Below are positions 1 through 64,000 of a stretch of 64,000 nt of DNA, one piece after another. The position numbers and the translations under genes are program-made. Each line of letters begins with the position of its first letter. Position 1 is the first letter of the stretch. The notes beneath the pieces were generated by a model. It saw only the letters and a program-made list of their open reading frames with translations, did no database searches and was not told the DNA's origin. Source of the DNA: Casimicrobiaceae bacterium (GTDB lineage: Bacteria > Pseudomonadota > Gammaproteobacteria > Burkholderiales > Casimicrobiaceae); contig JBGAHH010000006.1 in assembly GCA_044226265.1 (NCBI GenBank), positions 6,556-70,555 of the forward strand, read 5' to 3'.

Positions 1-1
1 C

Positions 2-1228
2 GACCTCGAGCCCTGGTACGGCGAGGCCGAGCGCGAGCTCGGCGTCGCCGGGCCGTCGACCGAGGACTGGGGATCGCCGCGCAGCTCGCCGTTCCCGATG
101 CCGCAGGTGGCCCCCACCTACCTCGACGGCGTCGTCGCCGCGGCATGCTCGAAGGTCGGCCTGTCGATGGCGCCGTTCCCGCAGGCGCGCAACACGATCG
201 GCCGCGACGGCCGGCCGCCCTGCTGCGGCAACGCGTCGTGCGTGCCGATCTGCCCGATCGGCGCGAAATACGACGCGTCGATGCACGTCGCGAAGGCGGA
301 GGCCGCCGGCGCGCGCATCGAGGCGCTCGCGATCGCCCACGAGCTCGTCGTCGGCAGCGACGGCGCGATCGCCGCGGTGCGCTTCCTGCGCCCCGACGGC
401 AGCGTGAACGAGGCGCGCGGCAAGGTCTTCGTCGTCGCCGCGCACGCGATCGAGAGCGCGAAGCTCCTGCTGATGTCGCGCGACGCGCGCCGCTATCCGC
501 AGGGCGTCGCGAACTCGAGCGGCGCGGTGGGCCGCTACCTGTTGACGCAGCTCGACGCGGGCTACCTCGGCCTCTCGCGCGACCCGGTCTACCCGTACCG
601 CGGCCCGGTGTCGACGTCGGGCATCCGCGAGCTGCGCGACGGTCCGTTCCGCGGCAGCTACGGCGCCTCGGGCAGCTCGCCGTCGAACGAGGGCTGGTCG
701 CGCGCGGTGGGGCCGCTCAAGCTCGCGCGCGAGTTCGCCGCGAAGGGCATGCACGGCGCGGCGCTCGGCCGCGCGGTCAGCGACCACGCGTCGCGCGAGA
801 TCGCGATCGGGCCCTCGGTCGAGGTGCTGCCCGACGCCGACAACCGCGTGACGCTCGCGCTGGACCAGCGCGACCCGCTGGGCCTGCCGCGGCCGCGCAT
901 CGCGTTCCGCTTCGGCGACTACGAGAAGAAGGGGATGCAGATCGCGATGGAGTACATGCTGGGGCTCATGGATGCGCTCGGCGCGACGAGCGTGCAGAAG
1001 CTCGGCCCGGTCACCGACGGCGCGGTGATGGGCGGCACCTGCCGGATGGGGACGGACCCGACGACCTCGGTCGTCGACCGCGACTTGAGGTCGCACGACC
1101 ATCCGAACCTCTACATCGTCGGCTCCGCCGCGTTTCCGACGATCACGTCGAGCCCGCCGACGCTGTCGATCGCCGCGTTCGCGCTGCGCGCGGGCACGAC
1201 GATCCTCACGAAGCTCCGGCAGGCGTAG
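2..1228 (+). CDS. GMC-family FAD oxidoreductase, C-terminal part (5' end outside window)
   Basis: Frame is open from the window edge (DLEPWYGEAERELGVAG...). Motifs FVVAAHAIESAKLLLMS and GTCRMGTDP..VVD..LRSHDHPNLYIVGSAAFPT are typical of the GMC oxidoreductase C-terminal domain. Confidence 0.8.
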   Translation, partial: DLEPWYGEAERELGVAGPSTEDWGSPRSSPFPMPQVAPTYLDGVVAAACSKVGLSMAPFPQARNTIGRDGRPPCCGNASCVPICPIGAKYDASMHVAKAEAAGARIEALAIAHELVVGSDGAIAAVRFLRPDGSVNEARGKVFVVAAHAIESAKLLLMSRDARRYPQGVANSSGAVGRYLLTQLDAGYLGLSRDPVYPYRGPVSTSGIRELRDGPFRGSYGASGSSPSNEGWSRAVGPLKLAREFAAKGMHGAALGRAVSDHASREIAIGPSVEVLPDADNRVTLALDQRDPLGLPRPRIAFRFGDYEKKGMQIAMEYMLGLMDALGATSVQKLGPVTDGAVMGGTCRMGTDPTTSVVDRDLRSHDHPNLYIVGSAAFPTITSSPPTLSIAAFALRAGTTILTKLRQA

Positions 1229-1338
1229 GACGCAGGCGCGGCGTCGGCCGCGCACGGTCCCCGGGCGTTCGAGTCGACCGGCGCCCGCGTACGGACGTTC
1301 TCGCCGTCGTCGCGGATCACCGCGGCGACGCGCCGACG

Positions 1339-2316
1339 TCAGCGAACCAGCTCGTCCGCCTGGAGGCGCAACGCCTGCGGAACGTCGAGCCCGAGCGCCT
1401 CGGCCGTGCGGACGTTGATCGTGAGCTCGAACCGCGTCGGCCGCTCGACCGGCAGGTCGCCCGGCTTCGCGCCCCTGAGGATGCGGTCGACGTAGCTCGC
1501 GAACCGGAAGTAGAGGTCGGGGTAGTTCACCGAGTACGCGAGGAGCCCGCCCGCCGCGACGAACTCGCGCGCCGGATAGGCGGCCGGCAGGCGCGCCCGC
1601 GCCGCGAAGTCCACGATCGCGCGCCGATGCATCTGCGTGAGCCCGTCGAAGCCCACGACCAGCGCGTCGGCGTGCTCGCGCGCCGCGGCGTCGAACGCGC
1701 GCGCGAGGTCGGCGTCGCCGCGCACGTCGAGCAGGTCCGCGCGGATGCCGAGCGCGCGCGCCGCAGCCTGCGTTTCCTGCCACTCGATCGCCGCCGCCGG
1801 GTTGCCGAGGTTGTGCAGGAGCGCGACGTGCGACGTCGACGGCGCGAGCTCCTTGAGGAGCGCCAGGCGCCGCGCCGTCAGCTCGGTGCTGAACGTCGTG
1901 ACGCCGGTGACGTTGCCGCCCGGCTGCGCCAGGCTCGCGACGATCGTGCCCGGATCGCCCATCGTCGCCATCACGATCGGGACCTTCGACGTGGCCTCGC
2001 GCGCGGCGCGCGTGGCCGGCGTGCCGCGCGCCACGATCAGGTCGACCCGGCGGCGGACGAGATCGTCGGCCAGCGCGGGGAAACGCTCCGCGCGGCCATC
2101 GGACGACCGGTAGTCGATCGCGAGGTTGCGCCCCTCGACGTAGCCCGCCGCGGCCAGGCCCCGGCGGAACGCGTCGAGGTTCGCGGCGTTCTCGGCCGCG
2201 GGGATCGACTCGAGCATGCCGATGCGCCAGACGCGGACAGTCGCCTGCGCGCGCAGGAGCCCCGGGCCGGCGCAGAGTCCGGCGGTCATCGCGCGCAGCA
2301 AGGCCCGGCGTCGCAT
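1339..2316 (-). CDS. ABC transporter substrate-binding protein (ABC_sub_bind-type), exported
   Basis: 325 aa with an N-terminal signal-like segment. WRIGMLES...GYVEGRNLAIDYR...VDLIVARGTPATRAA...PIVMATMGDP...PGGNVTGV matches the family pattern as I remember it. Confidence 0.7.
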   Translation of the reverse strand: MRRRALLRAMTAGLCAGPGLLRAQATVRVWRIGMLESIPAAENAANLDAFRRGLAAAGYVEGRNLAIDYRSSDGRAERFPALADDLVRRRVDLIVARGTPATRAAREATSKVPIVMATMGDPGTIVASLAQPGGNVTGVTTFSTELTARRLALLKELAPSTSHVALLHNLGNPAAAIEWQETQAAARALGIRADLLDVRGDADLARAFDAAAREHADALVVGFDGLTQMHRRAIVDFAARARLPAAYPAREFVAAGGLLAYSVNYPDLYFRFASYVDRILRGAKPGDLPVERPTRFELTINVRTAEALGLDVPQALRLQADELVR

Positions 2317-2410
2317 CGCTTCTGGAGTCTCGTGACCGGCGCATTCTAGCCCCGCCGTCGCGCGCGCGGCGGCCGGAGCGGCCCCGCGGGGCGCGTACTA
2401 TCATCCCGCC

Positions 2411-4630
2411 ATGGTCGCCGTCGTCCGCGCCGTCGCCGAGTCCGCCGCCCCGCAGGCCGTCGCCGCGTGGCTCGAAGCGCTCGCGGGCACCTATCCGGCC
2501 GGCGATCTCGCGACGTTCCGGGCGGCGTTCGACTACGTTCGCGAGCGGGTGGGCGACGCCGCGGGCGCGGACGGCGAGAAGCTGGTCGACCGCGCGCTCG
2601 GCACCGCGGGCATCGTCGCGGGATTGCGGCTCGATCCGGCGTCGATCCGGTCCGCGCTCCTCTCGGTGCTGCCCGCTGCGAAGGCGTTCGACGCGGAGGA
2701 CGCCGGCGCGCGCTTCGGCGCCGACGCGGCATCGCTCGTCGCGGGCTTCGCGCGGATGGATTCGATCCGCGCGAGGCGGATCGGCGGGACGCCCGAGGAG
2801 CGGGCTGCGCAGTCCGAGAACCTGCGCAAGATGCTGCTCGCGATGGTCGAGGACATCCGCGTGGTGATCCTCAAGCTCGCCGAGCGGCTGGCCGCGCTGC
2901 GCTGGCTGATGTCCGCGGACGCGGCGCCCCGGCGCGAGGCGGCGCGCGAGGTGCTCGACCTCTACGCGCCGCTCGCGAACCGACTGGGCGTCTGGCAGAT
3001 CAAGTGGGAGCTCGAGGACCTGTCGCTCCGCGCGACCGAGCCGGAGACCTACAAGGAGATCGCGAAGCTGCTCGACGAGCGCCGCCTCGACCGGCAGCGC
3101 TACATCGAGGACGTGATCTCGACGCTCAGGCGGGAGCTCGCCTCGGCCCGCATCCCGGCCGACGTGTCCGGCCGCCCCAAGCACATCTTCAGCATCTGGA
3201 CGAAGATGCGGCGCAAGGGCTCCGGGATCGAGGGCCTCTACGACATCCGCGCGGTGCGCATCCTCGTCGACGACGTCAAGCAGTGCTACGCGGCGCTCGG
3301 CATCGTTCACCACCTGTGGACGCCGCTGCCGGGCGAGTTCGACGACTACATCGCGAAGCCGAAGGCGAACGACTACCGGTCGCTGCACACCGCGGTGATC
3401 GGCCCCGAGGGCAAGCCGCTCGAGGTGCAGATCCGCACGCGCGAGATGCACCAGCACAGCGAGTACGGCGTCGCCGCGCACTGGCGCTACAAGGAGGGCG
3501 CCGCCGCGGCGCGCGACCCGCGCTTCGAGGACCGGATCGCGTGGCTGCGGCAGGTGCTCGACTGGAAGGACGCGATCGCGGACACGAGCGAATGGCTCGC
3601 GGCGTTCAAGCAGTCGCTGTTCACCGACACGATCTACGTGCTCACCCCGCAGGGGAAGGTCGTCGACCTGCCGGCCGGGTCGACGCCGGTGGATTTCGCC
3701 TACGCGGTGCACACGAGCCTCGGCCACCGGTGCCGCGGCGCCAAGGTCGACGGCCACATGGTGCCGCTGTCGACGCCGCTCGCGAACGGCCAGCGCGTCG
3801 AGGTGCTGACGGTGAAGGAGGGCGGGCCTTCGCGGGACTGGCTGAACCCGGAGCTCGGCTTCGTCACGAGCCACCGGGCGCGCGCGAAGGTGCGCCAGTG
3901 GTTCAAGGCGCAGGCGCTCGACGAGACGCTCGCGCAGGGCCGCGCCGCCGTCGAGCGCGAGCTCGCGCGCGCAGGCGTGTCGCACCTGAACCTCGACCTC
4001 CTGGCGGCGAAGGCGGGCTACGCGAAGCCGGACGAGCTGTTCGTGGCGTTCGCGCGAGACGAGCTCAACCTGCGCCAGCTCCAGACCGCGATCCGCGACG
4101 CGTCGGCGCCCGAGCCCGCCGCGCCTGCGGCGGCGCCGGCAGCCGGGGCGGAAGGCGTCGTCACGCGCGCGAGCCGCGCGTCGGGGTCGGGCAGCGGCAT
4201 CCTGATCGTGGGCGTCGACCGGCTGATGACCGGGCTCGCGCGCTGCTGCAAGCCGGCGCCGCCCGACCCGATCGCGGGCTTCGTGACGCGCGGCAAGGGC
4301 ATCACGATCCATCGCGCGTCCTGCGTCAACCTCGCGCGCATCCGCGCGCGCGAGCCCGAGCGCCTGATCGATGCGGACTGGGGATCGAGGCGCGACGAGG
4401 TGTTCCCGGTCGACATCGTCGTCGAGTCGGGCGACCGGCCGGGGCTCCTGCGCGACATCTCGGAAGTGTTCTCGCGCGAGAAGATCAACGTGACCGCGGT
4501 CAACACGCTGACGAAGCATCACCTCGCGCGCATGAGCTTCACGATCGAGGTCGCCGGCGTCGAGCAGTTGAGGCGCGCGCTCGCGCTGGTGCGCGACGTG
4601 CCCGGCGTGCTCGCCGCCGGCCGGCGCTGA
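2411..4630 (+). CDS. relA: GTP pyrophosphokinase, RelA-type RSH protein
   Basis: 739 aa. Synthetase core (SGRPKHIFSIWTKMRRK, YRSLHTAV, EVQIRTREMH), TGS (IYVLTPQGKVVDLPAGSTPVDFAY) and C-terminal ACT-like region. The hydrolase-domain HD signature is not evident, so RelA rather than SpoT. Confidence 0.9.
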   Translation: MVAVVRAVAESAAPQAVAAWLEALAGTYPAGDLATFRAAFDYVRERVGDAAGADGEKLVDRALGTAGIVAGLRLDPASIRSALLSVLPAAKAFDAEDAGARFGADAASLVAGFARMDSIRARRIGGTPEERAAQSENLRKMLLAMVEDIRVVILKLAERLAALRWLMSADAAPRREAAREVLDLYAPLANRLGVWQIKWELEDLSLRATEPETYKEIAKLLDERRLDRQRYIEDVISTLRRELASARIPADVSGRPKHIFSIWTKMRRKGSGIEGLYDIRAVRILVDDVKQCYAALGIVHHLWTPLPGEFDDYIAKPKANDYRSLHTAVIGPEGKPLEVQIRTREMHQHSEYGVAAHWRYKEGAAAARDPRFEDRIAWLRQVLDWKDAIADTSEWLAAFKQSLFTDTIYVLTPQGKVVDLPAGSTPVDFAYAVHTSLGHRCRGAKVDGHMVPLSTPLANGQRVEVLTVKEGGPSRDWLNPELGFVTSHRARAKVRQWFKAQALDETLAQGRAAVERELARAGVSHLNLDLLAAKAGYAKPDELFVAFARDELNLRQLQTAIRDASAPEPAAPAAAPAAGAEGVVTRASRASGSGSGILIVGVDRLMTGLARCCKPAPPDPIAGFVTRGKGITIHRASCVNLARIRAREPERLIDADWGSRRDEVFPVDIVVESGDRPGLLRDISEVFSREKINVTAVNTLTKHHLARMSFTIEVAGVEQLRRALALVRDVPGVLAAGRR

Positions 4631-4659
4631 GGCGCACGGGGCCGAAGGACCACGCCTCC

Positions 4660-4716
4660 GTGGGTCGGGCTTCCGCCCGACCTGCGAAGCCCGGGTATCA
4701 GCCCGACGCCTTCAGG
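4660..4716. repeat. REP-like palindromic element between convergent relA and DUF202 genes
   Basis: GGTCGGGC-TTCC-GCCCGACC perfect 8-bp stem at 4663-4682, followed by a second CAGCCCGAC half-site. Same motif family as 6201-6301 and 36240-36385. Confidence 0.5.
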
Positions 4717-5077
4717 TCAGCGCGAGGTAGATCGCCAGCGCGCCGCCGAGCGCGGCGAACGCGAGCGAGAACGCGACCGCCCAGCCGATCCGGTAGCTCG
4801 TCGGCAGGTCGTCGGCGGGCAGCGTCCGCACGAAGCGCGCCTGCTGGACGCTCGCGAACACGATGATGGCGGCGCCCGCCGCGACGAGCAGCGTGCCGAT
4901 GACGCTCGACGCGGTCGTGTGGAGCGCGGGCACCGGCTGGCCGGACGAGCGCGCGACCAGGCTCACGAACAGCCCGAAGCGCTCGACGACGAAGCCCAGC
5001 GCCATCACGGTGATGCCGGTGCGCACCCAGGCGAGGAGGGTGCGCTCTGCGGCGAAGAAGACGCGGGGATCGTTCAT
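4712..5077 (-). CDS. DUF202 (YidH-like) small membrane protein
   Basis: 121 aa. N-terminal FFAAERTLLAWVRTG motif and three hydrophobic segments. Confidence 0.75.
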   Translation of the reverse strand: MNDPRVFFAAERTLLAWVRTGITVMALGFVVERFGLFVSLVARSSGQPVPALHTTASSVIGTLLVAAGAAIIVFASVQQARFVRTLPADDLPTSYRIGWAVAFSLAFAALGGALAIYLALT

Positions 5078-5168
5078 CGTTCACAATGTGGCGCGCCAGA
5101 TGGCGGCTCGACGCAAGCCTAGCCGACCGGAGCCTTCCGCCGCAACCACGGGAACCCGAGGAGACACG

Positions 5169-6152
5169 ATGTCGTCGAGATCGCATGCCGGCCGCTTCGC
5201 CGCGGCGCTGCTCGCGGGGGCCGTCGCCCTCGCCGCCGTCCCCGCCGGCGCGGCGTGGCCCGAGAAGCCCATCACGATCGTCGCGCCGTCGACGCCGGGC
5301 GACGCCCCCGACGTGATCGCGCGGGCGCTCGCGCAGAAGCTGGGCGAGTCGCTGGGCCAGCCGGTGGTCGTCGAGAACAAGCCGGGCGCGGGCGGCGTCG
5401 TGGGGTCCGACTACACGGCGCACCGGCCCCCCGACGGCTACACGCTCATCATGGGCAACGCAGGCTCGCACGGCATCAACGCGGCGCTCTACACGAAGCT
5501 TCCCTACGACCCGGTCAGGGCGTTCGCGCCGGTCGCGCTCGTGTCGACCGCGCCGAACCTGATGGTGGTGACGCCGTCGCTGCCCGCGTCCACGGTCGCC
5601 GAGTTCATCGCGTACGCGAAGGCCCATCCGGGCGCGATCTCGTACGCGTCGGGCGGCAACGGAAGCTCGGCGCACCTGTCGGCCGAGCTCTTCAAGCTGA
5701 TGACCGGCATCGAGATGACGCACGTGCCGTACAAGGGCGCGTCGCCCGCGATCACCGACGTGATCGCCGGCAACGCGCAGGTCTTCATCGGCAACCTGCC
5801 GCCCATCTTGCCGCAGGTGAAGGCGGGCAAGCTCCGCGCGCTCGGCGTCACGACGCTGACGCGCTCGCCCGACCTCCCGGACGTACCGACGATCGCGGAA
5901 GCCGGCGTGCCCGGCTACGAGACCGTCGCGTGGTTCGGCGTGTTCGCGCCGGCGGCGACGCCGCGCGAGGTCGTCGAGCGCCTGAACGCGGAGATCAACC
6001 GGATCCTGGCGACGCCCGAGTTCCGCGACACGCTCACGAAGCTCGGCACCGTCCCGGCGCCGGGCACGCCCGAGGCGTTCGCGAAGCGAATCGACGCGGA
6101 CGTCGCGAAGTGGAAGCGCGTCGTCGAGGCGGGGAAGATCAAGGTCGACTGA
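5169..6152 (+). CDS. Bug-family (TctC-like) tripartite tricarboxylate transporter substrate-binding protein
   Basis: ATG at 5169 preceded by GAGGAGA. Signal peptide, then PITIVAPSTPG...VVVENKPGAGG...YASGGNGSSAHL...HVPYKGASPAITDVIAG, characteristic of the Bug/TctC family. The longer ORF-track start at 4863 overlaps the opposite-strand gene. Confidence 0.9.
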   Translation: MSSRSHAGRFAAALLAGAVALAAVPAGAAWPEKPITIVAPSTPGDAPDVIARALAQKLGESLGQPVVVENKPGAGGVVGSDYTAHRPPDGYTLIMGNAGSHGINAALYTKLPYDPVRAFAPVALVSTAPNLMVVTPSLPASTVAEFIAYAKAHPGAISYASGGNGSSAHLSAELFKLMTGIEMTHVPYKGASPAITDVIAGNAQVFIGNLPPILPQVKAGKLRALGVTTLTRSPDLPDVPTIAEAGVPGYETVAWFGVFAPAATPREVVERLNAEINRILATPEFRDTLTKLGTVPAPGTPEAFAKRIDADVAKWKRVVEAGKIKVD

Positions 6153-6200
6153 GGGCCGTCGCCTTCGGGTTCGCCGATCGGGCGGCGGCCCGGCCGCCGT

Positions 6201-6301
6201 TGTGGGTCGGGCTGCAGCCCGACGGGGCCCGGATGGATGGCCGCGAAAGGACGTCGGCCTGAAGGCCGACCCACATGCAAAGCGCCGGCCTCAAGGCCGA
6301 C
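6201..6301. repeat. Cluster of three REP-like palindromes (BIME-like arrangement)
   Basis: GTCGGGCTGCAGCCCGAC (6206-6223), GTCGGCCTGAAGGCCGAC (6253-6270), GCCGGCCTCAAGGCCGAC (6284-6301). Outer arms TGTGGGTCGG (6201-6210) and CCGACCCACA (6266-6275) are inverted. Confidence 0.6.
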
Positions 6302-6314
6302 TCCCTGGAGCGCG

Positions 6315-6866
6315 CTACGCGGGAATGAATCGCAGCGACACGCCGTTGTTGCACCAACGCTGCCCGGTGGGCGGCGGGCCGTCGTCGAACACGTGCCCGT
6401 GGTGGCCGCCGCACTTCGCGCAGTGGTACTCGATGCGCGTGTAGATGAGCTTGCTGTCCGTCGACGTGTCGAACGCGCCGGGGATCGTCGTGAAGAACGA
6501 CGGCCAGCCCGTGCCGCTGTCGAACTTCATCGCCGAGGTGAACACCGGCAGCGAGCAGCCCGCGCAGACGTAGACGCCCTTGCGCTTCTCGTGGTTGAGC
6601 TTGCTCGAGAACGGGTACTCGGTGCCTTCCTCGCGCAGCACGACGTACGCCTCCGGCGCGAGGAGCTTCTTCCAGGCATCCTTCGACAGCGTGACCGGCG
6701 TCGCGTCGGCGGCGACCTTCGCGTCCTTCGCGAGCAGCGCGCGCCAGCCGCTGCGCAGCTCCTCGACCTGCGGCGAGGTGCCGCCGGGGGGCGTGGGGCC
6801 CGCGGCGACCGCGGTGCGGAGGAACGGCAGCATGCCGAAGAGGGTGAGGATCGAGCGGCGGGTCAT
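6315..6866 (-). CDS. msrB: Peptide-methionine (R)-S-oxide reductase MsrB with N-terminal export signal
   Basis: Start ATG at 6866 with AGGAGA upstream. MTRRSILTLFGMLPFLRTAVAA signal, two CxxC pairs (CAGC, CAKC), GTGWPSF and RWCNNG catalytic region. Confidence 0.85.
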   Translation of the reverse strand: MTRRSILTLFGMLPFLRTAVAAGPTPPGGTSPQVEELRSGWRALLAKDAKVAADATPVTLSKDAWKKLLAPEAYVVLREEGTEYPFSSKLNHEKRKGVYVCAGCSLPVFTSAMKFDSGTGWPSFFTTIPGAFDTSTDSKLIYTRIEYHCAKCGGHHGHVFDDGPPPTGQRWCNNGVSLRFIPA

Positions 6867-6974
6867 CTTGGTCTCCTGCGGTCTGCCCTGCACGGGATGA
6901 GACTCCCGCGCCCCCGGGAGGGTTCCGGGAAGGGGCCCGCGGGGTTCAGTCGCCATGGCGGTCGGCAGCTTACA

Positions 6975-8051
6975 TCACAGCCGCAGCGGCGCCCCGTAGC
7001 CGGTCAGCTCGAGGTAGCCGCGCCCGAGCGGCCGTCCCGACGCGCTCGCGCGAACCGCGCCTTCCCAGTAGACGGTGCCGACGCTCGCGCGCGCGTCGAG
7101 CTCCTGGTCGTCCATCAGCGGCTCGACGGCGAACGCGAGGTCGCCCGCGCGCACGTCGAACGCGACCGCGTACTCGATGCCGGTGCGCGGCGAGCGCCAG
7201 GCGCGGCGCGGGACGAACGCGATCTCGCCCGGATCGAAGCGTCGCACGCGTCCCGAGGCGTCGCGCAGCGTGCCGCCCGCCCAGAACGCGCCGCCGTCCT
7301 GCGCGCGGATCCGGAACGCCATGAGCGCGCCGCCGTCGTCGAGGTTCATGCCGATCCAGTCCCAGCCGGCGGCCTCCGGCGCGAGGTAGGCGCTCGACCA
7401 TTCGTGGTCGAGCCACGCGGTCCCCGTCACCGCGCGCGCCGTGCCGCCGAGCGTGATCGTTCCGGCGACGGCGAGCTGCGGCACGCTGTAGTAGCCGCTC
7501 GCCTGCCCCGGGCGCGGCCCCTTGCGCGAGACGCCGCGCTCGCCTTGCAGCAGCGGCGTCTGCGTCGCCCGGAAGGCGAGGTCGAGCGCGAACTCGCGCG
7601 CGGGGACGATCGCGCGCCAGGCTTCTCCGCCGCCGACGAGCGACCAGCGGTCGAGGCGCACGTCGGTGGTTCCCTCCGACGCGCGAGCGAGGCCGAAACC
7701 CGCGCGCGCCGCGCGCTGGTCGTGCACGAGGCGGCCGACGTCCGCTTCCGCGATCGCCGCGTGCGCGAACAGGAGCTCCCGCGGCGCGAACGCGCTCGCC
7801 GAGGCCTCGGCCACGCCAGGCCGGCTGCGGAAGAACGTCACCTGCACGCCGCGCTCGACGCCGCGGTCGTCGGCGGTCCAGCCGGTGACGTACCACCATT
7901 CGGTGCGAAACGCCGGATGGCTGCCGTGGTCGCGCGGAAACGCGATCGCGAGGTCGGGGCCGACGTCCGGCCACGCGACCTCGCCCACGGCCGCACGCGG
8001 CAGCGTCGCGAGCGCGAGCGCCTGCAGCAGGCGGCGCCGCGACGGGCTCAC
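6975..8051 (-). CDS. AttH-like lipocalin / carotenoid 1,2-hydratase-like exported protein
   Basis: GTG start at 8051 overlaps the permease stop by 4 nt (GTGA). FPRDHGSHPAFRTEWWYVTGW...GYYSVPQL...TAWLDHEWSS motif series typical of the AttH/CrtC-like family found next to FtsX-type ABC permeases. Confidence 0.7.
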   Translation of the reverse strand: MSPSRRRLLQALALATLPRAAVGEVAWPDVGPDLAIAFPRDHGSHPAFRTEWWYVTGWTADDRGVERGVQVTFFRSRPGVAEASASAFAPRELLFAHAAIAEADVGRLVHDQRAARAGFGLARASEGTTDVRLDRWSLVGGGEAWRAIVPAREFALDLAFRATQTPLLQGERGVSRKGPRPGQASGYYSVPQLAVAGTITLGGTARAVTGTAWLDHEWSSAYLAPEAAGWDWIGMNLDDGGALMAFRIRAQDGGAFWAGGTLRDASGRVRRFDPGEIAFVPRRAWRSPRTGIEYAVAFDVRAGDLAFAVEPLMDDQELDARASVGTVYWEGAVRASASGRPLGRGYLELTGYGAPLRL

Positions 8052-10551
8052 CAGTCGTCCTTCACCGCCAGCGCGGGCTCGCCGCCGGTCGCGCGCCGCG
8101 CGCTCGCCAGCGCGGTGATCGCCGCTGCCGCGAGCAACGCGGCCGAGAACGCCGCGAGCTGGCCCCACGGCGGGTGCAGGTCCATGCTCCAGCCGAATGA
8201 CTGGCGGTTCACTACGTGCACGAGGACCAGGCTGATCGCGCCGCCGAGCGCGAGCCCGATGACGAGTCCGACCGCGCTGACGACCAGGCCCTCGACGCCG
8301 AGCATCGCGCCGACCGCGCGGCGCGTCATGCCGAGGTGGCGGAGCACGCCGAATTCGCGGCGGCGCGCGAGCGCGAGCGCGCCGAACGACGCCGACAGCC
8401 CGACCAGCCCGATCACGATGGCGACCGCCTCGAGCACGTAGGTGACGGCGAAGGTCCGGTCGAAGACGGCGAGCGAGATCTCGCGCATCTCGCCGGGCGT
8501 CGCGATCGCGAGGCGCCCTTCGCCGAACCGGGCATCGATCGCGTCGCGCACGCGCTCGGCGCGCGCGCCGGGCGCGAGCCACAGCGCCGCATCGCCGACG
8601 CGATCCTCGCCGACGAGCCTTCGGTACACCTCGCGCTCGACGACCACGGTGCCGGTCTGCCGCGCGTAGTCGCGCCACACGCCCGCCACCGCGAACGCCG
8701 CGTTGCGCCCGCCGATCGGCAGCTCGATCCGGTCGCCCGGCGCGACCCGGTAGCGATCGGCGAACGCCTCGCTCACCCACGCGGGCGGCAGCGCGTGGTC
8801 GAGCGTCGCCGCGGGCTCGCCGACGATCGGCAGCCGCTCGGCGGCGGTCGACGCATCGAGGTCGCGGGCGATCAGCGTGACCGGCGCCTCGTCGTCGCGC
8901 ACCAGGATGCGCGTCGCGCGCAGGAACTCGGCGCGGCGCACGCCGGGAATCGCCTCGAGCGCGCGCTGGTCGTCGGCCGAGAGCCAGCCCGTGCCTCCCG
9001 CGCTTCCGGCGCGCACGTAGAGATCCGCGGGCAGCATGCGGTCGAGCCACGCCGAGAGCGAATCGCGGAACGACGCGACCATGATCGCCATCGACACCGC
9101 GAGCGCGACGGCGGCGACGATCGCCGCGAGGCTCACCGTCGCCTGTCCCGGCGCCGCGCGAAGGCTGTCGAGTGCGAGCGAGGCCGCTGGCGGCCGCGGC
9201 GTCGGGACGAGCGAGAGCAGCGCGCGCGCGAGGCGGGGCAGGAGCAGGAGCGTGCCGACGAGCATCAGCGCGATCGCGGCGTAGCCGAACAGCGGCAGGC
9301 CCGCGACCGGCGGGAGCGCGACCACCAGCGCGGAGGCGGCGAGGCAGGCGAGCCCCGGCCGGGGCGGAGCGAGCCGCGCGAACGCGGACGCGTCGTCGCC
9401 CGCGCGGATGGCCGCGGCGGGCGACGCGCTCGCGGCCTCGACGGCGGGGAGCCACGCGCCGGCGGCGGCCGCGGCGATCCCGAGCGCGGCGAACGCCAGC
9501 GCGTCGGCGGCCGAGAACGCGAGCGAGGGGGCCTCGCCGCGAAAGAAGCCCGCGCCCAGGTCGGCGCCCACCACGCGGAGGAGCAGGGCCGCCAGCGCGT
9601 AGCCTGCGGCGATCCCGATCGCGGCCCCGGCCGTGCCGACCAGCGCGCCTTCGCCGAGCAGCAGCGCGACGAGCGTCCGCCTCGGCAGGCCGAGCGTGCG
9701 CAGGAGCGCGAGCTGCGTGCGGCGGCGGACGACCGAAAGCGCCTGCGTCGAGAACACGAGCAGGCTGCCGGTGAACAACGCGACGAGCGACAGCACGTCG
9801 AGGTTCACGCGATACGCGCGCGTCATGCGCGCCGCGAGCCCCGCGGTCTCGGCCGGCCGCTCGACGGCGACGCCCGCGGGCAGCAGCGCCGCGATCGCCG
9901 CGCGGGCATCGTCGACGCTCGCGCCCGGCGCGACGCGCAGGTCGATGCGCGACAGGCGACCGAGGCGGCCGAACGCATCCTGCGCTGCCGCGATGTCGAC
10001 GACGCCCAGCCGCAGTCCGCTTGCCGCCGCGACGGCGCCCGCCACGACGAAGGGCATGGTGGCGGTGCCGACCTGCACGTCGAGCTTCGCGCCGCGCGCG
10101 ACGCCGAGCGACGCGATCGCCGCGCGCGACAGGAAGATCCGGTCGGCGCGCAGGAGGTCGAGCGCGTCGCCGCCCTGGCCCACGAGCGCGGGCGTCACCG
10201 CCGCCGCGCGGAACGCGTCGACGCCGACGACGCGCAGCGACTCGTCGCGCGACGGCAGGTGCGCGTCGACTTCGACGACCGGCGAGGCGACGGCGATCGA
10301 CGGCAGGCGCGCGATCGACGCGTAGACCGACTCGTCGAACCCGTCGACGGGGCCGCGCACGACGAGGTCGGCCGCGCCCGAGAGCGTCGCGACGCCCGAC
10401 GTGAACTCGGCGACCGCCGTGCGATTCACGGCCTGGATCGCGAACCCGAGCGCCACGCCGAGCGCGATCGCCAGCGTCGCGATCGCGGTGCGGCCGCGGT
10501 TCGCGCCGAAAGCGCCGCGCATCACCGCGCGGGCGACGTCGCGCGTCGGCG

Positions 10552-10555
<4 letters not shown>
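8048..10555 (-). CDS. ABC transporter permease with two FtsX-like domains
   Basis: 835 aa, multi-TM, duplicated FtsX-type module. The ATG overlaps the ATPase stop (ATGA). Confidence 0.85.
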
Positions 10556-11229
<674 letters not shown>

Positions 11230-11304
11230 GCGGCGGTCATCGCGGCGAAGGGCGCCGGCGAGCGCATTGTGGCAGACGCGACCGGGAGCGTAGACTCGGC
11301 GCGC

Positions 11305-11790
11305 ATGAACGCCTTCGTCCGCCGCGCGGTGCAGGGGTTCGCGTTCGGGCTCGGCTTCTCGCTCGCCGCGGCGCTCGCGTGGTGGGGATGGCAGCAATTC
11401 GTCGGGCTCGCGGGCGAAGTGAAGGACACCGCGGCGGGTGGTGCACGCGCGCGCTCGGGCAGCGCGACGCAGGCCGCCGCGCGGGAGGCGATCGCGAACG
11501 CGCCGGCGACCTCGGTGCGCGTCGCGGATTTCCGGCTCGAGCGCCGCAACGGCGACGTCGTCGCGCTGGGCACGCTGCACAACGATTCGGAGACGATCGC
11601 CAGGACGGTGCGGCTGGAGGCGGCGTACTACGACCAGGCCGGCCGGCTCGTCGACCTGTGCGGCTGGTACGTGGCGCCGGCGCTGGCGCCCGGCGAGGAC
11701 AAGCCGTTCAAGATTTCCTGCGGGGGCACGCCTGATCGTCCGGCCCCCGAAAGCGCGTCGGTCCGGTTCCGGCTCGTCGAGGCGTACTAG
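11305..11790 (+). CDS. Membrane-anchored FxLYD-like domain protein (hypothetical)
   Basis: ATG at 11305, one N-terminal TM segment. C-terminal beta-rich domain with [30 protein letters not shown] resembling the FxLYD pattern. The upstream part of the 385-aa track ORF is antisense to the ATPase gene. Confidence 0.5.
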
Positions 11791-11850
11791 AGCGCCATGG
11801 GTGCGCGCGGGCGTCCGAAGGCGCCCGCTTCGCAGGCGGGGACCCGTGCG

Positions 11851-12144
11851 TCAGGCCGAAGGCTTGCCCATCATGTTCTTGATGACGCCGACGACGATCA
11901 TCACGACGATCCCGCCGATGCCGCCGCCCGCCACGTTCGAGAGGATCGGGCCCATGCCGCCGGCCGCCGCGGCGCCGCCTCCGCCCATCAGCATGCCCAG
12001 GAGCTGGCCGCCGATGCCGCCGCCGACAATGCCGGCGATGGAGTTGCCGACCGTGCCCAGGCTGTAGTTCTTGGCGATCGCGCCGCCGAGGTTGCCGCCG
12101 ACCGCGCCGCTGATCAGTTGCACAAGCAAGGATCCCATGTCCAT
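11851..12144 (-). CDS. Small glycine-zipper membrane protein (hypothetical)
   Basis: 97 aa with GxxxG-rich repeats ([25 protein letters not shown]). GGAGGAGG Shine-Dalgarno lies upstream of the ATG. Confidence 0.55.
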
Positions 12145-12267
12145 CGTCGCGCCTCCTCCCCGGGTCGTCGGGCGGTCCGCCGCCGGGATGGCGGATGCGA
12201 CTTGCGGACGCCGACGCCGCGACCGACTATGCGCCGCGCCCTCCGCGCGCGCAATCCCGGCGAATCG

Positions 12268-13617
12268 TCAGGCGATGAGCGCGCGCACGAGGCCGACGCC
12301 CGCGGCCGCGAGCACGAGCGGAATCACGCCGAGGTCGGTCACGAACAGCGCGACGACGCTGGCGACGAAGATCGCGACCGACGCGACGTCCAGGCCCTGC
12401 ATCGGCGCCGCGATCGCGAGGCCGCCGGGCCAGAACACGTGCAGCGCGAAGAACATCGCGAGGCTCGCGATGACGCCGACGACCGCCGCGGTGATGCCGG
12501 TGAGCGGCGTCGTGATCCGCGTGTCGCCGTGCGTCGCCTCGACGAGCGGGCCGCCGGCGAGGATGAACAGGAACGAAGGCAGGAACGTGAAGAACGTCGC
12601 GACCACCGCGCCCGCGACGCCCGCGGCCTCGACCGCGCCCGGCCCGAGCGCCGCGTGCGTCCACGCGCCGACGAAGCCGACGAACGCGACGACCATGATG
12701 AGCGGTCCGGGCGTCGTCTCGCCGAGCGCGAGCCCGTCGATCATCTGCGCCGCGGTGAGCCATCCGTTCACGTCGACCGCCTGCTGCACGAGGTAGGGGA
12801 GCACCGCGTAGGCGCCGCCGAAGGTCACGAGCGCGGCCTTGGTGAACAGCCACGCCATCGCCGGCAGCGTGCCGTCGCCGCGCGCGACGATCCGGACGAG
12901 CGCGAACGCGGCGGCCCAGATCGCGACGAATGCCGCGACCGTCACGGCGAAGCGGCCGCGCGACCAGCGCGCGTGCGGCGGCGTCGGCGTGTCGTCGTCG
13001 ATCACCGCCGGCGCGTGTCCCCCGCCTTTCGCCGCATGACCGCCGCGACCCGCGAACGCCGCCGGGACGAGGCGCGCGCCGACGACGCCCGCGAGCGCGG
13101 CGCAAACGACGATCGCCGGGAACGGCACGCCGAAGCCCTGCAGCGCGACGAACGCCGCGAGCGCGACGGCCCACAGCAGCGGGTGGCCGAGCGTGCGCCG
13201 GCCGATCCGCCAGGCGGCGTGCAGGACGATCGCGACGACCGCCGGTTTCACCGCCCACAGCGCGCCCGCGATCGCCGCGACCTGGCCGTAGCGCAGGTAG
13301 ATCCACGACAGCGCGACCAGCACGACGATCGACGGCAGCACGAACAGCGTGCCGGCGACGATGCCGCCCCAGGTGCGGTGCAGCAGCCAGCCGAGGTACA
13401 CGGCGAGCTGCGTCGCCTCGGGCCCCGGCAGCAGCATGCAGTAGTTGAGCGCGTGAAGGAACCGGCGCTCGGAGATCCAGCGTCGGCGATCGACCAGCTC
13501 GCGATGCATGATCGCGATCTGCCCGGCCGGCCCGCCGAAGCTCACGAACCCGAGCTTCAGCCAGAACCGGAACGCCTCGCCGCGCGAGGGCGGCGCCGGC
13601 GCGCGAGCGTCGTTCAG
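12268..13617 (-). CDS. chrA: Chromate-ion-transporter (CHR) family oxyanion transporter; start codon uncertain
   Basis: Two CHR halves (WLKLGFVSFGGPAGQIAIMHRELV... and LFTKAALVTFGGAYAVLPYL...). There is no ATG/GTG/TTG between the moeA stop and the conserved N-terminal helix. The candidate start is CTG at 13617, overlapping the moeA TGA (CTGA) and preceded by GAGGG. The alternative GTG at 13545 would truncate the first conserved helix. Confidence 0.8.
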   Translation of the reverse strand: MNDARAPAPPSRGEAFRFWLKLGFVSFGGPAGQIAIMHRELVDRRRWISERRFLHALNYCMLLPGPEATQLAVYLGWLLHRTWGGIVAGTLFVLPSIVVLVALSWIYLRYGQVAAIAGALWAVKPAVVAIVLHAAWRIGRRTLGHPLLWAVALAAFVALQGFGVPFPAIVVCAALAGVVGARLVPAAFAGRGGHAAKGGGHAPAVIDDDTPTPPHARWSRGRFAVTVAAFVAIWAAAFALVRIVARGDGTLPAMAWLFTKAALVTFGGAYAVLPYLVQQAVDVNGWLTAAQMIDGLALGETTPGPLIMVVAFVGFVGAWTHAALGPGAVEAAGVAGAVVATFFTFLPSFLFILAGGPLVEATHGDTRITTPLTGITAAVVGVIASLAMFFALHVFWPGGLAIAAPMQGLDVASVAIFVASVVALFVTDLGVIPLVLAAAGVGLVRALIA

Positions 13618-14891
13618 ATCAAGCCCTCGAGGAGCTGCACGTCGACCTCGGCTCCCGCGTCGAGGTTGCCGGTGAGGTCCGACAGCACGATGAAGCAGTT
13701 CGCCTGCGACATCGACGACAGGATGCCCGAGCCCTGGTCCCCGGTCGGCCGCACGCTCCACCCGCCGTCGGCCGCGCGAGAGAGGATGCCCCGCTGGAAC
13801 TCGGTGCGGCCCGGCGCCTTCTTCAGCGGCGCGGCGAGCTTCGCCTTGAACGCCGGCACGGGCTCGGCGGCGGAGCGCCCCTGCAGCACGAAGAGCGCGT
13901 CGCGCACGAACTGGTAGAACGTGACCATGACGCTGACGGGATTGCCGGGCAATCCGAAGAAGTGCGCGCCGCCGATGCGCCCGTAGGCGAGCGGGCGGCC
14001 CGGCTTCATCGCGATCTTCCAGAACACGACCTCGCCCAGCCGGTCGAGCAGCTGCTTCACGTAGTCGGCCTCGCCCACCGAGACGCCGCCGGACGTGATC
14101 ACGACATCGGCGCTCGCCGCCGCGGAGCGGAACGCGCGCTCGAGCGCCTCCGGCACGTCGGGCACGACGCCGAGGTCGATCGTGTCGCATCCGACGCGCG
14201 AGAGCATCGCGCCGATCGTGTAGCGGTTGCTGTCGTAGACCTGGCCGGTCGCGAGCGGCGTGCCGATCGACACGAGCTCGTCGCCGGTCGAGAAGAACGC
14301 GACGACGAGGCGGCGGAACACCGGGACCTCGTTGATCCCGAGCGACGCGAGCATCCCGATCTCGGCCGGCCGCAGCGCCTGCCCCCGGCGGAACACGACG
14401 GCGCCCGCCTTCAGATCCTCGCCCGCGAAGCGGCGGTTCTGGCCGCGCTTCGCGACCGCGCCCGCCGCGACGACGACGCGATCGCCGCGGTCCTCGGCGC
14501 GCTCCTGCATGACGACGGTGTCCGCGCCGGCCGGCATCACGCCGCCGGTGAAGATGCGGACGGCCTCGCCGCGGCCGACCGCTCCTTCGTGCGGGCGGCC
14601 TGCGAACGACTCGCCCACGCGCTTCAGCGTCGTCTCCGCGCCCGGGGCCAGGTCGTCGAAGCGCACCGCCCAGCCGTCCATCGCCGAGTTGTCGTGCCCC
14701 GGCACGTCGATCGGCGACGCGAGGTCCTCGGCGAGCGTGCGCCCGAGCGCCTGGCGGATGTGCACGCGCTCGACCGTCGTCACCGGCTCGAGGTAGTCGC
14801 GGATCAGCGTCCGCGCGCGGTCGACCGGCATCGAGTTCGGATCGAAGTCGTCGGCGCAGGAGGCTTCGCGGAGGGAGAGGGGAGCGTTCAT
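13614..14891 (-). CDS. moeA: Molybdopterin molybdenumtransferase MoeA
   Basis: Start at MNAPLSL (14891). SPIDVPGHDNSAMDGWAV, TGGVMPAGADTVV, ITSGGVSVGEADY, PGNPVS motifs. Confidence 0.9.
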   Translation of the reverse strand: MNAPLSLREASCADDFDPNSMPVDRARTLIRDYLEPVTTVERVHIRQALGRTLAEDLASPIDVPGHDNSAMDGWAVRFDDLAPGAETTLKRVGESFAGRPHEGAVGRGEAVRIFTGGVMPAGADTVVMQERAEDRGDRVVVAAGAVAKRGQNRRFAGEDLKAGAVVFRRGQALRPAEIGMLASLGINEVPVFRRLVVAFFSTGDELVSIGTPLATGQVYDSNRYTIGAMLSRVGCDTIDLGVVPDVPEALERAFRSAAASADVVITSGGVSVGEADYVKQLLDRLGEVVFWKIAMKPGRPLAYGRIGGAHFFGLPGNPVSVMVTFYQFVRDALFVLQGRSAAEPVPAFKAKLAAPLKKAPGRTEFQRGILSRAADGGWSVRPTGDQGSGILSSMSQANCFIVLSDLTGNLDAGAEVDVQLLEGLI

Positions 14892-14940
14892 GGCGCGGGC
14901 AGGGCGAGGAGGACGGGCCATTCTAGCCGCGGGGCGGAAA

Positions 14941-15029
14941 GTCGGGTCGGACCCCACATTCGACCCGGCCTCACTCGGAATCGCCGAGTGGGGGAGCGCG
15001 AACGGAAAGGAGGGTCTGACCCTACTTCC
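14941..15029. repeat. Three hairpins (REP-like) in the mobA-moeA gap
   Basis: CGGGTCG..CGACCCG (14943-14967), CACTCGG-AATCG-CCGAGTG (14972-14990), AGGGTC-T-GACCCT core (15011-15023) overlapping the mobA stop. Confidence 0.4.
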
Positions 15030-15648
15030 CGCCAGCCGCCGCGAGCTCGTCGCGCGTGTTGATGTTGCGGAACGCTTCGGCCTCGTCGTCGAAAGGCACC
15101 TCGACGACCGAGAGCGAGGCGTACCAGGCGTCGATCTTGCGGCCGCCGCCGGCGAGGAACGCCTCGAGGTGCGGCCGAAGGGCGGACCGGACGAGGGCGA
15201 ACACCGGATGCGGCTGGTCGAACGTTCGCGCCACCGCGACGTCGGCTCCCGCCGTCGCGAGCCCCGCCGAAAGGCGCGCGACCAGGTCGTGCGGCAGGAA
15301 CGGCGAGTCGCAGGGCACGGTCACCGCGTAGCGCGTGGCGACCGCGGCGAGGCCCGCGTGCAATCCCGCGAGCGGGCCCGCGAAGCCGCCGACGGCGTCG
15401 GGCACGACGCGGTGGCCGAACGCCGCGTACGCGTCCGCGTTCTGGTTCGCGTTCACGACGATCGCGGCGACCTGCGGCGCGAGGCGGGCGATCACCGTCG
15501 CGACCATCGGCGCGCCGCGGAACTCGACCAGGCCCTTGTCGACGCCGCCCATCCGCCGGCCCTGGCCGCCGGCGAGCACGATGCCGGTGACGTCCCCGGG
15601 CCGGAAGGCGTGGCCCGCCGGGCCCGCGGCCGGCCTGCCGTCGCTCAT
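15022..15648 (-). CDS. mobA: Molybdenum cofactor guanylyltransferase MobA
   Basis: Start MSDGRP at 15648. GIVLAGGQGRRMGG-DKGL motif and VPCDSPF motif. Confidence 0.9.
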   Translation of the reverse strand: MSDGRPAAGPAGHAFRPGDVTGIVLAGGQGRRMGGVDKGLVEFRGAPMVATVIARLAPQVAAIVVNANQNADAYAAFGHRVVPDAVGGFAGPLAGLHAGLAAVATRYAVTVPCDSPFLPHDLVARLSAGLATAGADVAVARTFDQPHPVFALVRSALRPHLEAFLAGGGRKIDAWYASLSVVEVPFDDEAEAFRNINTRDELAAAGGK

Positions 15649-16037
15649 TCCGGCGGCGCGGCGAGCGGCGGGAGCCAGCTCGCGTGCTCGTCCCAGAACG
15701 CGTGGCCCTGCGGCGCGCGGTCGACGGGCTCGTCGAACGCCGCCAGCGGGACGTGCGTCTCGCCGGGCCAGCGCTCCGACGAGAAGAAGAGCTTCGTGCC
15801 GCACTCGCCGCAGAACATCCGCTTGGTGCCCGGCGACGACTCGTGGACCATCAGCAGGTCGCGTCCCTCGACGACGTCGACCTGCGCCGACGGGAAGCCC
15901 GCCCAGGTGACGAACGCGGCCGAGTGCGCGCGCCGGCAACTCGCGCAATGGCAGTGCGCGACGAAGCGCGACGGGAAGCGCGCGACGAACCGCACCGCGC
16001 CGCAGTGGCAGCTTCCGGACGCCGAGGTCGCGCTCAC
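15645..16037 (-). CDS. GFA-family (CENP-V-like) zinc-binding protein
   Basis: GTG start at 16037 overlaps the fdhD stop (GTGA); its stop overlaps the mobA ATG (ATGA). Cys pattern CHCGAV...CHCASCRRAH...CGECGTKL is typical of the GFA family. Confidence 0.8.
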   Translation of the reverse strand: MSATSASGSCHCGAVRFVARFPSRFVAHCHCASCRRAHSAAFVTWAGFPSAQVDVVEGRDLLMVHESSPGTKRMFCGECGTKLFFSSERWPGETHVPLAAFDEPVDRAPQGHAFWDEHASWLPPLAAPPE

Positions 16038-16897
16038 GGCCGGAAGCGCTCGGCGCCGGTGAACAGCAGGTAGTGGCGATTGGTCGCGCGCCCGATCATC
16101 GTCATGCCGACCTTCGTCGCGATCTCGTGGCCCATCTGCGTCAGGCCCGAGCGCGAGACGAGGAACGGGATCCCCATCTGCGCGCACTTGATCACCATCT
16201 CGCTGGTGAGCCGCCCGGTCGTGTAGAAGATCTTGTCGCCGCCCTCGTGGCCGTCGAGCCACATGCGGCCCGCGATCGCGTCGACCGCGTTGTGCCGGCC
16301 GACGTCCTCGACGAACATCAGGATCTCGGCGCGCTCCGGGCCGTTCTGCGCCAGCGCGCAGCCGTGCACGGCGCCGGCCTGCTTGTAGATCGTCTCGTGC
16401 AGGCGCACGCGGTCGAGCAGGTCGTAGAGCGCCGCGCGCGTGAGCGTCGCGCCCGCCGGCAGCTTCACGCGGTCGATCTCGTCCATCAGGTCGCCGAACA
16501 CCGTCCCCTGGCCGCAGCCCGTGGTCTTCGTGCGCTTCGCGGTCCTGGCCTCGAGGTCCTTGAGCCCCGCGCGCGTCTTGACCACGACCGCGTTCGTCTC
16601 CCAGTCGACCTGCACGGCGACGATGTCCTCGAGCCGCTCGACCAGCCGCTGGTTGCGCAGGTACCCGATCGCCAGCGCCTCGGGTGCCGCGCCCAGCGTC
16701 ATGATGGTGAGGATCTCCTGCTTGTCGACGTAGAGCGTCAGCGGATGCTCGCCTGCGATCGGCACGCTGCGCGCCTCGCCGTGCTCGTCGACGGCCGGCA
16801 CGTCGAAGGTCGCGGGGCGCGCGGCGTTCGTCAGCACCGGCCGATGCGGTGCCGACTTCACCGGCGCCGTCTTTCCGGTCGCGGCCCTCGTGGTCAT
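16034..16897 (-). CDS. fdhD: Formate dehydrogenase accessory sulfurtransferase FdhD
   Basis: Start MTTRAATG at 16897. TTGCGQG, EDVGRHNAVDA, SRSGLT motifs. Confidence 0.9.
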   Translation of the reverse strand: MTTRAATGKTAPVKSAPHRPVLTNAARPATFDVPAVDEHGEARSVPIAGEHPLTLYVDKQEILTIMTLGAAPEALAIGYLRNQRLVERLEDIVAVQVDWETNAVVVKTRAGLKDLEARTAKRTKTTGCGQGTVFGDLMDEIDRVKLPAGATLTRAALYDLLDRVRLHETIYKQAGAVHGCALAQNGPERAEILMFVEDVGRHNAVDAIAGRMWLDGHEGGDKIFYTTGRLTSEMVIKCAQMGIPFLVSRSGLTQMGHEIATKVGMTMIGRATNRHYLLFTGAERFRP

Positions 16898-16908
16898 CGG
16901 AACGGGTC

Positions 16909-18000
16909 TCAGCCCCCGATGTACGACATCTCGATGCGCTCCGCCCGCGCCGTCTCGGCCGTCCGGAGCTCCGAGTAGCGGTCGGCCCGACGGCGCCACA
17001 CGGCCGCGATCGCGCGGGCGAGCGTCGCGTCGTCCGCGCCCCCGCGCACGAGCTCGCGCAGGTCGTGGCCGGCCGTCGCGAACAGGCAGGTGAACAGCTT
17101 GCCGTCGGTCGACAGGCGCATGCGCGTGCAGTCGCGGCAGAACGCCTGCGTCACCGACGCGATCACGCCGATCTCGCCCGCGCCGTCGCGGTAGCGCCAG
17201 CGCTCGGCGACCTCGCCCGCGTAGTTCGCGTCGACCGGCTCGATCGGGAACTCGCGCCCCACGCGCGACAGAATCTCGGCGGCCGGCACGACGTCGTCCA
17301 TGCGCCAGCCGTTGGTGGCGCCGACGTCCATGTACTCGATGAAGCGCACGATGTGGCCGCTGCCGCGGAAGCGGCGCGCGAGCTCGACGATCGCGTGCTC
17401 GTTGACGCCGCGCTTGATCACCGCGTTGACCTTGATCGGCGCGAGGCCCGCGCGCGCGGCGGCGTCGATGCCTTCCAGCACGCGCGCGACCGGCGTGTCG
17501 GTGTCGCCCATCGCGCGGAACGTCGCGTCGTCGAGCGCGTCGAGGCTCACCGTCACGCGCTTCAGGCCCGCGTCGGCGAGCGCGCGCGCCTTGCGCGCGA
17601 GCAGCGCGCCGTTCGTCGTCAGCGTCAGGTCGACCGGCAGCGAGGCCAGCATCGCGACGAGGCGCTCGAGGTTCCTGCGCAGCAGCGGCTCGCCGCCGGT
17701 CAGACGGATCTTCTCGACGCCGAGGCCGGCGAACACGCCCGCGACGCGCGCGATCTCCTCGAAGCTCAGGAGCGCGCCGTGCGGCAGGAACGGGTAGTCG
17801 CGGCCGAACACGTCCTTCGGCATGCAGTAGACGCAGCGGAAGTTGCACCGGTCGGTGACCGAGATCCGGAGGTCGTGCATGCGGCGCCCGAGCGCGTCGG
17901 CGGGCGGCGCGCCCGTCACCGCGTCGCCGGCGACGAGCGCGTCCCATCCTCCGGCCGGCCGGGCGTTGCGCAAATCGGCGATCGGGATGGTCCGCGACAT
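16909..18000 (-). CDS. moaA: GTP 3',8-cyclase MoaA (radical SAM)
   Basis: 363 aa. [10 protein letters not shown] radical-SAM cluster motif, C-terminal [20 protein letters not shown] cluster, GG C-terminus. Confidence 0.95.
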
Positions 18001-18108
18001 CGAGTCGGCTCAACGGCTTCGCAAGGGAAGTTCATGTTAGCAGACGCCGACAGCGGTACGGTATGATCGATTGCGGGCGCGGAAGGACGTCGTCGCGCCG
18101 CAAAAGCC

Positions 18109-18639
18109 ATGCGCGCCACGAGGATTTCCGTCAGTGTCGAGTTCGAGCGCATCGCGGTGGCGAGCCGCTGGGCGGATTCGCGCTGGCAGCCCTCGCGGGT
18201 GTCGTTCGTCGACGGCGATCCGGAAGCGGCGGATTCGTCGGCGGTGGAGCGCGTCGACGCGGCCGGCGCGCTCGAGCGCTGGCGCTTCCCGGGACAGGTC
18301 GCCGAGCTGCACCCGACCGAGGCCGAAGGCTATTGGCTCAACCTGAATTCGCCGGACCCGCGCTCGTTCGTGATGTGGCGCCGACGCGAGGACGAGGGCG
18401 CGGAGCCGCCGGTGCATCCGGTCGTCGTCACGCTCTCGTACCACCAGGCGGCGCGCATGATGGACGGCGGCGAGCAGGTCGACTCGGTGCCGCTCGACGC
18501 GCGCCTTCGCGCGATGCTGGAGCCGTTCGTCGCCGAGCACTACAAGCCCGAGCCGCGGCGCAAGCAGAAGCGCAACGATCCGTTCGCCGACGGCGCGTTC
18601 AAGCGCGACCGGGGCACCGGACCCGACGGGCTCGCGTGA
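18109..18639 (+). CDS. DUF3305-like protein (formate dehydrogenase-associated, function unknown)
   Basis: 176 aa. Sequence and position (with the following Pro-rich protein, upstream of a poly-ferredoxin and FDH genes) fit the DUF3305/DUF3306 pair as I recall it. Assignment is by memory only. Confidence 0.65.
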   Translation: MRATRISVSVEFERIAVASRWADSRWQPSRVSFVDGDPEAADSSAVERVDAAGALERWRFPGQVAELHPTEAEGYWLNLNSPDPRSFVMWRRREDEGAEPPVHPVVVTLSYHQAARMMDGGEQVDSVPLDARLRAMLEPFVAEHYKPEPRRKQKRNDPFADGAFKRDRGTGPDGLA

Positions 18640-19235
18640 TGTCGGCCGAGGATCGCGAGCGCTTCTCGCTCAGGCGCTGGTCGCAACGCAAGCACGCGGC
18701 GACGCGCGAGGCAGCGTCGCCGCAGGCCGAACCGCAGCCCGGCCCGCCCGCGTCGCCCGGCGTCGCCGACGCTGCGCCGCCCGAGCCGCCCGCCGCTGCG
18801 CCGCCCGCGCCGCTGCCGCCGGTGGACACGCTGCGGTTCGACGACGATTTCGCCGCGTTCATGAAGCCCGAGGTCGACCCGTCGCTGCGCCGCGCCGCGC
18901 TGAAGAAGCTGTTCGCCGATCCGCGCTTCAACGTGATGGACGGGCTCGACGTCTACATCGACGACTACTCGAAGCCCGATCCGATCGATCCGTCGGTCGT
19001 CGCGCAGCTCGTGCAGGCGCGCTACCTGTTCGATCCGCCGAAGACGCGCGTCAACGAGCGCGGCGAGGTCGAGGACGTGCCCCCCGAGGACGTCGCCGCG
19101 GCGGGGCCGCCGCCGCCCGCCAGCGGCGACGCCGCGCCCGCGGTCGCGGTCGCGGATGCCGGGACGCAGGCGGCCCCCGAGCCGCCGGCTGCGACCGCCG
19201 AGCCGGACGCGCCGAAGGAGCGGGGGACGTCGTGA
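18639..19235 (+). CDS. DUF3306-like Pro/Ala-rich protein (function unknown)
   Basis: ATG at 18639 overlaps the preceding TGA by 1 nt. FSLRRWSQRK N-terminus and conserved-looking FMKPEVDPSLRRAALKKLFADPRFNVMDGLDVYIDDYS block. Confidence 0.65.
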   Translation: MSAEDRERFSLRRWSQRKHAATREAASPQAEPQPGPPASPGVADAAPPEPPAAAPPAPLPPVDTLRFDDDFAAFMKPEVDPSLRRAALKKLFADPRFNVMDGLDVYIDDYSKPDPIDPSVVAQLVQARYLFDPPKTRVNERGEVEDVPPEDVAAAGPPPPASGDAAPAVAVADAGTQAAPEPPAATAEPDAPKERGTS

Positions 19236-21319
19236 CCGTCGCGGACAAGGCGCTGTTCCTGTGCTCGTGCAACGGCACGCAGCCGCTCGACGCGGCCGCG
19301 CTCGGCCGCGCGCTCGACCTGCCCGCGGCGCCGCGCGTGAGCACGATGCTGTGCCAGAAGGAGATGCCGGCGTTCGCCGAGGGCGCTCGCGGCGACGTGC
19401 TCGTCGCGTGCACCCAGGAGGCGCGGCTGTTCGAGGAGCTCGCCGACGAGGGGGCGCGCACGCAGACGATCCGCTTCGTCAACCTGCGCGAGGCGGGCGG
19501 CTGGTCGCCGGAGGCGCGGGGCGCGACGCCGAAGCTCGCCGCGCTGATCGCCGCGGCCTCGCTGCCCGAGCCCGCGCCGGTCGCGCGCGTCGCCTACGAG
19601 TCGAAGGGGCAGCTCCTGATCGTCGGCCCGCTCGACGCCGCGCTCGGCTGGGCGAAGGTGCTGTCGCCGCAGCTCGCGGTGTCGGTGCTCGCGACCGGGC
19701 GCACGTACGGCGGCTCGCTGCCCGCCGAGCGCGGCTTCCCGGTGCTCACCGGCGTGCTCGCCTCGCTGACCGGATGGCTCGGCGCGTTCGAGGCCTCGTG
19801 GACGCAGAACAACCCGATCGACCTCGACCTTTGCACACGCTGCCACGCGTGCGTGCGCGCGTGCCCCGAGGACGCGATCGACGAGAGCTACCAGGTCGAC
19901 ATCGGGCTCTGCAAGTCGCACCGGGCCTGCGTGGCCGCCTGCGGCGACGTCGGCGCGATCGACTTCACGCGGAAGGACCGCGCGCGGAGCGGCAGGTTCG
20001 ACCTGGTGCTCGACCTGCAGGCGACGCCGCACCTCCGGATGCACCAGCCGCCGCAGGGCTACTACGCGCCGGGCGCCGACGTCGTCGCGCAGGCGAAGGC
20101 GGTCGCCGAGCTCGCCACGATGACCGGCGAGTTCGAGAAGCCGAAGTACTTCGCGTACAAGGCGTCGATCTGCGCGCACTCGCGCTCGCGCAAGCCGGGC
20201 TGCACCGCGTGCATCGACGTCTGCTCGACCGCCGCGATCCGCGCCGACGGCGACGGCGTCTCGGTCGAGCCGCACCTGTGCATGGGTTGCGGCGCGTGCG
20301 CCACCGTCTGCCCGTCGGGCGCGATGAGCTACGCCTACCCGGCGATGCCCGACCAGGGCGAGCGCGTGCGCACGCTGCTTTCGACCTACGCCCGCGCCGG
20401 CGGGCGCGACGCCACGATCCTGGTGCACGCCGCCGACGCGCGCGAGGCGATCGCGCGCATCGCGCGCCGCGGCCGCGGGCTGCCGGCGCGCGTGATCCCG
20501 CTCGAGGTGCACCACGTCGCGTCGACCGGGCTCGACCTGTGGCTGGCGGCGCTGGCGTGGGGCGCGGCCGGCGTGTCGGTGATGTTCGCCGGGACCGAGG
20601 CGCCGCAGTACCGCGAGGCGCTCGCGTTCCAGATGAAGCTGGGCGACGCGGTCGCGAACGCGCTCGGCTACCAGGGCGAGCACTTCCGCATCGTCGACGC
20701 GGACGACCCGATGGCCGCCGAGGCGGCGCTGTGGTCCGCCGCGCCCGCGCTCGGGGTGCGGGCCGCCGCGACGTTCGCCGCGACGCCCGGGAAGCGCACG
20801 ACGCTCGCGCTCGCGCTCGACCACCTCGCGCTGCACGCGCCGGTGCCGCGCGGCGTCGTCCCGCTCTTCGCGGGCTCGCCCTGGGGCCGCATCGACGTCG
20901 ACCGCGACAAGTGCACGATGTGCCTCGCCTGCGTGGGCGCGTGCCCGGAAGGCGCGTTGCTCGACCACCCGGAGGCGCTGCGCCTGCGGTTCATCGAGTC
21001 GCAGTGCGTGCAATGCGGGCTGTGCGAGAAGACCTGCCCCGAGGGCGCGATCGCGCTCGTGCCGCAGCTCGACCTCACGGCGACGGCGCGCTCGCCGCGC
21101 GTGCTGAACGAGGCCGAGGTCGTCGGCTGCACGTCCTGCGGCAAGCCGCTCGGCACGAAACGCATGATCGACGGCATGCTCGCGAAGCTCGCCGGGCACT
21201 CGATGTACGCGGCGCCCGGCGCGCTCGACCGGCTGCGCATGTGCGCCGATTGCCGCGTCAAGGCGATGGTCGTCGACGAGCCGGGCGGGATCGACCTGCT
21301 CAAGGGCGGGCGGATTTGA
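19232..21319 (+). CDS. Large multi-cluster 4Fe-4S ferredoxin-type protein
   Basis: GTG start overlaps the upstream stop (GTGA). At least six CxxCxxC(xxx)CP-type motifs (CTRCHACVRACP, CTACIDVCS, CMGCGACATVCP, CTMCLACVGACP, CVQCGLCEKTCP...). Confidence 0.85.
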   Translation: MTVADKALFLCSCNGTQPLDAAALGRALDLPAAPRVSTMLCQKEMPAFAEGARGDVLVACTQEARLFEELADEGARTQTIRFVNLREAGGWSPEARGATPKLAALIAAASLPEPAPVARVAYESKGQLLIVGPLDAALGWAKVLSPQLAVSVLATGRTYGGSLPAERGFPVLTGVLASLTGWLGAFEASWTQNNPIDLDLCTRCHACVRACPEDAIDESYQVDIGLCKSHRACVAACGDVGAIDFTRKDRARSGRFDLVLDLQATPHLRMHQPPQGYYAPGADVVAQAKAVAELATMTGEFEKPKYFAYKASICAHSRSRKPGCTACIDVCSTAAIRADGDGVSVEPHLCMGCGACATVCPSGAMSYAYPAMPDQGERVRTLLSTYARAGGRDATILVHAADAREAIARIARRGRGLPARVIPLEVHHVASTGLDLWLAALAWGAAGVSVMFAGTEAPQYREALAFQMKLGDAVANALGYQGEHFRIVDADDPMAAEAALWSAAPALGVRAAATFAATPGKRTTLALALDHLALHAPVPRGVVPLFAGSPWGRIDVDRDKCTMCLACVGACPEGALLDHPEALRLRFIESQCVQCGLCEKTCPEGAIALVPQLDLTATARSPRVLNEAEVVGCTSCGKPLGTKRMIDGMLAKLAGHSMYAAPGALDRLRMCADCRVKAMVVDEPGGIDLLKGGRI

Positions 21320-21383
21320 GCGCCCCTGGAAAGACCCTGAAATCGCAAGGGTCCGGCCGTCGCGGCGTCCGTCCGGATTTTTC

Positions 21384-21971
21384 GTGAGCGCGGGGCCGAC
21401 CCCTGTTGCGATGCCACATCCGCTGCCGGCGGAAGATCGCGTGCGGGCGGACCTCTACGCGCTCGTCGCCCGGCTCTTCGCCGCCCCCGCGGACCGGACG
21501 CTCCTGGACGCGCTCGGCGCGGCCCCGGAGCTTCCCGAGGACGAGGGCTCGGCGCTCGCGCCCTCGTACAACGCACTGCTGCGGGCGAGCCGGGCGATGG
21601 ACGCCGACGCGGCGACCCAGGAGTACACCGACCTCTTCGTCGGCGTAGGCAAGAGCGAGGTGAACCTGCACGGCTCGCACTGGCTCTCGGGCTTCATGCT
21701 GGACAAGCCGCTCGCGGACTTGCGCGAGGCGCTCGCCGGGCTCGGGCTCGAGCGGCGCGACCGCGCCGACCTCCTCGAGGATCACCTCGCCTCGCTCGCC
21801 GAGGTGATGCGCATGCTGATCGCGGGCGGCGAGGGGCGCGCGCCGGCGCCGATCGCGGTCCAGAGGGAATTCTTCGAGGCCCGGATCGCGCCCTGGGCGT
21901 CGCGTTGCTGCGACGCAATATGCACTTCTTTGCTTGCAAACTACTACCGGTGCGCGTCAGAATTCACTTAA
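21384..21971 (+). CDS. TorD/DmsD-family redox-enzyme maturation chaperone (FDH-specific candidate)
   Basis: RADLYALVARLFAAP..., EYTDLFVG, DHLASLAEVMRML pattern of TorD-like chaperones. The start is GTG 21384 or ATG 21411. The last ~20 codons are in a locally AT-rich segment. Confidence 0.75.
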   Translation: MSAGPTPVAMPHPLPAEDRVRADLYALVARLFAAPADRTLLDALGAAPELPEDEGSALAPSYNALLRASRAMDADAATQEYTDLFVGVGKSEVNLHGSHWLSGFMLDKPLADLREALAGLGLERRDRADLLEDHLASLAEVMRMLIAGGEGRAPAPIAVQREFFEARIAPWASRCCDAICTSLLANYYRCASEFT

Positions 21972-22052
21972 GCTTTACTGGAGATAGAACGTGACTCGCT
22001 CGCCATGGTCTAATCAATAAGAAGTCACGCCGTGTCTTTTCTGGAGGCCTCC

Positions 22053-22286
22053 ATGCGCGATTCGCCGCAGACCCCCGCACAAGCGTCGCCCTCGTCGTCC
22101 GCGCCCGATCTGAGGCGCCGCCGCTTCCTCCTCGCGGTGTCGGCCGGCGGAGCCGGCGCGGTCGCCGCGGCGTCGCCCGCGCGCGCCGCGACGGGGGCGG
22201 CAGCGGAGACCGCCCCCGCCGACGACGCGACGGGCTACCGCGAGACGGCCCACGTCAAGCGCTACTACGACTCCACGCGGATCTGA
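22053..22286 (+). CDS. Small twin-arginine-signal protein (formate dehydrogenase region TAT target type)
   Basis: ATG at 22053 preceded by GGAGG. DLRRRRFLLAVSAGGAGAVAAASPARA Tat signal. About 77 aa, immediately upstream of the FDH alpha subunit. Confidence 0.7.
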   Translation: MRDSPQTPAQASPSSSAPDLRRRRFLLAVSAGGAGAVAAASPARAATGAAAETAPADDATGYRETAHVKRYYDSTRI

Positions 22287-22299
22287 CCGGAGAGACGCC

Positions 22300-25200
22300 A
22301 TGCTGCTCACGCGCAAGTCCGACGCCGCGCCCGCCGCCGCCCCGCGCCTGAAGCGCGCCTCCGGCGCCTTCGCCCCGACGATCGACCGCCGCACGTTCCT
22401 GAAGCGCTCCGGCCTGGTGGCCGGCGCAGGGGCGTTCGCGACGCAGCTGCCCTACGGCGCGATCCAGCCCGCGAAGGCGCAGAACGCGGGGAACGAGCTG
22501 AAGATGGAGGTGCACCGCACCGTCTGCACCCACTGCTCGGTCGGCTGCGCGATCGACGCCTACACGTCCAACGGCGTCTGGGTGCGGCAGGAGCCGGTGT
22601 TCGACTCGCCGATCAACCTCGGCGCGCACTGCGCGAAGGGCGCGTCGATCCGCGAGCACGGCCACGGCGAGCACCGGCTCAAGAGCCCGATGAAGCTCGT
22701 CGACGGCAAGTGGCAGAAGATCTCCTGGGACCAGGCGATCAACGAGGTCGGGGACAAGCTCCTCGCGATCCGCAAGGACTCGGGCGCCGACGCGACGTTC
22801 TGGATCGGCAGCTCGAAGCACAACAACGAGCAGTCCTACCTGTTCCGCAAGTTCGTGTCGTATTTCGGCACGAACAACATGGACCACCAGGCGCGCATCT
22901 GCCACTCGACGACGGTCGCGGGCGTCGCGAACACCTGGGGCTACGGCGCGATGACCAATTCGTACAACGACATGCAGAACACCAAGTGTGCTCTGTACAT
23001 CGGGTCGAACGCGGCCGAGGCGCATCCGGTCTCGATGATGCACATGCTGCACGCGAAGGAGAACGGCGCGAAGATGATCGTCGCCGACCCGCGGTTCACG
23101 CGCACCGCCGCGAAGGCGGACATGCACGTGCGCATCCGCTCGGGGACCGACATCCCGTTCCTGTTCGGCGTGCTCCACCACATCTTCAAGAACGGGTGGG
23201 AGGACAAGCAGTACATCCACGACCGCGTATATGGCATGGACAAGGTGCGCGAGGAAGTGCTCGCGAAGTGGACGCCCGACAAGGTCGAGGAGGCCTGCGG
23301 CGTGCCCGAGGCGCAGGTCTACAAGGTCGCCGAGATGATGGCCAAGAACCGGCCGTCGACGCTCGTCTGGTGCATGGGCCAGACGCAGCACACGATCGGC
23401 AACGCGATGGTGCGCGCGTCGTGCATCGTGCAGCTCGCGCTCGGCAACATCGGCGTTTCGGGCGGCGGCGCGAACATCTTCCGCGGCCACGACAACGTGC
23501 AGGGCGCGACCGACGTCGGCCCGAACCCGGACTCGCTCCCGGGCTACTACGGCATCGCCGCCGGCGCGTGGAAGCACTACGCCGCCGTCTGGGGCGTCGA
23601 CTACGACTGGATCAAGGGCCGCTTCCAGAACGTGGCGATGATGGAGAAGCCCGGCATGACCGTGTCGCGCTGGATCGACGGCGTGCTCGAGAAGAACGAG
23701 CTGATCGACCAGGACAGCAACCTCCGCGCCATCGTCTACTGGGGCCACGCGCCGAACAGCCAGTCGCGCGGCAAGGAGATGGCGGAGGCGATGAAGAAGC
23801 TGGACCTCATCGTCGTCGTCGACCCGTACCCGTCCGCGACCGCGGCGATGGCCGCGATGGTCCGCAAGGACGGCGTCTACCTGCTGCCCGCCGCCACGCA
23901 GTTCGAGACCTCGGGCTCGTGCACCGCGTCGAACCGCTCGCTGCAGTGGCGCGAGCGCGTGATCTCGCCGCTGTTCGAGGCGCAGACCGACCACGCGATC
24001 ATGTACGCGTTCGCGAAGAAGTTCGGCTACGGGCCGGAGTTCGTGAAGAACTACAAGGTCGTGAAGCCGGACGGCGACCGCAAGTTCGAGGAGCCCGAGA
24101 TGGAGTCGGTGCTGCGCGAGATCAACCGCGCGACCTGGACCATCGGCTACACGGGGCAGTCGCCCGAGCGCCTGAAGCTCCACATGAAGAACATGAACAC
24201 GTTCGACGTGAAGACGCTCCGCGCGAAGGGCGGCCCCTGCGACGGCGACTACTTCGGCCTGCCGTGGCCGTGCTACGGCACCCCCGAGATCAAGCACCCG
24301 GGCTCGCCGAACCTGTACATGACGTCGCGGTCGCTGATGGACGGCGGCGGCTGCTTCCGCGCCAACTTCGGCGTGGAGCGCGACGGCGTCAACCTGCTCG
24401 CCGAGGACGGCAGCTACCCGAAGGACTGCGAGCTGACCTCCGGCTACCCCGAGTTCGACCACGTGCTGCTGAAGAAGCTCGGCTGGTGGGACGACCTCAC
24501 CGACGCCGAGAAGAAGGCCGCCGAGGGCAAGAACTGGAAGACCGACCTGTCCGGCGGCATCCAGCGCGTCGCGATGAAGCACGGCGCGCACCCGTTCGGC
24601 AACGCGAAGGCGCGCGCGATCGTCTGGAACTTCCCCGACGGCATCCCGCAGCACCGCGAGCCGCTGTACTCGCCGCGCCCGGACCTGGTCGCCAAGTACC
24701 CGACGCACGCCGACAAGATGGCGTTCTGGCGCCTGCCGACGCTGTTCAAGAGCGTGCAGGAGAAGAACAAGGACATCTCGAAGGACTTCCCGATCGTGCT
24801 CACGTCGGGCCGGCTGGTCGAGTACGAGGGCGGCGGCGAGGAGACGCGCAGCAACCCGTGGCTCGCCGAGCTGCAGCAGGAGAACTTCGTCGAGATCAAC
24901 CCGAAGGACGCGAACGACCGCGGCATCCGCGACGGCGAGTACGTGTGGGTGAAGACGCCCACCGGCGCGCAGCTCAAGGTCAAGGCGCAGGTCACCGAGC
25001 GCGTCGGCCCCGGGACCTCGTTCATCCCGTTCCACTTCTCCGGATGGTGGATGGGCAAGGACATGCTCGAGTACTACCCGGAAGGCGCGCATCCGGTGGT
25101 CCGGGGCGAGGCGGTGAACACCGCGACGACCTACGGCTACGACGCGGTGACGATGATGCAGGAAACCAAGACGACGCTCTGCCAGGTCGCCAAGGCCTGA
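22300..25200 (+). CDS. Formate dehydrogenase alpha subunit, molybdopterin-binding, Tat-exported, Cys-type
   Basis: 966 aa. Tat motif DRRTFLKRS, N-terminal CTHCSVGCAIDA Fe-S motif. The active-site context QARICHSTTV has Cys where FdnG-type enzymes carry Sec, and there is no in-frame TGA. Confidence 0.95.
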   Translation: MLLTRKSDAAPAAAPRLKRASGAFAPTIDRRTFLKRSGLVAGAGAFATQLPYGAIQPAKAQNAGNELKMEVHRTVCTHCSVGCAIDAYTSNGVWVRQEPVFDSPINLGAHCAKGASIREHGHGEHRLKSPMKLVDGKWQKISWDQAINEVGDKLLAIRKDSGADATFWIGSSKHNNEQSYLFRKFVSYFGTNNMDHQARICHSTTVAGVANTWGYGAMTNSYNDMQNTKCALYIGSNAAEAHPVSMMHMLHAKENGAKMIVADPRFTRTAAKADMHVRIRSGTDIPFLFGVLHHIFKNGWEDKQYIHDRVYGMDKVREEVLAKWTPDKVEEACGVPEAQVYKVAEMMAKNRPSTLVWCMGQTQHTIGNAMVRASCIVQLALGNIGVSGGGANIFRGHDNVQGATDVGPNPDSLPGYYGIAAGAWKHYAAVWGVDYDWIKGRFQNVAMMEKPGMTVSRWIDGVLEKNELIDQDSNLRAIVYWGHAPNSQSRGKEMAEAMKKLDLIVVVDPYPSATAAMAAMVRKDGVYLLPAATQFETSGSCTASNRSLQWRERVISPLFEAQTDHAIMYAFAKKFGYGPEFVKNYKVVKPDGDRKFEEPEMESVLREINRATWTIGYTGQSPERLKLHMKNMNTFDVKTLRAKGGPCDGDYFGLPWPCYGTPEIKHPGSPNLYMTSRSLMDGGGCFRANFGVERDGVNLLAEDGSYPKDCELTSGYPEFDHVLLKKLGWWDDLTDAEKKAAEGKNWKTDLSGGIQRVAMKHGAHPFGNAKARAIVWNFPDGIPQHREPLYSPRPDLVAKYPTHADKMAFWRLPTLFKSVQEKNKDISKDFPIVLTSGRLVEYEGGGEETRSNPWLAELQQENFVEINPKDANDRGIRDGEYVWVKTPTGAQLKVKAQVTERVGPGTSFIPFHFSGWWMGKDMLEYYPEGAHPVVRGEAVNTATTYGYDAVTMMQETKTTLCQVAKA

Positions 25201-25228
25201 CGCCCGCGGACCGACGAGGAGACCCACG

Positions 25229-25855
25229 ATGGCCCGGATGAAATTCCTCTGCGACGCCGAGCGTTGCATCGAGTGCAACGGCTGCGTCACCGCGTGCAAG
25301 CAGGAGCACGAGATCCCCTGGGGCGTGAACCGCCGCCGCGTCGTCACGATCAACGACGGCGTGCCCGGCGAGCGCTCGATCTCGGTCGCCTGCATGCACT
25401 GCTCGGACGCGCCCTGCATGGCGGTGTGCCCGGTCGACTGCTTCTACCGGTCCGAGGAAGGCGTCGTGCTGCACGACAAGGACCTGTGCATCGGCTGCGG
25501 CTACTGCTTCTACGCGTGCCCGTTCGGGGCGCCGCAGTTCCCGCAGGCCGGCGCGTTCGGCGTCCGCGGCAAGATGGACAAGTGCACGTTCTGCGCCGGC
25601 GGCCCCGAGGCGAACGGCTCCGAGGAGGAGTTCAGGAAGTACGGCCGCAACCGCCTCGCGGAGGGCAAGCTGCCGGCGTGCGCCGAGATGTGCTCGACCA
25701 AGGCGCTGCTCGGCGGCGACGGCGACGTGATCGCCGACATCTACCGCGTGCGCGTGACCACGCGGGGCAAGGGCGGCGACGTCTGGGGGTGGGCGACCGC
25801 CTACGGTCAACCGGGGCAGGCGCCGCAGGCCGCGCCCGCGAAGGGGAAGTCGTGA
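25229..25855 (+). CDS. Formate dehydrogenase iron-sulfur (beta) subunit
   Basis: 208 aa. CIECNGCVTACK, CMHCSDAPCMAVCP, CIGCGYCFYACPFGAP, CTFC...C motifs. Confidence 0.9.
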   Translation: MARMKFLCDAERCIECNGCVTACKQEHEIPWGVNRRRVVTINDGVPGERSISVACMHCSDAPCMAVCPVDCFYRSEEGVVLHDKDLCIGCGYCFYACPFGAPQFPQAGAFGVRGKMDKCTFCAGGPEANGSEEEFRKYGRNRLAEGKLPACAEMCSTKALLGGDGDVIADIYRVRVTTRGKGGDVWGWATAYGQPGQAPQAAPAKGKS

Positions 25856-26076
25856 TGAGCCGCGCCGCCGTCCTCGCCGCCGCCTGTGCGGCCCTCGTCC
25901 TCGCCGCGTGCGGCGAGCAGCCCCAGGTGGTCCGCTACAAGCAGGGCACCTACCAGGGCAAGCCCGACCAGCCTCCCTACGCCGCCGCGCCGTTCAACGG
26001 CAACCAGCAGCAGTGGGAGAACGAGATGCGCACGCGCAACCAGGCGCAGAACGAGTACAAGCGGATCGGCAGCTGA
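25855..26076 (+). CDS. Small lipoprotein (hypothetical)
   Basis: ATG shares one nucleotide with the beta-subunit TGA. LVLAAC lipobox. 73 aa. Confidence 0.6.
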   Translation: MSRAAVLAAACAALVLAACGEQPQVVRYKQGTYQGKPDQPPYAAAPFNGNQQQWENEMRTRNQAQNEYKRIGS

Positions 26077-26089
26077 CGGAGGTGACTCG

Positions 26090-27130
26090 ATGCGACGCAT
26101 GATCGCGCGCGCGCTCGTCGCGCTTTGCGCCTGCGGATGGCTCACGGTCGCCATCGCGCAGTCCCCCGCCGTCAACCCGAAGGAGGCCGACGCCGCGAAG
26201 GCGCAGGCCGCCCAGCAGCAGTCGCAGCCGCTCAACAACCAGCCGGTGTGGAGCGAGGTGCGCTCCGGCGCGCCGCAGTTCACGAGCATCCCGGGGCGCG
26301 AGACCAACGTGCTGATCCAGTCCGGCGGCCAGACCTGGCGCGCGCTGCGCAACGGCCAGATCTCGGTCTGGGGCGGCTGGGTGCTGCTCGCGGTCGTGCT
26401 GGCGATCGCGGCGTTCTACTGGCGCAAGGGTCCGATCGGGCTGCACGAGGCGCCGACCGGCCGCAAGATCCTGCGCTTCTCGACCGGCGAGCGGATCATC
26501 CACTGGGCGACGGCGATCGCATTCGTGGTGCTCGCGGTCTCGGGGCTCGTCATCCTGTTCGGCAAGAACCTGCTGCTGCCGCTGATCGGCTACACGCTGT
26601 TCTCCTGGCTCGCGATCCTCGCGAAGAACCTGCACAACTTCGTCGGGCCGGTGTTCGTCGTGTGCACGTTCCTGATGTTCTTCGCGTTCGTGCGCGACAA
26701 CGTCTGGCAGAAGGGCGACGACGTCTGGATCCGCAAGGCGGGCGGCCTCGCCACCGGCGAGCACGTGCCGTCGCACCGATTCAACTTCGGCGAGAAGTCG
26801 TGGTTCTGGTTCGGCGTGACCTTCCTCGGGATCGTCGTCGGCGCGAGCGGCCTCGTGCTCAACTTCCCGAACTTCGACCAGACGCGCGCGACGATGCAGC
26901 TCGCGAACATCGTGCACCTGACCGCGACGCTGATCTTCATGTGCCTCGCGCTCGGCCACATCTACATGGGCACGATCGGCGTCGCCGGCGCCTACGACTC
27001 GATGCGCACCGGCTACGTCGACGAGACCTGGGCGAAGGAGCACCACGCGTACTGGTACGAGGAAATCAAGGCGGGGAAGCTCGCCGCGGGCGGCGGCGCG
27101 CCGCCGGCGATGCAGCACGGGACCGCCTGA
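26090..27130 (+). CDS. Formate dehydrogenase gamma subunit (cytochrome b-type membrane subunit)
   Basis: ATG at 26090 after GGAGGTG. Signal/periplasmic N-terminal extension, then four hydrophobic helices with conserved His (RIIHWATAI, NLHNFVGP, HLTATLIF, LGHIYMG). Confidence 0.85.
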   Translation: MRRMIARALVALCACGWLTVAIAQSPAVNPKEADAAKAQAAQQQSQPLNNQPVWSEVRSGAPQFTSIPGRETNVLIQSGGQTWRALRNGQISVWGGWVLLAVVLAIAAFYWRKGPIGLHEAPTGRKILRFSTGERIIHWATAIAFVVLAVSGLVILFGKNLLLPLIGYTLFSWLAILAKNLHNFVGPVFVVCTFLMFFAFVRDNVWQKGDDVWIRKAGGLATGEHVPSHRFNFGEKSWFWFGVTFLGIVVGASGLVLNFPNFDQTRATMQLANIVHLTATLIFMCLALGHIYMGTIGVAGAYDSMRTGYVDETWAKEHHAYWYEEIKAGKLAAGGGAPPAMQHGTA

Positions 27131-27168
27131 TGCGCGCGAGCGCGAACGACGATGCGAGGAGGGGGACG

Positions 27169-27468
27169 ATGACGACGATCCGCGGACTGGTCGGCGCCGC
27201 CTTGGTGCTCGTGAGCTTCGGGGCCGCGGTGGCGAAGCTGCCGCCGCCGCCGCCGCTCACCGACGCCCAGAAGGCCGCGGCGGAGGAGAAGAAAGCCAAG
27301 GACGCCGCCGCAGCCGAGGCGGCGAAGGCCCAGCAGGTGCGCGCGGAGGATCGCGTCGCGGCCCGCTACTACGCCGACATGAAGGCCAAGGGCAAGGCCG
27401 TGCCGCCGCCGCAGATGCCCGCCGCGGCGCCGGCACCGGCGCCCGCCAAGGCGCCGGCGAAGAAATAG
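27169..27468 (+). CDS. Small exported Ala/Lys/Pro-rich protein (hypothetical)
   Basis: ATG 27169 preceded by GAGGAGGGGG. Signal peptide IRGLVGAALVLVSFGAAVA. Low-complexity mature part. An alternative ATG at 27130 overlaps the gamma-subunit stop. Confidence 0.5.
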   Translation: MTTIRGLVGAALVLVSFGAAVAKLPPPPPLTDAQKAAAEEKKAKDAAAAEAAKAQQVRAEDRVAARYYADMKAKGKAVPPPQMPAAAPAPAPAKAPAKK

Positions 27469-27491
27469 AAGGCGTCGTCGAGGCAAGGGGG

Positions 27492-27520
27492 ACGGGGCGT
27501 TCGCGCCCCGTTTTTTTTTC
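27492..27520 (+). terminator. Rho-independent terminator of the FDH operon
   Basis: ACGGGGCG-TTCG-CGCCCCGT perfect 8-bp stem with a TTCG tetraloop, followed by a run of nine T. Confidence 0.8.
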
Positions 27521-27547
27521 GCCCGGCGCGGCCGGCGGGGGCCATTC

Positions 27548-27591
27548 GGTGATCACCCTTTTCGCCCCGGTGATTAAAATCCCTTATCACC
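27548..27591. promoter_or_regulatory. Palindromic operator-like sites upstream of the LysR gene
   Basis: GGTGATCACC perfect palindrome (27548-27557), then GGTGAT-N11-ATCACC (27569-27591). This fits the T-N11-A LysR box architecture. Confidence 0.4.
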
Positions 27592-27610
27592 CGACGAGGC
27601 GGCGCGTCCG

Positions 27611-28570
27611 ATGGCATCGGTCGACTGGCAGGAACGGCTGGGGCGGCAGGTCAAGCTTCGCGAGCTGCGCGTGCTGCTCGCGGTCGCCGAGCAGGGGAGC
27701 TTCCGCAAGGCGGGCCGCGAGCTCCACCTCACGCAGCCCGCGGTGACGGCGGCGATCGCCGAGCTCGAGCGGACGCTGGGCGTGCGGCTGTTCGAGCGAA
27801 CCTCGCGCGGCGTCACGGCGACTGCGCACGGCGAGAGCTTCATCCGGCGCGCGAGCGCGATCTTCGGCGAGCTCGGGCGGGCCGCCGAGGACCTCGAGAT
27901 CATCTCGCGCGGCTCCCGCCAGACGCTGCGCGTCGGCGCCGGCGGCGGCGGCTGGGGGCTGGGCATCCTCCCCGCCGCGCTCGCGAAGCTGCTCGAGCCG
28001 TCCCTCGACGCCTACGTGCTGATCCGCGAGGCCGACGAGGACGTGCTGCTGGAGCTGCTCAAGGCCCGGAAGCTCGACCTCTATTTCTCGCGCCTCTCGC
28101 CGATGCGGGCCGACCCCGACCTGGCGTTCCGCCCGCTGTTCGAAGACTCGATCTGCGTCCTCGCGCGCCACACGCACCCGCTCGCGGGACGCCGAAAGGT
28201 GAGCTGGGACGCGCTGGCCGACGAGAAGTGGGTGACGCCGCAGCGGGGCGCGCTGTCGTTCGACCACATCCAGCGCACGCTGCACAAGGGCGGGCTCGCG
28301 ATGCCCCGCCACGTGATCGAGTCCGCGTCGGCGCCGGTGGCGCTCGGCATGGTCCTGCAGGCGGACTTCCTCTGCTTCGGAACCTTTCATTATCACGCGA
28401 ACACCGTGCTCAAGTCCATGCTCGCCGTCCTGAACGTCGACCTCCCCCGGATTGCCGTTCCGTTCGGCGCGGTTACGCTCCGGCATCGGGAGCCGAACCC
28501 GCTCGCGGAGCGGCTCGCGCGGATCGTGGCCGAGCTCGCCCGGTCCTCCGCCGTCGGATCGCGCGCGTGA
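27611..28570 (+). CDS. LysR-family transcriptional regulator
   Basis: N-terminal HTH LRELRVLLAVAEQGSFRKAGRELHLTQPAVTAAIAELE, followed by a substrate-binding-type domain. Confidence 0.9.
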   Translation: MASVDWQERLGRQVKLRELRVLLAVAEQGSFRKAGRELHLTQPAVTAAIAELERTLGVRLFERTSRGVTATAHGESFIRRASAIFGELGRAAEDLEIISRGSRQTLRVGAGGGGWGLGILPAALAKLLEPSLDAYVLIREADEDVLLELLKARKLDLYFSRLSPMRADPDLAFRPLFEDSICVLARHTHPLAGRRKVSWDALADEKWVTPQRGALSFDHIQRTLHKGGLAMPRHVIESASAPVALGMVLQADFLCFGTFHYHANTVLKSMLAVLNVDLPRIAVPFGAVTLRHREPNPLAERLARIVAELARSSAVGSRA

Positions 28571-28611
28571 CGCGCGTACGGCGCGCGCAGGCGCCGGAAT
28601 GCGCGGCTCGC

Positions 28612-29205
28612 ATGGAGGCTTCGATGGAATCGCTGCTGGCAACGCGCCCTTCGCACGCCGGGGTGCGCCCGAACGACGATCATCCCGGCGCGCTGCGGCT
28701 GTGGATGCGCCTGGCCGCGTGCACGACGACGATCGAGCACGCGATCCGGCGGCGCCTGCGCGATCGCTACGCGACGTCGCCCGCGCGTTTCGACCTCATG
28801 GCCGAGCTCGGACGCGCGCCTACGGGGCTCCGCATGGGCGAGGTCGCGCGCCGCCTGCGGGTTTCCGCGGGCAGCGTCACCGAGGTCGTCGCGCAACTCG
28901 CCACGGACGGATGGGTCGAGCGCACGGTCGATGCGCGCGACAGGCGCGCCGGCGTCGTGCGCCTGAGCGCGCTCGGCCACGAGGCCTTCCGGAGGATGGC
29001 CGCCGAGCACGAACGCTGGATCGTCGCGCTCGTCGACGGCATGAGCGGCGCGGACCGCGCGCGGCTGCACGCGCTGCTTGCGGCGCTCGAGACGTTGGTG
29101 ATCGGTCACGAGGCGCGGGAAGCGGACGAGGGCGAATTCCGCGCGACGGCGCAGGCGGAACGCGGTGGCCTCGAGGTCGCGATCGGCTCGATGCAGGGCC
29201 AGTAG
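28612..29205 (+). CDS. MarR-family transcriptional regulator
   Basis: Winged-helix segment FDLMAELGRAPTGLRMGEVARRLRVSAGSVTEVVAQLATDGWVERTVDARDRRAGVVRLSALG. Confidence 0.85.
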   Translation: MEASMESLLATRPSHAGVRPNDDHPGALRLWMRLAACTTTIEHAIRRRLRDRYATSPARFDLMAELGRAPTGLRMGEVARRLRVSAGSVTEVVAQLATDGWVERTVDARDRRAGVVRLSALGHEAFRRMAAEHERWIVALVDGMSGADRARLHALLAALETLVIGHEAREADEGEFRATAQAERGGLEVAIGSMQGQ

Positions 29206-29240
29206 CCGTCGCGCGATCGCCGCGTTCGCGTCGATCATAC

Positions 29241-29263
29241 GAACCCCCTCCGCTCGGGGGTTC
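29241..29263. terminator. GC-rich hairpin downstream of marR (weak terminator candidate)
   Basis: GAACCCCC-TCCGCTC-GGGGGTTC 8-bp stem with no clear T-tract. Confidence 0.35.
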
Positions 29264-29280
29264 TCATCCCTCCCTGCGCC

Positions 29281-29313
29281 AACGAAAACGGGCCCCGACG
29301 GGCCCGCTTTCGT
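29281..29313 (-). terminator. Bidirectional-looking terminator hairpin immediately 3' of tRNA-Ser
   Basis: AACGAAA-A-CGGGCCC-CGAC-GGGCCCG-C-TTTCGTT. On the minus strand the stem is followed by TTTTCGTT. Confidence 0.5.
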
Positions 29314-29401
29314 TGGCGGAGAGAGAGGGATTCGAACCCCCGATACGTTGCCGTATACCTGATTTCGAGTCAGGCGCCTTCGACCACTCGGCCATCTCTC
29401 C
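29314..29401 (-). tRNA. tRNA-Ser (anticodon CGA), CCA encoded
   Basis: The reverse complement folds as a class II tRNA. Acceptor GGAGAGA/TCTCTCC, anticodon arm CCTGA-CUCGAAA-TCAGG, long variable arm, T-arm GGGGGTTCGAATCCC. Confidence 0.95.
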
Positions 29402-29508
29402 AGCAGCCGGGGATTATACCCGTGTCGGCGCATCGGCCGGCTCGGCCGGATGCTAGACTCGCGCCGCGCCGACGTCACTCCAGACGCGACGATGAGCCCC
29501 GAGGCCGC

Positions 29509-31320
29509 ATGGACCTGCCGGCGCCGGCAAGCGCGACGCCCGGCGCGCCTTCCCCCGGCAGCATGAACACGGCCGATCCCGTCGTGCTGAAACGCGTCGC
29601 CCGGCTCGGTCTCGTCGTCGCGATCGCCTCGGGCGCCGCCATGGCTATGTTCGACGTCGCGGCGCCGCTCGAGCGGCGCCTGTCGGATGCGGGATTCGCG
29701 CTGCTGCGCGGCCTGGCCGTTCCGGACGATCGGATCGTCGTCGTCGGCATCGACGAGGCGACGGTCGGCTCGCTTCCCGAGCCCATGACGCTGTGGCACC
29801 GCCACCTCGGCGAGTTGTTGGCGGCTGCGGCGCAGGCGCGCGCGCGGATCGTCGGCCTCGACGTCGTGCTTCCCGACCGCGGTTACGCGACGATCGCTCC
29901 CGACCTCGACGCGGCGCTGGTGGACGGGATCCTGCGCATGCGACAGGTCGGCGACGTGGTGCTGGCGCTGACCGTCGACGAAGGCGGACGTCCGCGCCCG
30001 GTCCATCCGGTCTTCCTGGTCGCCGCGGGGCAGGAGGGAGCCGGTTTCGCGCTGTGGCGAGCCGACCCTGACGGTGTCGTGCGCACGTTCGACGAGCGGC
30101 TGGGTGACGGGGGGGAACCGGTTCCCACTTTCGTCGGGCAGATCGCGCGCATGCTCGGCGTCACGCCGGTCGCCGGACGCATCAACTACGCGCTGGGCGA
30201 CGGTTTCGCCGTGATTCCGCTGGGCACGGTGCTCCGGTGGGCGCGCGACGGCGACGAGCGCATGCTGGCGGACGCGCTGGGGTCACGGATCCTGCTCGTC
30301 GGGTCGGTCCTTCCCTTCGCGGATCGCACGCGTGCCCCCGTGCGTCTCGGCCAAGGTGGCGCGGCCGGGGAGGCCGAACCCGGCGTGCTCGTCCACGCGC
30401 AGGCGCTGCGCACGATCCTCGCGGGCCGCACGGTCGTGTCGTTGCCGGAAGGGCTCGCGGTGCTCCTCTCCGGACTCGCCGGACTCGCGTGGCTCGGCGG
30501 CCGGCGGCCGGCGACGGCCGTCGCGACCGTCGCCGCTGGTGGTGCGGCCGCGCTGGGCGCCGGCCTCTGGGCGCTGTCTCGGGACCTGCTCCTGCCCGTC
30601 GCGCCGGTGATCGTGACGGTCGCGCTGGCGGCGGGAGCGAGGCTCGCGTCCGAGGCGGCGGTCGCGTGGCGCGAGCGGCTGCGGCTGCGAGGCGTGTTCT
30701 CGGGCTACGTGAGCCCGCAGGTGATGGCCGAGATCGAGGCCGGCCGCCTCGAAGGGCTCGCGTGCGCGCGCCGGTTCCTCTGCGTGCTGGTGATGGACGT
30801 CCGCGGCTTCACGACGCGCGCCGAGCGGGAGCCGCCGGACCGCGTGCTGGCGCTCTTGAACGAGCTCGCCGAGCAGGCGACCGCCGCGATCCACGGCCGC
30901 GGCGGGACCGTCGACAAGTTCATGGGCGACGGCGTCCTCGCGTTCTTCGGCGCACCCTCTCCGATGGACGACCCGTGCGGCCCGGCGTTCGAGGCGGCAG
31001 TCGACGTGCTTGAGCGCGTCCGGCGGATCGGCGACACTTTCCCCGCCGCCGCGGGCGCGCCGCTCGCCGTGGGCATCGGGCTCGCGTGCGGCGAGGCGAC
31101 CGTGGGGCACGTCGGGGCGGCGTCGCGTCATTCGTACACGGCGATCGGCGATTGCGTGAACGTCGCTTCGCGCCTCGAGTCGTTGACCAAGGAGGTCGGT
31201 GTGCCGCTGGTGATGACGAAGGACGTGGCGATGCGCATCGGCGAGCGGCCCGGTCTGGTTCCGCTCGGCGTCCGGGCGATCAAGGGTCACACGTCGCTGG
31301 AGGTCGTCGGGTGGCGCTGA
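29509..31320 (+). CDS. CHASE2 sensor domain-containing class III adenylate/guanylate cyclase
   Basis: N-terminal TM. Periplasmic CHASE2-like region (RIVVVGIDEATVGSLPEPMTLWHRHLGELL...IVGLDVVLPDR). Three TM helices. Cyclase core (FLCVLVMDVRGFT, KFMGDGVLAFFGAP, GIGLACGEATVGHVG, YTAIGDCVNVASRLE). Alternative start ATG 29563. Confidence 0.85.
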   Translation: MDLPAPASATPGAPSPGSMNTADPVVLKRVARLGLVVAIASGAAMAMFDVAAPLERRLSDAGFALLRGLAVPDDRIVVVGIDEATVGSLPEPMTLWHRHLGELLAAAAQARARIVGLDVVLPDRGYATIAPDLDAALVDGILRMRQVGDVVLALTVDEGGRPRPVHPVFLVAAGQEGAGFALWRADPDGVVRTFDERLGDGGEPVPTFVGQIARMLGVTPVAGRINYALGDGFAVIPLGTVLRWARDGDERMLADALGSRILLVGSVLPFADRTRAPVRLGQGGAAGEAEPGVLVHAQALRTILAGRTVVSLPEGLAVLLSGLAGLAWLGGRRPATAVATVAAGGAAALGAGLWALSRDLLLPVAPVIVTVALAAGARLASEAAVAWRERLRLRGVFSGYVSPQVMAEIEAGRLEGLACARRFLCVLVMDVRGFTTRAEREPPDRVLALLNELAEQATAAIHGRGGTVDKFMGDGVLAFFGAPSPMDDPCGPAFEAAVDVLERVRRIGDTFPAAAGAPLAVGIGLACGEATVGHVGAASRHSYTAIGDCVNVASRLESLTKEVGVPLVMTKDVAMRIGERPGLVPLGVRAIKGHTSLEVVGWR

Positions 31321-32165
31321 AGTGGACCGAACGCATCGGCAGGCGCGCGTGGGCCGCGTCGGCGGCGCTCCTGCTCGCCGGTGCGAGCGCGCTCGCGCAA
31401 CCTGTCGCCGTCGTGACCGACGTGCAGGGAGTGGCGGCGCTCGCGGGTGCGCCGGGAGCGACCGTGGCGATGCTGCAGCAGCTCCACGCCGGCCAGGAGC
31501 TTGGCCTGGCGGCGGGCACCCGGCTCGCGCTGGCTTACTACGCGAACGGCGCCCAGTACGAACTGCGCGGGCCGGGGAACGTGTCGATCGATGCGCAGCA
31601 GCCGCATGCGGCGCAGGGCGCGACGGTTCACGCGCGCCCGGCGGCCGGACCGGCGCCCGTGCGGCTCAAGCCGGCCGGCCTCGTGCAGGGCGCGGTCGTG
31701 ATGCGCAACCTGGGGCTGCGCGTGGTCGCGCCGGACCCGCAGGTGCTGTCGACGCGTCCTGAGCTCGCGTGGACGGACTCGCGCACCGGCACCGTTTACG
31801 ACGTCGCGGTGTTCGACGCGTCCGGGGCGCGCGTGTTCGAGACGACGACGCGAGAACGTCGGTCGCAGGTGCCGGAATCGCGCTCGCTCGCCCCGGGGCA
31901 ACCGTATGCGCTGCAGGTTTCCGCGCGGATCGGACAGGACGTCGTGCAGGTGGCGCGCGCGGAGTTCCGCGTCGCGCCGGCCGAGCTCCAGGCTCAGGCG
32001 AAGGCCCTCGCCCCGGCGGCGGATGCCGCGGTGGCCGACCGGGTGGCCTATGCGCTGTGGCTCGAGCAGAACGACCTGCGCGACGAGGCGCGGCGCTGGT
32101 GGGCGGCGATCGCGCACGCGCGCCCGGACCAAGCGGCGCTGCGGCAGCGTGCGGACGTGCGCTGA
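31311..32165 (+). CDS. Exported protein with FecR-like and DUF928-like segments and a helical C-terminus (hypothetical)
   Basis: GTG at 31311 overlaps the cyclase 3' end by 10 nt. Signal peptide ending ALAQP. VTDVQGVAALAG...LHAGQELGLAAGTRLALAYYANGAQYELRGPGNVSI resembles FecR-type beta domains. PELAWTDS..YDVAVFDASG...LAPGQPYALQVSA resembles the DUF928 pattern. Domain calls are from memory only. Confidence 0.55.
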   Translation: MALKWTERIGRRAWAASAALLLAGASALAQPVAVVTDVQGVAALAGAPGATVAMLQQLHAGQELGLAAGTRLALAYYANGAQYELRGPGNVSIDAQQPHAAQGATVHARPAAGPAPVRLKPAGLVQGAVVMRNLGLRVVAPDPQVLSTRPELAWTDSRTGTVYDVAVFDASGARVFETTTRERRSQVPESRSLAPGQPYALQVSARIGQDVVQVARAEFRVAPAELQAQAKALAPAADAAVADRVAYALWLEQNDLRDEARRWWAAIAHARPDQAALRQRADVR

Positions 32166-32198
32166 TCGCGGCGTGTCGCGTTCGGACCGGCAATCCCG

Positions 32199-33932
32199 AT
32201 GAGTCGGCGCGGTCCCACGCGTCGCGAGTTCCTGCGGTTCGGCGCGGCAGCGGCGCTGCTGCCGGGGCTCGCGCCGCATCCTGCGCGAGCGGCCGCGGAT
32301 CCTTCACGGCTCGCGCTGGTCGTCGGCAATGACGCCTATCCGGACGCGCCGCTCGGCAACGCGGTGAACGACGCGAAGGCGATGGCGAAGCTCCTCGGCG
32401 AGGCCGGATTCGGCGTCGACCTGCGCACCAACGTCGACCGGGTCGCGTTCGCCGCGGCGACGACGCGCTTCGCCGAAACTGCGCAGCAAGGCGACGTCAG
32501 GCTCGTGTTCTTCTACTACGCGGGCCATGGCGCGCAGCTCGACTGGCGCAACTACCTGCTGCCGGTCGACGCGCGGGTGAATACGTCGGCCGATCTGCCT
32601 GCGCAGTGCATCGACCTCGCTTCCGTGCTGAGCGCGCTTTCGCGGGCCAAGGGGAAGACGTTCGTGATCGTTCTCGACGCGTGTCGGGACAATCCATTCG
32701 GCGGGTCGTACCGGCCCCCGGAGCGGGGGCTGTCGCAATTCGACGCTCCGCCCGGGAGCCTGCTCGCCTTCTCGACCGCGCCCGGCCGGGTTGCGGCGGA
32801 CGCGTCGGGTCCCACCGGCCAGTCCGGTCTCTACACGGAGAACCTCGTGCGCGAGCTGTCGGCCCGCGCGACGCGGCTCGAGGATGCACTGAAGCGCGTG
32901 CGCCTCGCGGTGCGCATCGCGTCGAAGGGGGCGCAGGTGCCTTGGGAGTCGACCTCGCTCGAGGGCGACGTGTTCCTGTTCCCCGCGGCGAGGAAGCTCA
33001 GCGAGGCGGAGCTCGAGGCGGAAGTCCAGCGCGACCTGGATGCGTGGAACCGGACCAAGGGATCGAAGGACACGAAGGACTGGATCGCATACCTTCGCGA
33101 GTACCCGAGCGGGCGCTTCGCCGAGATCGCGCAGTCGCGTCTCGCGTACTTCGCGGCGCGAGACGAGGCGGCGCGGGCGCCGGTGCAGGTCGCGACGGCG
33201 CCGACGCCAGCACCCGTCCCCATGTCCCCCATCCCGGTCCCGGCTGCGCCGGCGACCGTCGCCCCACCGGCGGTCGTCCTGGCGGAATGGAAGCGCCGGG
33301 AGCCGGTCCAGCTCGAGATCGCCCCAGGTCGCCCGCCTCCCGTGCTGATACGCCCGACCGCGAACCCGATGTCCGCCGGGAGCTACCCGCTCGATCGCAT
33401 TTACTCGGTGGGCGACGTCGCCGTCTTCGCGACGACCGATCCGGTCTATGGCCGTGCGCCCGGCCGCGAGGAGCACCGGGTGACGCGCGTCGATCTCGAT
33501 GAGGACACGATCGAGATCAACGAGGGGCAGATCGTGATCGACAGCATGGGCAATCCGATCAAGTGGGGGACGTTCACGTACGATCCGCGGCTCCAGATCA
33601 ACCCTGCCGAGCTCCAGATCGGGCGACGGTGGACGGTTGTCTTCCAGCGTCGGGCAGGCACCGGTCCGCCGATGGACGCGTACTACGACTACCACGTGGC
33701 GGCTCGCGAGCGCGTCGGGCTCGCGGCAGGCGAGTTCGAGGCGTTCCGGATCGACGGCGAGGGATTCAACCGCTTGGGCGCGCGCCTGGCATTCGTCGCC
33801 TGGGTCGCGCCCGGTCTCAATTTTTCGCTTCGCACCGACCTGCGGCGCTATGACGGCAGAAGTATGCGCGTGCTGGATGCGGAGGTCCGCGAGCTCGTGT
33901 CCTGCCGACAGCGGCGCTGGACGCAGGCGTGA
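32199..33932 (+). CDS. Caspase-family (peptidase C14) protein with Tat signal and uncharacterised C-terminal domain, paralog 1
   Basis: TRREFLRFGAAAALLP twin-arginine signal. C14 dyad contexts FFYYAGHGAQ (His) and FVIVLDACRDNPF (Cys). Pro/Ala linker, then about 195 aa of unassigned beta-rich sequence. Confidence 0.85.
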   Translation: MSRRGPTRREFLRFGAAAALLPGLAPHPARAAADPSRLALVVGNDAYPDAPLGNAVNDAKAMAKLLGEAGFGVDLRTNVDRVAFAAATTRFAETAQQGDVRLVFFYYAGHGAQLDWRNYLLPVDARVNTSADLPAQCIDLASVLSALSRAKGKTFVIVLDACRDNPFGGSYRPPERGLSQFDAPPGSLLAFSTAPGRVAADASGPTGQSGLYTENLVRELSARATRLEDALKRVRLAVRIASKGAQVPWESTSLEGDVFLFPAARKLSEAELEAEVQRDLDAWNRTKGSKDTKDWIAYLREYPSGRFAEIAQSRLAYFAARDEAARAPVQVATAPTPAPVPMSPIPVPAAPATVAPPAVVLAEWKRREPVQLEIAPGRPPPVLIRPTANPMSAGSYPLDRIYSVGDVAVFATTDPVYGRAPGREEHRVTRVDLDEDTIEINEGQIVIDSMGNPIKWGTFTYDPRLQINPAELQIGRRWTVVFQRRAGTGPPMDAYYDYHVAARERVGLAAGEFEAFRIDGEGFNRLGARLAFVAWVAPGLNFSLRTDLRRYDGRSMRVLDAEVRELVSCRQRRWTQA

Positions 33933-34066
33933 GGGCGCATCGCGTGCCGGAACCCCGAATCCGGTGCCCGTGGCGGAGCTCCGTTTGCGGGTCGCATGCA
34001 GGCAATCCGGATGGACGCAGGCGCGACGGAGTCGACCCGATGGCCATGATGAACGTCTGCCGTCTC

Positions 34067-34123
34067 ATGCGTCGCGATTTCCTGCGGTTCAGCGTGGCCG
34101 CCGAGCTGGCCCCGGACCCGTGA
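34067..34123 (+). pseudogene. Orphan Tat-signal-coding relic upstream of caspase paralog 2
   Basis: ATGCGTCGCGATTTCCTGCGGTTCAGCG nearly repeats ACGCGTCGCGAGTTCCTGCGGTTCGGCG of paralog 1 (32217 onward). It is out of frame with paralog 2 and ends at a TGA overlapping its GTG start. Confidence 0.4.
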
Positions 34124-35844
34124 ACGGCTCTCGTCCCACGCGACGCGAGTTCCTGCAACTTGGCGCGGCGGTCGTGCTGGCACCAGGGGTCGCGCTGCCG
34201 GCCGGTGCGGCAGCGGATCCTTCGAGGGTCGCGCTGGTCGTCGGCAACGACGCCTATCCGGACGCGCCGCTCGGCAACGCGGTGAACGACGCAAAGGCCA
34301 TGGGGGCCCTGCTCGAGCAGGCAGGGTTCGGCGTCGATCTGCGCACGAACGTCGACCGCGCGACGATGCTCGACGCGACGAAACGTTTCGCCGAGGCGGC
34401 GCGTGGCGGCGACGCGAAGCTGGTGTTCTTTTACTACGCCGGGCACGGGGCGCAGCTCGACTGGCGCAACTACCTGCTGCCGGTCGACGCGAAGGTCAAC
34501 ACCGCCGCGGACCTGGCGGCGCAGTGCCTCGATCTCGCGTCGATGCTGAGCGAGTTGCCACGCGCGAAGGGGAAGACCTTCGTGATCGTGCTCGACGCGT
34601 GCCGCGACAATCCGTTCGGCAGCGCCTACCGGCCGCCGCAGAAGGGGCTGTCGCAGTTCGACGCCCCGCCCGGGAGTCTGATCGCGTTCTCGACGGCGCC
34701 GGGGAGCGTGGCGGCGGATCTCGCCGTCGGCGGGGGAAGGTCGGGGTTGTACGCGGAGCACCTGGTGCGGGAGCTCGGCGTGCCGGCGACGCGCCTGGAG
34801 GATGCGCTGAAGCGCGTGCGCCTGGCGGTCCGCATTGCGTCGAACGGGACGCAGGTGCCGTGGGAGTCGACGTCGCTCGAAAGCGACGTGTTTCTTTTTC
34901 CGCAGGCCCGAAGACTGTCCGAAGCGGAGCTGGAGGCGCAGATCCGCCGTGAGCTGGAGGCGTGGGACCGGGTGAAGGGATCGAAGGAGACGGCGGACTG
35001 GGCCGCGTTCGCGCGCGAGTATCCGAGCGGACGATTCTCGGAGATCGCGCAGGCGCGGCTCGCGTACTTCGCGGCTCGCGACGAGGCGGCGCGCGCGCCG
35101 GTGCTGGTGGCCGCCGCGCCGGTGCCGACGCCGCCTGCCGCATCGCCGGCGTCCCCGGCTCAGGACGCGACGCAGGCCGCGTCCACCGCCACACAGGCGG
35201 ACACGCGCCCGCGCGAGGCGCAGCTCGTCGTGGCGCCGGGTCGCGACTTCCCGCTGCTGATGCGCCCGACCGGGAACCCGAACTCAGCGGGGACCTACGG
35301 GATCGGCCGCGAGTACTCGGTCGGGGACGAGGTGGTTTACCTGCAGTCGGACCCGGTCTACGGTGGCGCGACGAAGACGCTGACCTGGCGCATCACGAAG
35401 GTCGACTTCGACGCCGATCGCATCGAGCTCAACGACGGCTTCATCGTGCTCGACAGCATGGGCAACCCGCTCGTGTGGGACGGCGCTACCTACGGTCCGC
35501 GCTTCCAGGCCGTGCCCACGGAGGTCCAGCTCGGCAGGCGGTGGACGACGAATTTCGTCTTCTCGCGCGGGGCCGAGAGCAGCGACTCTTACTACGACTA
35601 CGTCGTCGCGGCGCGCGAGCGCGTCAAGCTTCCGTTCGGCGAGGTCGAGGCGTTCCGCATCGACGGCGAGGGCTTCAACCGGCGCTACGGCACGCGGTTG
35701 TCGATCCGGCATTGGCTCGTGCCCGGCGTCAACTTCTCGCTGCGCACGGACAACAGGCGCTACGACGGACGGAGCATGCGAGTGCAATACGCGGAACTTC
35801 GCGAGATGGTCTCCTGCCGCCAGATGAAGTGGAGGCAGGCGTGA
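34120..35844 (+). CDS. Caspase-family (peptidase C14) protein with Tat signal and uncharacterised C-terminal domain, paralog 2
   Basis: GTG start (VNGSRPTRREFLQLGAAVVLAP). Same dyad contexts as paralog 1 and the same C-terminal module, ending VSCRQMKWRQA. Confidence 0.85.
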   Translation: MNGSRPTRREFLQLGAAVVLAPGVALPAGAAADPSRVALVVGNDAYPDAPLGNAVNDAKAMGALLEQAGFGVDLRTNVDRATMLDATKRFAEAARGGDAKLVFFYYAGHGAQLDWRNYLLPVDAKVNTAADLAAQCLDLASMLSELPRAKGKTFVIVLDACRDNPFGSAYRPPQKGLSQFDAPPGSLIAFSTAPGSVAADLAVGGGRSGLYAEHLVRELGVPATRLEDALKRVRLAVRIASNGTQVPWESTSLESDVFLFPQARRLSEAELEAQIRRELEAWDRVKGSKETADWAAFAREYPSGRFSEIAQARLAYFAARDEAARAPVLVAAAPVPTPPAASPASPAQDATQAASTATQADTRPREAQLVVAPGRDFPLLMRPTGNPNSAGTYGIGREYSVGDEVVYLQSDPVYGGATKTLTWRITKVDFDADRIELNDGFIVLDSMGNPLVWDGATYGPRFQAVPTEVQLGRRWTTNFVFSRGAESSDSYYDYVVAARERVKLPFGEVEAFRIDGEGFNRRYGTRLSIRHWLVPGVNFSLRTDNRRYDGRSMRVQYAELREMVSCRQMKWRQA

Positions 35845-35861
35845 TCACCGTGCCGGCCGGA

Positions 35862-36211
35862 CCGAGTTCAACGACGGAAGGATCGTGCTGAACAGCGTGG
35901 GCAACACGCTGAAGGAGGTCGAGGCCGGCTTCGAACCGCGGATTCAGGGCAACCCCGCCGAGCTCCAGCCCGGCAAGCGATGGCGTATGCGGTGCCGCCG
36001 GTGGAGAGGCGGCGAGTGGGGGGAGTCCTGCTCCGACCTGCACGTGGCCGCGCGAATGGGTCCAGGCGGCTGCCGGGGCGTTCGAAGCCTTCCGCATCGA
36101 CGGCGAGGGCTTCAAGCTCAATGCCGGCACACGTCTCGTCTGCGTCGCGTGGCTGGTGCCGGGACCCACCTCGCGCTTCGAACCAGCCGGATGCACGGGT
36201 CGCAGGCGTGA
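35862..36211 (+). pseudogene. Decayed third copy of the caspase-paralog C-terminal module
   Basis: EFNDGRIVLNSVGN...FEPRIQGNPAELQPGKRW...DLHVAAR aligns by eye with paralogs 1 and 2. After a frameshift near 36055-36062 the next frame reads AFEAFRIDGEGFKLNAGTRLVCVAWLVPG. An internal deletion precedes a shared ...CAGGCGTGA end. The signal peptide and protease domain are absent. Confidence 0.65.
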
Positions 36212-36239
36212 TCCGACGACCCGACGGGGAGGCGGCTTG

Positions 36240-36385
36240 CCATCACGGCAGCCCTGCGCCGGGTTGCCTCGTCTTCCGGGGTCGGCCTTGGACCCGACGG
36301 GCCTTCTGTGACCCGACGGGCGTCGGGCTGAAGCCCGCCCCGACTGAGCGCGGAGTGCGGGTCGGACTTCCGTCCCACCCGCACC
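36240..36385. repeat. REP-like palindrome cluster between the caspase array and the convergent S8 protease gene
   Basis: Repeated CCCGAC/GTCGG half-sites: GTCGGGCTGAAGCCCG (36322-36337) and GCGGGTCGGAC-TTCC-GTCCCACCCGC (36357-36382). Same family as 4660 and 6201. Confidence 0.5.
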
Positions 36386-36419
36386 CGTTCGTCCAACGTG
36401 TCGGGTCGAAGGTCGACGC

Positions 36420-38588
36420 CTAGATCGGCGAGCAGAACGCGACGCCGTTCGTGCCGTCCGGCACCCAGCCCCGGTTGATCATCGCGCGCCGCACCGAGAG
36501 GTCCGGCGTGTGCCGGTGGTTCGCGTCCTGCCGGTTGTTGAAGAACCGGTAGATCGGGATCGTGCCCTCGCGGCACGCGCCGGTGGCGTCGGGCACCTCG
36601 ATGTAGAACACCGCGGGGTTCTCGAGGATCCAGATGCCGGGCCAGCGTGCCTGGACGAACTGGCATTCCGCCGCGTTCGCGGTGAAGAAGTGGGAGCGGA
36701 TCAGCCCGCCCGCGTAGAAGCGGCACACCGGTTGCGCCGTCGGCGGCGCGAGGAACGGAACCGGGTACGCGAAGAACACGATGCCGGTGCGCTGCCACTG
36801 CGTGAGGTAGGTGTCGAGGGCCGCGATCTCGTTCGGGTCCGCGGTGATGAAATAGTGGTCGGCGGCCGCGTCGTAGTATTCGATGACCGGCACCGCGTTG
36901 GGCGGGATGACGCCGGTCGCGGGCGGCGTGCTCGCGACGGCCGCGCCCGCGTCGAGCAGGCCCGAGCCGCAGACGCCGCCCGCGCGGCATTGCGCGCCGA
37001 TCGGGAAGTCGCGCGTCGTGCCGGTGAGGATCGACAGCACGCGGCCGGGCGTGAGCAGCGGATTGCGCGCGATCATCAGCGACGCGGTGCCCGAGACGAG
37101 CGGCGCCGAGAAGCTCGTGCCCGCCGCGATCGCGTACGCCGGATCGCCGGGCGTGGTGTCGCCGAGCGCGTAGGTCGACAGCACGAGCGAGCCCACGTCG
37201 CCGCCGTCGCCGCCGGGTGCCGAGAGGTCGACGCGCGCGCCGTAGTTCGAGTAGCCGGTGCGATCGCCGTTGTTGCCGGTGGCGGCGACGGTGACGACGC
37301 CGCCGCAGTTCGCCGGCGACCAGTTCGCCGCGTCGTCGGACGCGTTGCCCGCCGCGGCGACGACCACCGCGCCCTGCGCGAGCGCGTCGTCGATCGCTTC
37401 CTGGACCGCGGACGAGCACGCGCCGTAGCCGGCGAGGCTCATGTTGATCACGCGCGCGGGATTGGGATTCGGCGGCACGCCGTCGATCTGCACGCCGGAC
37501 GCCCACAGCATGCCCTCGAACACGTCCGCGTCGGTGCCGCCGCACTTCGCGAGCACGCGCACCGGCAGGATCTTCGCGTTCCAGTCCATGCCGGCCATGC
37601 CGACGCCGTTGTTCGTGTTCGCCGCGATGAGGCCCGTGACGAACAGCCCGTGGAAGAAGCTGTCCTGCGCGGGCGCACCGTCGTAGCACTCGTTCGCGCC
37701 CTCCCAGTCGCCCTCGTCGCGCGGGTTCGGGTCGCGACCGTCGCCGTCGCGCGCACGCGCGGGATCGGAGACGAAGTCGTAGCCCGCGAGCACGCGGCCG
37801 TCGAGGTCGGGGTGGGGCAGGATGCCGGTGTCGATGACCGCGACCGCGATCGACGCCGAGCCCTTCTGCACGTCCCACGCGGCCGGCGCGTTGACGCCGG
37901 CGACCGGATCGGTCAGCGCCCACTGGTTGGCGAACAGCGGGTCGTTCGGGATCACCTGCGGGAGCACCCGGCGCACCGGGTCCGCGTACGCCACCGTCGC
38001 GTCCTGCTGCAGCGTCGCGGCGAGCGCGGCGAGCGCGTCGGGCGGACGCGCGACCGCGATCGACAGCATCCAGACGTTGCCGACCTTGCGTTCCGCGGCG
38101 ACCGGCGTCCCGAGCAGCGCGGCGTATCGCGGCGCGAGCGTCGACCAGTCTTCGGGGACGCCGTCGGCGAGGCGCACCATCAATCGATTGCCCGCCGCGC
38201 GGAAGCGCGGATCCGCAGCCGACGCCGCCTTCGCGACCGCCTGCGGCGGACGGATCGGCTGCGCCCACAGCACCGAGCGGTCCTCGCGCAGGACCTTCGC
38301 GATCCGCGCCGCGCCCGCATCGTCGACCGGTCCCGCGACGGAGAGCTCGAGCGCGCCGGTGCGCGTCGTGCCCGTGAGCGTGAACGAAGCGCCCGCGACG
38401 CGCTCGAGCTTCGCGAGCATCGCGTCGGTGAGCGTGCCGCGCGGCGCCGCCGACGGATGCAGCATCACGCGCACGCCGGCGGACGCGTCGGCGAAGGCAG
38501 GCGCAGCGAGGGCGGCAGCCCCCAGCGTCGCGAGCGCCAGGATCGCGTCAAGGATGCGTGGCGTCGGGCGGGCTCTCGTGGTGGCCAT
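36420..38588 (-). CDS. Exported S8-family (subtilisin-like) serine peptidase with C-terminal repeat domain
   Basis: Signal peptide ending PAFADA, propeptide-like region. Triad contexts VAVIDTGI (Asp), FHGLFVTG (His), GTSFSAPLVSG (Ser). The C-terminus has three HYF/HFF-type repeats (DHYFITADPNE, SHFFTANAAE, NHRHTPD) reminiscent of DUF5648. Confidence 0.9.
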   Translation of the reverse strand: MATTRARPTPRILDAILALATLGAAALAAPAFADASAGVRVMLHPSAAPRGTLTDAMLAKLERVAGASFTLTGTTRTGALELSVAGPVDDAGAARIAKVLREDRSVLWAQPIRPPQAVAKAASAADPRFRAAGNRLMVRLADGVPEDWSTLAPRYAALLGTPVAAERKVGNVWMLSIAVARPPDALAALAATLQQDATVAYADPVRRVLPQVIPNDPLFANQWALTDPVAGVNAPAAWDVQKGSASIAVAVIDTGILPHPDLDGRVLAGYDFVSDPARARDGDGRDPNPRDEGDWEGANECYDGAPAQDSFFHGLFVTGLIAANTNNGVGMAGMDWNAKILPVRVLAKCGGTDADVFEGMLWASGVQIDGVPPNPNPARVINMSLAGYGACSSAVQEAIDDALAQGAVVVAAAGNASDDAANWSPANCGGVVTVAATGNNGDRTGYSNYGARVDLSAPGGDGGDVGSLVLSTYALGDTTPGDPAYAIAAGTSFSAPLVSGTASLMIARNPLLTPGRVLSILTGTTRDFPIGAQCRAGGVCGSGLLDAGAAVASTPPATGVIPPNAVPVIEYYDAAADHYFITADPNEIAALDTYLTQWQRTGIVFFAYPVPFLAPPTAQPVCRFYAGGLIRSHFFTANAAECQFVQARWPGIWILENPAVFYIEVPDATGACREGTIPIYRFFNNRQDANHRHTPDLSVRRAMINRGWVPDGTNGVAFCSPI

Positions 38589-38717
38589 GCGTGGGCTCCA
38601 TCGGTCGTGACGCGGCGCGAGGCCGAGCCCCGGTCCGATGCAAGATCGGTGCCATGGCGTCGGGCTCCGCGCGGGCGCCCGGTCGAGGATAGCGAAAGGC
38701 CCGCTGTGTGTCGCGGG

Positions 38718-39542
38718 TCAGGCGCGTTTCGCGGCGACCTCGCGGACCATCGCGGACCGGAAAGGCGACAGCGCCTGGACCATCTGGGCGAACACCTTCG
38801 GATTCGCGGCGATGACCTGGCCGCCGTGCAGGTAGTCGCCCTCGCCGGACAGGTCGCCGATGAGGCCGCCTGCCTCGAGCACGAGCAGGCTCCCCGCGGC
38901 GACGTCCCAGGGATTGAGCCCCACCTCGAAGAAGCCGTCGTAGCAGCCGGCCGCGACGTACGCGAGGTCGAGCGCCGCGGCCCCGGGGCGGCGGAGGCCC
39001 GCGGTCTGCGTGATCATCTCGCGCATCATCGCGAGGTAGGTGTCGAGGAAGCTGCCGTCGCGGAACGGGAAGCCGGTCCCGATCAGGCACTCGCGCAGAT
39101 GCTGACGCTTGCTGACGCGGATGCGGCGGTCGTTCTGGAATGCGCCGCGCCCCCGCGTGGCGGTGAAGAGGTCGTTGCGCACCGGGTCGTAGATGACGCC
39201 CTGCGTCACGACGCCGCGGTGCATCAGCGCGATCGACACGCAGTACTGGGGGAAGCCGTGCAGGAAGTTCGTCGTGCCGTCGAGCGGGTCGATCACCCAG
39301 ACGTGCTCGGCCTCCTGGTTCTTTCCCTTCGCCGTGCCTTCCTCGGCGAGGACCGCGTGGTCGGGGTAGGCGCCGAGCAGCGTGTCGACGATCGCGGCCT
39401 CGGCCGCGTGGTCGATCTCGCTCACGAAGTCCTTCGGGCCCTTCGAGCTGACCTTGAGCAGGTCGAGGTCGCGTGCGCCGCGATTGATGATGTTGCCGGC
39501 GCGGCGTGCCGCCTTGACGGCGGTCGTGAGCATCGGGTGCAT
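38718..39542 (-). CDS. suhB: Inositol monophosphatase family protein SuhB
   Basis: Start MHPMLTT at 39542. [22 protein letters not shown] motifs. Confidence 0.9.
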
Positions 39543-39626
39543 GGCGGTCGGGCGCGCCGCGGTCGGCGGACGCGGGGAACAAAGAGCGGGATTCCCCGCT
39601 ATTCTACGCGCCTCCCAAGCGCGCCC

Positions 39627-40379
39627 ATGGACGACGAACCCGCTCCCGCGCCCACGCTCGCCCGGCTTGCCGTCGTGCTGGTCGCGACGAGCCACCCGGG
39701 CAACATCGGCGCCTCCGCGCGCGCGATGCTGGCGATGGGGCTCGAGCGCCTCGTGCTCGTCGCGCCGGCGCGCTTCCCCGATCCCGAGGCGACCGCGCGC
39801 GCGACCGGCGCGACCGCGGTGCTCGAGCGCGCCCGCGTGGTCGAGTCGCTGGGCGCCGCGCTCGACGGCGTCGCGTGCTCGATCGGCTTCACCGCGCGGC
39901 CGCGCGAGTTCGCGGGCGAGGTGCTCTCCGCACGCGAGGCGGCGGGCCTGGCGATCGCGTCGCTGCGCGCCGGGCGCGACGCGGCGTTCGTGTTCGGCAC
40001 CGAGATGTCGGGCCTGTCGAACGACGAGCTCGCGAGCTGCACCGCGGTGGCGACGATTCCCGCGAATCCGGCGTTCAGCTCGCTCAACCTCGCCTCGGCC
40101 GTGCAGGTCGCGGCGTACGAGGCGCGCGTCGCCGCGCACGGCGACGCGGTGTGGCGCGCGCCGCGCTTCGCGCCGGCGACGCACGAGGCGATCGAAGGGC
40201 TCGTCGCACACGCCGAGCGCACGTTCGTCGCGATGCGGTTCCTGCACCCGGAGATGCCGCGCCGGCTGATGCCGAGGCTGCGGCGGCTCTTCGCGCGCGC
40301 CGGCCTCGAGCGCGAGGAGGTGAACATCCTGCGCGGCATCCTCGCGCGAATCGACCAGCTGATCGGGAGGGCGCGATGA
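39627..40379 (+). CDS. trmJ: SpoU/TrmH-class tRNA 2'-O-methyltransferase TrmJ
   Basis: 250 aa. [52 protein letters not shown] motifs. Divergent from suhB, as in many proteobacteria. Confidence 0.85.
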
Positions 40380-41452
40380 GCGCGCGCGCGCTCCGGCTCT
40401 TCCGCAGGACGCCCAGGGACGTGGACGATCGCCCGCCCGGCGACACGCGCTGCCGCAACTGCGGCGCCGACGCGCCGGGCGCGTACTGCCCTTCGTGCGG
40501 GCAGGAGACGCGGATCGCGCTGCCGAAGGCGTCGCAGTTCCTGCGCGAGGCCGCGGGACGCTACGTCGCCTTCGACGGCAGGATGTGGCGCACGCTCGCG
40601 CTGCTGCTCGCCCGGCCGGGCTTCCTCACGCGCGAGTACCTCGCGGGCAGGCGCATCCGCTACGTGCGCCCGGCGAGGCTCGTGCTGGTGCTGGCGATCG
40701 TGCTGTTCGCGGCGATCCGGCTCACGAACGACGACGAGGCGATCCTGGTGAAGGTGGGCGGCGACGCTCCGCCGCCGGCGACCCCGGCGGCAGGTGCGCC
40801 AGCGACGGGCGCGCCGCCGGCCAAAGCACCCGCCAAGGCGCCTTCGGCCAGGCCCGCGCCGGCCGCGGCGACGCCGGAGCCGGCGGGGAAGGCCCTGGTC
40901 GAGCTCGACGGCGAGCCGCTCAAGATCGACGCGGGGCCGGCGCGCATCGAGATCGACGAGGACCTCGACATCGACGTCGCGGGGCTCTCGTCGCCGCTCG
41001 GGCAGCGCTTCGCGAAGCGGCTCACGAGCTTCAACCGGCTCGATCGCGGCGAGAAGGTCCGCGCGATCGTCGCGGGCATGCTGCGCTTCGGGCCGTACGC
41101 GCTCGTCGCGCTCCTGCCCGCGTTCGCGCTGATGATGCAGCTCCTGTACCTCGGCCGCTCGCGCCGCTACCCGGGCCGCCCGCGGCGCTACGCCGAGCAC
41201 CTCGTGTTCGGCGCGCACAACCACGCGTTCGCCGCGCTGCTCCTCACGATCGCCGTCGTCACGCCCACCGGGCCGCTGACCGCGCTGCTGGCGCTCTGGG
41301 CCGCCGTCTACCTGCCCTGGTCGATGCACGCGGTGTACGGCGGGCGCTGGATCGGCGTGTTCGCCCGCACGCTCGTCGCGTCGGTCGTCTACCTCGTCCT
41401 GTTCTCGCTCGCGGTCGCGGCGCTCGTCGTCGTCGCGGTGCTCTTCCGGTAG
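40376..41452 (+). CDS. DUF3667-like zinc-ribbon membrane protein
   Basis: ATG overlaps the trmJ stop (ATGA). [17 protein letters not shown] zinc ribbon, then [16 protein letters not shown] and several TM helices. Confidence 0.7.
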
Positions 41453-41466
41453 CGCGTCGCGCGTCG

Positions 41467-42303
41467 TCAGCAGCGCGCGCCGAGCCACGCGAGCACGTCG
41501 CGCGCGACCTGGTCGCGCACGTCGTCGAGCAGCAGGTGGTGGTAGGCGCCCGGGTAGGTCAGGAGCGTCTTGTCGCGCGCGCCGGCGATCGCGGCGAGCG
41601 CGATCGTGCCGTCGGCGGGCACGATGCGATCCGCGAGGCCGTGCATGAGCAGGAGCGGCGAAGCGATGTCGTCCGCGCGCCGCATCACGCGCTCGATGCC
41701 GTCGAGCGTGGCGCGCGCGAGCGCCGGCGTGATCTTCCCGAGCTGCAGGCGCGGGTCGTCGAGGTAGTCGGCGAGGGCGACCGGGTCGCGCGCGATGCCT
41801 GAAAGGTCGAGCCCCGGGTCGAGCCTGAGGCGCGGCGCGAGGGCGGCGAGCAGCGGAAGCGCGCGCCGCGCGAGGCCGGTCGCGCCGCTCGCGTCGAGCG
41901 CGGGCGCGCCGGCGATGATGCCGGCGAGGCTCTCGTGCGGCTCGAACGCCGCGGTGAGCGCGAGCAGGCCGCCGAGGCTGCCTCCCATCACGAAGACCGG
42001 GCGGCCGTTCCCCTCGTCGGCCGCGAGCGCGATCGCGTTCGACAGATCCGAGGTGAGCACCGCGAGGTCGCGCGCGTAGAGCCTCGGCCCCTGCGATTCA
42101 CCGTGGCCGCGCAGGTCGAACGCGAGCACCGCGAAGCCGTTCGCGGCGATCGTTTCGTAGAAGCGCAGGTAGGGCTTGGCGCGCCGGTGCTCGCCCAGCC
42201 CGTGCATGAACACGACCGCGGCGCGCGGCTCGCCGGCCGGGAGCCAGCGCTCGGCGGCGAGATGCACGCCGGAAGGCGGTCCCGCGTTCGATCCGTCGGG
42301 CAT
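41467..42303 (-). CDS. Alpha/beta hydrolase (lysophospholipase/monoacylglycerol lipase-like)
   Basis: 278 aa. HGLGEH oxyanion region and GGSLGG nucleophile elbow. Confidence 0.8.
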   Translation of the reverse strand: MPDGSNAGPPSGVHLAAERWLPAGEPRAAVVFMHGLGEHRRAKPYLRFYETIAANGFAVLAFDLRGHGESQGPRLYARDLAVLTSDLSNAIALAADEGNGRPVFVMGGSLGGLLALTAAFEPHESLAGIIAGAPALDASGATGLARRALPLLAALAPRLRLDPGLDLSGIARDPVALADYLDDPRLQLGKITPALARATLDGIERVMRRADDIASPLLLMHGLADRIVPADGTIALAAIAGARDKTLLTYPGAYHHLLLDDVRDQVARDVLAWLGARC

Positions 42304-42379
42304 GGAGGGGCGGGGGCCTCGTGGGCTGGAGCCGGCGGCAGTTTAGCAAGGGCTCCGTCGTCCGCACGGACGGGGTGGA

Positions 42380-42412
42380 ATAGTTGAGCAAATTCATCGG
42401 GTATGAGAGAAT
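42380..42412 (+). promoter_or_regulatory. IscR type-1-like box overlapping a putative cysE promoter
   Basis: ATAGTTGAGCAAATTCATCGGGTAT (42380-42404) matches most positions of the type-1 consensus ATASYYGACTRWWWYAGTCRRSTAT. TTGAGC-17 nt-GAGAAT promoter-like spacing. Confidence 0.45.
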
Positions 42413-42418
42413 GACCCC

Positions 42419-43174
42419 ATGTTCGACCGGCTGAAAGAAGACATCGCCGTCGTGTTCGACCGCGACCCCGCGGCGCGCACGCGCTGGGAGGTGCTGACCT
42501 GCTATCCGGGCCTGCACGCGCTCGCCTGGCACCGCGCGGTGGCGAATCCGCTGTGGCGACGCGGCTACAAGTGGCTCGCGCGCCTGGTCTCGCACCTTTC
42601 CCGGTTCTTCACCGGCATCGAGATCCATCCGGGCGCGACGATCGGGCGCCGCGTGTTCATCGACCACGGCATGGGCATCGTGATCGGGGAGACGGCCGAG
42701 ATCGGCGACGACGCGACGCTCTACCACGGCGTCACGCTCGGCGGGACGTCGTGGAACAAGGGCAAGCGGCACCCGACGCTCGGGCGCAACGTCGTGGTGG
42801 GCGCGGGCGCGAAGATCCTCGGTCCGATCACCGTCGGAGACGACGCGAAGGTCGGATCGAACGCGGTGGTCGTCCGCGACGTGCCGCCGGGCGCCACGGC
42901 GGTCGGCATCCCCGCGAGGATCCACACCGCGGAGGACGCCCAGCGCCAGGAACAGCAGGCGGCGAAGATCGGGTTCTCCGCCTACGCGATCGGCAAGGAG
43001 ATGGACGATCCGGTCGTGCAGGCGCTGCACAAGCTCCTGGACCACGTCTCGGCGACGGACGCGCGCCTCGATCGGCTCGTCGACGGCCTCAAGCACAGCG
43101 GCGTCGAGTGCGGCGACGACCGGGCGGTCGCGGACGGCTTCGATCCGCAGCAGATCAACCGGACGCTGGGTTGA
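42419..43174 (+). CDS. cysE: Serine O-acetyltransferase CysE
   Basis: 251 aa. DPAAR..., hexapeptide-repeat core [30 protein letters not shown]...LGGT. Confidence 0.9.
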
Positions 43175-43187
43175 ACTTCGGGCCCAT

Positions 43188-43220
43188 ATAGTTGACTAAA
43201 TCGTTCGGGAATAGTAGGAT
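43188..43220 (+). promoter_or_regulatory. IscR type-1 box overlapping the iscR promoter
   Basis: ATAGTTGACTAAATCGTTCGGGAAT (43188-43212) closely resembles the E. coli iscR promoter site and the type-1 consensus. TTGACT-17 nt-TAGGAT promoter-like elements. A downstream AGTAGG...CCTACT inverted repeat runs to about 43250. Confidence 0.6.
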
Positions 43221-43329
43221 GTTGATTGCGAAGGGAAATTCACCCTACTGAGCGCATGGGAATGCCATGCGCCGGGCCGCTCCCCCGTTTCCCCGGGGCC
43301 GGCCGAGCGGACAGACGAAGGATGCCTCC

Positions 43330-43812
43330 ATGCGCCTGACGACCAAGGGCCGGTTCGCGGTGACCGCGATGATCGACGTCGCGATGCAGGGCCAGCAGGG
43401 CCCGGTGACGCTCTCCGCGGTGTCCGAGCGCCAGAAGATCTCGCTCTCGTACCTCGAGCAGCTGTTCGGCAAGCTCCGCCGCGCGGGGCTGGTCGAGAGC
43501 GTGCGCGGGCCGGGCGGCGGCTACAACCTGGCGCGCGCGGGCGACGCGATCTCGGTCGCCGACGTGATCCTCGCGGTGGACGAGCCGATCGACGCGACGC
43601 AATGCGGCGGGCGCGAGAACTGCCTCGACGACCGCCGCTGCATGACGCATGAGCTGTGGGCGGGCCTGAACGCGCACATCTTCGCCTACCTGCGCTCGGT
43701 GACGCTGGCCGAGCTGGTGCGCCAGCAGGCCGCGCGCGCGAACGGCGAAGCGGTCGTGATGCGCGACCACCGGCCGCCGAGCCCCCGCTCGACCGAGCCC
43801 GTCACCGCCTGA
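43330..43812 (+). CDS. iscR: Fe-S cluster assembly transcriptional regulator IscR
   Basis: [18 protein letters not shown]..., Rrf2 HTH, Cys ligand region [19 protein letters not shown]. Confidence 0.9.
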
Positions 43813-43826
43813 CGCAGGACGCCGAC

Positions 43827-45035
43827 ATGAAGCTGCCGATCTACCTCGACTACTCGGCGACGACGCCGGTCGACCCGCGCGTCGCGCAGGCGATGATCCC
43901 GTGGCTCACCGAGAACTTCGGCAATCCGGCGTCGCGCTCGCACGCGTACGGCTGGGCGGCCGAGGAGGCGGTCGAGAAGGCGCGCGAGCACGTCGCCGCG
44001 CTCGTCAACTGCGATCCGCGCGAGATCGTCTGGACCTCGGGCGCGACGGAGTCGATCAACCTCGCGTTGAAGGGCGCCGCGCACTTCTACAAGGACAAGG
44101 GGCGGCACCTCGTGACGGTGAAGACCGAGCACAAGGCGACGCTCGACACGATGCGCGAGCTCGAGCGCGAGGGCTTCGAGGTCACCTACCTCGACGTCGA
44201 CGCCGAGGGCATGGTGTCGCTCGAGGCGTTCGAGGCGGCGCTCAAGCCCGGCACGATCCTCGCGTCGGTGATGATGGTGAACAACGAGATCGGCGTCGTG
44301 CAGGACGTCGCGGGCATGGGCGAGATCTGCCGCAAGCGCGGCGTGGTCTTCCACGTCGACGCGGCGCAGGCGACCGGCAAGCTGCCGATCGACCTCGGGA
44401 CGCTCAAGGTCGACCTGATGAGCTTCTCGGCGCACAAGACCTACGGCCCGAAGGGCGTCGGCGCGCTCTACGTGCGGCGGAAGCCGCGCGTCCGCATCGA
44501 GGCGCAGATGCACGGCGGCGGCCACGAGCGCGGCATGCGCTCGGGCACGCTGCCGACGCATCAGATCGTCGGCATGGGGGAGGCGTTCCGGATCGCGAAG
44601 GCCGAGATGGCCGAGGAGTGCGAGCGCATCCGCGCGCTGCGCGACCGCCTGTGGAAGGGGCTGTCGGCGATCGAGGAGGTGTACGTCAACGGCAGCCTCG
44701 CGCACCGCGTGCCGCACAACCTCAACGTCAGCTTCAACTTCGTCGAGGGCGAGAGCCTGATCATGGCGATCAAGGACGTCGCGGTGTCGTCGGGCTCGGC
44801 CTGCACGTCGGCGTCGCTCGAGCCCTCGTACGTGCTGCGCGCGCTGGGCCGCAGCGACGAGCTCGCGCACAGCTCGATCCGGTTCACGGTCGGCCGCTTC
44901 ACGACGCCGGCCGACATCGACTACACGGTCGACCTCGTGAAGCGCAAGATCGCGAAGCTGCGCGAGCTGTCGCCGCTGTGGGAGATGCACCAGGAAGGTG
45001 TCGACCTCAACGCGGTGCAGTGGGCGGCGCATTAA
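43827..45035 (+). CDS. iscS: Cysteine desulfurase IscS
   Basis: 402 aa. [27 protein letters not shown] (PLP Lys), SSGSACTS active-site Cys loop. Confidence 0.97.
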
Positions 45036-45046
45036 AGGAGCAAGCG

Positions 45047-45466
45047 ATGGCTTACAGCGACAAGGTTCTCGATCACTACGAAAATCCGCGCAACGTCGGC
45101 TCGTTCGCGAAGGACGACGCCGCGGTGGGCACCGGGATGGTCGGCGCGCCCGCGTGCGGCGACGTGATGAAGCTTCAGATCAAGGTCGGCAAGGACGGGC
45201 TCATCGAGGACGCCAAGTTCAAGACCTACGGCTGCGGCTCCGCGATCGCGTCGTCGTCGCTCGTCACCGAGTGGGTGAAGGGCAAGACCCTCGACCAGGC
45301 GATGTCGATCCGGAACACCGCGATCGCGGAGGAGCTCGCGCTGCCGCCGGTGAAGATCCACTGCTCGATCCTCGCCGAGGACGCGATCAAGGCCGCGGTG
45401 GCCGACTACCGCAAGAAGCACGGCGAGGCGACCGCGCCGGCGGGCGAGAAGCTCGCGGCGGACTGA
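45047..45466 (+). CDS. iscU: Fe-S cluster assembly scaffold IscU
   Basis: [49 protein letters not shown] motifs. Confidence 0.97.
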
Positions 45467-45468
45467 CG

Positions 45469-45792
45469 ATGGCGATCACGATCACCGAGAACGCCGCGAG
45501 GCACGTCGCCTCGCAGCTCAAGCGCCGCGGCAAGGGCGTCGGGCTGAGGCTGGGCGTCCGGACGTCCGGCTGCTCGGGGCTCGCGTACAAGCTCGAGTTC
45601 GCCGACGAGCGCAAGCCCGAGGACGTCGAGTTCTCGGAGCACGGCGTCACCGTGCTCGTCGATCCGAAGAGCCTGCCCTACCTCGACGGCACCGAGCTCG
45701 ACTTCGCGCGCGAGGGCCTGAACGAGGGCTTCAAGTTCCGCAATCCCAACGTCAAGGGCGAGTGCGGCTGCGGCGAATCGTTCAACGTTTGA
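45469..45792 (+). CDS. iscA: Iron-binding/Fe-S carrier protein IscA
   Basis: 107 aa. GCSG...CGCGESF C-terminal Cys motif. Confidence 0.95.
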
Positions 45793-45828
45793 CGCCGGGC
45801 GATCCGCGCGCATCGCCCCCGCACGACC

Positions 45829-46353
45829 GTGCTGGACTTCACGCGCAACCACTTCGAGCTGTTCGGGCTGCCGGCCCGCTACGCGATCGACGCGTCCGCG
45901 CTCGATGACGCGTATCGCACGCTGCAGCGCGCCGTGCACCCGGACCGGCACGCCGCCTCGGACGACGCGTCGCGGCGGCTCGCGCTGCAGGCGGCCGCGC
46001 GCGTGAACGAGGCTTACCGCACGCTCGGCGACCCGGTCGCCCGCGCGCGCTACCTGCTCGCGTTGAAGGGCGTCGAGGCGCTCGACGAGGCCGACACCGC
46101 GCTGCCGGCGGACTTCCTCGAGCGGCAGCTCGAGCGGCGCGAGCGCGCGTCGGACGCCGCCGAGGCGGGCGACGAGGCCGCGCTGGAGGCGCTGCTGCAC
46201 GAGGTGCGCGGCGAGGCGGCCGCGACCGGCGCCGCGCTCGCGTCCATGCTCGACGCGCCGGTGCCCGCGCGCGAGGCGCGGGATCGCGTGCGCGAGCTCA
46301 CCTTCCTCGACAGGCTCGCGCGCGACGTCGACGCGATGCTGGCGGAGGCGTGA
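45829..46353 (+). CDS. hscB: Fe-S protein assembly co-chaperone HscB
   Basis: GTG start. J-domain NHFELFGLP...LQRAVHPDR. Confidence 0.9.
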
Positions 46354-46483
46354 GCGTGGGCGGCGAAGGGATGCTTCGCACCGTCGGGCGCGCCGTGGTC
46401 GCGGCCGGAGACTGGACGCGCGTCGCCGACGGCTACGACGGGCTGTCGTCGGGCCGCGCGGTCGCCGCGACGGAGAGGACCTG

Positions 46484-48349
46484 ATGGCGCTCTTGCAGAT
46501 CGCGGAGCCCGACGAGCGCCCGGCCGAGCGGCCGCGCAAGCGCGCGATCGGCATCGACCTCGGCACGACGAACTCGCTCGTCGCCACCGTGCGCGCGGAC
46601 GGGATCGCGATCGTGCTGCCCGACGCGGACGGCCGCACGCTCGTGCCGTCGATCGTCCACTACGGCGCGCCGGGCGTCGAGGTCGGCTACGACGCCGTCC
46701 CCGCGCAGACGGCCGATCCGCAGAACACGCTGGTGTCGGTCAAGCGGCTGATGGGACGCGGGCTCGCGGACCTCGCCGACGCCCGGCGCTTCCCCTATCG
46801 CTTCGTCGACGCGCCGGGCATGGTCCGGGTCACGACGCGCGCGGGCGACAAGTCGCCGGTCGAGGTCTCGGCCGACATCCTGCGCGCCCTGCGTGCCCGG
46901 GCCGAGGCTCAGCTCGGCGGGCCGATCGAGGCGGCGGTCGTCACCGTGCCCGCGTATTTCGACGACGCGCAACGCCAGGCGACGAAGGACGCGGCGCGCC
47001 TCGCCGGATTGCCGGTGCTGCGCCTCCTGAACGAGCCCACGGCCGCGGCGGTCGCCTACGGGCTCGACCACGGCGCCGAGGGCACCTACGCCGTCTACGA
47101 CCTCGGCGGCGGCACGTTCGACATCTCGATCCTCAAGCTCACGCGCGGCGTGTTCGAGGTGCTCGCGACCAACGGCGATTCGGCGCTCGGCGGCGACGAC
47201 TTCGACCACCGCGTGTTCTGCTGGATCCTCGAGGCCGCGCGCGTGCCGCCGCCCTCGCCGGAGGACGCGCGGCTCCTCCTGCTGCGCGCCCGCGAGGCGA
47301 AGGAGATGCTGACCGGCCACGACGCCGCGCCGATCGTGGCGACGCTGTCGACGGGGCAGCGCATCGATCTCTCGCTCACCGCGGCGGCCTTCTCGTCGAT
47401 GACGCGCACGCTCATCGACAAGACGCTCGGGCCGGCGCGCCGGGCGTTGCGCGACGCCGGGCTCGCGGCGACCGAACTCGACGGCGTCGTGCTGGTCGGC
47501 GGCGCGACGCGGATGCGCGAGGTGCGTCGCGCGGTCGCCGAGTTCTTCGGCCAGACGCCGCTCACGAACCTCAATCCCGACGAGGTCGTCGCGCTGGGCG
47601 CCGCGATCCAGGCGAACGCGCTCGCCGGCAATCGCGCGCGCGGCGACGACTGGCTGCTGCTCGACGTGATCCCGCTGTCGCTCGGCCTCGAGACGATGGG
47701 CGGGCTCGTCGAGAAGATCGTGCCGAGGAACGCGACGCTCCCGGTGACGCGCGCGCAGGACTTCACGACCTGGAAGGACGGGCAGTCCGCGATGGCGATC
47801 CACGTCGTGCAGGGCGAGCGCGAGCGCGTCGCCGACTGCCGGTCGCTCGCGCGCTTCGAGCTGCGCGGCATCCCGGCGATGGCCGCCGGCGCGGCGCGCA
47901 TCCGCGTGACGTTCCAGGTCGACGCGGACGGGCTGCTCTCGGTCGCGGCGCGCGAGCAGACGACCGGCGCCGAGGCGTCGATCGCGGTGAAGCCGAGCTA
48001 CGGCCTCTCCGACGACGAGATCGCCCGGATGCTGCGCGAATCGTTCGACCACGCGGCGGACGACATGGCGGCGCGCGCGCTGGGCGAGGCGCGCGTCGAG
48101 GCCGACCACATCGCGATGGCGGCCGAGGCGGCGCTCGCGGCGGACGGCGACCTGCTCGCGCCCGACGAGCGCGCGTCGATCGACGCCGCGCTCGCGGCGA
48201 TGCGCGAGGCGCGCAACGGCGACGACGCGGCCGCGCTGCGCGCCGCGGTCGAGGCCGTCAACCGCGCCACCGCGGACTTCGCCGCGCGGCGCATGGATCG
48301 CGGCGTGCGGCGCGCGCTCGCGGGGCGCACCGTCGATTCGATCGCCTGA
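46484..48349 (+). CDS. hscA: Fe-S protein assembly chaperone HscA (Hsp70 family)
   Basis: MALLQIAEP...[19 protein letters not shown] and the remaining Hsp70 architecture. Confidence 0.95.
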
Positions 48350-48357
48350 GGACCGCC

Positions 48358-48696
48358 TTGCCCGAGATCGTCGTCCTGCCGCACGCCGAGCTCTGCCCCG
48401 AAGGCAAGACCTTCGAGGGCGAGCCGGGCAAGTCGATCTGCGACAACCTGCTCGACCACGGCGTCGAGATCGAGCACGCCTGCGAGAAGTCGTGCGCCTG
48501 CACGACCTGCCACGTCATCGTGCGCGAGGGCGGGGCGTCGCTCGAGCCGGCTTCCGAGGACGAGGACGACCTCCTCGACCGGGCGTGGGGCCTCACGCCG
48601 CAGTCGCGCCTGTCGTGCCAGGCGATCGTCGCGGGCGAGCCTCTGGTCGTCGAGCTCCCGCGCTACACGATCAACTACGCGAAGGAGCGCAAGTGA
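48358..48696 (+). CDS. fdx: ISC-system [2Fe-2S] ferredoxin Fdx
   Basis: TTG start. PEIVVLPHAELCPEG..., CEKSCACTTCH...LSCQ cluster ligands. Ends PRYTINYAKE, like E. coli Fdx. Confidence 0.9.
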   Translation: MPEIVVLPHAELCPEGKTFEGEPGKSICDNLLDHGVEIEHACEKSCACTTCHVIVREGGASLEPASEDEDDLLDRAWGLTPQSRLSCQAIVAGEPLVVELPRYTINYAKERK

Positions 48697-48884
48697 AGTG
48701 GACCGATTCGCAGGCGATCGCGATCGCGCTCGCCGACGCGCATCCGGACGTCGACCCGCGCCGCGTCAACTTCGTCGACCTGCGCGACATGGTCATCGCG
48801 CTCGACGGCTTCGCCGACGACCCGAAGCGCTCGGGCGAGAAGATCCTCGAGGCCATCCAGATGGCCTGGATCGACGAAACCTAG
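48693..48884 (+). CDS. iscX: Fe-S assembly protein IscX (YfhJ)
   Basis: GTG overlaps the fdx stop (GTGA). KWTDSQAIAIALADAHPDVDP..VNFVDLRDMV pattern. 63 aa. Confidence 0.85.
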   Translation: MKWTDSQAIAIALADAHPDVDPRRVNFVDLRDMVIALDGFADDPKRSGEKILEAIQMAWIDET

Positions 48885-49006
48885 AAGCGGCGATCGGAGT
48901 TGGGAGAAGCGCGGCGACGGCTCCGGACCTTCATGAGCGCGGCGCCGCGGCTGGGCGTTCGCGAGGCCCTTCATCGCGCATCTCCCATCTCCCGCCTTCG
49001 CCCTTC

Positions 49007-49870
49007 TCAGTTGAACAGGTTGAGCACGGCATCCAGGCCGCCGTGGTCGATCGCGTGCGTCGCCTGCGCGCGCACGACCGGCTTGGCGCGGTAGGCGATC
49101 GACACGTCGGCCTCGCGCAGCATCGGCAGGTCGTTCGCGCCGTCGCCGATCGCGACGACGAGGCCGCCGTCGCGCGCGTTCGCATCCCGCATCGACGCCA
49201 GCGCGGCGGCCTTGCGGCGAGCGTCGACGATCTCCCCCAGCACGCGCCCGGTCAGGCGCCCCTCGACGACCTCGAGACGGTTGGAGACGGTCGCGTCGAG
49301 CCCCAGGCGGTCCTTCAGGCGGTCGGTGAAGTGCGTGAAGCCGCCCGAGACGAGCAGCGTCTTCGCGCCGACCGCGCGCACGGCGGCTAGCAGCGCCTCG
49401 GCGCCCGGCGACAGCTTGAGGCGCTCGCGGTAGACCGCGTCGAGCACGTCGACCGGCAGGCCCTCGAGCAGCGCCACGCGGCGCGTCAGGCTCGCGGCGA
49501 AGTCGATCTCGCCGCGCATCGCGCTGGCGGTGACCGCCGACACCTCGTCCTTCACGCCTGCGTAGTCGGCGATCTCGTCGATGCACTCGATCGTGATCAG
49601 CGTCGAGTCCATGTCCATCGCGAGCACCGCGATCGACGCGAGCCTGCGGTCGCGCGGCACGACCGCGCAGTCGAGGCCGGCCGCCGCGCAGGCCTCGCGG
49701 ACGCCGCCGGCGTCGTGCACGCCGCGCAGCCGCCACGCGACGACGGTCGAGCCCGGCCGCGCGGGGATCGCCTCGATGGCGTCGGGGTCGGTGATCGCGG
49801 CGAGCGTGGCGACCTCGTCGCCGTCGATCGTCGCGCCCTGGACGACGACGTCGAGCGCCGAGCCGGTCAT
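49007..49870 (-). CDS. serB: Phosphoserine phosphatase SerB
   Basis: Start MTGSALD at 49870 overlaps the rnr stop (ATGA). HAD motifs LAMDMDSTLI, VSGGF, GDGANDLPML. Confidence 0.9.
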   Translation of the reverse strand: MTGSALDVVVQGATIDGDEVATLAAITDPDAIEAIPARPGSTVVAWRLRGVHDAGGVREACAAAGLDCAVVPRDRRLASIAVLAMDMDSTLITIECIDEIADYAGVKDEVSAVTASAMRGEIDFAASLTRRVALLEGLPVDVLDAVYRERLKLSPGAEALLAAVRAVGAKTLLVSGGFTHFTDRLKDRLGLDATVSNRLEVVEGRLTGRVLGEIVDARRKAAALASMRDANARDGGLVVAIGDGANDLPMLREADVSIAYRAKPVVRAQATHAIDHGGLDAVLNLFN

Positions 49871-52065
49871 CGCGGGGCGCGGCGCGGCCCGCGCGGCCGG
49901 TCGTCGCGCGACAGCGGCTGCGAGACGGCGGGGTGCGACGCGTCGCCGGCCTCGGCCAGCGTGAAGTCGATGCGGCTCTGCTCGAGGTCGACGCGCGCGA
50001 CGCGCACGCGGACCCGGTCCGCCAGCCGGAACGCGAGGCCGCTGCGCTCGCCGGTGAGCGCGTGGCGGGCGGCGTCGAACCGGAAGTAGTCGCGCGGCAG
50101 CTCGGTCACGTGCACGAGGCCGTCGACGTTGAGGCCGTCGAGCGTCACGAAGATCCCGAAGCTCGCGACGCCGCTGATCGTGCCGTCGAACGCCTCGCCG
50201 ACCTTGTCCTGCATGTACCAGCACTTGAGCCAGGCCTCGACGTCGCGCGTCGCGTCGTCGGCGCGTCGCTCGGCGAGCGAGCAGTGCTCGCCCAGCTCGG
50301 CCCAGTTCGTGCCCGACGGCTGGTAGCGTTTCCCGGCGAGGGTCGCCTTGATCGCGCGGTGCACGGTGAGGTCGGGGTAGCGCCGGATCGGCGAGGTGAA
50401 GTGCGCGTACGCCTCGTAGGCGAGGCCGAAGTGCCCGACGTTGTCCGGACGGTAGCGCGCCTGCTGCAGCGAGCGCAGCAGCACCGTCTGCAGCAGCGGG
50501 AAGTCGGGACGCCCCTTGATCTTCTCGAGCAGCTTCGCGTAGTCCATCGCGGTCGGCTCGTCGCCGCCGGAGAGCGAGAGCCCGCTCGCGCCGAGGAACG
50601 CCTTGAGCTGCTCGAGCTTCTCCGGCGTGGGCCCCTCGTGGACGCGGTAGAGCGCCGGGTGCCCCGCCTTCGCGAGCATGTCGGCGGCGCAGACGTTCGC
50701 CGCGAGCATGCACTCCTCGATCAGCTTGTGCGCGTCGTTGCGCGGCGCGGGCACGATCTTCTCGATCTTGCCGTGCGCGTCGAACACCAGCGCGAGCTCG
50801 ACGGTCTCGAAGTCGATCGCGCCGCGCTTGTCGCGGCTCGCGTCGAGCACGCGGTAGAGCGCGTGCAGCGCCTGCAGGTGCGGCAGCAGCGCCTTCGCGC
50901 GCGCGTCCTTCGCGGTCGCCGGATCCGAGAGCCAGCCCCACACCTCGGTGTAGGTCAGTCGGGCGCGCGAGTGCATGACGGCCGGGTAGAACCGGTAGCG
51001 GCGGACGGCGCCGGTCGCGGCGATCTCCATGTCGGCGACCATGCAGAGGCGATCGACCTCGGGCTTGAGCGAGCACAGCTCGTTGCTGAGCTCCTCGGGC
51101 AGCATCGGGATCACGCGGCGCGGGAAGTACACCGAGGTCGCGCGCTCGCGCGCGTCGCGGTCGATCGCGTCGCCGTCCTTCACGTAGTGCGAGACGTCGG
51201 CGATGGCGACGACGAGCCGCCAGCCCTTGCCCTTGTGCTCGCACCACACCGCGTCGTCGAAGTCCTTCGCGGTCTCGCCGTCGATCGTCACGAGGGGCAG
51301 CCCGGTGAGGTCGACGCGGCCCGCGCGCTCGCTGTCCTGCACCTTCGCGGGAAGCCTGCGCGCATGCGCCGCCGCCGCCTTCGAGAACTCGAAGGGAAGC
51401 GCGTGCTTGCGCAGCGCGATCTCGATCTCGATGCCGGGGTCGGTGGCCCGCCCGAGCACCTCGGTCACGCGCGCGATCGGCTCGCGCTCCGCGGTCGGGT
51501 ACTCGACGATCTCGACGACGACGACGTCGCCGGGCTTCGCCTTGCCGCGGTCCTTCGCGGGGACGATCAGGTCCTGCGCGATGCGCCGGTTCTCGGCGAC
51601 GACGAAGTGCACGCCGCGCTCCTCGTGCAGCCGCCCGACGACCTCGCGGCGCGCGCGCTCGAGCACCTCGACGACCTCGCCCTCGGGCCGGCCGCGGCGA
51701 TCGGTGCCGGTGACGCGCACGCTGGCGCGGTCGCCGTGCAGCGCCTTGTGCATCTCGCGCGCGGGCAGCGCGACGTCGGGGCCGCCGTCGTCGCGGATCA
51801 GGAAGCCGTAGCCGTCGGGATGCCCTTCGAGGCGGCCCGCGACGAGGTCGAGCTTGGCCGCGATGCAGAGCTGGCCCTTGCGGTTGACGAGGAGCTCGCC
51901 GCGGTCGTGCAGGTGCGCGATCTCGTCGTCGAGCGCGCGGCGCCCCCGGCGGTCGAGCGCGAGGCGCTCGGCCAGCTCGTCGGGCGAGAGCGGGACGCCG
52001 GCGTCGGCGAGCGCGGCGAGTATCGACGCGGCGGTGGGGGCGGAGGGGGGCTGCTTCTTTGACAA
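49867..52065 (-). CDS. rnr: Ribonuclease R
   Basis: 732 aa. RNB core (TIDGETAKDFDDAV, YFPRRVIPMLPE, HFGL..YAHFTSPIRRYPD) and C-terminal S1 domain. The predicted start is TTG at 52065, which is uncertain. Confidence 0.9.
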   Translation of the reverse strand: MSKKQPPSAPTAASILAALADAGVPLSPDELAERLALDRRGRRALDDEIAHLHDRGELLVNRKGQLCIAAKLDLVAGRLEGHPDGYGFLIRDDGGPDVALPAREMHKALHGDRASVRVTGTDRRGRPEGEVVEVLERARREVVGRLHEERGVHFVVAENRRIAQDLIVPAKDRGKAKPGDVVVVEIVEYPTAEREPIARVTEVLGRATDPGIEIEIALRKHALPFEFSKAAAAHARRLPAKVQDSERAGRVDLTGLPLVTIDGETAKDFDDAVWCEHKGKGWRLVVAIADVSHYVKDGDAIDRDARERATSVYFPRRVIPMLPEELSNELCSLKPEVDRLCMVADMEIAATGAVRRYRFYPAVMHSRARLTYTEVWGWLSDPATAKDARAKALLPHLQALHALYRVLDASRDKRGAIDFETVELALVFDAHGKIEKIVPAPRNDAHKLIEECMLAANVCAADMLAKAGHPALYRVHEGPTPEKLEQLKAFLGASGLSLSGGDEPTAMDYAKLLEKIKGRPDFPLLQTVLLRSLQQARYRPDNVGHFGLAYEAYAHFTSPIRRYPDLTVHRAIKATLAGKRYQPSGTNWAELGEHCSLAERRADDATRDVEAWLKCWYMQDKVGEAFDGTISGVASFGIFVTLDGLNVDGLVHVTELPRDYFRFDAARHALTGERSGLAFRLADRVRVRVARVDLEQSRIDFTLAEAGDASHPAVSQPLSRDDRPRGPRRAPR

Positions 52066-52087
52066 CGTTGGAATGTCCTTGTAAAAT
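52059..52087 (+). promoter_or_regulatory. Near-consensus sigma70 promoter for tRNA-Leu
   Basis: TTGACA (52059-52064), 17-nt spacer, TAAAAT (52082-52087). The tRNA starts 33 nt downstream of the -10 box. The -35 box overlaps the rnr start codon on the other strand. Confidence 0.6.
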
Positions 52088-52119
52088 AACGAGTTCAGTG
52101 CGCGCTGTCGGGCGTGGAT

Positions 52120-52204
52120 GCCCAGATGGCGGAATTGGTAGACGCACCAGTTTCAGGTACTGGCGGGTAACACCGTGGAGGTTCGAGTCCTCTTCTGGGC
52201 ACCA
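52120..52204 (+). tRNA. tRNA-Leu (anticodon CAG), CCA encoded
   Basis: Acceptor GCCCAGA/TCTGGGC, anticodon arm CCAGT-UUCAGGU-ACTGG, long variable arm, T-arm GGAGGTTCGAGTCCTC. Confidence 0.95.
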
Positions 52205-52236
52205 GTCCCGACCGCGCACGCAGCACCGCACCACCG

Positions 52237-52260
52237 ACGCCCGCGAACGCGGGCGTTTTC
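52237..52260 (+). terminator. Terminator hairpin after tRNA-Leu
   Basis: ACGCCCGC-GAA-GCGGGCGT 8-bp stem followed by TTTTC. Confidence 0.6.
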
Positions 52261-52313
52261 ATTCGCGCGGCCGACGTCCGGATGCCGGGGCGCCGCGCGA
52301 GGGCCATGGCCGG

Positions 52314-52838
52314 TCAGTCCGACGCGACGCCCGCCGACGCGAGCCGCGCCGCCAGCGCATCCGGCCGCATCCGGTCGTAGATCTCGAACGGCTGGTGGAT
52401 CCACGGGTTGTCCGGCAGGTAGTCGACGTGGAAGTCCGGCCGGAACACCGAGCACGCCTTCCACCAGAGCACCGCGGTCTTGAGCTCGCGCATGTGCGCG
52501 AAGCGCTTCGGCAGCGTGTCGACGACCTTCGCGAGCGTGTGGCCCGAGTCGACCATGTCGTCGACCAGGAGCACGTGGCTGCCGAGCTTCGGCGAGGTCA
52601 TCGTCATGTGCTCGGCGATCACGAGGTCGCCGCGCACGGTGCCGCCGTCGGCGGCGTACGAGTGCGTCGACAGGATCGCGAGCGGCTTCTCGTAGATGCG
52701 CGAAAGGACGTCGCCGACGCGCAAGCCCCCGCGCGCGATGCAGATGATCTGGTCGAACGCGTAGCCGGACTCGTGGACGACGAGCGCGAGCCGCTCGATC
52801 AGCGTGTGGTACTGCTCCCAGGTCACGTGCAGGCTCAC
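52314..52838 (-). CDS. Phosphoribosyltransferase (purine PRTase-like)
   Basis: 174 aa. PRPP-binding motif HVLLVDDMVDSGHTL. Confidence 0.8.
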   Translation of the reverse strand: MSLHVTWEQYHTLIERLALVVHESGYAFDQIICIARGGLRVGDVLSRIYEKPLAILSTHSYAADGGTVRGDLVIAEHMTMTSPKLGSHVLLVDDMVDSGHTLAKVVDTLPKRFAHMRELKTAVLWWKACSVFRPDFHVDYLPDNPWIHQPFEIYDRMRPDALAARLASAGVASD

Positions 52839-52884
52839 GGAGCGGCTCCCCGGCGCTTCGAAGGCGACCAGTGTACTTGGGCGG

Positions 52885-55178
<2,294 letters not shown>

Positions 55179-55186
<8 letters not shown>

Positions 55187-55367
55187 TGCGCAGCACCAGG
55201 AACGCGGCGAGCCCCATCAGGATCGACGCGAGGCCGATGAACCGGACCTGCCCGTCGCTCATCTCGGTCAGCTTGCGGAACGTCTCGCGCCAGGCGCGCG
55301 GCGCCAGGAACGGCATCAGGCCTTCGACGACGAGCACGAGCGCCAGCGCCGCCCAGAGCGTGTCCAC
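55179..55367 (-). CDS. DUF2065-like small membrane protein
   Basis: 62 aa, two hydrophobic segments, LVVEGLMPFLAPRAWR motif. Conserved position after hflC. Confidence 0.7.
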
Positions 55368-55453
55368 CGCGACGTCTCCACCGGGCGGCTACGACGCCGC
55401 GGTGGCGCCCGCCCGCCGGCGAGCGGGGCCGCGGATCACGCGTCGGAGCGACG

Positions 55454-56350
55454 TCATTTCGGGGACGGCGCGCGGGCGCCGTCCCTCCCGCCGCTCTGCC
55501 GGAAGTAGCGGAAGAACTCGGACGACGGATCGAGGATCAATACGTCGCCGCGGCTGCGGAACGACGCCTTGTACGCCTCGAGGCTGCGGTAGAACGCGAA
55601 GAACTCCGGGTTGACGCCGTAGGCCGCCGAGTAGATCGCGGCCGCGCGCGCGTCGCCGTCGCCCTTGATCTTCTGCGCCTGGCGGAACGCCTCGGCCAGG
55701 ATGACCTCGCGCTGACGGTCGGCGTCCGCGCGGATCTTCTCGCTCTCCGCGCCGCCCTGCGACCGCAGCTCGTTCGCGACGCGGCGGCGCTCCGATTCCA
55801 TCCGCGCGTACACCGGGCCCAGCACGTCGGGCGGAAGCTCGACGCGGCGCAGCCGGACGTCGACGACCTCGACCCCGATCGACTTCGCGTCGCTGTCGGC
55901 CTTGGTGCGCGTCGTGGACATGATCTGGTCGCGCTGCGTCGAGATCGCCTCGTGCATCGAGCGCTTGTTGAATTCCTCGGCGAGGTTCGCGCGCACGGTC
56001 TGCGTCAGGCGGCGGCGCGCCGCCTCCTCGTCGCCCTGCACCGACACGTAGAACTTGCGCACGTCGCTGATCCGCCAGAGGACGACGAACTCGACGAGCA
56101 GCGGCTTCTTCTCGGAGGTCGTGACGCGGTCCGGCTCGGGGATCTCGAGCGTCAGGTTGCGCTGGTCGAAGTACTTGACGTTCTGCACCAGCGGCAGCTT
56201 GAAGTACAGGCCGGGTTCGGTGATCACCTCGACCACCTCGCCCAGCTGGAACTTGATCGCGTTCTGCGTCTGGTGGACGGTGAACAGCGCCTGCGACGCG
56301 ACGAGGATCGCGGCGACGACGATCGCGAGGAGCGGCATCGTGAACTTCAT
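55454..56350 (-). CDS. hflC: Protease modulator HflC
   Basis: SPFH/band-7 domain with N-terminal TM; follows hflK. Confidence 0.95.
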   Translation of the reverse strand: MKFTMPLLAIVVAAILVASQALFTVHQTQNAIKFQLGEVVEVITEPGLYFKLPLVQNVKYFDQRNLTLEIPEPDRVTTSEKKPLLVEFVVLWRISDVRKFYVSVQGDEEAARRRLTQTVRANLAEEFNKRSMHEAISTQRDQIMSTTRTKADSDAKSIGVEVVDVRLRRVELPPDVLGPVYARMESERRRVANELRSQGGAESEKIRADADRQREVILAEAFRQAQKIKGDGDARAAAIYSAAYGVNPEFFAFYRSLEAYKASFRSRGDVLILDPSSEFFRYFRQSGGRDGARAPSPK

Positions 56351-56354
56351 CGCG

Positions 56355-57554
56355 TCAGCCCCCCCGGTCCCGGCGCAGCGAGTCGCGCGAGCGCTGCGCG
56401 TCGCCCGCCGTGGGCGCGTCCGCCGGCGTCGTCGCGCGCGCGCCGCCCGGCGGCAGCGGCTCGGCGGCCGGCGGGCTCGCCGGGGCGCCGCCGTACTGCA
56501 TCAGCTTGTCGAGCGGCAGGCCGAGCAGGTTGCCCGCCTTCGGCTCGACCACGACCTTCGACGTCGGCCCGAGCACCGACTGCATCATGTCGAGGTACAG
56601 GCGCTCGCGCGTGACGCCCGGCGCCTTCTGGTACTCGACGACGATCTGCCGGAAGCGCGCGGCGTCGCCTTCGGCGCGCGCCACGATCGACGCCTGGTAG
56701 CCCTGCGCTTCCTCGAGCAGCCGCGCGGCGTTGCCCCGCGCGCGCGGGATGACGTCGTTCGCGTAGGCCTGGCCTTCGTTCTTCAGGCGCTCGCGGTCCT
56801 GGCCCGCCTTGACCGCGTCGTCGAACGCCGCCTGGACCTTCTCGGGCGGCTGCACGTTCTGGAGCGTGACCTTCTGGACGAACACGCCGGTCCGGAATCG
56901 GTCGAGCATGTCCTGCAGGAGCTTCTCGGTGTCGCGCGCGATCTGCTCGCGGCCCTCGTAGAGCACGAAGTCCATCTGGACCTTCGCCGTGACCTCGCGG
57001 ATCGCGGATTCCGCGGCCCAGGCGACGATCAGCTCCGGCTTGCGGTTGCGGAAGACGAAGTCCTCGGCGTTCTTGACGTTGTACTGGACCGCGAACTGGA
57101 TGTCGATGATGTTCTCGTCGTCGGTGATCATCACCGCTTCGCGGTCGACGCGGTTCTTCGGCGTGTTGCGGTAGCCGATCTCGATCGTGCGCACCTGCGA
57201 GAAGTCGACGAGCTCGACCGCCTCGATCGGGAACGGCATGTGCCAGCGCGGCCCGGGCAGCGTGGTCTCGGTGTACTTGCCGAAGCGCGTGACGACGCCG
57301 CGGCGGCCCTCGTCGACGATGTAGAAGCCGCTCGCGAACCACACGACCAGCGCGAGCGCGACGAGCAGCCCCGCGCCCGACAACGGCACGCCGATGCGCG
57401 GGCGCGGCTCGCCGGGCGGCAGCTCGGGACCGCCGCCGCGGCGCCCGAACATGTCCGAGAGGCGCCGGTTGACCTTGCGCCAGATCTCGTCGAGGTCGGG
57501 CGGGCCGCCCGAGTTACCGCCTCGCTTGCCCCACTGGGGATCGTTGAGCGACAT
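56355..57554 (-). CDS. hflK: FtsH protease activity modulator HflK
   Basis: MSLNDPQWGKRGGNSGGPPDLDEIWRK N-terminus, TM, SPFH domain. Confidence 0.95.
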   Translation of the reverse strand: MSLNDPQWGKRGGNSGGPPDLDEIWRKVNRRLSDMFGRRGGGPELPPGEPRPRIGVPLSGAGLLVALALVVWFASGFYIVDEGRRGVVTRFGKYTETTLPGPRWHMPFPIEAVELVDFSQVRTIEIGYRNTPKNRVDREAVMITDDENIIDIQFAVQYNVKNAEDFVFRNRKPELIVAWAAESAIREVTAKVQMDFVLYEGREQIARDTEKLLQDMLDRFRTGVFVQKVTLQNVQPPEKVQAAFDDAVKAGQDRERLKNEGQAYANDVIPRARGNAARLLEEAQGYQASIVARAEGDAARFRQIVVEYQKAPGVTRERLYLDMMQSVLGPTSKVVVEPKAGNLLGLPLDKLMQYGGAPASPPAAEPLPPGGARATTPADAPTAGDAQRSRDSLRRDRGG

Positions 57555-57641
57555 GCTGCCGTTGTGCCTGGATCGATTGCCGGATCGCCGGCGCGGGGCC
57601 GGCGGCGTGTCGGGCCGAAGCGGGCGGAAGGCGGGGAGGGA

Positions 57642-58775
57642 TCAGGCCGGCGCGTCGGTCGCCGCCGCGTCGCCGGCATGCGCCGGGCTCGCCGGGAACC
57701 GCTCGGCCAGCGCGGACAGGAATCCCGCGCAACCCACCCCCGTCAGCGCGCTCAGGCGCACGGTGCGAATCGTACCATACGGGTCGCGCTCGACGCCCGG
57801 CGCGAGGCCCGCCGCGTCGATCTTGTTCAGCACCGTGATCCGGGGCACCTCGTCGGCGCCGATCTCGGCGAGCACGCGCTCGACCGCCTCGGCCTGGCGG
57901 TCGCGGTCGGCGGCCGACGCGTCGACGACGTGGGCGATCAGGTCCGCATCCGCGGCCTCGGTGAGCGTCGCGCGGAACGCGGCGACGAGGTCGTGCGGCA
58001 GGTCGCGGATGAAGCCGACGGTGTCCGAGAGCACGACCGGCTCGGCCCCGGGCACGTGGATGCGTCGGAGCGTCGTGTCGAGCGTCGCGAAGAGCTTGTC
58101 GGCCGCGTAGACCTTCTCGCGCGCGAGCCGGTTGAAGAGCGTCGACTTGCCCGCGTTCGTGTAGCCGACGAGCGCGACGGTGCGCACGCGCGCGCGGCGA
58201 CGGTTGCGGCCCTGGACGCCGCGGCCGACCGCGACCTTCGCGAGCCGGGCCTTCAGCGTCTTGACGCGCTTGCCGATGAGCCGGCGGTCGGTCTCGAGCT
58301 GCGTCTCGCCGGGGCCGCGCAGGCCGATGCCGCCCTTCTGGCGCTCGAGGTGCGTCCAGCCGCCGACGAGCCGCGTCGACAGGTGCGCGAGCTGCGCGAG
58401 CTCGACCTGGAGCTTGCCCTCGGCGCTGCGCGCGCGCTGCGCGAAGATGTCGAGGATCAGGCTCGTCCGGTCGACGACGCGACAGGCAAGCGCCTGCTCG
58501 AGGTTGCGCTGCTGCACGCCCGACAGCGCGTGGTCGAAGATCACGAGGTCGGCCCCGCCGGCGTCGCGGGCGCGCGCGATCTCGTCGACCTTGCCCTTGC
58601 CGGCGTAGAGCGCGGGATCGGGCGCGGGCCGGCGTCCCTCGACGCGGCCGACGACCGTCGCGCCGGCCGACGCCGCGAGCGCGGCGACCTCGCCGAGGTC
58701 GGGCGGGCCGGCGTGCGGCCCGAGCGCGAGCCCGACGATGACGGCGCGCTGACCGCCGTTCGGGCGTTCGAGCAT
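57642..58775 (-). CDS. hflX: GTPase HflX
   Basis: LILDIFAQRARSAEGKLQVELAQL, GPGETQLETDRR, G1 motif GYTNAGKSTLFN. Confidence 0.95.
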   Translation of the reverse strand: MLERPNGGQRAVIVGLALGPHAGPPDLGEVAALAASAGATVVGRVEGRRPAPDPALYAGKGKVDEIARARDAGGADLVIFDHALSGVQQRNLEQALACRVVDRTSLILDIFAQRARSAEGKLQVELAQLAHLSTRLVGGWTHLERQKGGIGLRGPGETQLETDRRLIGKRVKTLKARLAKVAVGRGVQGRNRRRARVRTVALVGYTNAGKSTLFNRLAREKVYAADKLFATLDTTLRRIHVPGAEPVVLSDTVGFIRDLPHDLVAAFRATLTEAADADLIAHVVDASAADRDRQAEAVERVLAEIGADEVPRITVLNKIDAAGLAPGVERDPYGTIRTVRLSALTGVGCAGFLSALAERFPASPAHAGDAAATDAPA

Positions 58776-58821
58776 TCGGTGGCGGCGTCCGGTCCCCGGC
58801 GTGCGGGCGGCCGGCGAAGGG

Positions 58822-59073
58822 TCAGGCGTCCGGCTGCTCGGCGCCGTGGTTGTGGTGCGGCATCGCGACGGGGCGCGACGGCACGACGGTGGAGATCGCG
58901 TGCTTGTACACCATCTGCGTCACCGTGTTCTTGAGCAGCACCACGTACTGGTCGAACGACTCGATCTGGCCCTGGAGCTTGATGCCGTTCACGAGGTAGA
59001 TCGACACCTGGACATGCTCCTTGCGGAGCGTGTTCAGGAACGGGTCTTGTAGCATTTGCCCTTTGTTGCTCAT
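58822..59073 (-). CDS. hfq: RNA chaperone Hfq
   Basis: [43 protein letters not shown] Sm motifs. Confidence 0.97.
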
Positions 59074-59155
59074 TGTCGTTCTCCCTTTGTCGTTCCGCCC
59101 GCCGTCGCGGCGCGCCCCGCCGGGAGCAGGGTCTCCCGGCCACCTGGGCGCCCGA

Positions 59156-60496
59156 TCAACGGCGCGCGGCGTTGCCCGCGTAGGGGTTGACGCCTGTCTT
59201 GAATTGTATCCTAAGCGGCGTGCCCCGCAGTTGGAACGCGTCGGCGAAGAAATGTTCCAGGTAGCGGCGGTAGGCGTCGGGCACCTTCGACAGCGCGGTG
59301 CCGTGGATCACGACGAGCGGCGGGTTGCTGCCGCCCTGGTGGGCGTAACGAAGCTTCGGGCGCACGGTTCCGGTGCGCGGGGGCTGCTGGCGCTCGACCG
59401 CGAGCTGCAGCGTGCGCGTGAGGCGCGGCGTGGGCAGCTTCGCCATCGCCGACGCGTAGGCCGCGTCGACCGCGGCGAGCAGGGCGGGGAGGCCCCGGCT
59501 CTCGCGGGCGGAGAGCGGCAGCTGCGCGGCGAAGTCGAGGAACGCGAGCTTGCGGGAGATCTCGCGCTTGACCTCGTCGCGACGCTCGGGCGTGGCGGCG
59601 TCCCACTTGTTGATGCCGACCACCAGCGCGCGGCCGGCCTCGAGGATGTGGCCCGCGAGGTGCGCATCCTGCTCGGTGATCCCGTCCTCGGCGTCGAGCA
59701 GGAGCACGACGACGTGCGCGTCGTCGATCGCCTGCATCGTCTTGATCACCGAGAACTTCTCGATGGTCTCGACGACCTTGCCGCGCCGCCTCACCCCCGC
59801 GGTGTCGACGAGCGTGTAGCGCTTCCCGCCGCGCTCGAAGTCGAGCGCGATCGAGTCGCGCGTCGTGCCCGGCTCGTCGAACGCGATCACGCGCTCCTCG
59901 CCGAGCAGCGCGTTGACGAGCGTCGACTTGCCGACGTTCGGGCGCCCGACGATCGCGACGCGCACGCGGCCGTCCTCCTCCACCGGGGCTTCCGGCCCGG
60001 CGGGCGGCGCGTGCGCGAGCGCGACGTCGCACAGGTCGCGGATGCCCTCGCCGTGCGCGGCGGAGACCGGCAGCGGCTCGCCCAGCGCGAGCTCGTGGAA
60101 CTCGGCGGCGGCGGTCGCGGTGGGCAGCCCCTCGCTCTTGTTGACCGCCAGCACGACCGGCCGGCCCGACCGGCGCAGGAGGTCGGCGATCCGGCGATCC
60201 TGCGGCACGAGGCCCTCGCGGGCGTCGACGAGGAACACGACGACGTCGGCCTCCGCGATCGCGGCCTCGGCCTGCCGCGCCATCTCGCGCAGGATGCCTT
60301 CCTTCGCGACCGGCTCGAATCCCCCGGTGTCGACGACGTAGAAGTCGCGCTCGCCCATCCTCGCGCGGCCGTAGTGGCGGTCGCGCGTCAGGCCCGGCAC
60401 GTCGTGGACCAGCGCGTCGCGCGTGCGCGTGAGCCGGTTGAACAGCGTCGACTTGCCGACGTTCGGCCGGCCGACGAGCGCGACGATCGGAAGCAT
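59156..60496 (-). CDS. der: Ribosome biogenesis GTPase Der (EngA)
   Basis: Two GTPase domains ([14 protein letters not shown] and [14 protein letters not shown]) plus a KH-like C-terminus. Confidence 0.95.
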
Positions 60497-60527
60497 GGGC
60501 GCTCGCCGCTCCGGGACCGGGCGAGGG

Positions 60528-61706
60528 TCAGCGGACGCGGGCCGCGACGAGCGCGCCCGCGGTCGACTGCCACGCGACGCCGCCCACCATCGGCACCGGC
60601 TGCGACGTCGCCGCGTTGTTGTCGGTGGCGACGCGGCCGACGTAGGCGCCGTTGACCTTCGCGAGCAGGTGCAGCCAGCCCTCGGCGTCGACGACGCCGA
60701 CCTGGTCGCCGATGAGCTGGGGCCCGCCGGGGAATCGCTGCGCGAGCTTGTCCTGCTTCCACACCGACGCCCCGGTCGACCGGTCGAGCGCGTGCACGGC
60801 GCCGGCGTCGTCGGTGACGTAGAGATACTTGTCGTCGAGCGCGACGCCGCCCAGGCTGCCGATGTCGCGCGACCACACGGTGGTCCCGCGCACGAGCTCG
60901 AAGCAGGCGGTGCGGCCCTGGTAGGCGGTGGCGCAAGCGTAGCGGTCGTCGATGGCCGGCAGGCTCGTGACGTCGGCGATGCGCTCGAGCTCCGTCGCGC
61001 CCTTCGGCGTGGCGACCGCCACCTCCCAGCCGACCGCGCCGGTCTTGAGGTCGAGCCCGACCAGGCGCCCCCCCGCGGTGCCGAAGAAGACCGCGCCGCG
61101 CGCGATCACCGCGCCGGCGTTGTTCCGTACCATCAGCGGCGGATTCGCGCGCTGGTAGACCCAGCGCCGCGAGCCGTCCTTCGCCGACAGCGCGTAGAGG
61201 CGGCCGTCGCCGGAGAACACGAGCGCGGTGCCCTCGGCGACCCTGGGAGGCGCGATCACCTCGCTGCCGACCTTCGCCGTCCACGCTTCCTTGCCGTCGG
61301 CGTCGAACGCGAGCACGTCGCCCTTGTCGGTGCCCACGACGACGATCGAGTCGCCCGCGCCGACGCCTGCGGAGAGCGCGCGCCCGGCGCTGATGCGCCA
61401 GATCGACCGGCCGCTCGCCGGATCGAACTTCGCGATCGTGCCGTCGGAGGCCGCCGCGTAGACGGCGTCGGCGGTGACGAGCGGCGCGAACCCGCCCGCG
61501 GCCTTGCCGACCGACGCCTGCCACGCGATCACCGGCGTGACGCTGGGCGAGAGGTCGGGCAGCGGGCCGGGCTTGCGGCTGCTGCCGGTGAGCCAGGTCC
61601 AGTCGGGCGCGGGAATCGTCGGGATGTACGACTGGATCGTCGCGCAGCCGCTCGCGGCGAGCGCGACGCACGCGAGCGCGATCGTGCGCGTCGTGCGCGA
61701 GCTCAT
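60528..61706 (-). CDS. bamB: Outer membrane protein assembly factor BamB
   Basis: Start MSSRTTRT at 61706. Lipobox LAASGC. PQQ-like beta-propeller repeats. Conserved yfgM-bamB-der order. Confidence 0.9.
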
Positions 61707-62464
61707 GGCTTCGCCGCGGGCGCCGGCGAGGGAGACGGCGTCGCGGGCGACGGCTGCGCGCCGGCGGGCGCGGCCGGCAGCTTCGCCATCGCATCGGCGC
61801 CCGTGGCCGCCGCGGCGCCTTCCGGCAGCGCGCCGCCCAGCGCGTCGAGCTTCACCTGCACGAAGTTGCGGTACGGGGTCTTGGGATCGATCTTCGCGAG
61901 CGCGACCTGGTAGGCGGCGCGCGCCTCGCCGGTGCGGCCGGCCGCCGCCAGCGCGTCGCCGCGCAGGTCCGCGTACAGGCCCGCGTACGCGTCGGAGTGC
62001 TTCGCGTCCAGCACCTTGAGCGCCTCGTCGACGTTCTTCTCGTCGAGCAGCGCCTCGGCCAGCCGGTAGCGCGCGACCTGCTTCAGGTCGTCGTCGGACG
62101 AGCGGTCGATGACCCAGTTGAGCTGCGCCTTCGCGCCCGCCTTGTCGCCGGCGTTCCACAGCTGCTTCGCGTAGAGCAGCGCGGCGCGCGGCGCGTAGGC
62201 GGTCCCCGCGTACTTGTCGGCGAGCACGGCCATCGCGTCCTTCGCCTTCGCCGCGTCGCCGGTTCCGCGCGTCGCGCCCGCGACGGCGAGGTAGAGCGAG
62301 CTCGCCTCCTCGGCGCGATTGAGCTGCCACCAGCGCCAGCCCTGGACGCCGACGATCACCGCGGCGACCGCGACGGCGACCCACGAGACGAGCGTTCCCC
62401 AGCGGGCCCACCAGGCCTTGAGGTCCTCGAGGCTTTCCTGTTCTTCGAGATCGTACGCGGCCAT
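61703..62464 (-). CDS. YfgM-family TPR-like membrane protein
   Basis: The stop overlaps the bamB ATG (ATGA). EEQESLEDLKAWWARWG, then a TM and a TPR-like region. Confidence 0.8.
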   Translation of the reverse strand: MAAYDLEEQESLEDLKAWWARWGTLVSWVAVAVAAVIVGVQGWRWWQLNRAEEASSLYLAVAGATRGTGDAAKAKDAMAVLADKYAGTAYAPRAALLYAKQLWNAGDKAGAKAQLNWVIDRSSDDDLKQVARYRLAEALLDEKNVDEALKVLDAKHSDAYAGLYADLRGDALAAAGRTGEARAAYQVALAKIDPKTPYRNFVQVKLDALGGALPEGAAAATGADAMAKLPAAPAGAQPSPATPSPSPAPAAKP

Positions 62465-62477
62465 GCCTCCATCCCCT

Positions 62478-63794
62478 TCATCGCTCCCGGCGCACCTGCG
62501 CCGGGACCAGTGCGTTGACGACGTCGCCCGCGGGCACGGCGCGTTGCTCGCCCGGCTCGCGCAGCGGCTTGATCGATACGGTGCGCGAGCGCGCCTCGTC
62601 CTCGCCGACGATCAGCGCGTAGCGGGCGCCGCTCGCGTCGGCGCGCTTCATCTGCGACTTGAAGCTGCCGCCGCCGGCGTTCACGACGGCGGCGCGGCCC
62701 GCGTCGCGCAGCGCCTCGGCGACGCGCGTCGCGAGCGCTTCCGCGCCTTCGCCGGAGTGCACGACGTACGCGAGCGGCGCGTCCGCGGCCTCGCGCTTCG
62801 CGTCCTGCAGGAGCAGGATCATGCGCTCGACGCCGATCGCGAAGCCGCAGGCCGGCGTCGGCTTGCCGCCCAGCGCCTCGAACAGCCCGTCGTAGCGGCC
62901 GCCGCCGGCGACCGTCCCCTGGGCGCCGAGCCGGGTGGTCACCCACTCGAACACCGTGCGGTTGTAGTAGTCGAGCCCGCGCACGAGCCGCGGGTTCACG
63001 TCGAAAGCGATGCCGGCGTCGCCGAGCGCGCGCTTAAGGCCGTCGAAGTGCGCCCGCGATTCGGCGCCGAGGCCATCGACGAGGCGCGGCGCGTCCGCGA
63101 TCATCGCCTGCATCGACGGCGTCTTGCTGTCGAGGATGCGCAGCGGGTTCGCGTGCAGGCGGCGCTTCGCGCTATCGTCGAGCAGCGAGGCATGGCGCTC
63201 GAAGTGCGCGATCAGCGCGGCGCGGTGCGCCCGTCGCTCCGCGGCGTCGCCGATCGAGTTGACCTCGAGCCGGATGCCGTCGGCGAGGCCGAGGTCGCGC
63301 CACAGCCGCGCGAGCATCGCGATCTGCTCCGCGTCGACGTCGGGGCCGGCGAAGCCCAGCGCCTCGACGTCGAACTGGTGGAACTGGCGGTAGCGGCCCT
63401 TCTGCGGCCGCTCGTGGCGGAACATCGGCCCGGCGAGCCACACGCGCTGCGGGCGCTCGTAGCAGAGGTTGTGCTCGATCGCGGCGCGGACGATGCCCGC
63501 GGTGGCCTCGGGGCGCAGCGTCAGGCTCTCGCCCGACAGCCGGTCGTCGAACGTGTACATCTCGGTCTCGACGACGTCGGTGTGCTCGCCGATGCCGCGC
63601 ACGAACAGCTCGGTCGCCTCCACCATCGGCACGCGCAGGTTGCGATAGCCGTACTGCGAGAACACGCGGCGCACGGCGTCCTCGAGCTCGAGCCACAGCG
63701 CGGCCTCGTCGGGGAGCACGTCGTTCATGCCGCGGACGGCCTGCAGCGGCGCGGGCTTCGCGCGCGTCGTCGGCGTGTCGGACGGGGCGTTCAT
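62478..63794 (-). CDS. hisS: Histidine--tRNA ligase HisS
   Basis: Start chosen at MNAPSD (63794). [11 protein letters not shown], class II motifs ([24 protein letters not shown]), C-terminal anticodon-binding domain. Confidence 0.95.
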
Positions 63795-63806
63795 GGTTTC
63801 GCGAGG

Positions 63807-63909
63807 GGCGATGAAGGGTGGAGACGGGAGGATGAAGGGGGAGGCGCGTCGTTCGTTCTTCATCGCGCCGGGCCGCAGGCGCGGTGCATCGTCCTTCATC
63901 CTTCCCGTC
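63807..63909. repeat. Interleaved inverted repeats built on GATGAAGG in the rodZ-hisS gap
   Basis: A, GGCGATGAAGG (63807-63817), pairs with A', CTTCATCGCGCC (63858-63869). B, GACGGGAGGATGAAGG (63823-63838), pairs with B', CCTTCATCCTTCCCGTC (63893-63909). Order is A-B-A'-B'. Confidence 0.45.
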
Positions 63910-64000
63910 AGTCGAGCCTGACGCGCGCGACGTTCTGCTTCGTGTAGGGCGCGAGGTCGAGCGGCTTGCCGCGCCAGGTCGCGTCGACGGCCGCGGCGTT
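63908..64000 (-). CDS. rodZ: Cytoskeleton protein RodZ, C-terminal end (5' part outside window)
   Basis: The last 30 codons read [30 protein letters not shown]. This closely parallels the E. coli RodZ C-terminus ...[22 protein letters not shown].... Confidence 0.6.

Follow-up and report, generated by a model that had tools for sequence, protein, structure and literature searches.

In the mtx cluster of magnetotactic bacteria, the gene encoding MtxA (MGR_0208, PDB 4Z29) is followed by that of a CHASE2 adenylate cyclase, and a Sel1/TPR protein is encoded nearby (PMC4439547, PMC5088516). Deletion of mtxA in Magnetospirillum caused no phenotype (PMC4439547). The CHASE2 receptor adenylate cyclases CyaD1, CyaD2 and CyaK of S. 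meliloti likewise have exported neighbours, with the Crp-type reader Clr alongside (PMC5498481). The S. meliloti CHASE2 cyclases are triggered by a signal of protein nature (PMC13001267), which passes via the outer-membrane NsrA (PMC5498481, PMC13001267). In the 'BiofilmReg' operon of Burkholderia, a CHASE2 sensor is tightly linked to an exported accessory protein (PMC5192318), and in cyanobacterial metacaspase-CHASE2 and EACC2-caspase-CHASE2 fusions a caspase fold is functionally coupled to CHASE2 (PMC3501461, PMC8195603). As a mechanistic analogy only, in CpxP-CpxA-DegP and RseA/RseB-DegS a cue-triggered periplasmic protease removes an accessory or inhibitor protein from a membrane sensor (PMC4160245 for CpxP).

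The locus analysed here lies in a 64-kb stretch of DNA (the window) and comprises four genes, G1 to G4 (Table 1). As in the mtx cluster, a full-length MtxA homologue with the same domain order and a signal peptide is encoded next to a CHASE2 cyclase, but here the cyclase gene comes first. Moreover, MtxA has been deemed limited to about five organisms and to magnetotaxis, whereas the family found here has hundreds of representatives, and the linkage to an exported caspase-fold protease is absent from the accounts of the mtx cluster (PMC4439547, PMC5088516). In contrast to our locus, the exported partner in rhizobia is of the FecR or FecR-TPR type, profiles detect no MtxA-like, C14 or CHAT similarity in it, and a caspase-fold protease is not reported in that cAMP cascade; the S. 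meliloti cyaK gene has a 1-nt overlap with the gene of its exported partner. The Burkholderia operon differs in its CHASE2 histidine kinase/response regulator output, its LysM-FecR (COG4254) partner and the lack of a protease (PMC5192318). For the cyanobacterial fusions, the prediction places the caspase in the cytoplasm and CHASE2, its sensor, outside the cell, whereas here separate, predicted-exported caspases lie on the CHASE2 side of the membrane and the output is a cyclase. The Cpx and Rse proteins belong to unrelated families, save for a tentative RseB-like fold discussed below, and act through a phosphorelay or sigma factor release instead of a cyclic nucleotide. The original prediction left open whether this neighbourhood had been described before. 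The mtxA-CHASE2 pairing (PMC4439547, PMC5088516) and FecR-type partners of CHASE2 receptors (PMC5498481, PMC5192318) have been; in the literature searched, the MtxA-CHASE2 pairing was found for magnetotactic bacteria only, and no description of the protease link was found.

The four gene products

Table 1. Features of the locus, with positions in the window
Feature	Position	Strand	Description
G1	29509-31320	+	receptor-type class III (adenylate-type) cyclase with periplasmic CHASE2 domain
G2	31311-32165	+	exported MtxA-family protein, 284 aa, GTG start
G3	32199-33932	+	C14 caspase-like protease with predicted Tat leader, 577 aa
Relic of caspase-gene 5' end	34062-34127	+	Tat-leader coding sequence within the G3-G4 gap
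G4	34120-35844	+	second C14 protease with predicted Tat leader, 574 aa, GTG start
C-terminal-domain relic of a third C14 gene	35840-36211	+	frameshifted; tblastn and repeat families
Exported subtilase (S8 + DUF5648)	36420-38588	-	Peptidase_S8 1.6e-47, DUF5648 1.4e-13

Profile searches, which the original prediction had named as a test that might refute it, upheld its CHASE2, cyclase and C14 assignments. The reading of G1 as a CHASE2 sensor with flanking transmembrane helices and a class III cyclase agrees with the Pfam matches to CHASE2 (PF05226; residues 46-325, 75.2 bits against a cutoff of 26.3, E 7.9e-21) and Guanylate_cyc (PF00211; 43.3 bits against 21.9, E 3.9e-11). Hydropathy segments at residues 30-54, 309-327, 338-356 and 355-385, the latter three being overlapping peaks within 309-385, suggest a first transmembrane helix, a periplasmic ectodomain of about 255 aa, three further helices and a cytoplasmic cyclase. 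Class III cyclases use a metal-binding Asp pair, a substrate Lys with Thr/Asp, and transition-state Asn and Arg; by motif reading, we take the catalytic residues of G1 to be D430, K470, D474, T543, N551 and R555. The closest PDB relatives are adenylate cyclases (E down to 3.4e-26), and the product is most likely cAMP. The orthologue in the related locus L001 begins at MNTADP, which corresponds to an internal ATG at 29563, and this codon is therefore an alternative start of G1.

G2 is a member of the MtxA family, whose structure (PDB 4Z29) contains an Ig-like and TPR-like module. The family profile aligns with MtxA over residues 20-275, that is full length (E 8e-7), and a Foldseek search with the AlphaFold model (pLDDT 84) ranks 4Z29 first (E 1e-4, TM(target) 0.57-0.59). 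A Sec-type leader, seen in the N-terminal hydropathy, is followed by an N-terminal beta domain, a basic linker, an Ig-like domain and a TPR-like helical domain, the same order as in MtxA. Within the linker, R132 is nearly invariant (conserved in at least 90%) and sits in an inter-domain segment with pLDDT<50. Trypsin cuts purified MtxA in the equivalent linker, and the Ig-TPR module remains (PMC4439547). In a zf-HC2 anti-sigma factor, too, the periplasmic part consists of this module. The G2 family gave 496 matches at E<=1e-30, a count that also takes in giant repeat proteins; most are full-length proteins of about 285 aa from uncultured, non-magnetotactic lineages (Burkholderiales MAGs, soil and freshwater metagenomes).

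The protein had at first been called FecR/DUF928-like. The FecR label has no support at sequence level: G2 itself has no Pfam, NCBIfam or PDB sequence match even at E<=10, FecR (PF04773) is absent from the families listed for the 117 family members scanned at E<=0.1, and hhalign against the first 300 aa of the CyaK partner, its N-terminal region with FecR, gave a probability of 0.9%. Something of the DUF928 likeness stands, as weak or sub-threshold matches to PF06051 over the Ig and helical part occur in 23/117 members (best 2.5e-6), which suggests distant relatedness and not membership.

G3 and G4 are paralogues, 68% identical across their full length in BLASTP, and both match Peptidase_C14 (Pfam; 1.9e-36 and 1e-36, 126-127 bits). 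Both carry the His and Cys dyad contexts YYAGHG and LDACRD, as originally noted, and the two residues are retained in 35/35 intact linked C14 domains; to judge from this conservation, the linked proteases look catalytically active. Orthocaspases cut after basic residues (PMC6426788), and we assume a basic P1 specificity for these C14 enzymes. With regard to export, the Sec leader of G2 was confirmed, and in both G3 and G4 the TRREFL motif precedes a hydrophobic stretch; an AxA-type site is clear only in G3 (ARA; AGA in G4). The Tat models, however, score the leaders below threshold (Pfam, 16.6 vs 22.7; TIGR, 14.1 vs 16.7; 0.0076 and 0.045, respectively), whereas a twin-arginine motif is retained in 18/19 linked C14 orthologues; G3 and G4 are predicted Tat exports.

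In G3, the C14 domain is followed by a short helical middle region, a Pro/Ala linker and an all-beta C-terminal domain of about 210 aa. The model of this domain (9-sequence alignment, pLDDT 80.5) retrieved 4fvs, 3fzx and 2in5 in Foldseek (E 8e-5 to 7e-4) with TM scores of 0.41-0.48, below the 0.5 criterion, and RseB/MucB structures at E of about 1e-2 to 1e-1. We tentatively describe the C-terminal domain of G3 and G4 as a LolA/RseB/YmcC-like open beta-barrel, a weak likeness of fold.

The arrangement of four intact genes on one strand was confirmed, with an overlap of 10 nt between G1 and G2 and gaps of 33 and 187 nt before G3 and G4. A decayed fifth copy, also part of the original prediction, is real in that tblastn with G3 and G4 finds it at ~35840-36211 (E 3e-19), but all that is left of the caspase gene is roughly its final 120 codons, in two segments in different frames, with a frameshift and with repeat families D3, D4, D7 and D14. 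The leader relic in the G3-G4 gap is separate from it: it belongs to direct-repeat family D5 (70% identity to 32212-32277), lies in the ORF 33929-34123 and translates as ...LMRRDFLRFSVAAELAPDP*. The subtilase gene, convergent with the caspase genes, encodes a hydrophobic, signal-like N-terminus. It is syntenic in L001, L010, L011, L012, L014 and L015 and missing at other module loci, and is possibly a lineage-specific associate of the module outside its conserved core. The block had been singled out as accessory-looking; its composition is not foreign, however, and its suhB-linked site is the same in related MAGs. It is a lineage-conserved locus and no recent island.

Duplication and decay in the caspase array would fit a conflict or defence function, either as a Pycsar-like cyclic-nucleotide system or as a caspase-effector module of immunity or cell death. 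The PADLOC models for PycC and caspase match the cyclase domain (5.6e-28) and the C14 domains (~1e-16), and a PycTM-like gene adjoins the FecR-TPR/cyaK pair on S. meliloti pSymB. However, PycC falls into the same superfamily as ordinary adenylate cyclases, adenylate cyclases from the PDB reach equal scores, and no Pycsar effector (PycTM/PycTIR) was matched among the cluster proteins scanned (G1-G4 and the S8 subtilase). The proteases are predicted to be exported and not cytoplasmic, and the cyclase carries a periplasmic CHASE2 domain, as opposed to the cytoplasmic sensing of Pycsar. As the related loci encode Crp-type regulators and cNMP kinases as readers, and the locus is chromosomally stable without anomalous composition, we regard a role in defence as very improbable.

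Recurrence across MtxA-like loci

Among 99 distinct MtxA-like loci, 75 were informative for CHASE2 adjacency, and in 75/75 of these a CHASE2 cyclase gene adjoins the MtxA-like gene; stop/start overlaps of 4-17 nt join the genes in the window and its relatives. An exported C14 or TPR-CHAT protease is encoded at most 10 kb away in 18/19 loci with at least 5 kb on each side, and C14 or CHAT is found within 10 kb in 21/23 loci at a flank of at least 3 kb, although these counts exaggerate the number of independent events because the sampled loci are phylogenetically related. The CHAT partners in relatives have signal peptides (Sec-leader TPR-CHAT). No linked protease was found in L069 and L056. At the sole locus that lacks a protease despite 5 kb or more of flank on either side, a gene for a cNMP-binding Ser/Thr kinase adjoins the cyclase gene, and other protease-less MtxA-like loci encode a Crp-type regulator. 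In Aquabacterium humicola, a trypsin-like protease takes the place of the caspase-fold one. The three-part set of CHASE2 cyclase, MtxA-like protein and exported caspase-fold protease thus recurs in many uncultured bacteria, and the co-localisation that had been proposed as a check of the original prediction is seen across diverged lineages.

For the nearest relatives (L001, L012 and L015), which are merely syntenic, the genes could be neighbours through shared ancestry alone. Yet the order is shuffled among loci, with the protease gene upstream, downstream or on the opposite strand and the G2 homologue before or after the cyclase, and the triad is still together at 23-30% G2 identity (L028, L029). 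Linkage survives such order and strand shuffling, differing genomic contexts, 23-45% identity and swaps between C14 and CHAT. In addition, three kinds of gene fusion occur: cyclase-TM-MtxA-like (P0138), MtxA-like-TPR-CHAT (P0057) and C14-CHAT (in L010). The absence of any functional link is therefore strongly disfavoured, and we consider it extremely improbable. The co-localisation, the shuffled order and the fusions support the original proposal that the genes form one envelope module in which a CHASE2 cyclase is linked to caspase-like proteolysis.

Whether the proteases act upstream or downstream of the cyclase is a separate matter. The genes smc02177 and smc02178, which encode exported proteins next to S. 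meliloti cyaD1, are activated by Clr/cAMP and dispensable for signal perception (PMC5498481), and exported neighbours can therefore be outputs. By analogy, the CHASE2 cyclase, perhaps with the MtxA-like protein, would sense, and the exported proteases would be cAMP/Crp-controlled effectors that act by remodelling proteins of the envelope or surface, with no input to the sensor. Crp-type regulators are encoded at many module loci, and diversifying effectors would fit caspase genes that have been duplicated in tandem and have decayed. This arrangement is unlikely in our estimate, as protease and sensor genes are packed tightly on the same strand in the window, a CHAT gene overlaps the cyclase start in L007 and L009, and the P0057 fusion, which implies that protease and co-sensor are physically close, argues against a distant effector.

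Proposed signalling route

As the comparisons show, G1-G4 are one conserved extracytoplasmic signalling module. Its parts are an inner-membrane CHASE2 receptor cyclase, an always-present and often translationally coupled periplasmic MtxA-like protein, and at least one caspase-fold protease predicted to be exported. Our preferred reading, held with about even confidence, is a route from the periplasm to cAMP in which the MtxA-like protein is an obligate co-sensor and the proteases probably cut its linker. The MtxA-like protein may bind the CHASE2 ectodomain and act there as a co-sensor or a brake. An envelope cue, captured by the RseB/YmcC-like C-terminal barrel or by the TPR arrays in CHAT versions, would recruit or activate the periplasmic proteases, which would then cleave the MtxA-like protein at its conserved, exposed basic linker, around R132, and so alter cyclase activity. 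Crp-type regulators or Ser/Thr kinases that bind cNMP could read the cyclic nucleotide, and their genes flank the cyclase in many module loci of other genomes; in the present organism, such readers would necessarily be encoded beyond the window.

The linker and fusion evidence is shared by a simpler scheme, in which processing of the MtxA-like protein or the receptor by the proteases is a one-time, constitutive step of biogenesis (e.g. removal of the N-terminal domain), with no signal-dependent switch, and the obligate, stoichiometric gene linkage is compatible with an assembly factor. Against this, the proteases bear large putative sensor or interaction domains (the RseB/YmcC-like barrel or long TPR arrays), and some lineages are without any linked protease. 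One-time maturation is thus quite improbable. Beyond the co-sensor module itself, CHASE2 receptors might be protease-gated, such that periplasmic caspase cleavage of the MtxA-like co-receptor, or the release of a peptide ligand, switches cAMP synthesis; we consider this possible, though rather doubtful.

CHASE2 has been in the catalogues since 2003, yet to our knowledge neither a ligand nor a mode of activation has been defined for it; bacterial caspase homologues are plentiful but have mostly obscure roles, and MtxA has a solved crystal structure but no assigned function. The module joins all three in an arrangement that is consistently extracytoplasmic, and it predicts which substrate is cut and where, namely in the MtxA-like linker. 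These questions thereby collapse into one: whether the protease cuts the linker and the cut switches the cyclase. It also moves MtxA beyond the context of magnetotaxis, and the pairing of a receptor cyclase with an exported partner, of the MtxA type here and of the FecR type in rhizobia and Burkholderia, may represent a general design. If CHASE2 receptors are indeed protease-gated, CHASE2 would gain its first defined mechanism of activation, and the route would amount to a bacterial extracytoplasmic caspase signalling cascade, with a logic comparable to that of protease-activated receptors.

Organization and products of the gene cluster

The window, with a GC content of approximately 72%, comes from an uncultured bacterium of the order Burkholderiales. 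Four intact genes on the forward strand, flanked by tRNA-Ser(cga) and by a subtilase gene in the opposite orientation, encode a CHASE2 cyclase (G1), an exported protein (G2) and two caspase-like C14 proteases (G3 and G4). The coordinates were recomputed and agree with the overlap and gaps in the original prediction, whose sequence observations all hold except for the FecR label of G2. An Rfam scan of the window identified two tRNAs and no other match, and a promoter and terminator scan gave no usable signal in this region of 72% GC. Synteny of the subtilase gene extends to six related loci (L001, L010, L011, L012, L014, L015), whereas all others that carry the module lack it.

Positions of features in the window and in related loci (L-numbers)
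Locus	Feature	Position	Strand	Remarks
Window	tRNA-Ser(cga)	29314-29401	-	flanks the cluster on one side
Window	G1, CHASE2 cyclase	29509-31320	+	alternative start at internal ATG 29563
Window	G2, exported MtxA-family protein	31311-32165	+	GTG start; 10-nt overlap with G1
Window	G3, C14	32199-33932	+	33-nt gap before
Window	Tat-leader coding relic	34062-34127 (ORF 33929-34123)	+	in the G3-G4 gap
Window	G4, C14	34120-35844	+	187-nt gap before
Window	C14 gene relic, frameshifted, last ~120 codons	~35840-36211		3' of G4
Window	Exported subtilase, C-terminal DUF5648	36420-38588	-	tail-to-tail with the caspase genes
L010	Second cyclase-MtxA pair, frameshift-decayed	2119-4625 and 5597-6079		in a related MAG, beside an integrase (rve_3) fragment
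L010	C14-CHAT fusion, 1,402 aa	10677-14885		TRREFL leader; occupies the site of the second caspase gene
L019	Crp-family/cNMP-binding Ser/Thr kinase readers	7163-9259		next to cyclase (also in others)
L021	Crp-family/cNMP-binding Ser/Thr kinase readers	4006-6197		next to cyclase
L056	Crp-family reader	2399-3193		next to cyclase
L069	cNMP-binding Ser/Thr kinase reader	6758-8188		next to cyclase
L025	Locus of Aquabacterium humicola RJY3	2528-14304		only cultured carrier found
L110	FecR-TPR protein gene and cyaK, S. meliloti pSymB (CP140955.1)	3595-9813		1-nt overlap with cyaK start

Pfam profile matches to CHASE2 (7.9e-21) and Guanylate_cyc (3.9e-11) support the assignment of G1 as a CHASE2 class III cyclase. 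From hydropathy, we predict one transmembrane helix, an ectodomain of ~255 aa, three further transmembrane helices and a cytoplasmic cyclase. Its catalytic residues, which we take from class III motifs to be D430, K470, D474, T543, N551 and R555, form an adenylate-type (Lys/Thr) active site; the best solved relatives of this domain are adenylate cyclases. G1 could start at either of two codons: a GAGG stands 7 nt before ATG 29509, the nearest orthologue begins at the equivalent of the internal ATG, and the 18 extra residues are unconserved. The idea that CHASE2 might itself be a degenerate caspase-like domain able to pair with the proteases is neither strengthened nor weakened by an hhalign comparison of the CHASE2 alignment with those of C14 and CHAT, a second caspase-fold family: it gave no match, but the positive control (C14 against CHAT) likewise failed, so the comparison lacked power.

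G3 and G4 share 68% identity and match Peptidase_C14 (about 1e-36 each), confirming their family, and both have the predicted His and Cys contexts (YYAGHG, LDACRD). The TRREFL motif described for both N-termini is present and followed by a hydrophobic stretch, with an AxA-type site (ARA) clear in G3; Tat HMMs score below threshold on these leaders. Among 19 linked orthologues, 18 have a twin-arginine motif ahead of the C14 domain, including those next to G2 homologues of ~35% identity, and CHAT partners carry Sec-type signal peptides, on which basis all three components are predicted to face the periplasm. All 35 linked C14 domains that are intact retain the catalytic His and Cys, which suggests that the proteases are catalytically active. 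G3 and G4 share a C-terminal domain of ~210 aa that appears to be rare, as a search with it returned 8 proteins. It is modeled as an all-beta open barrel (pLDDT 80), and its best structural matches, YmcC-like lipoproteins and more weakly RseB/MucB (TM 0.41-0.48), tentatively hint at hydrophobic-ligand or envelope-stress sensing.

The proposed decayed fifth gene is real, but limited to a frameshifted remnant of the last ~120 codons. A further relic, in the gap between G3 and G4, is a decayed Tat-leader coding segment (…LMRRDFLRFSVAAELAPDP*), which matches the start of G3 at 70% identity. Taken jointly, the two relics indicate that the caspase array has been repeatedly duplicated and pruned.

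Relationship of the exported protein to MtxA

G2 has no sequence match in Pfam, NCBIfam or the PDB, even at E<=10. Its AlphaFold model (25 homologues, pLDDT 84) begins with a signal helix and an N-terminal beta domain of nine strands (residues 31-109); a linker modeled at low confidence then leads to an Ig-like sandwich (137-221) and a TPR-like domain of four helices (224-281). The top PDB match of this model in Foldseek is 4Z29, the C-terminal Ig and TPR module of MtxA from Magnetospirillum, and a profile built from 117 members of the G2 family matches full-length MtxA (E 8e-7); on these two grounds, we assign G2 to the MtxA family. The original prediction had called G2 FecR/DUF928-like. Of this label, the DUF928 part stands only as a distant likeness of the C-terminal half, with weak matches in 23 of the 117 members (best 2.5e-6), whereas a FecR likeness is not demonstrable: FecR is absent from the families listed for the 117 members, and hhalign against the genuine FecR domain of the S. 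meliloti CyaK partner was also negative, ruling out FecR at the sequence level.

MtxA was previously thought to be confined to a handful of organisms, but the distribution found here is much wider. When 1.8 billion cluster representatives were searched exhaustively with a profile, 9,720 matched at E<=1e-3, of which 496 reached E<=1e-30, the best of them mostly full-length (~285 aa); word-indexed searches badly under-counted the family, with 37 and 47 matches. A tblastn search of PLSDB plasmids with the MtxA-like protein P0062 gave no match. Parts of the fold also occur in other contexts. Giant proteins of 1,000-4,500 aa (P0046, P0047, P0048 and others) contain 10-38 tandem repeats matching the MtxA-like Ig-like domain, and, according to a 2026 preprint, the giant symbiosis proteins found in Chlorochromatium epibionts have C-terminal domains that are MtxA-like. 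In the anti-sigma factors P0199 and P0200 (zf-HC2, one transmembrane helix), an MtxA-type Ig and TPR-like module forms the periplasmic domain (hhalign probability 98%).

Recurrence of the module and its gene order

Related loci were collected by exact-protein look-ups, a scan of species genomes in GTDB (15 loci, one from an Aquabacterium isolate and almost all the rest from MAGs labeled as Burkholderiales or other proteobacteria) and a metagenome scan seeded with a different MtxA-like subfamily (80 loci). CHASE2, cyclase, MtxA-like, C14 and CHAT domains were annotated in them by local HMMs refined through iteration, and 99 distinct loci remained once duplicates had been removed. Co-localization is recurrent, in counts that come from phylogenetically related loci and do not represent independent events: the CHASE2 cyclase adjoins the MtxA-like gene in all 75 loci with enough sequence to judge, and C14 or CHAT is encoded within the 10-kb flanks in 18/19 loci with at least 5 kb on both sides (21/23 with at least 3 kb).

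Gene orders of the module
Order	Loci
cyclase-MtxA-C14-C14	window, L001, L012, L015
CHAT-cyclase-MtxA, overlapping genes	L007, L009
cyclase-MtxA, CHAT on opposite strand	L004, L005
C14 upstream, MtxA before cyclase	L017, L020
C14-cyclase-kinase-Crp-MtxA-CHAT-CHAT	L019
cyclase-MtxA-TPR-CHAT	L028 (distant gammaproteobacterium-like contig; 23% identity to G2)
C14-cyclase-MtxA	L029 (30% identity to G2)

Fusions join every pair of components: cyclase-TM-MtxA-like (P0138, in which the former signal peptide is kept as a membrane span and the topology preserved), MtxA-like-TPR-CHAT (P0057) and C14-CHAT (in L010). The shuffled gene order, the exchange of C14 for CHAT and these fusions argue for selection on the linkage, and chance adjacency is effectively excluded. 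At the level of sequence, the comparison shows a conserved three-part module, predicted to be extracytoplasmic and to have a cyclic-nucleotide output, and there is little doubt that its genes form one functional unit. The interpretation of the cluster as an envelope module is thereby supported, with corrections such as the placement of G2 with MtxA instead of FecR. In the Aquabacterium locus, a shortened MtxA-like gene precedes the CHASE2 cyclase; the protease encoded on the opposite strand is trypsin-like and not a caspase, and LanM-like (DUF4135) and C39-ABC exporter genes lie upstream.

The sole locus without a protease among those with at least 5 kb on both sides (L069) has a gene for a cNMP-binding Ser/Thr kinase adjoining the cyclase, and in L056, also without a protease, this position is taken by a Crp-family regulator. 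At least 15 more loci have homologues of these readers next to the cyclase, in some cases together with protease genes, and in L019 and L021 they are placed between the cyclase and the MtxA-like gene. The S. meliloti CHASE2 cyclase CyaD1 is likewise encoded beside a Crp-type regulator, Clr (PMC5498481). A search of the 64-kb window gave no homologue of either reader, which places the reader of this genome outside it. A Pycsar-like defense function, for which PADLOC matches exist that we judged to be generic to the superfamily, is contradicted by such readers, by the predicted export of the proteases and by the stable locus of ordinary composition.

Candidate mechanism and relation to known systems

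What lies beyond the conserved linkage we infer. Universal adjacency, translational coupling and the cyclase fusion lead us to propose that the MtxA-like protein would be an obligate co-sensor of, or a brake on, the CHASE2 ectodomain. The proteases, in turn, may act on this protein. The most specific pointer lies in the inter-domain linker of G2, where at least 90% of the 117 aligned members keep R132, yet pLDDT is below 50 there. The basic stretch VRRSVKK of MtxA aligns with this region and is the trypsin cut site that released the stable, crystallized Ig-TPR fragment. Non-metazoan caspase homologues typically cut after Arg or Lys (PMC6426788). Cleavage of the R132 linker would detach the Ig-TPR module from the domain N-terminal to it, and cyclase activity could be switched in this way. 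CpxP-CpxA-DegP and RseA/RseB-DegS are precedents for this logic, the anti-sigma factor P0200 likewise exposes an Ig-TPR module to the periplasm, and CHASE2 cyclases of S. meliloti respond to a signal of protein nature (PMC13001267). That the proteases regulate the cyclase by cleaving its MtxA-like partner is a tentative proposal, to which we give somewhat less than even weight. The strongest rival is that they are cAMP-regulated effectors, like smc02177 and smc02178 of S. meliloti, which are Clr targets dispensable for perception (PMC5498481), but the MtxA-CHAT fusion and the overlapping CHAT and cyclase genes speak against this. Constitutive processing, with the proteases serving in maturation, seems improbable.

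In magnetotactic bacteria, a conserved gene for a CHASE2 adenylate cyclase comes after mtxA (PMC4439547), giving the same partner family and the same adjacency as here (PMC4439547, PMC5088516); MtxA itself is a periplasmic monomer whose deletion had no phenotype (PMC4439547). CHASE2 cyclases of S. meliloti have an exported FecR or FecR-TPR partner, and a Burkholderia CHASE2 histidine kinase has an exported LysM-FecR partner (PMC5192318). On pSymB (L110), the gene for a 1,197-aa exported FecR-TPR protein overlaps the start of cyaK, and the divergent gene immediately upstream encodes a PycTM (Pycsar effector) domain. Local HMMs found no hidden CHAT or MtxA domain in the rhizobial FecR-TPR partner. 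Caspase-CHASE2 fusions occur in cyanobacterial and other proteins (PMC3501461, PMC8195603), and Tat-like leaders are reported for cyanobacterial pseudo-orthocaspases (PMC6426788). A literature search of incomplete coverage found no paper in which exported C14 or CHAT proteases are connected with either MtxA-like proteins or CHASE2 cyclases. The pairing of a receptor cyclase with an exported accessory protein is known; the protease arm and the much wider distribution appear to be new. The module offers a concrete and testable candidate activation mechanism for CHASE2, a candidate extracytoplasmic role for bacterial homologues of caspases, and a candidate function for MtxA.
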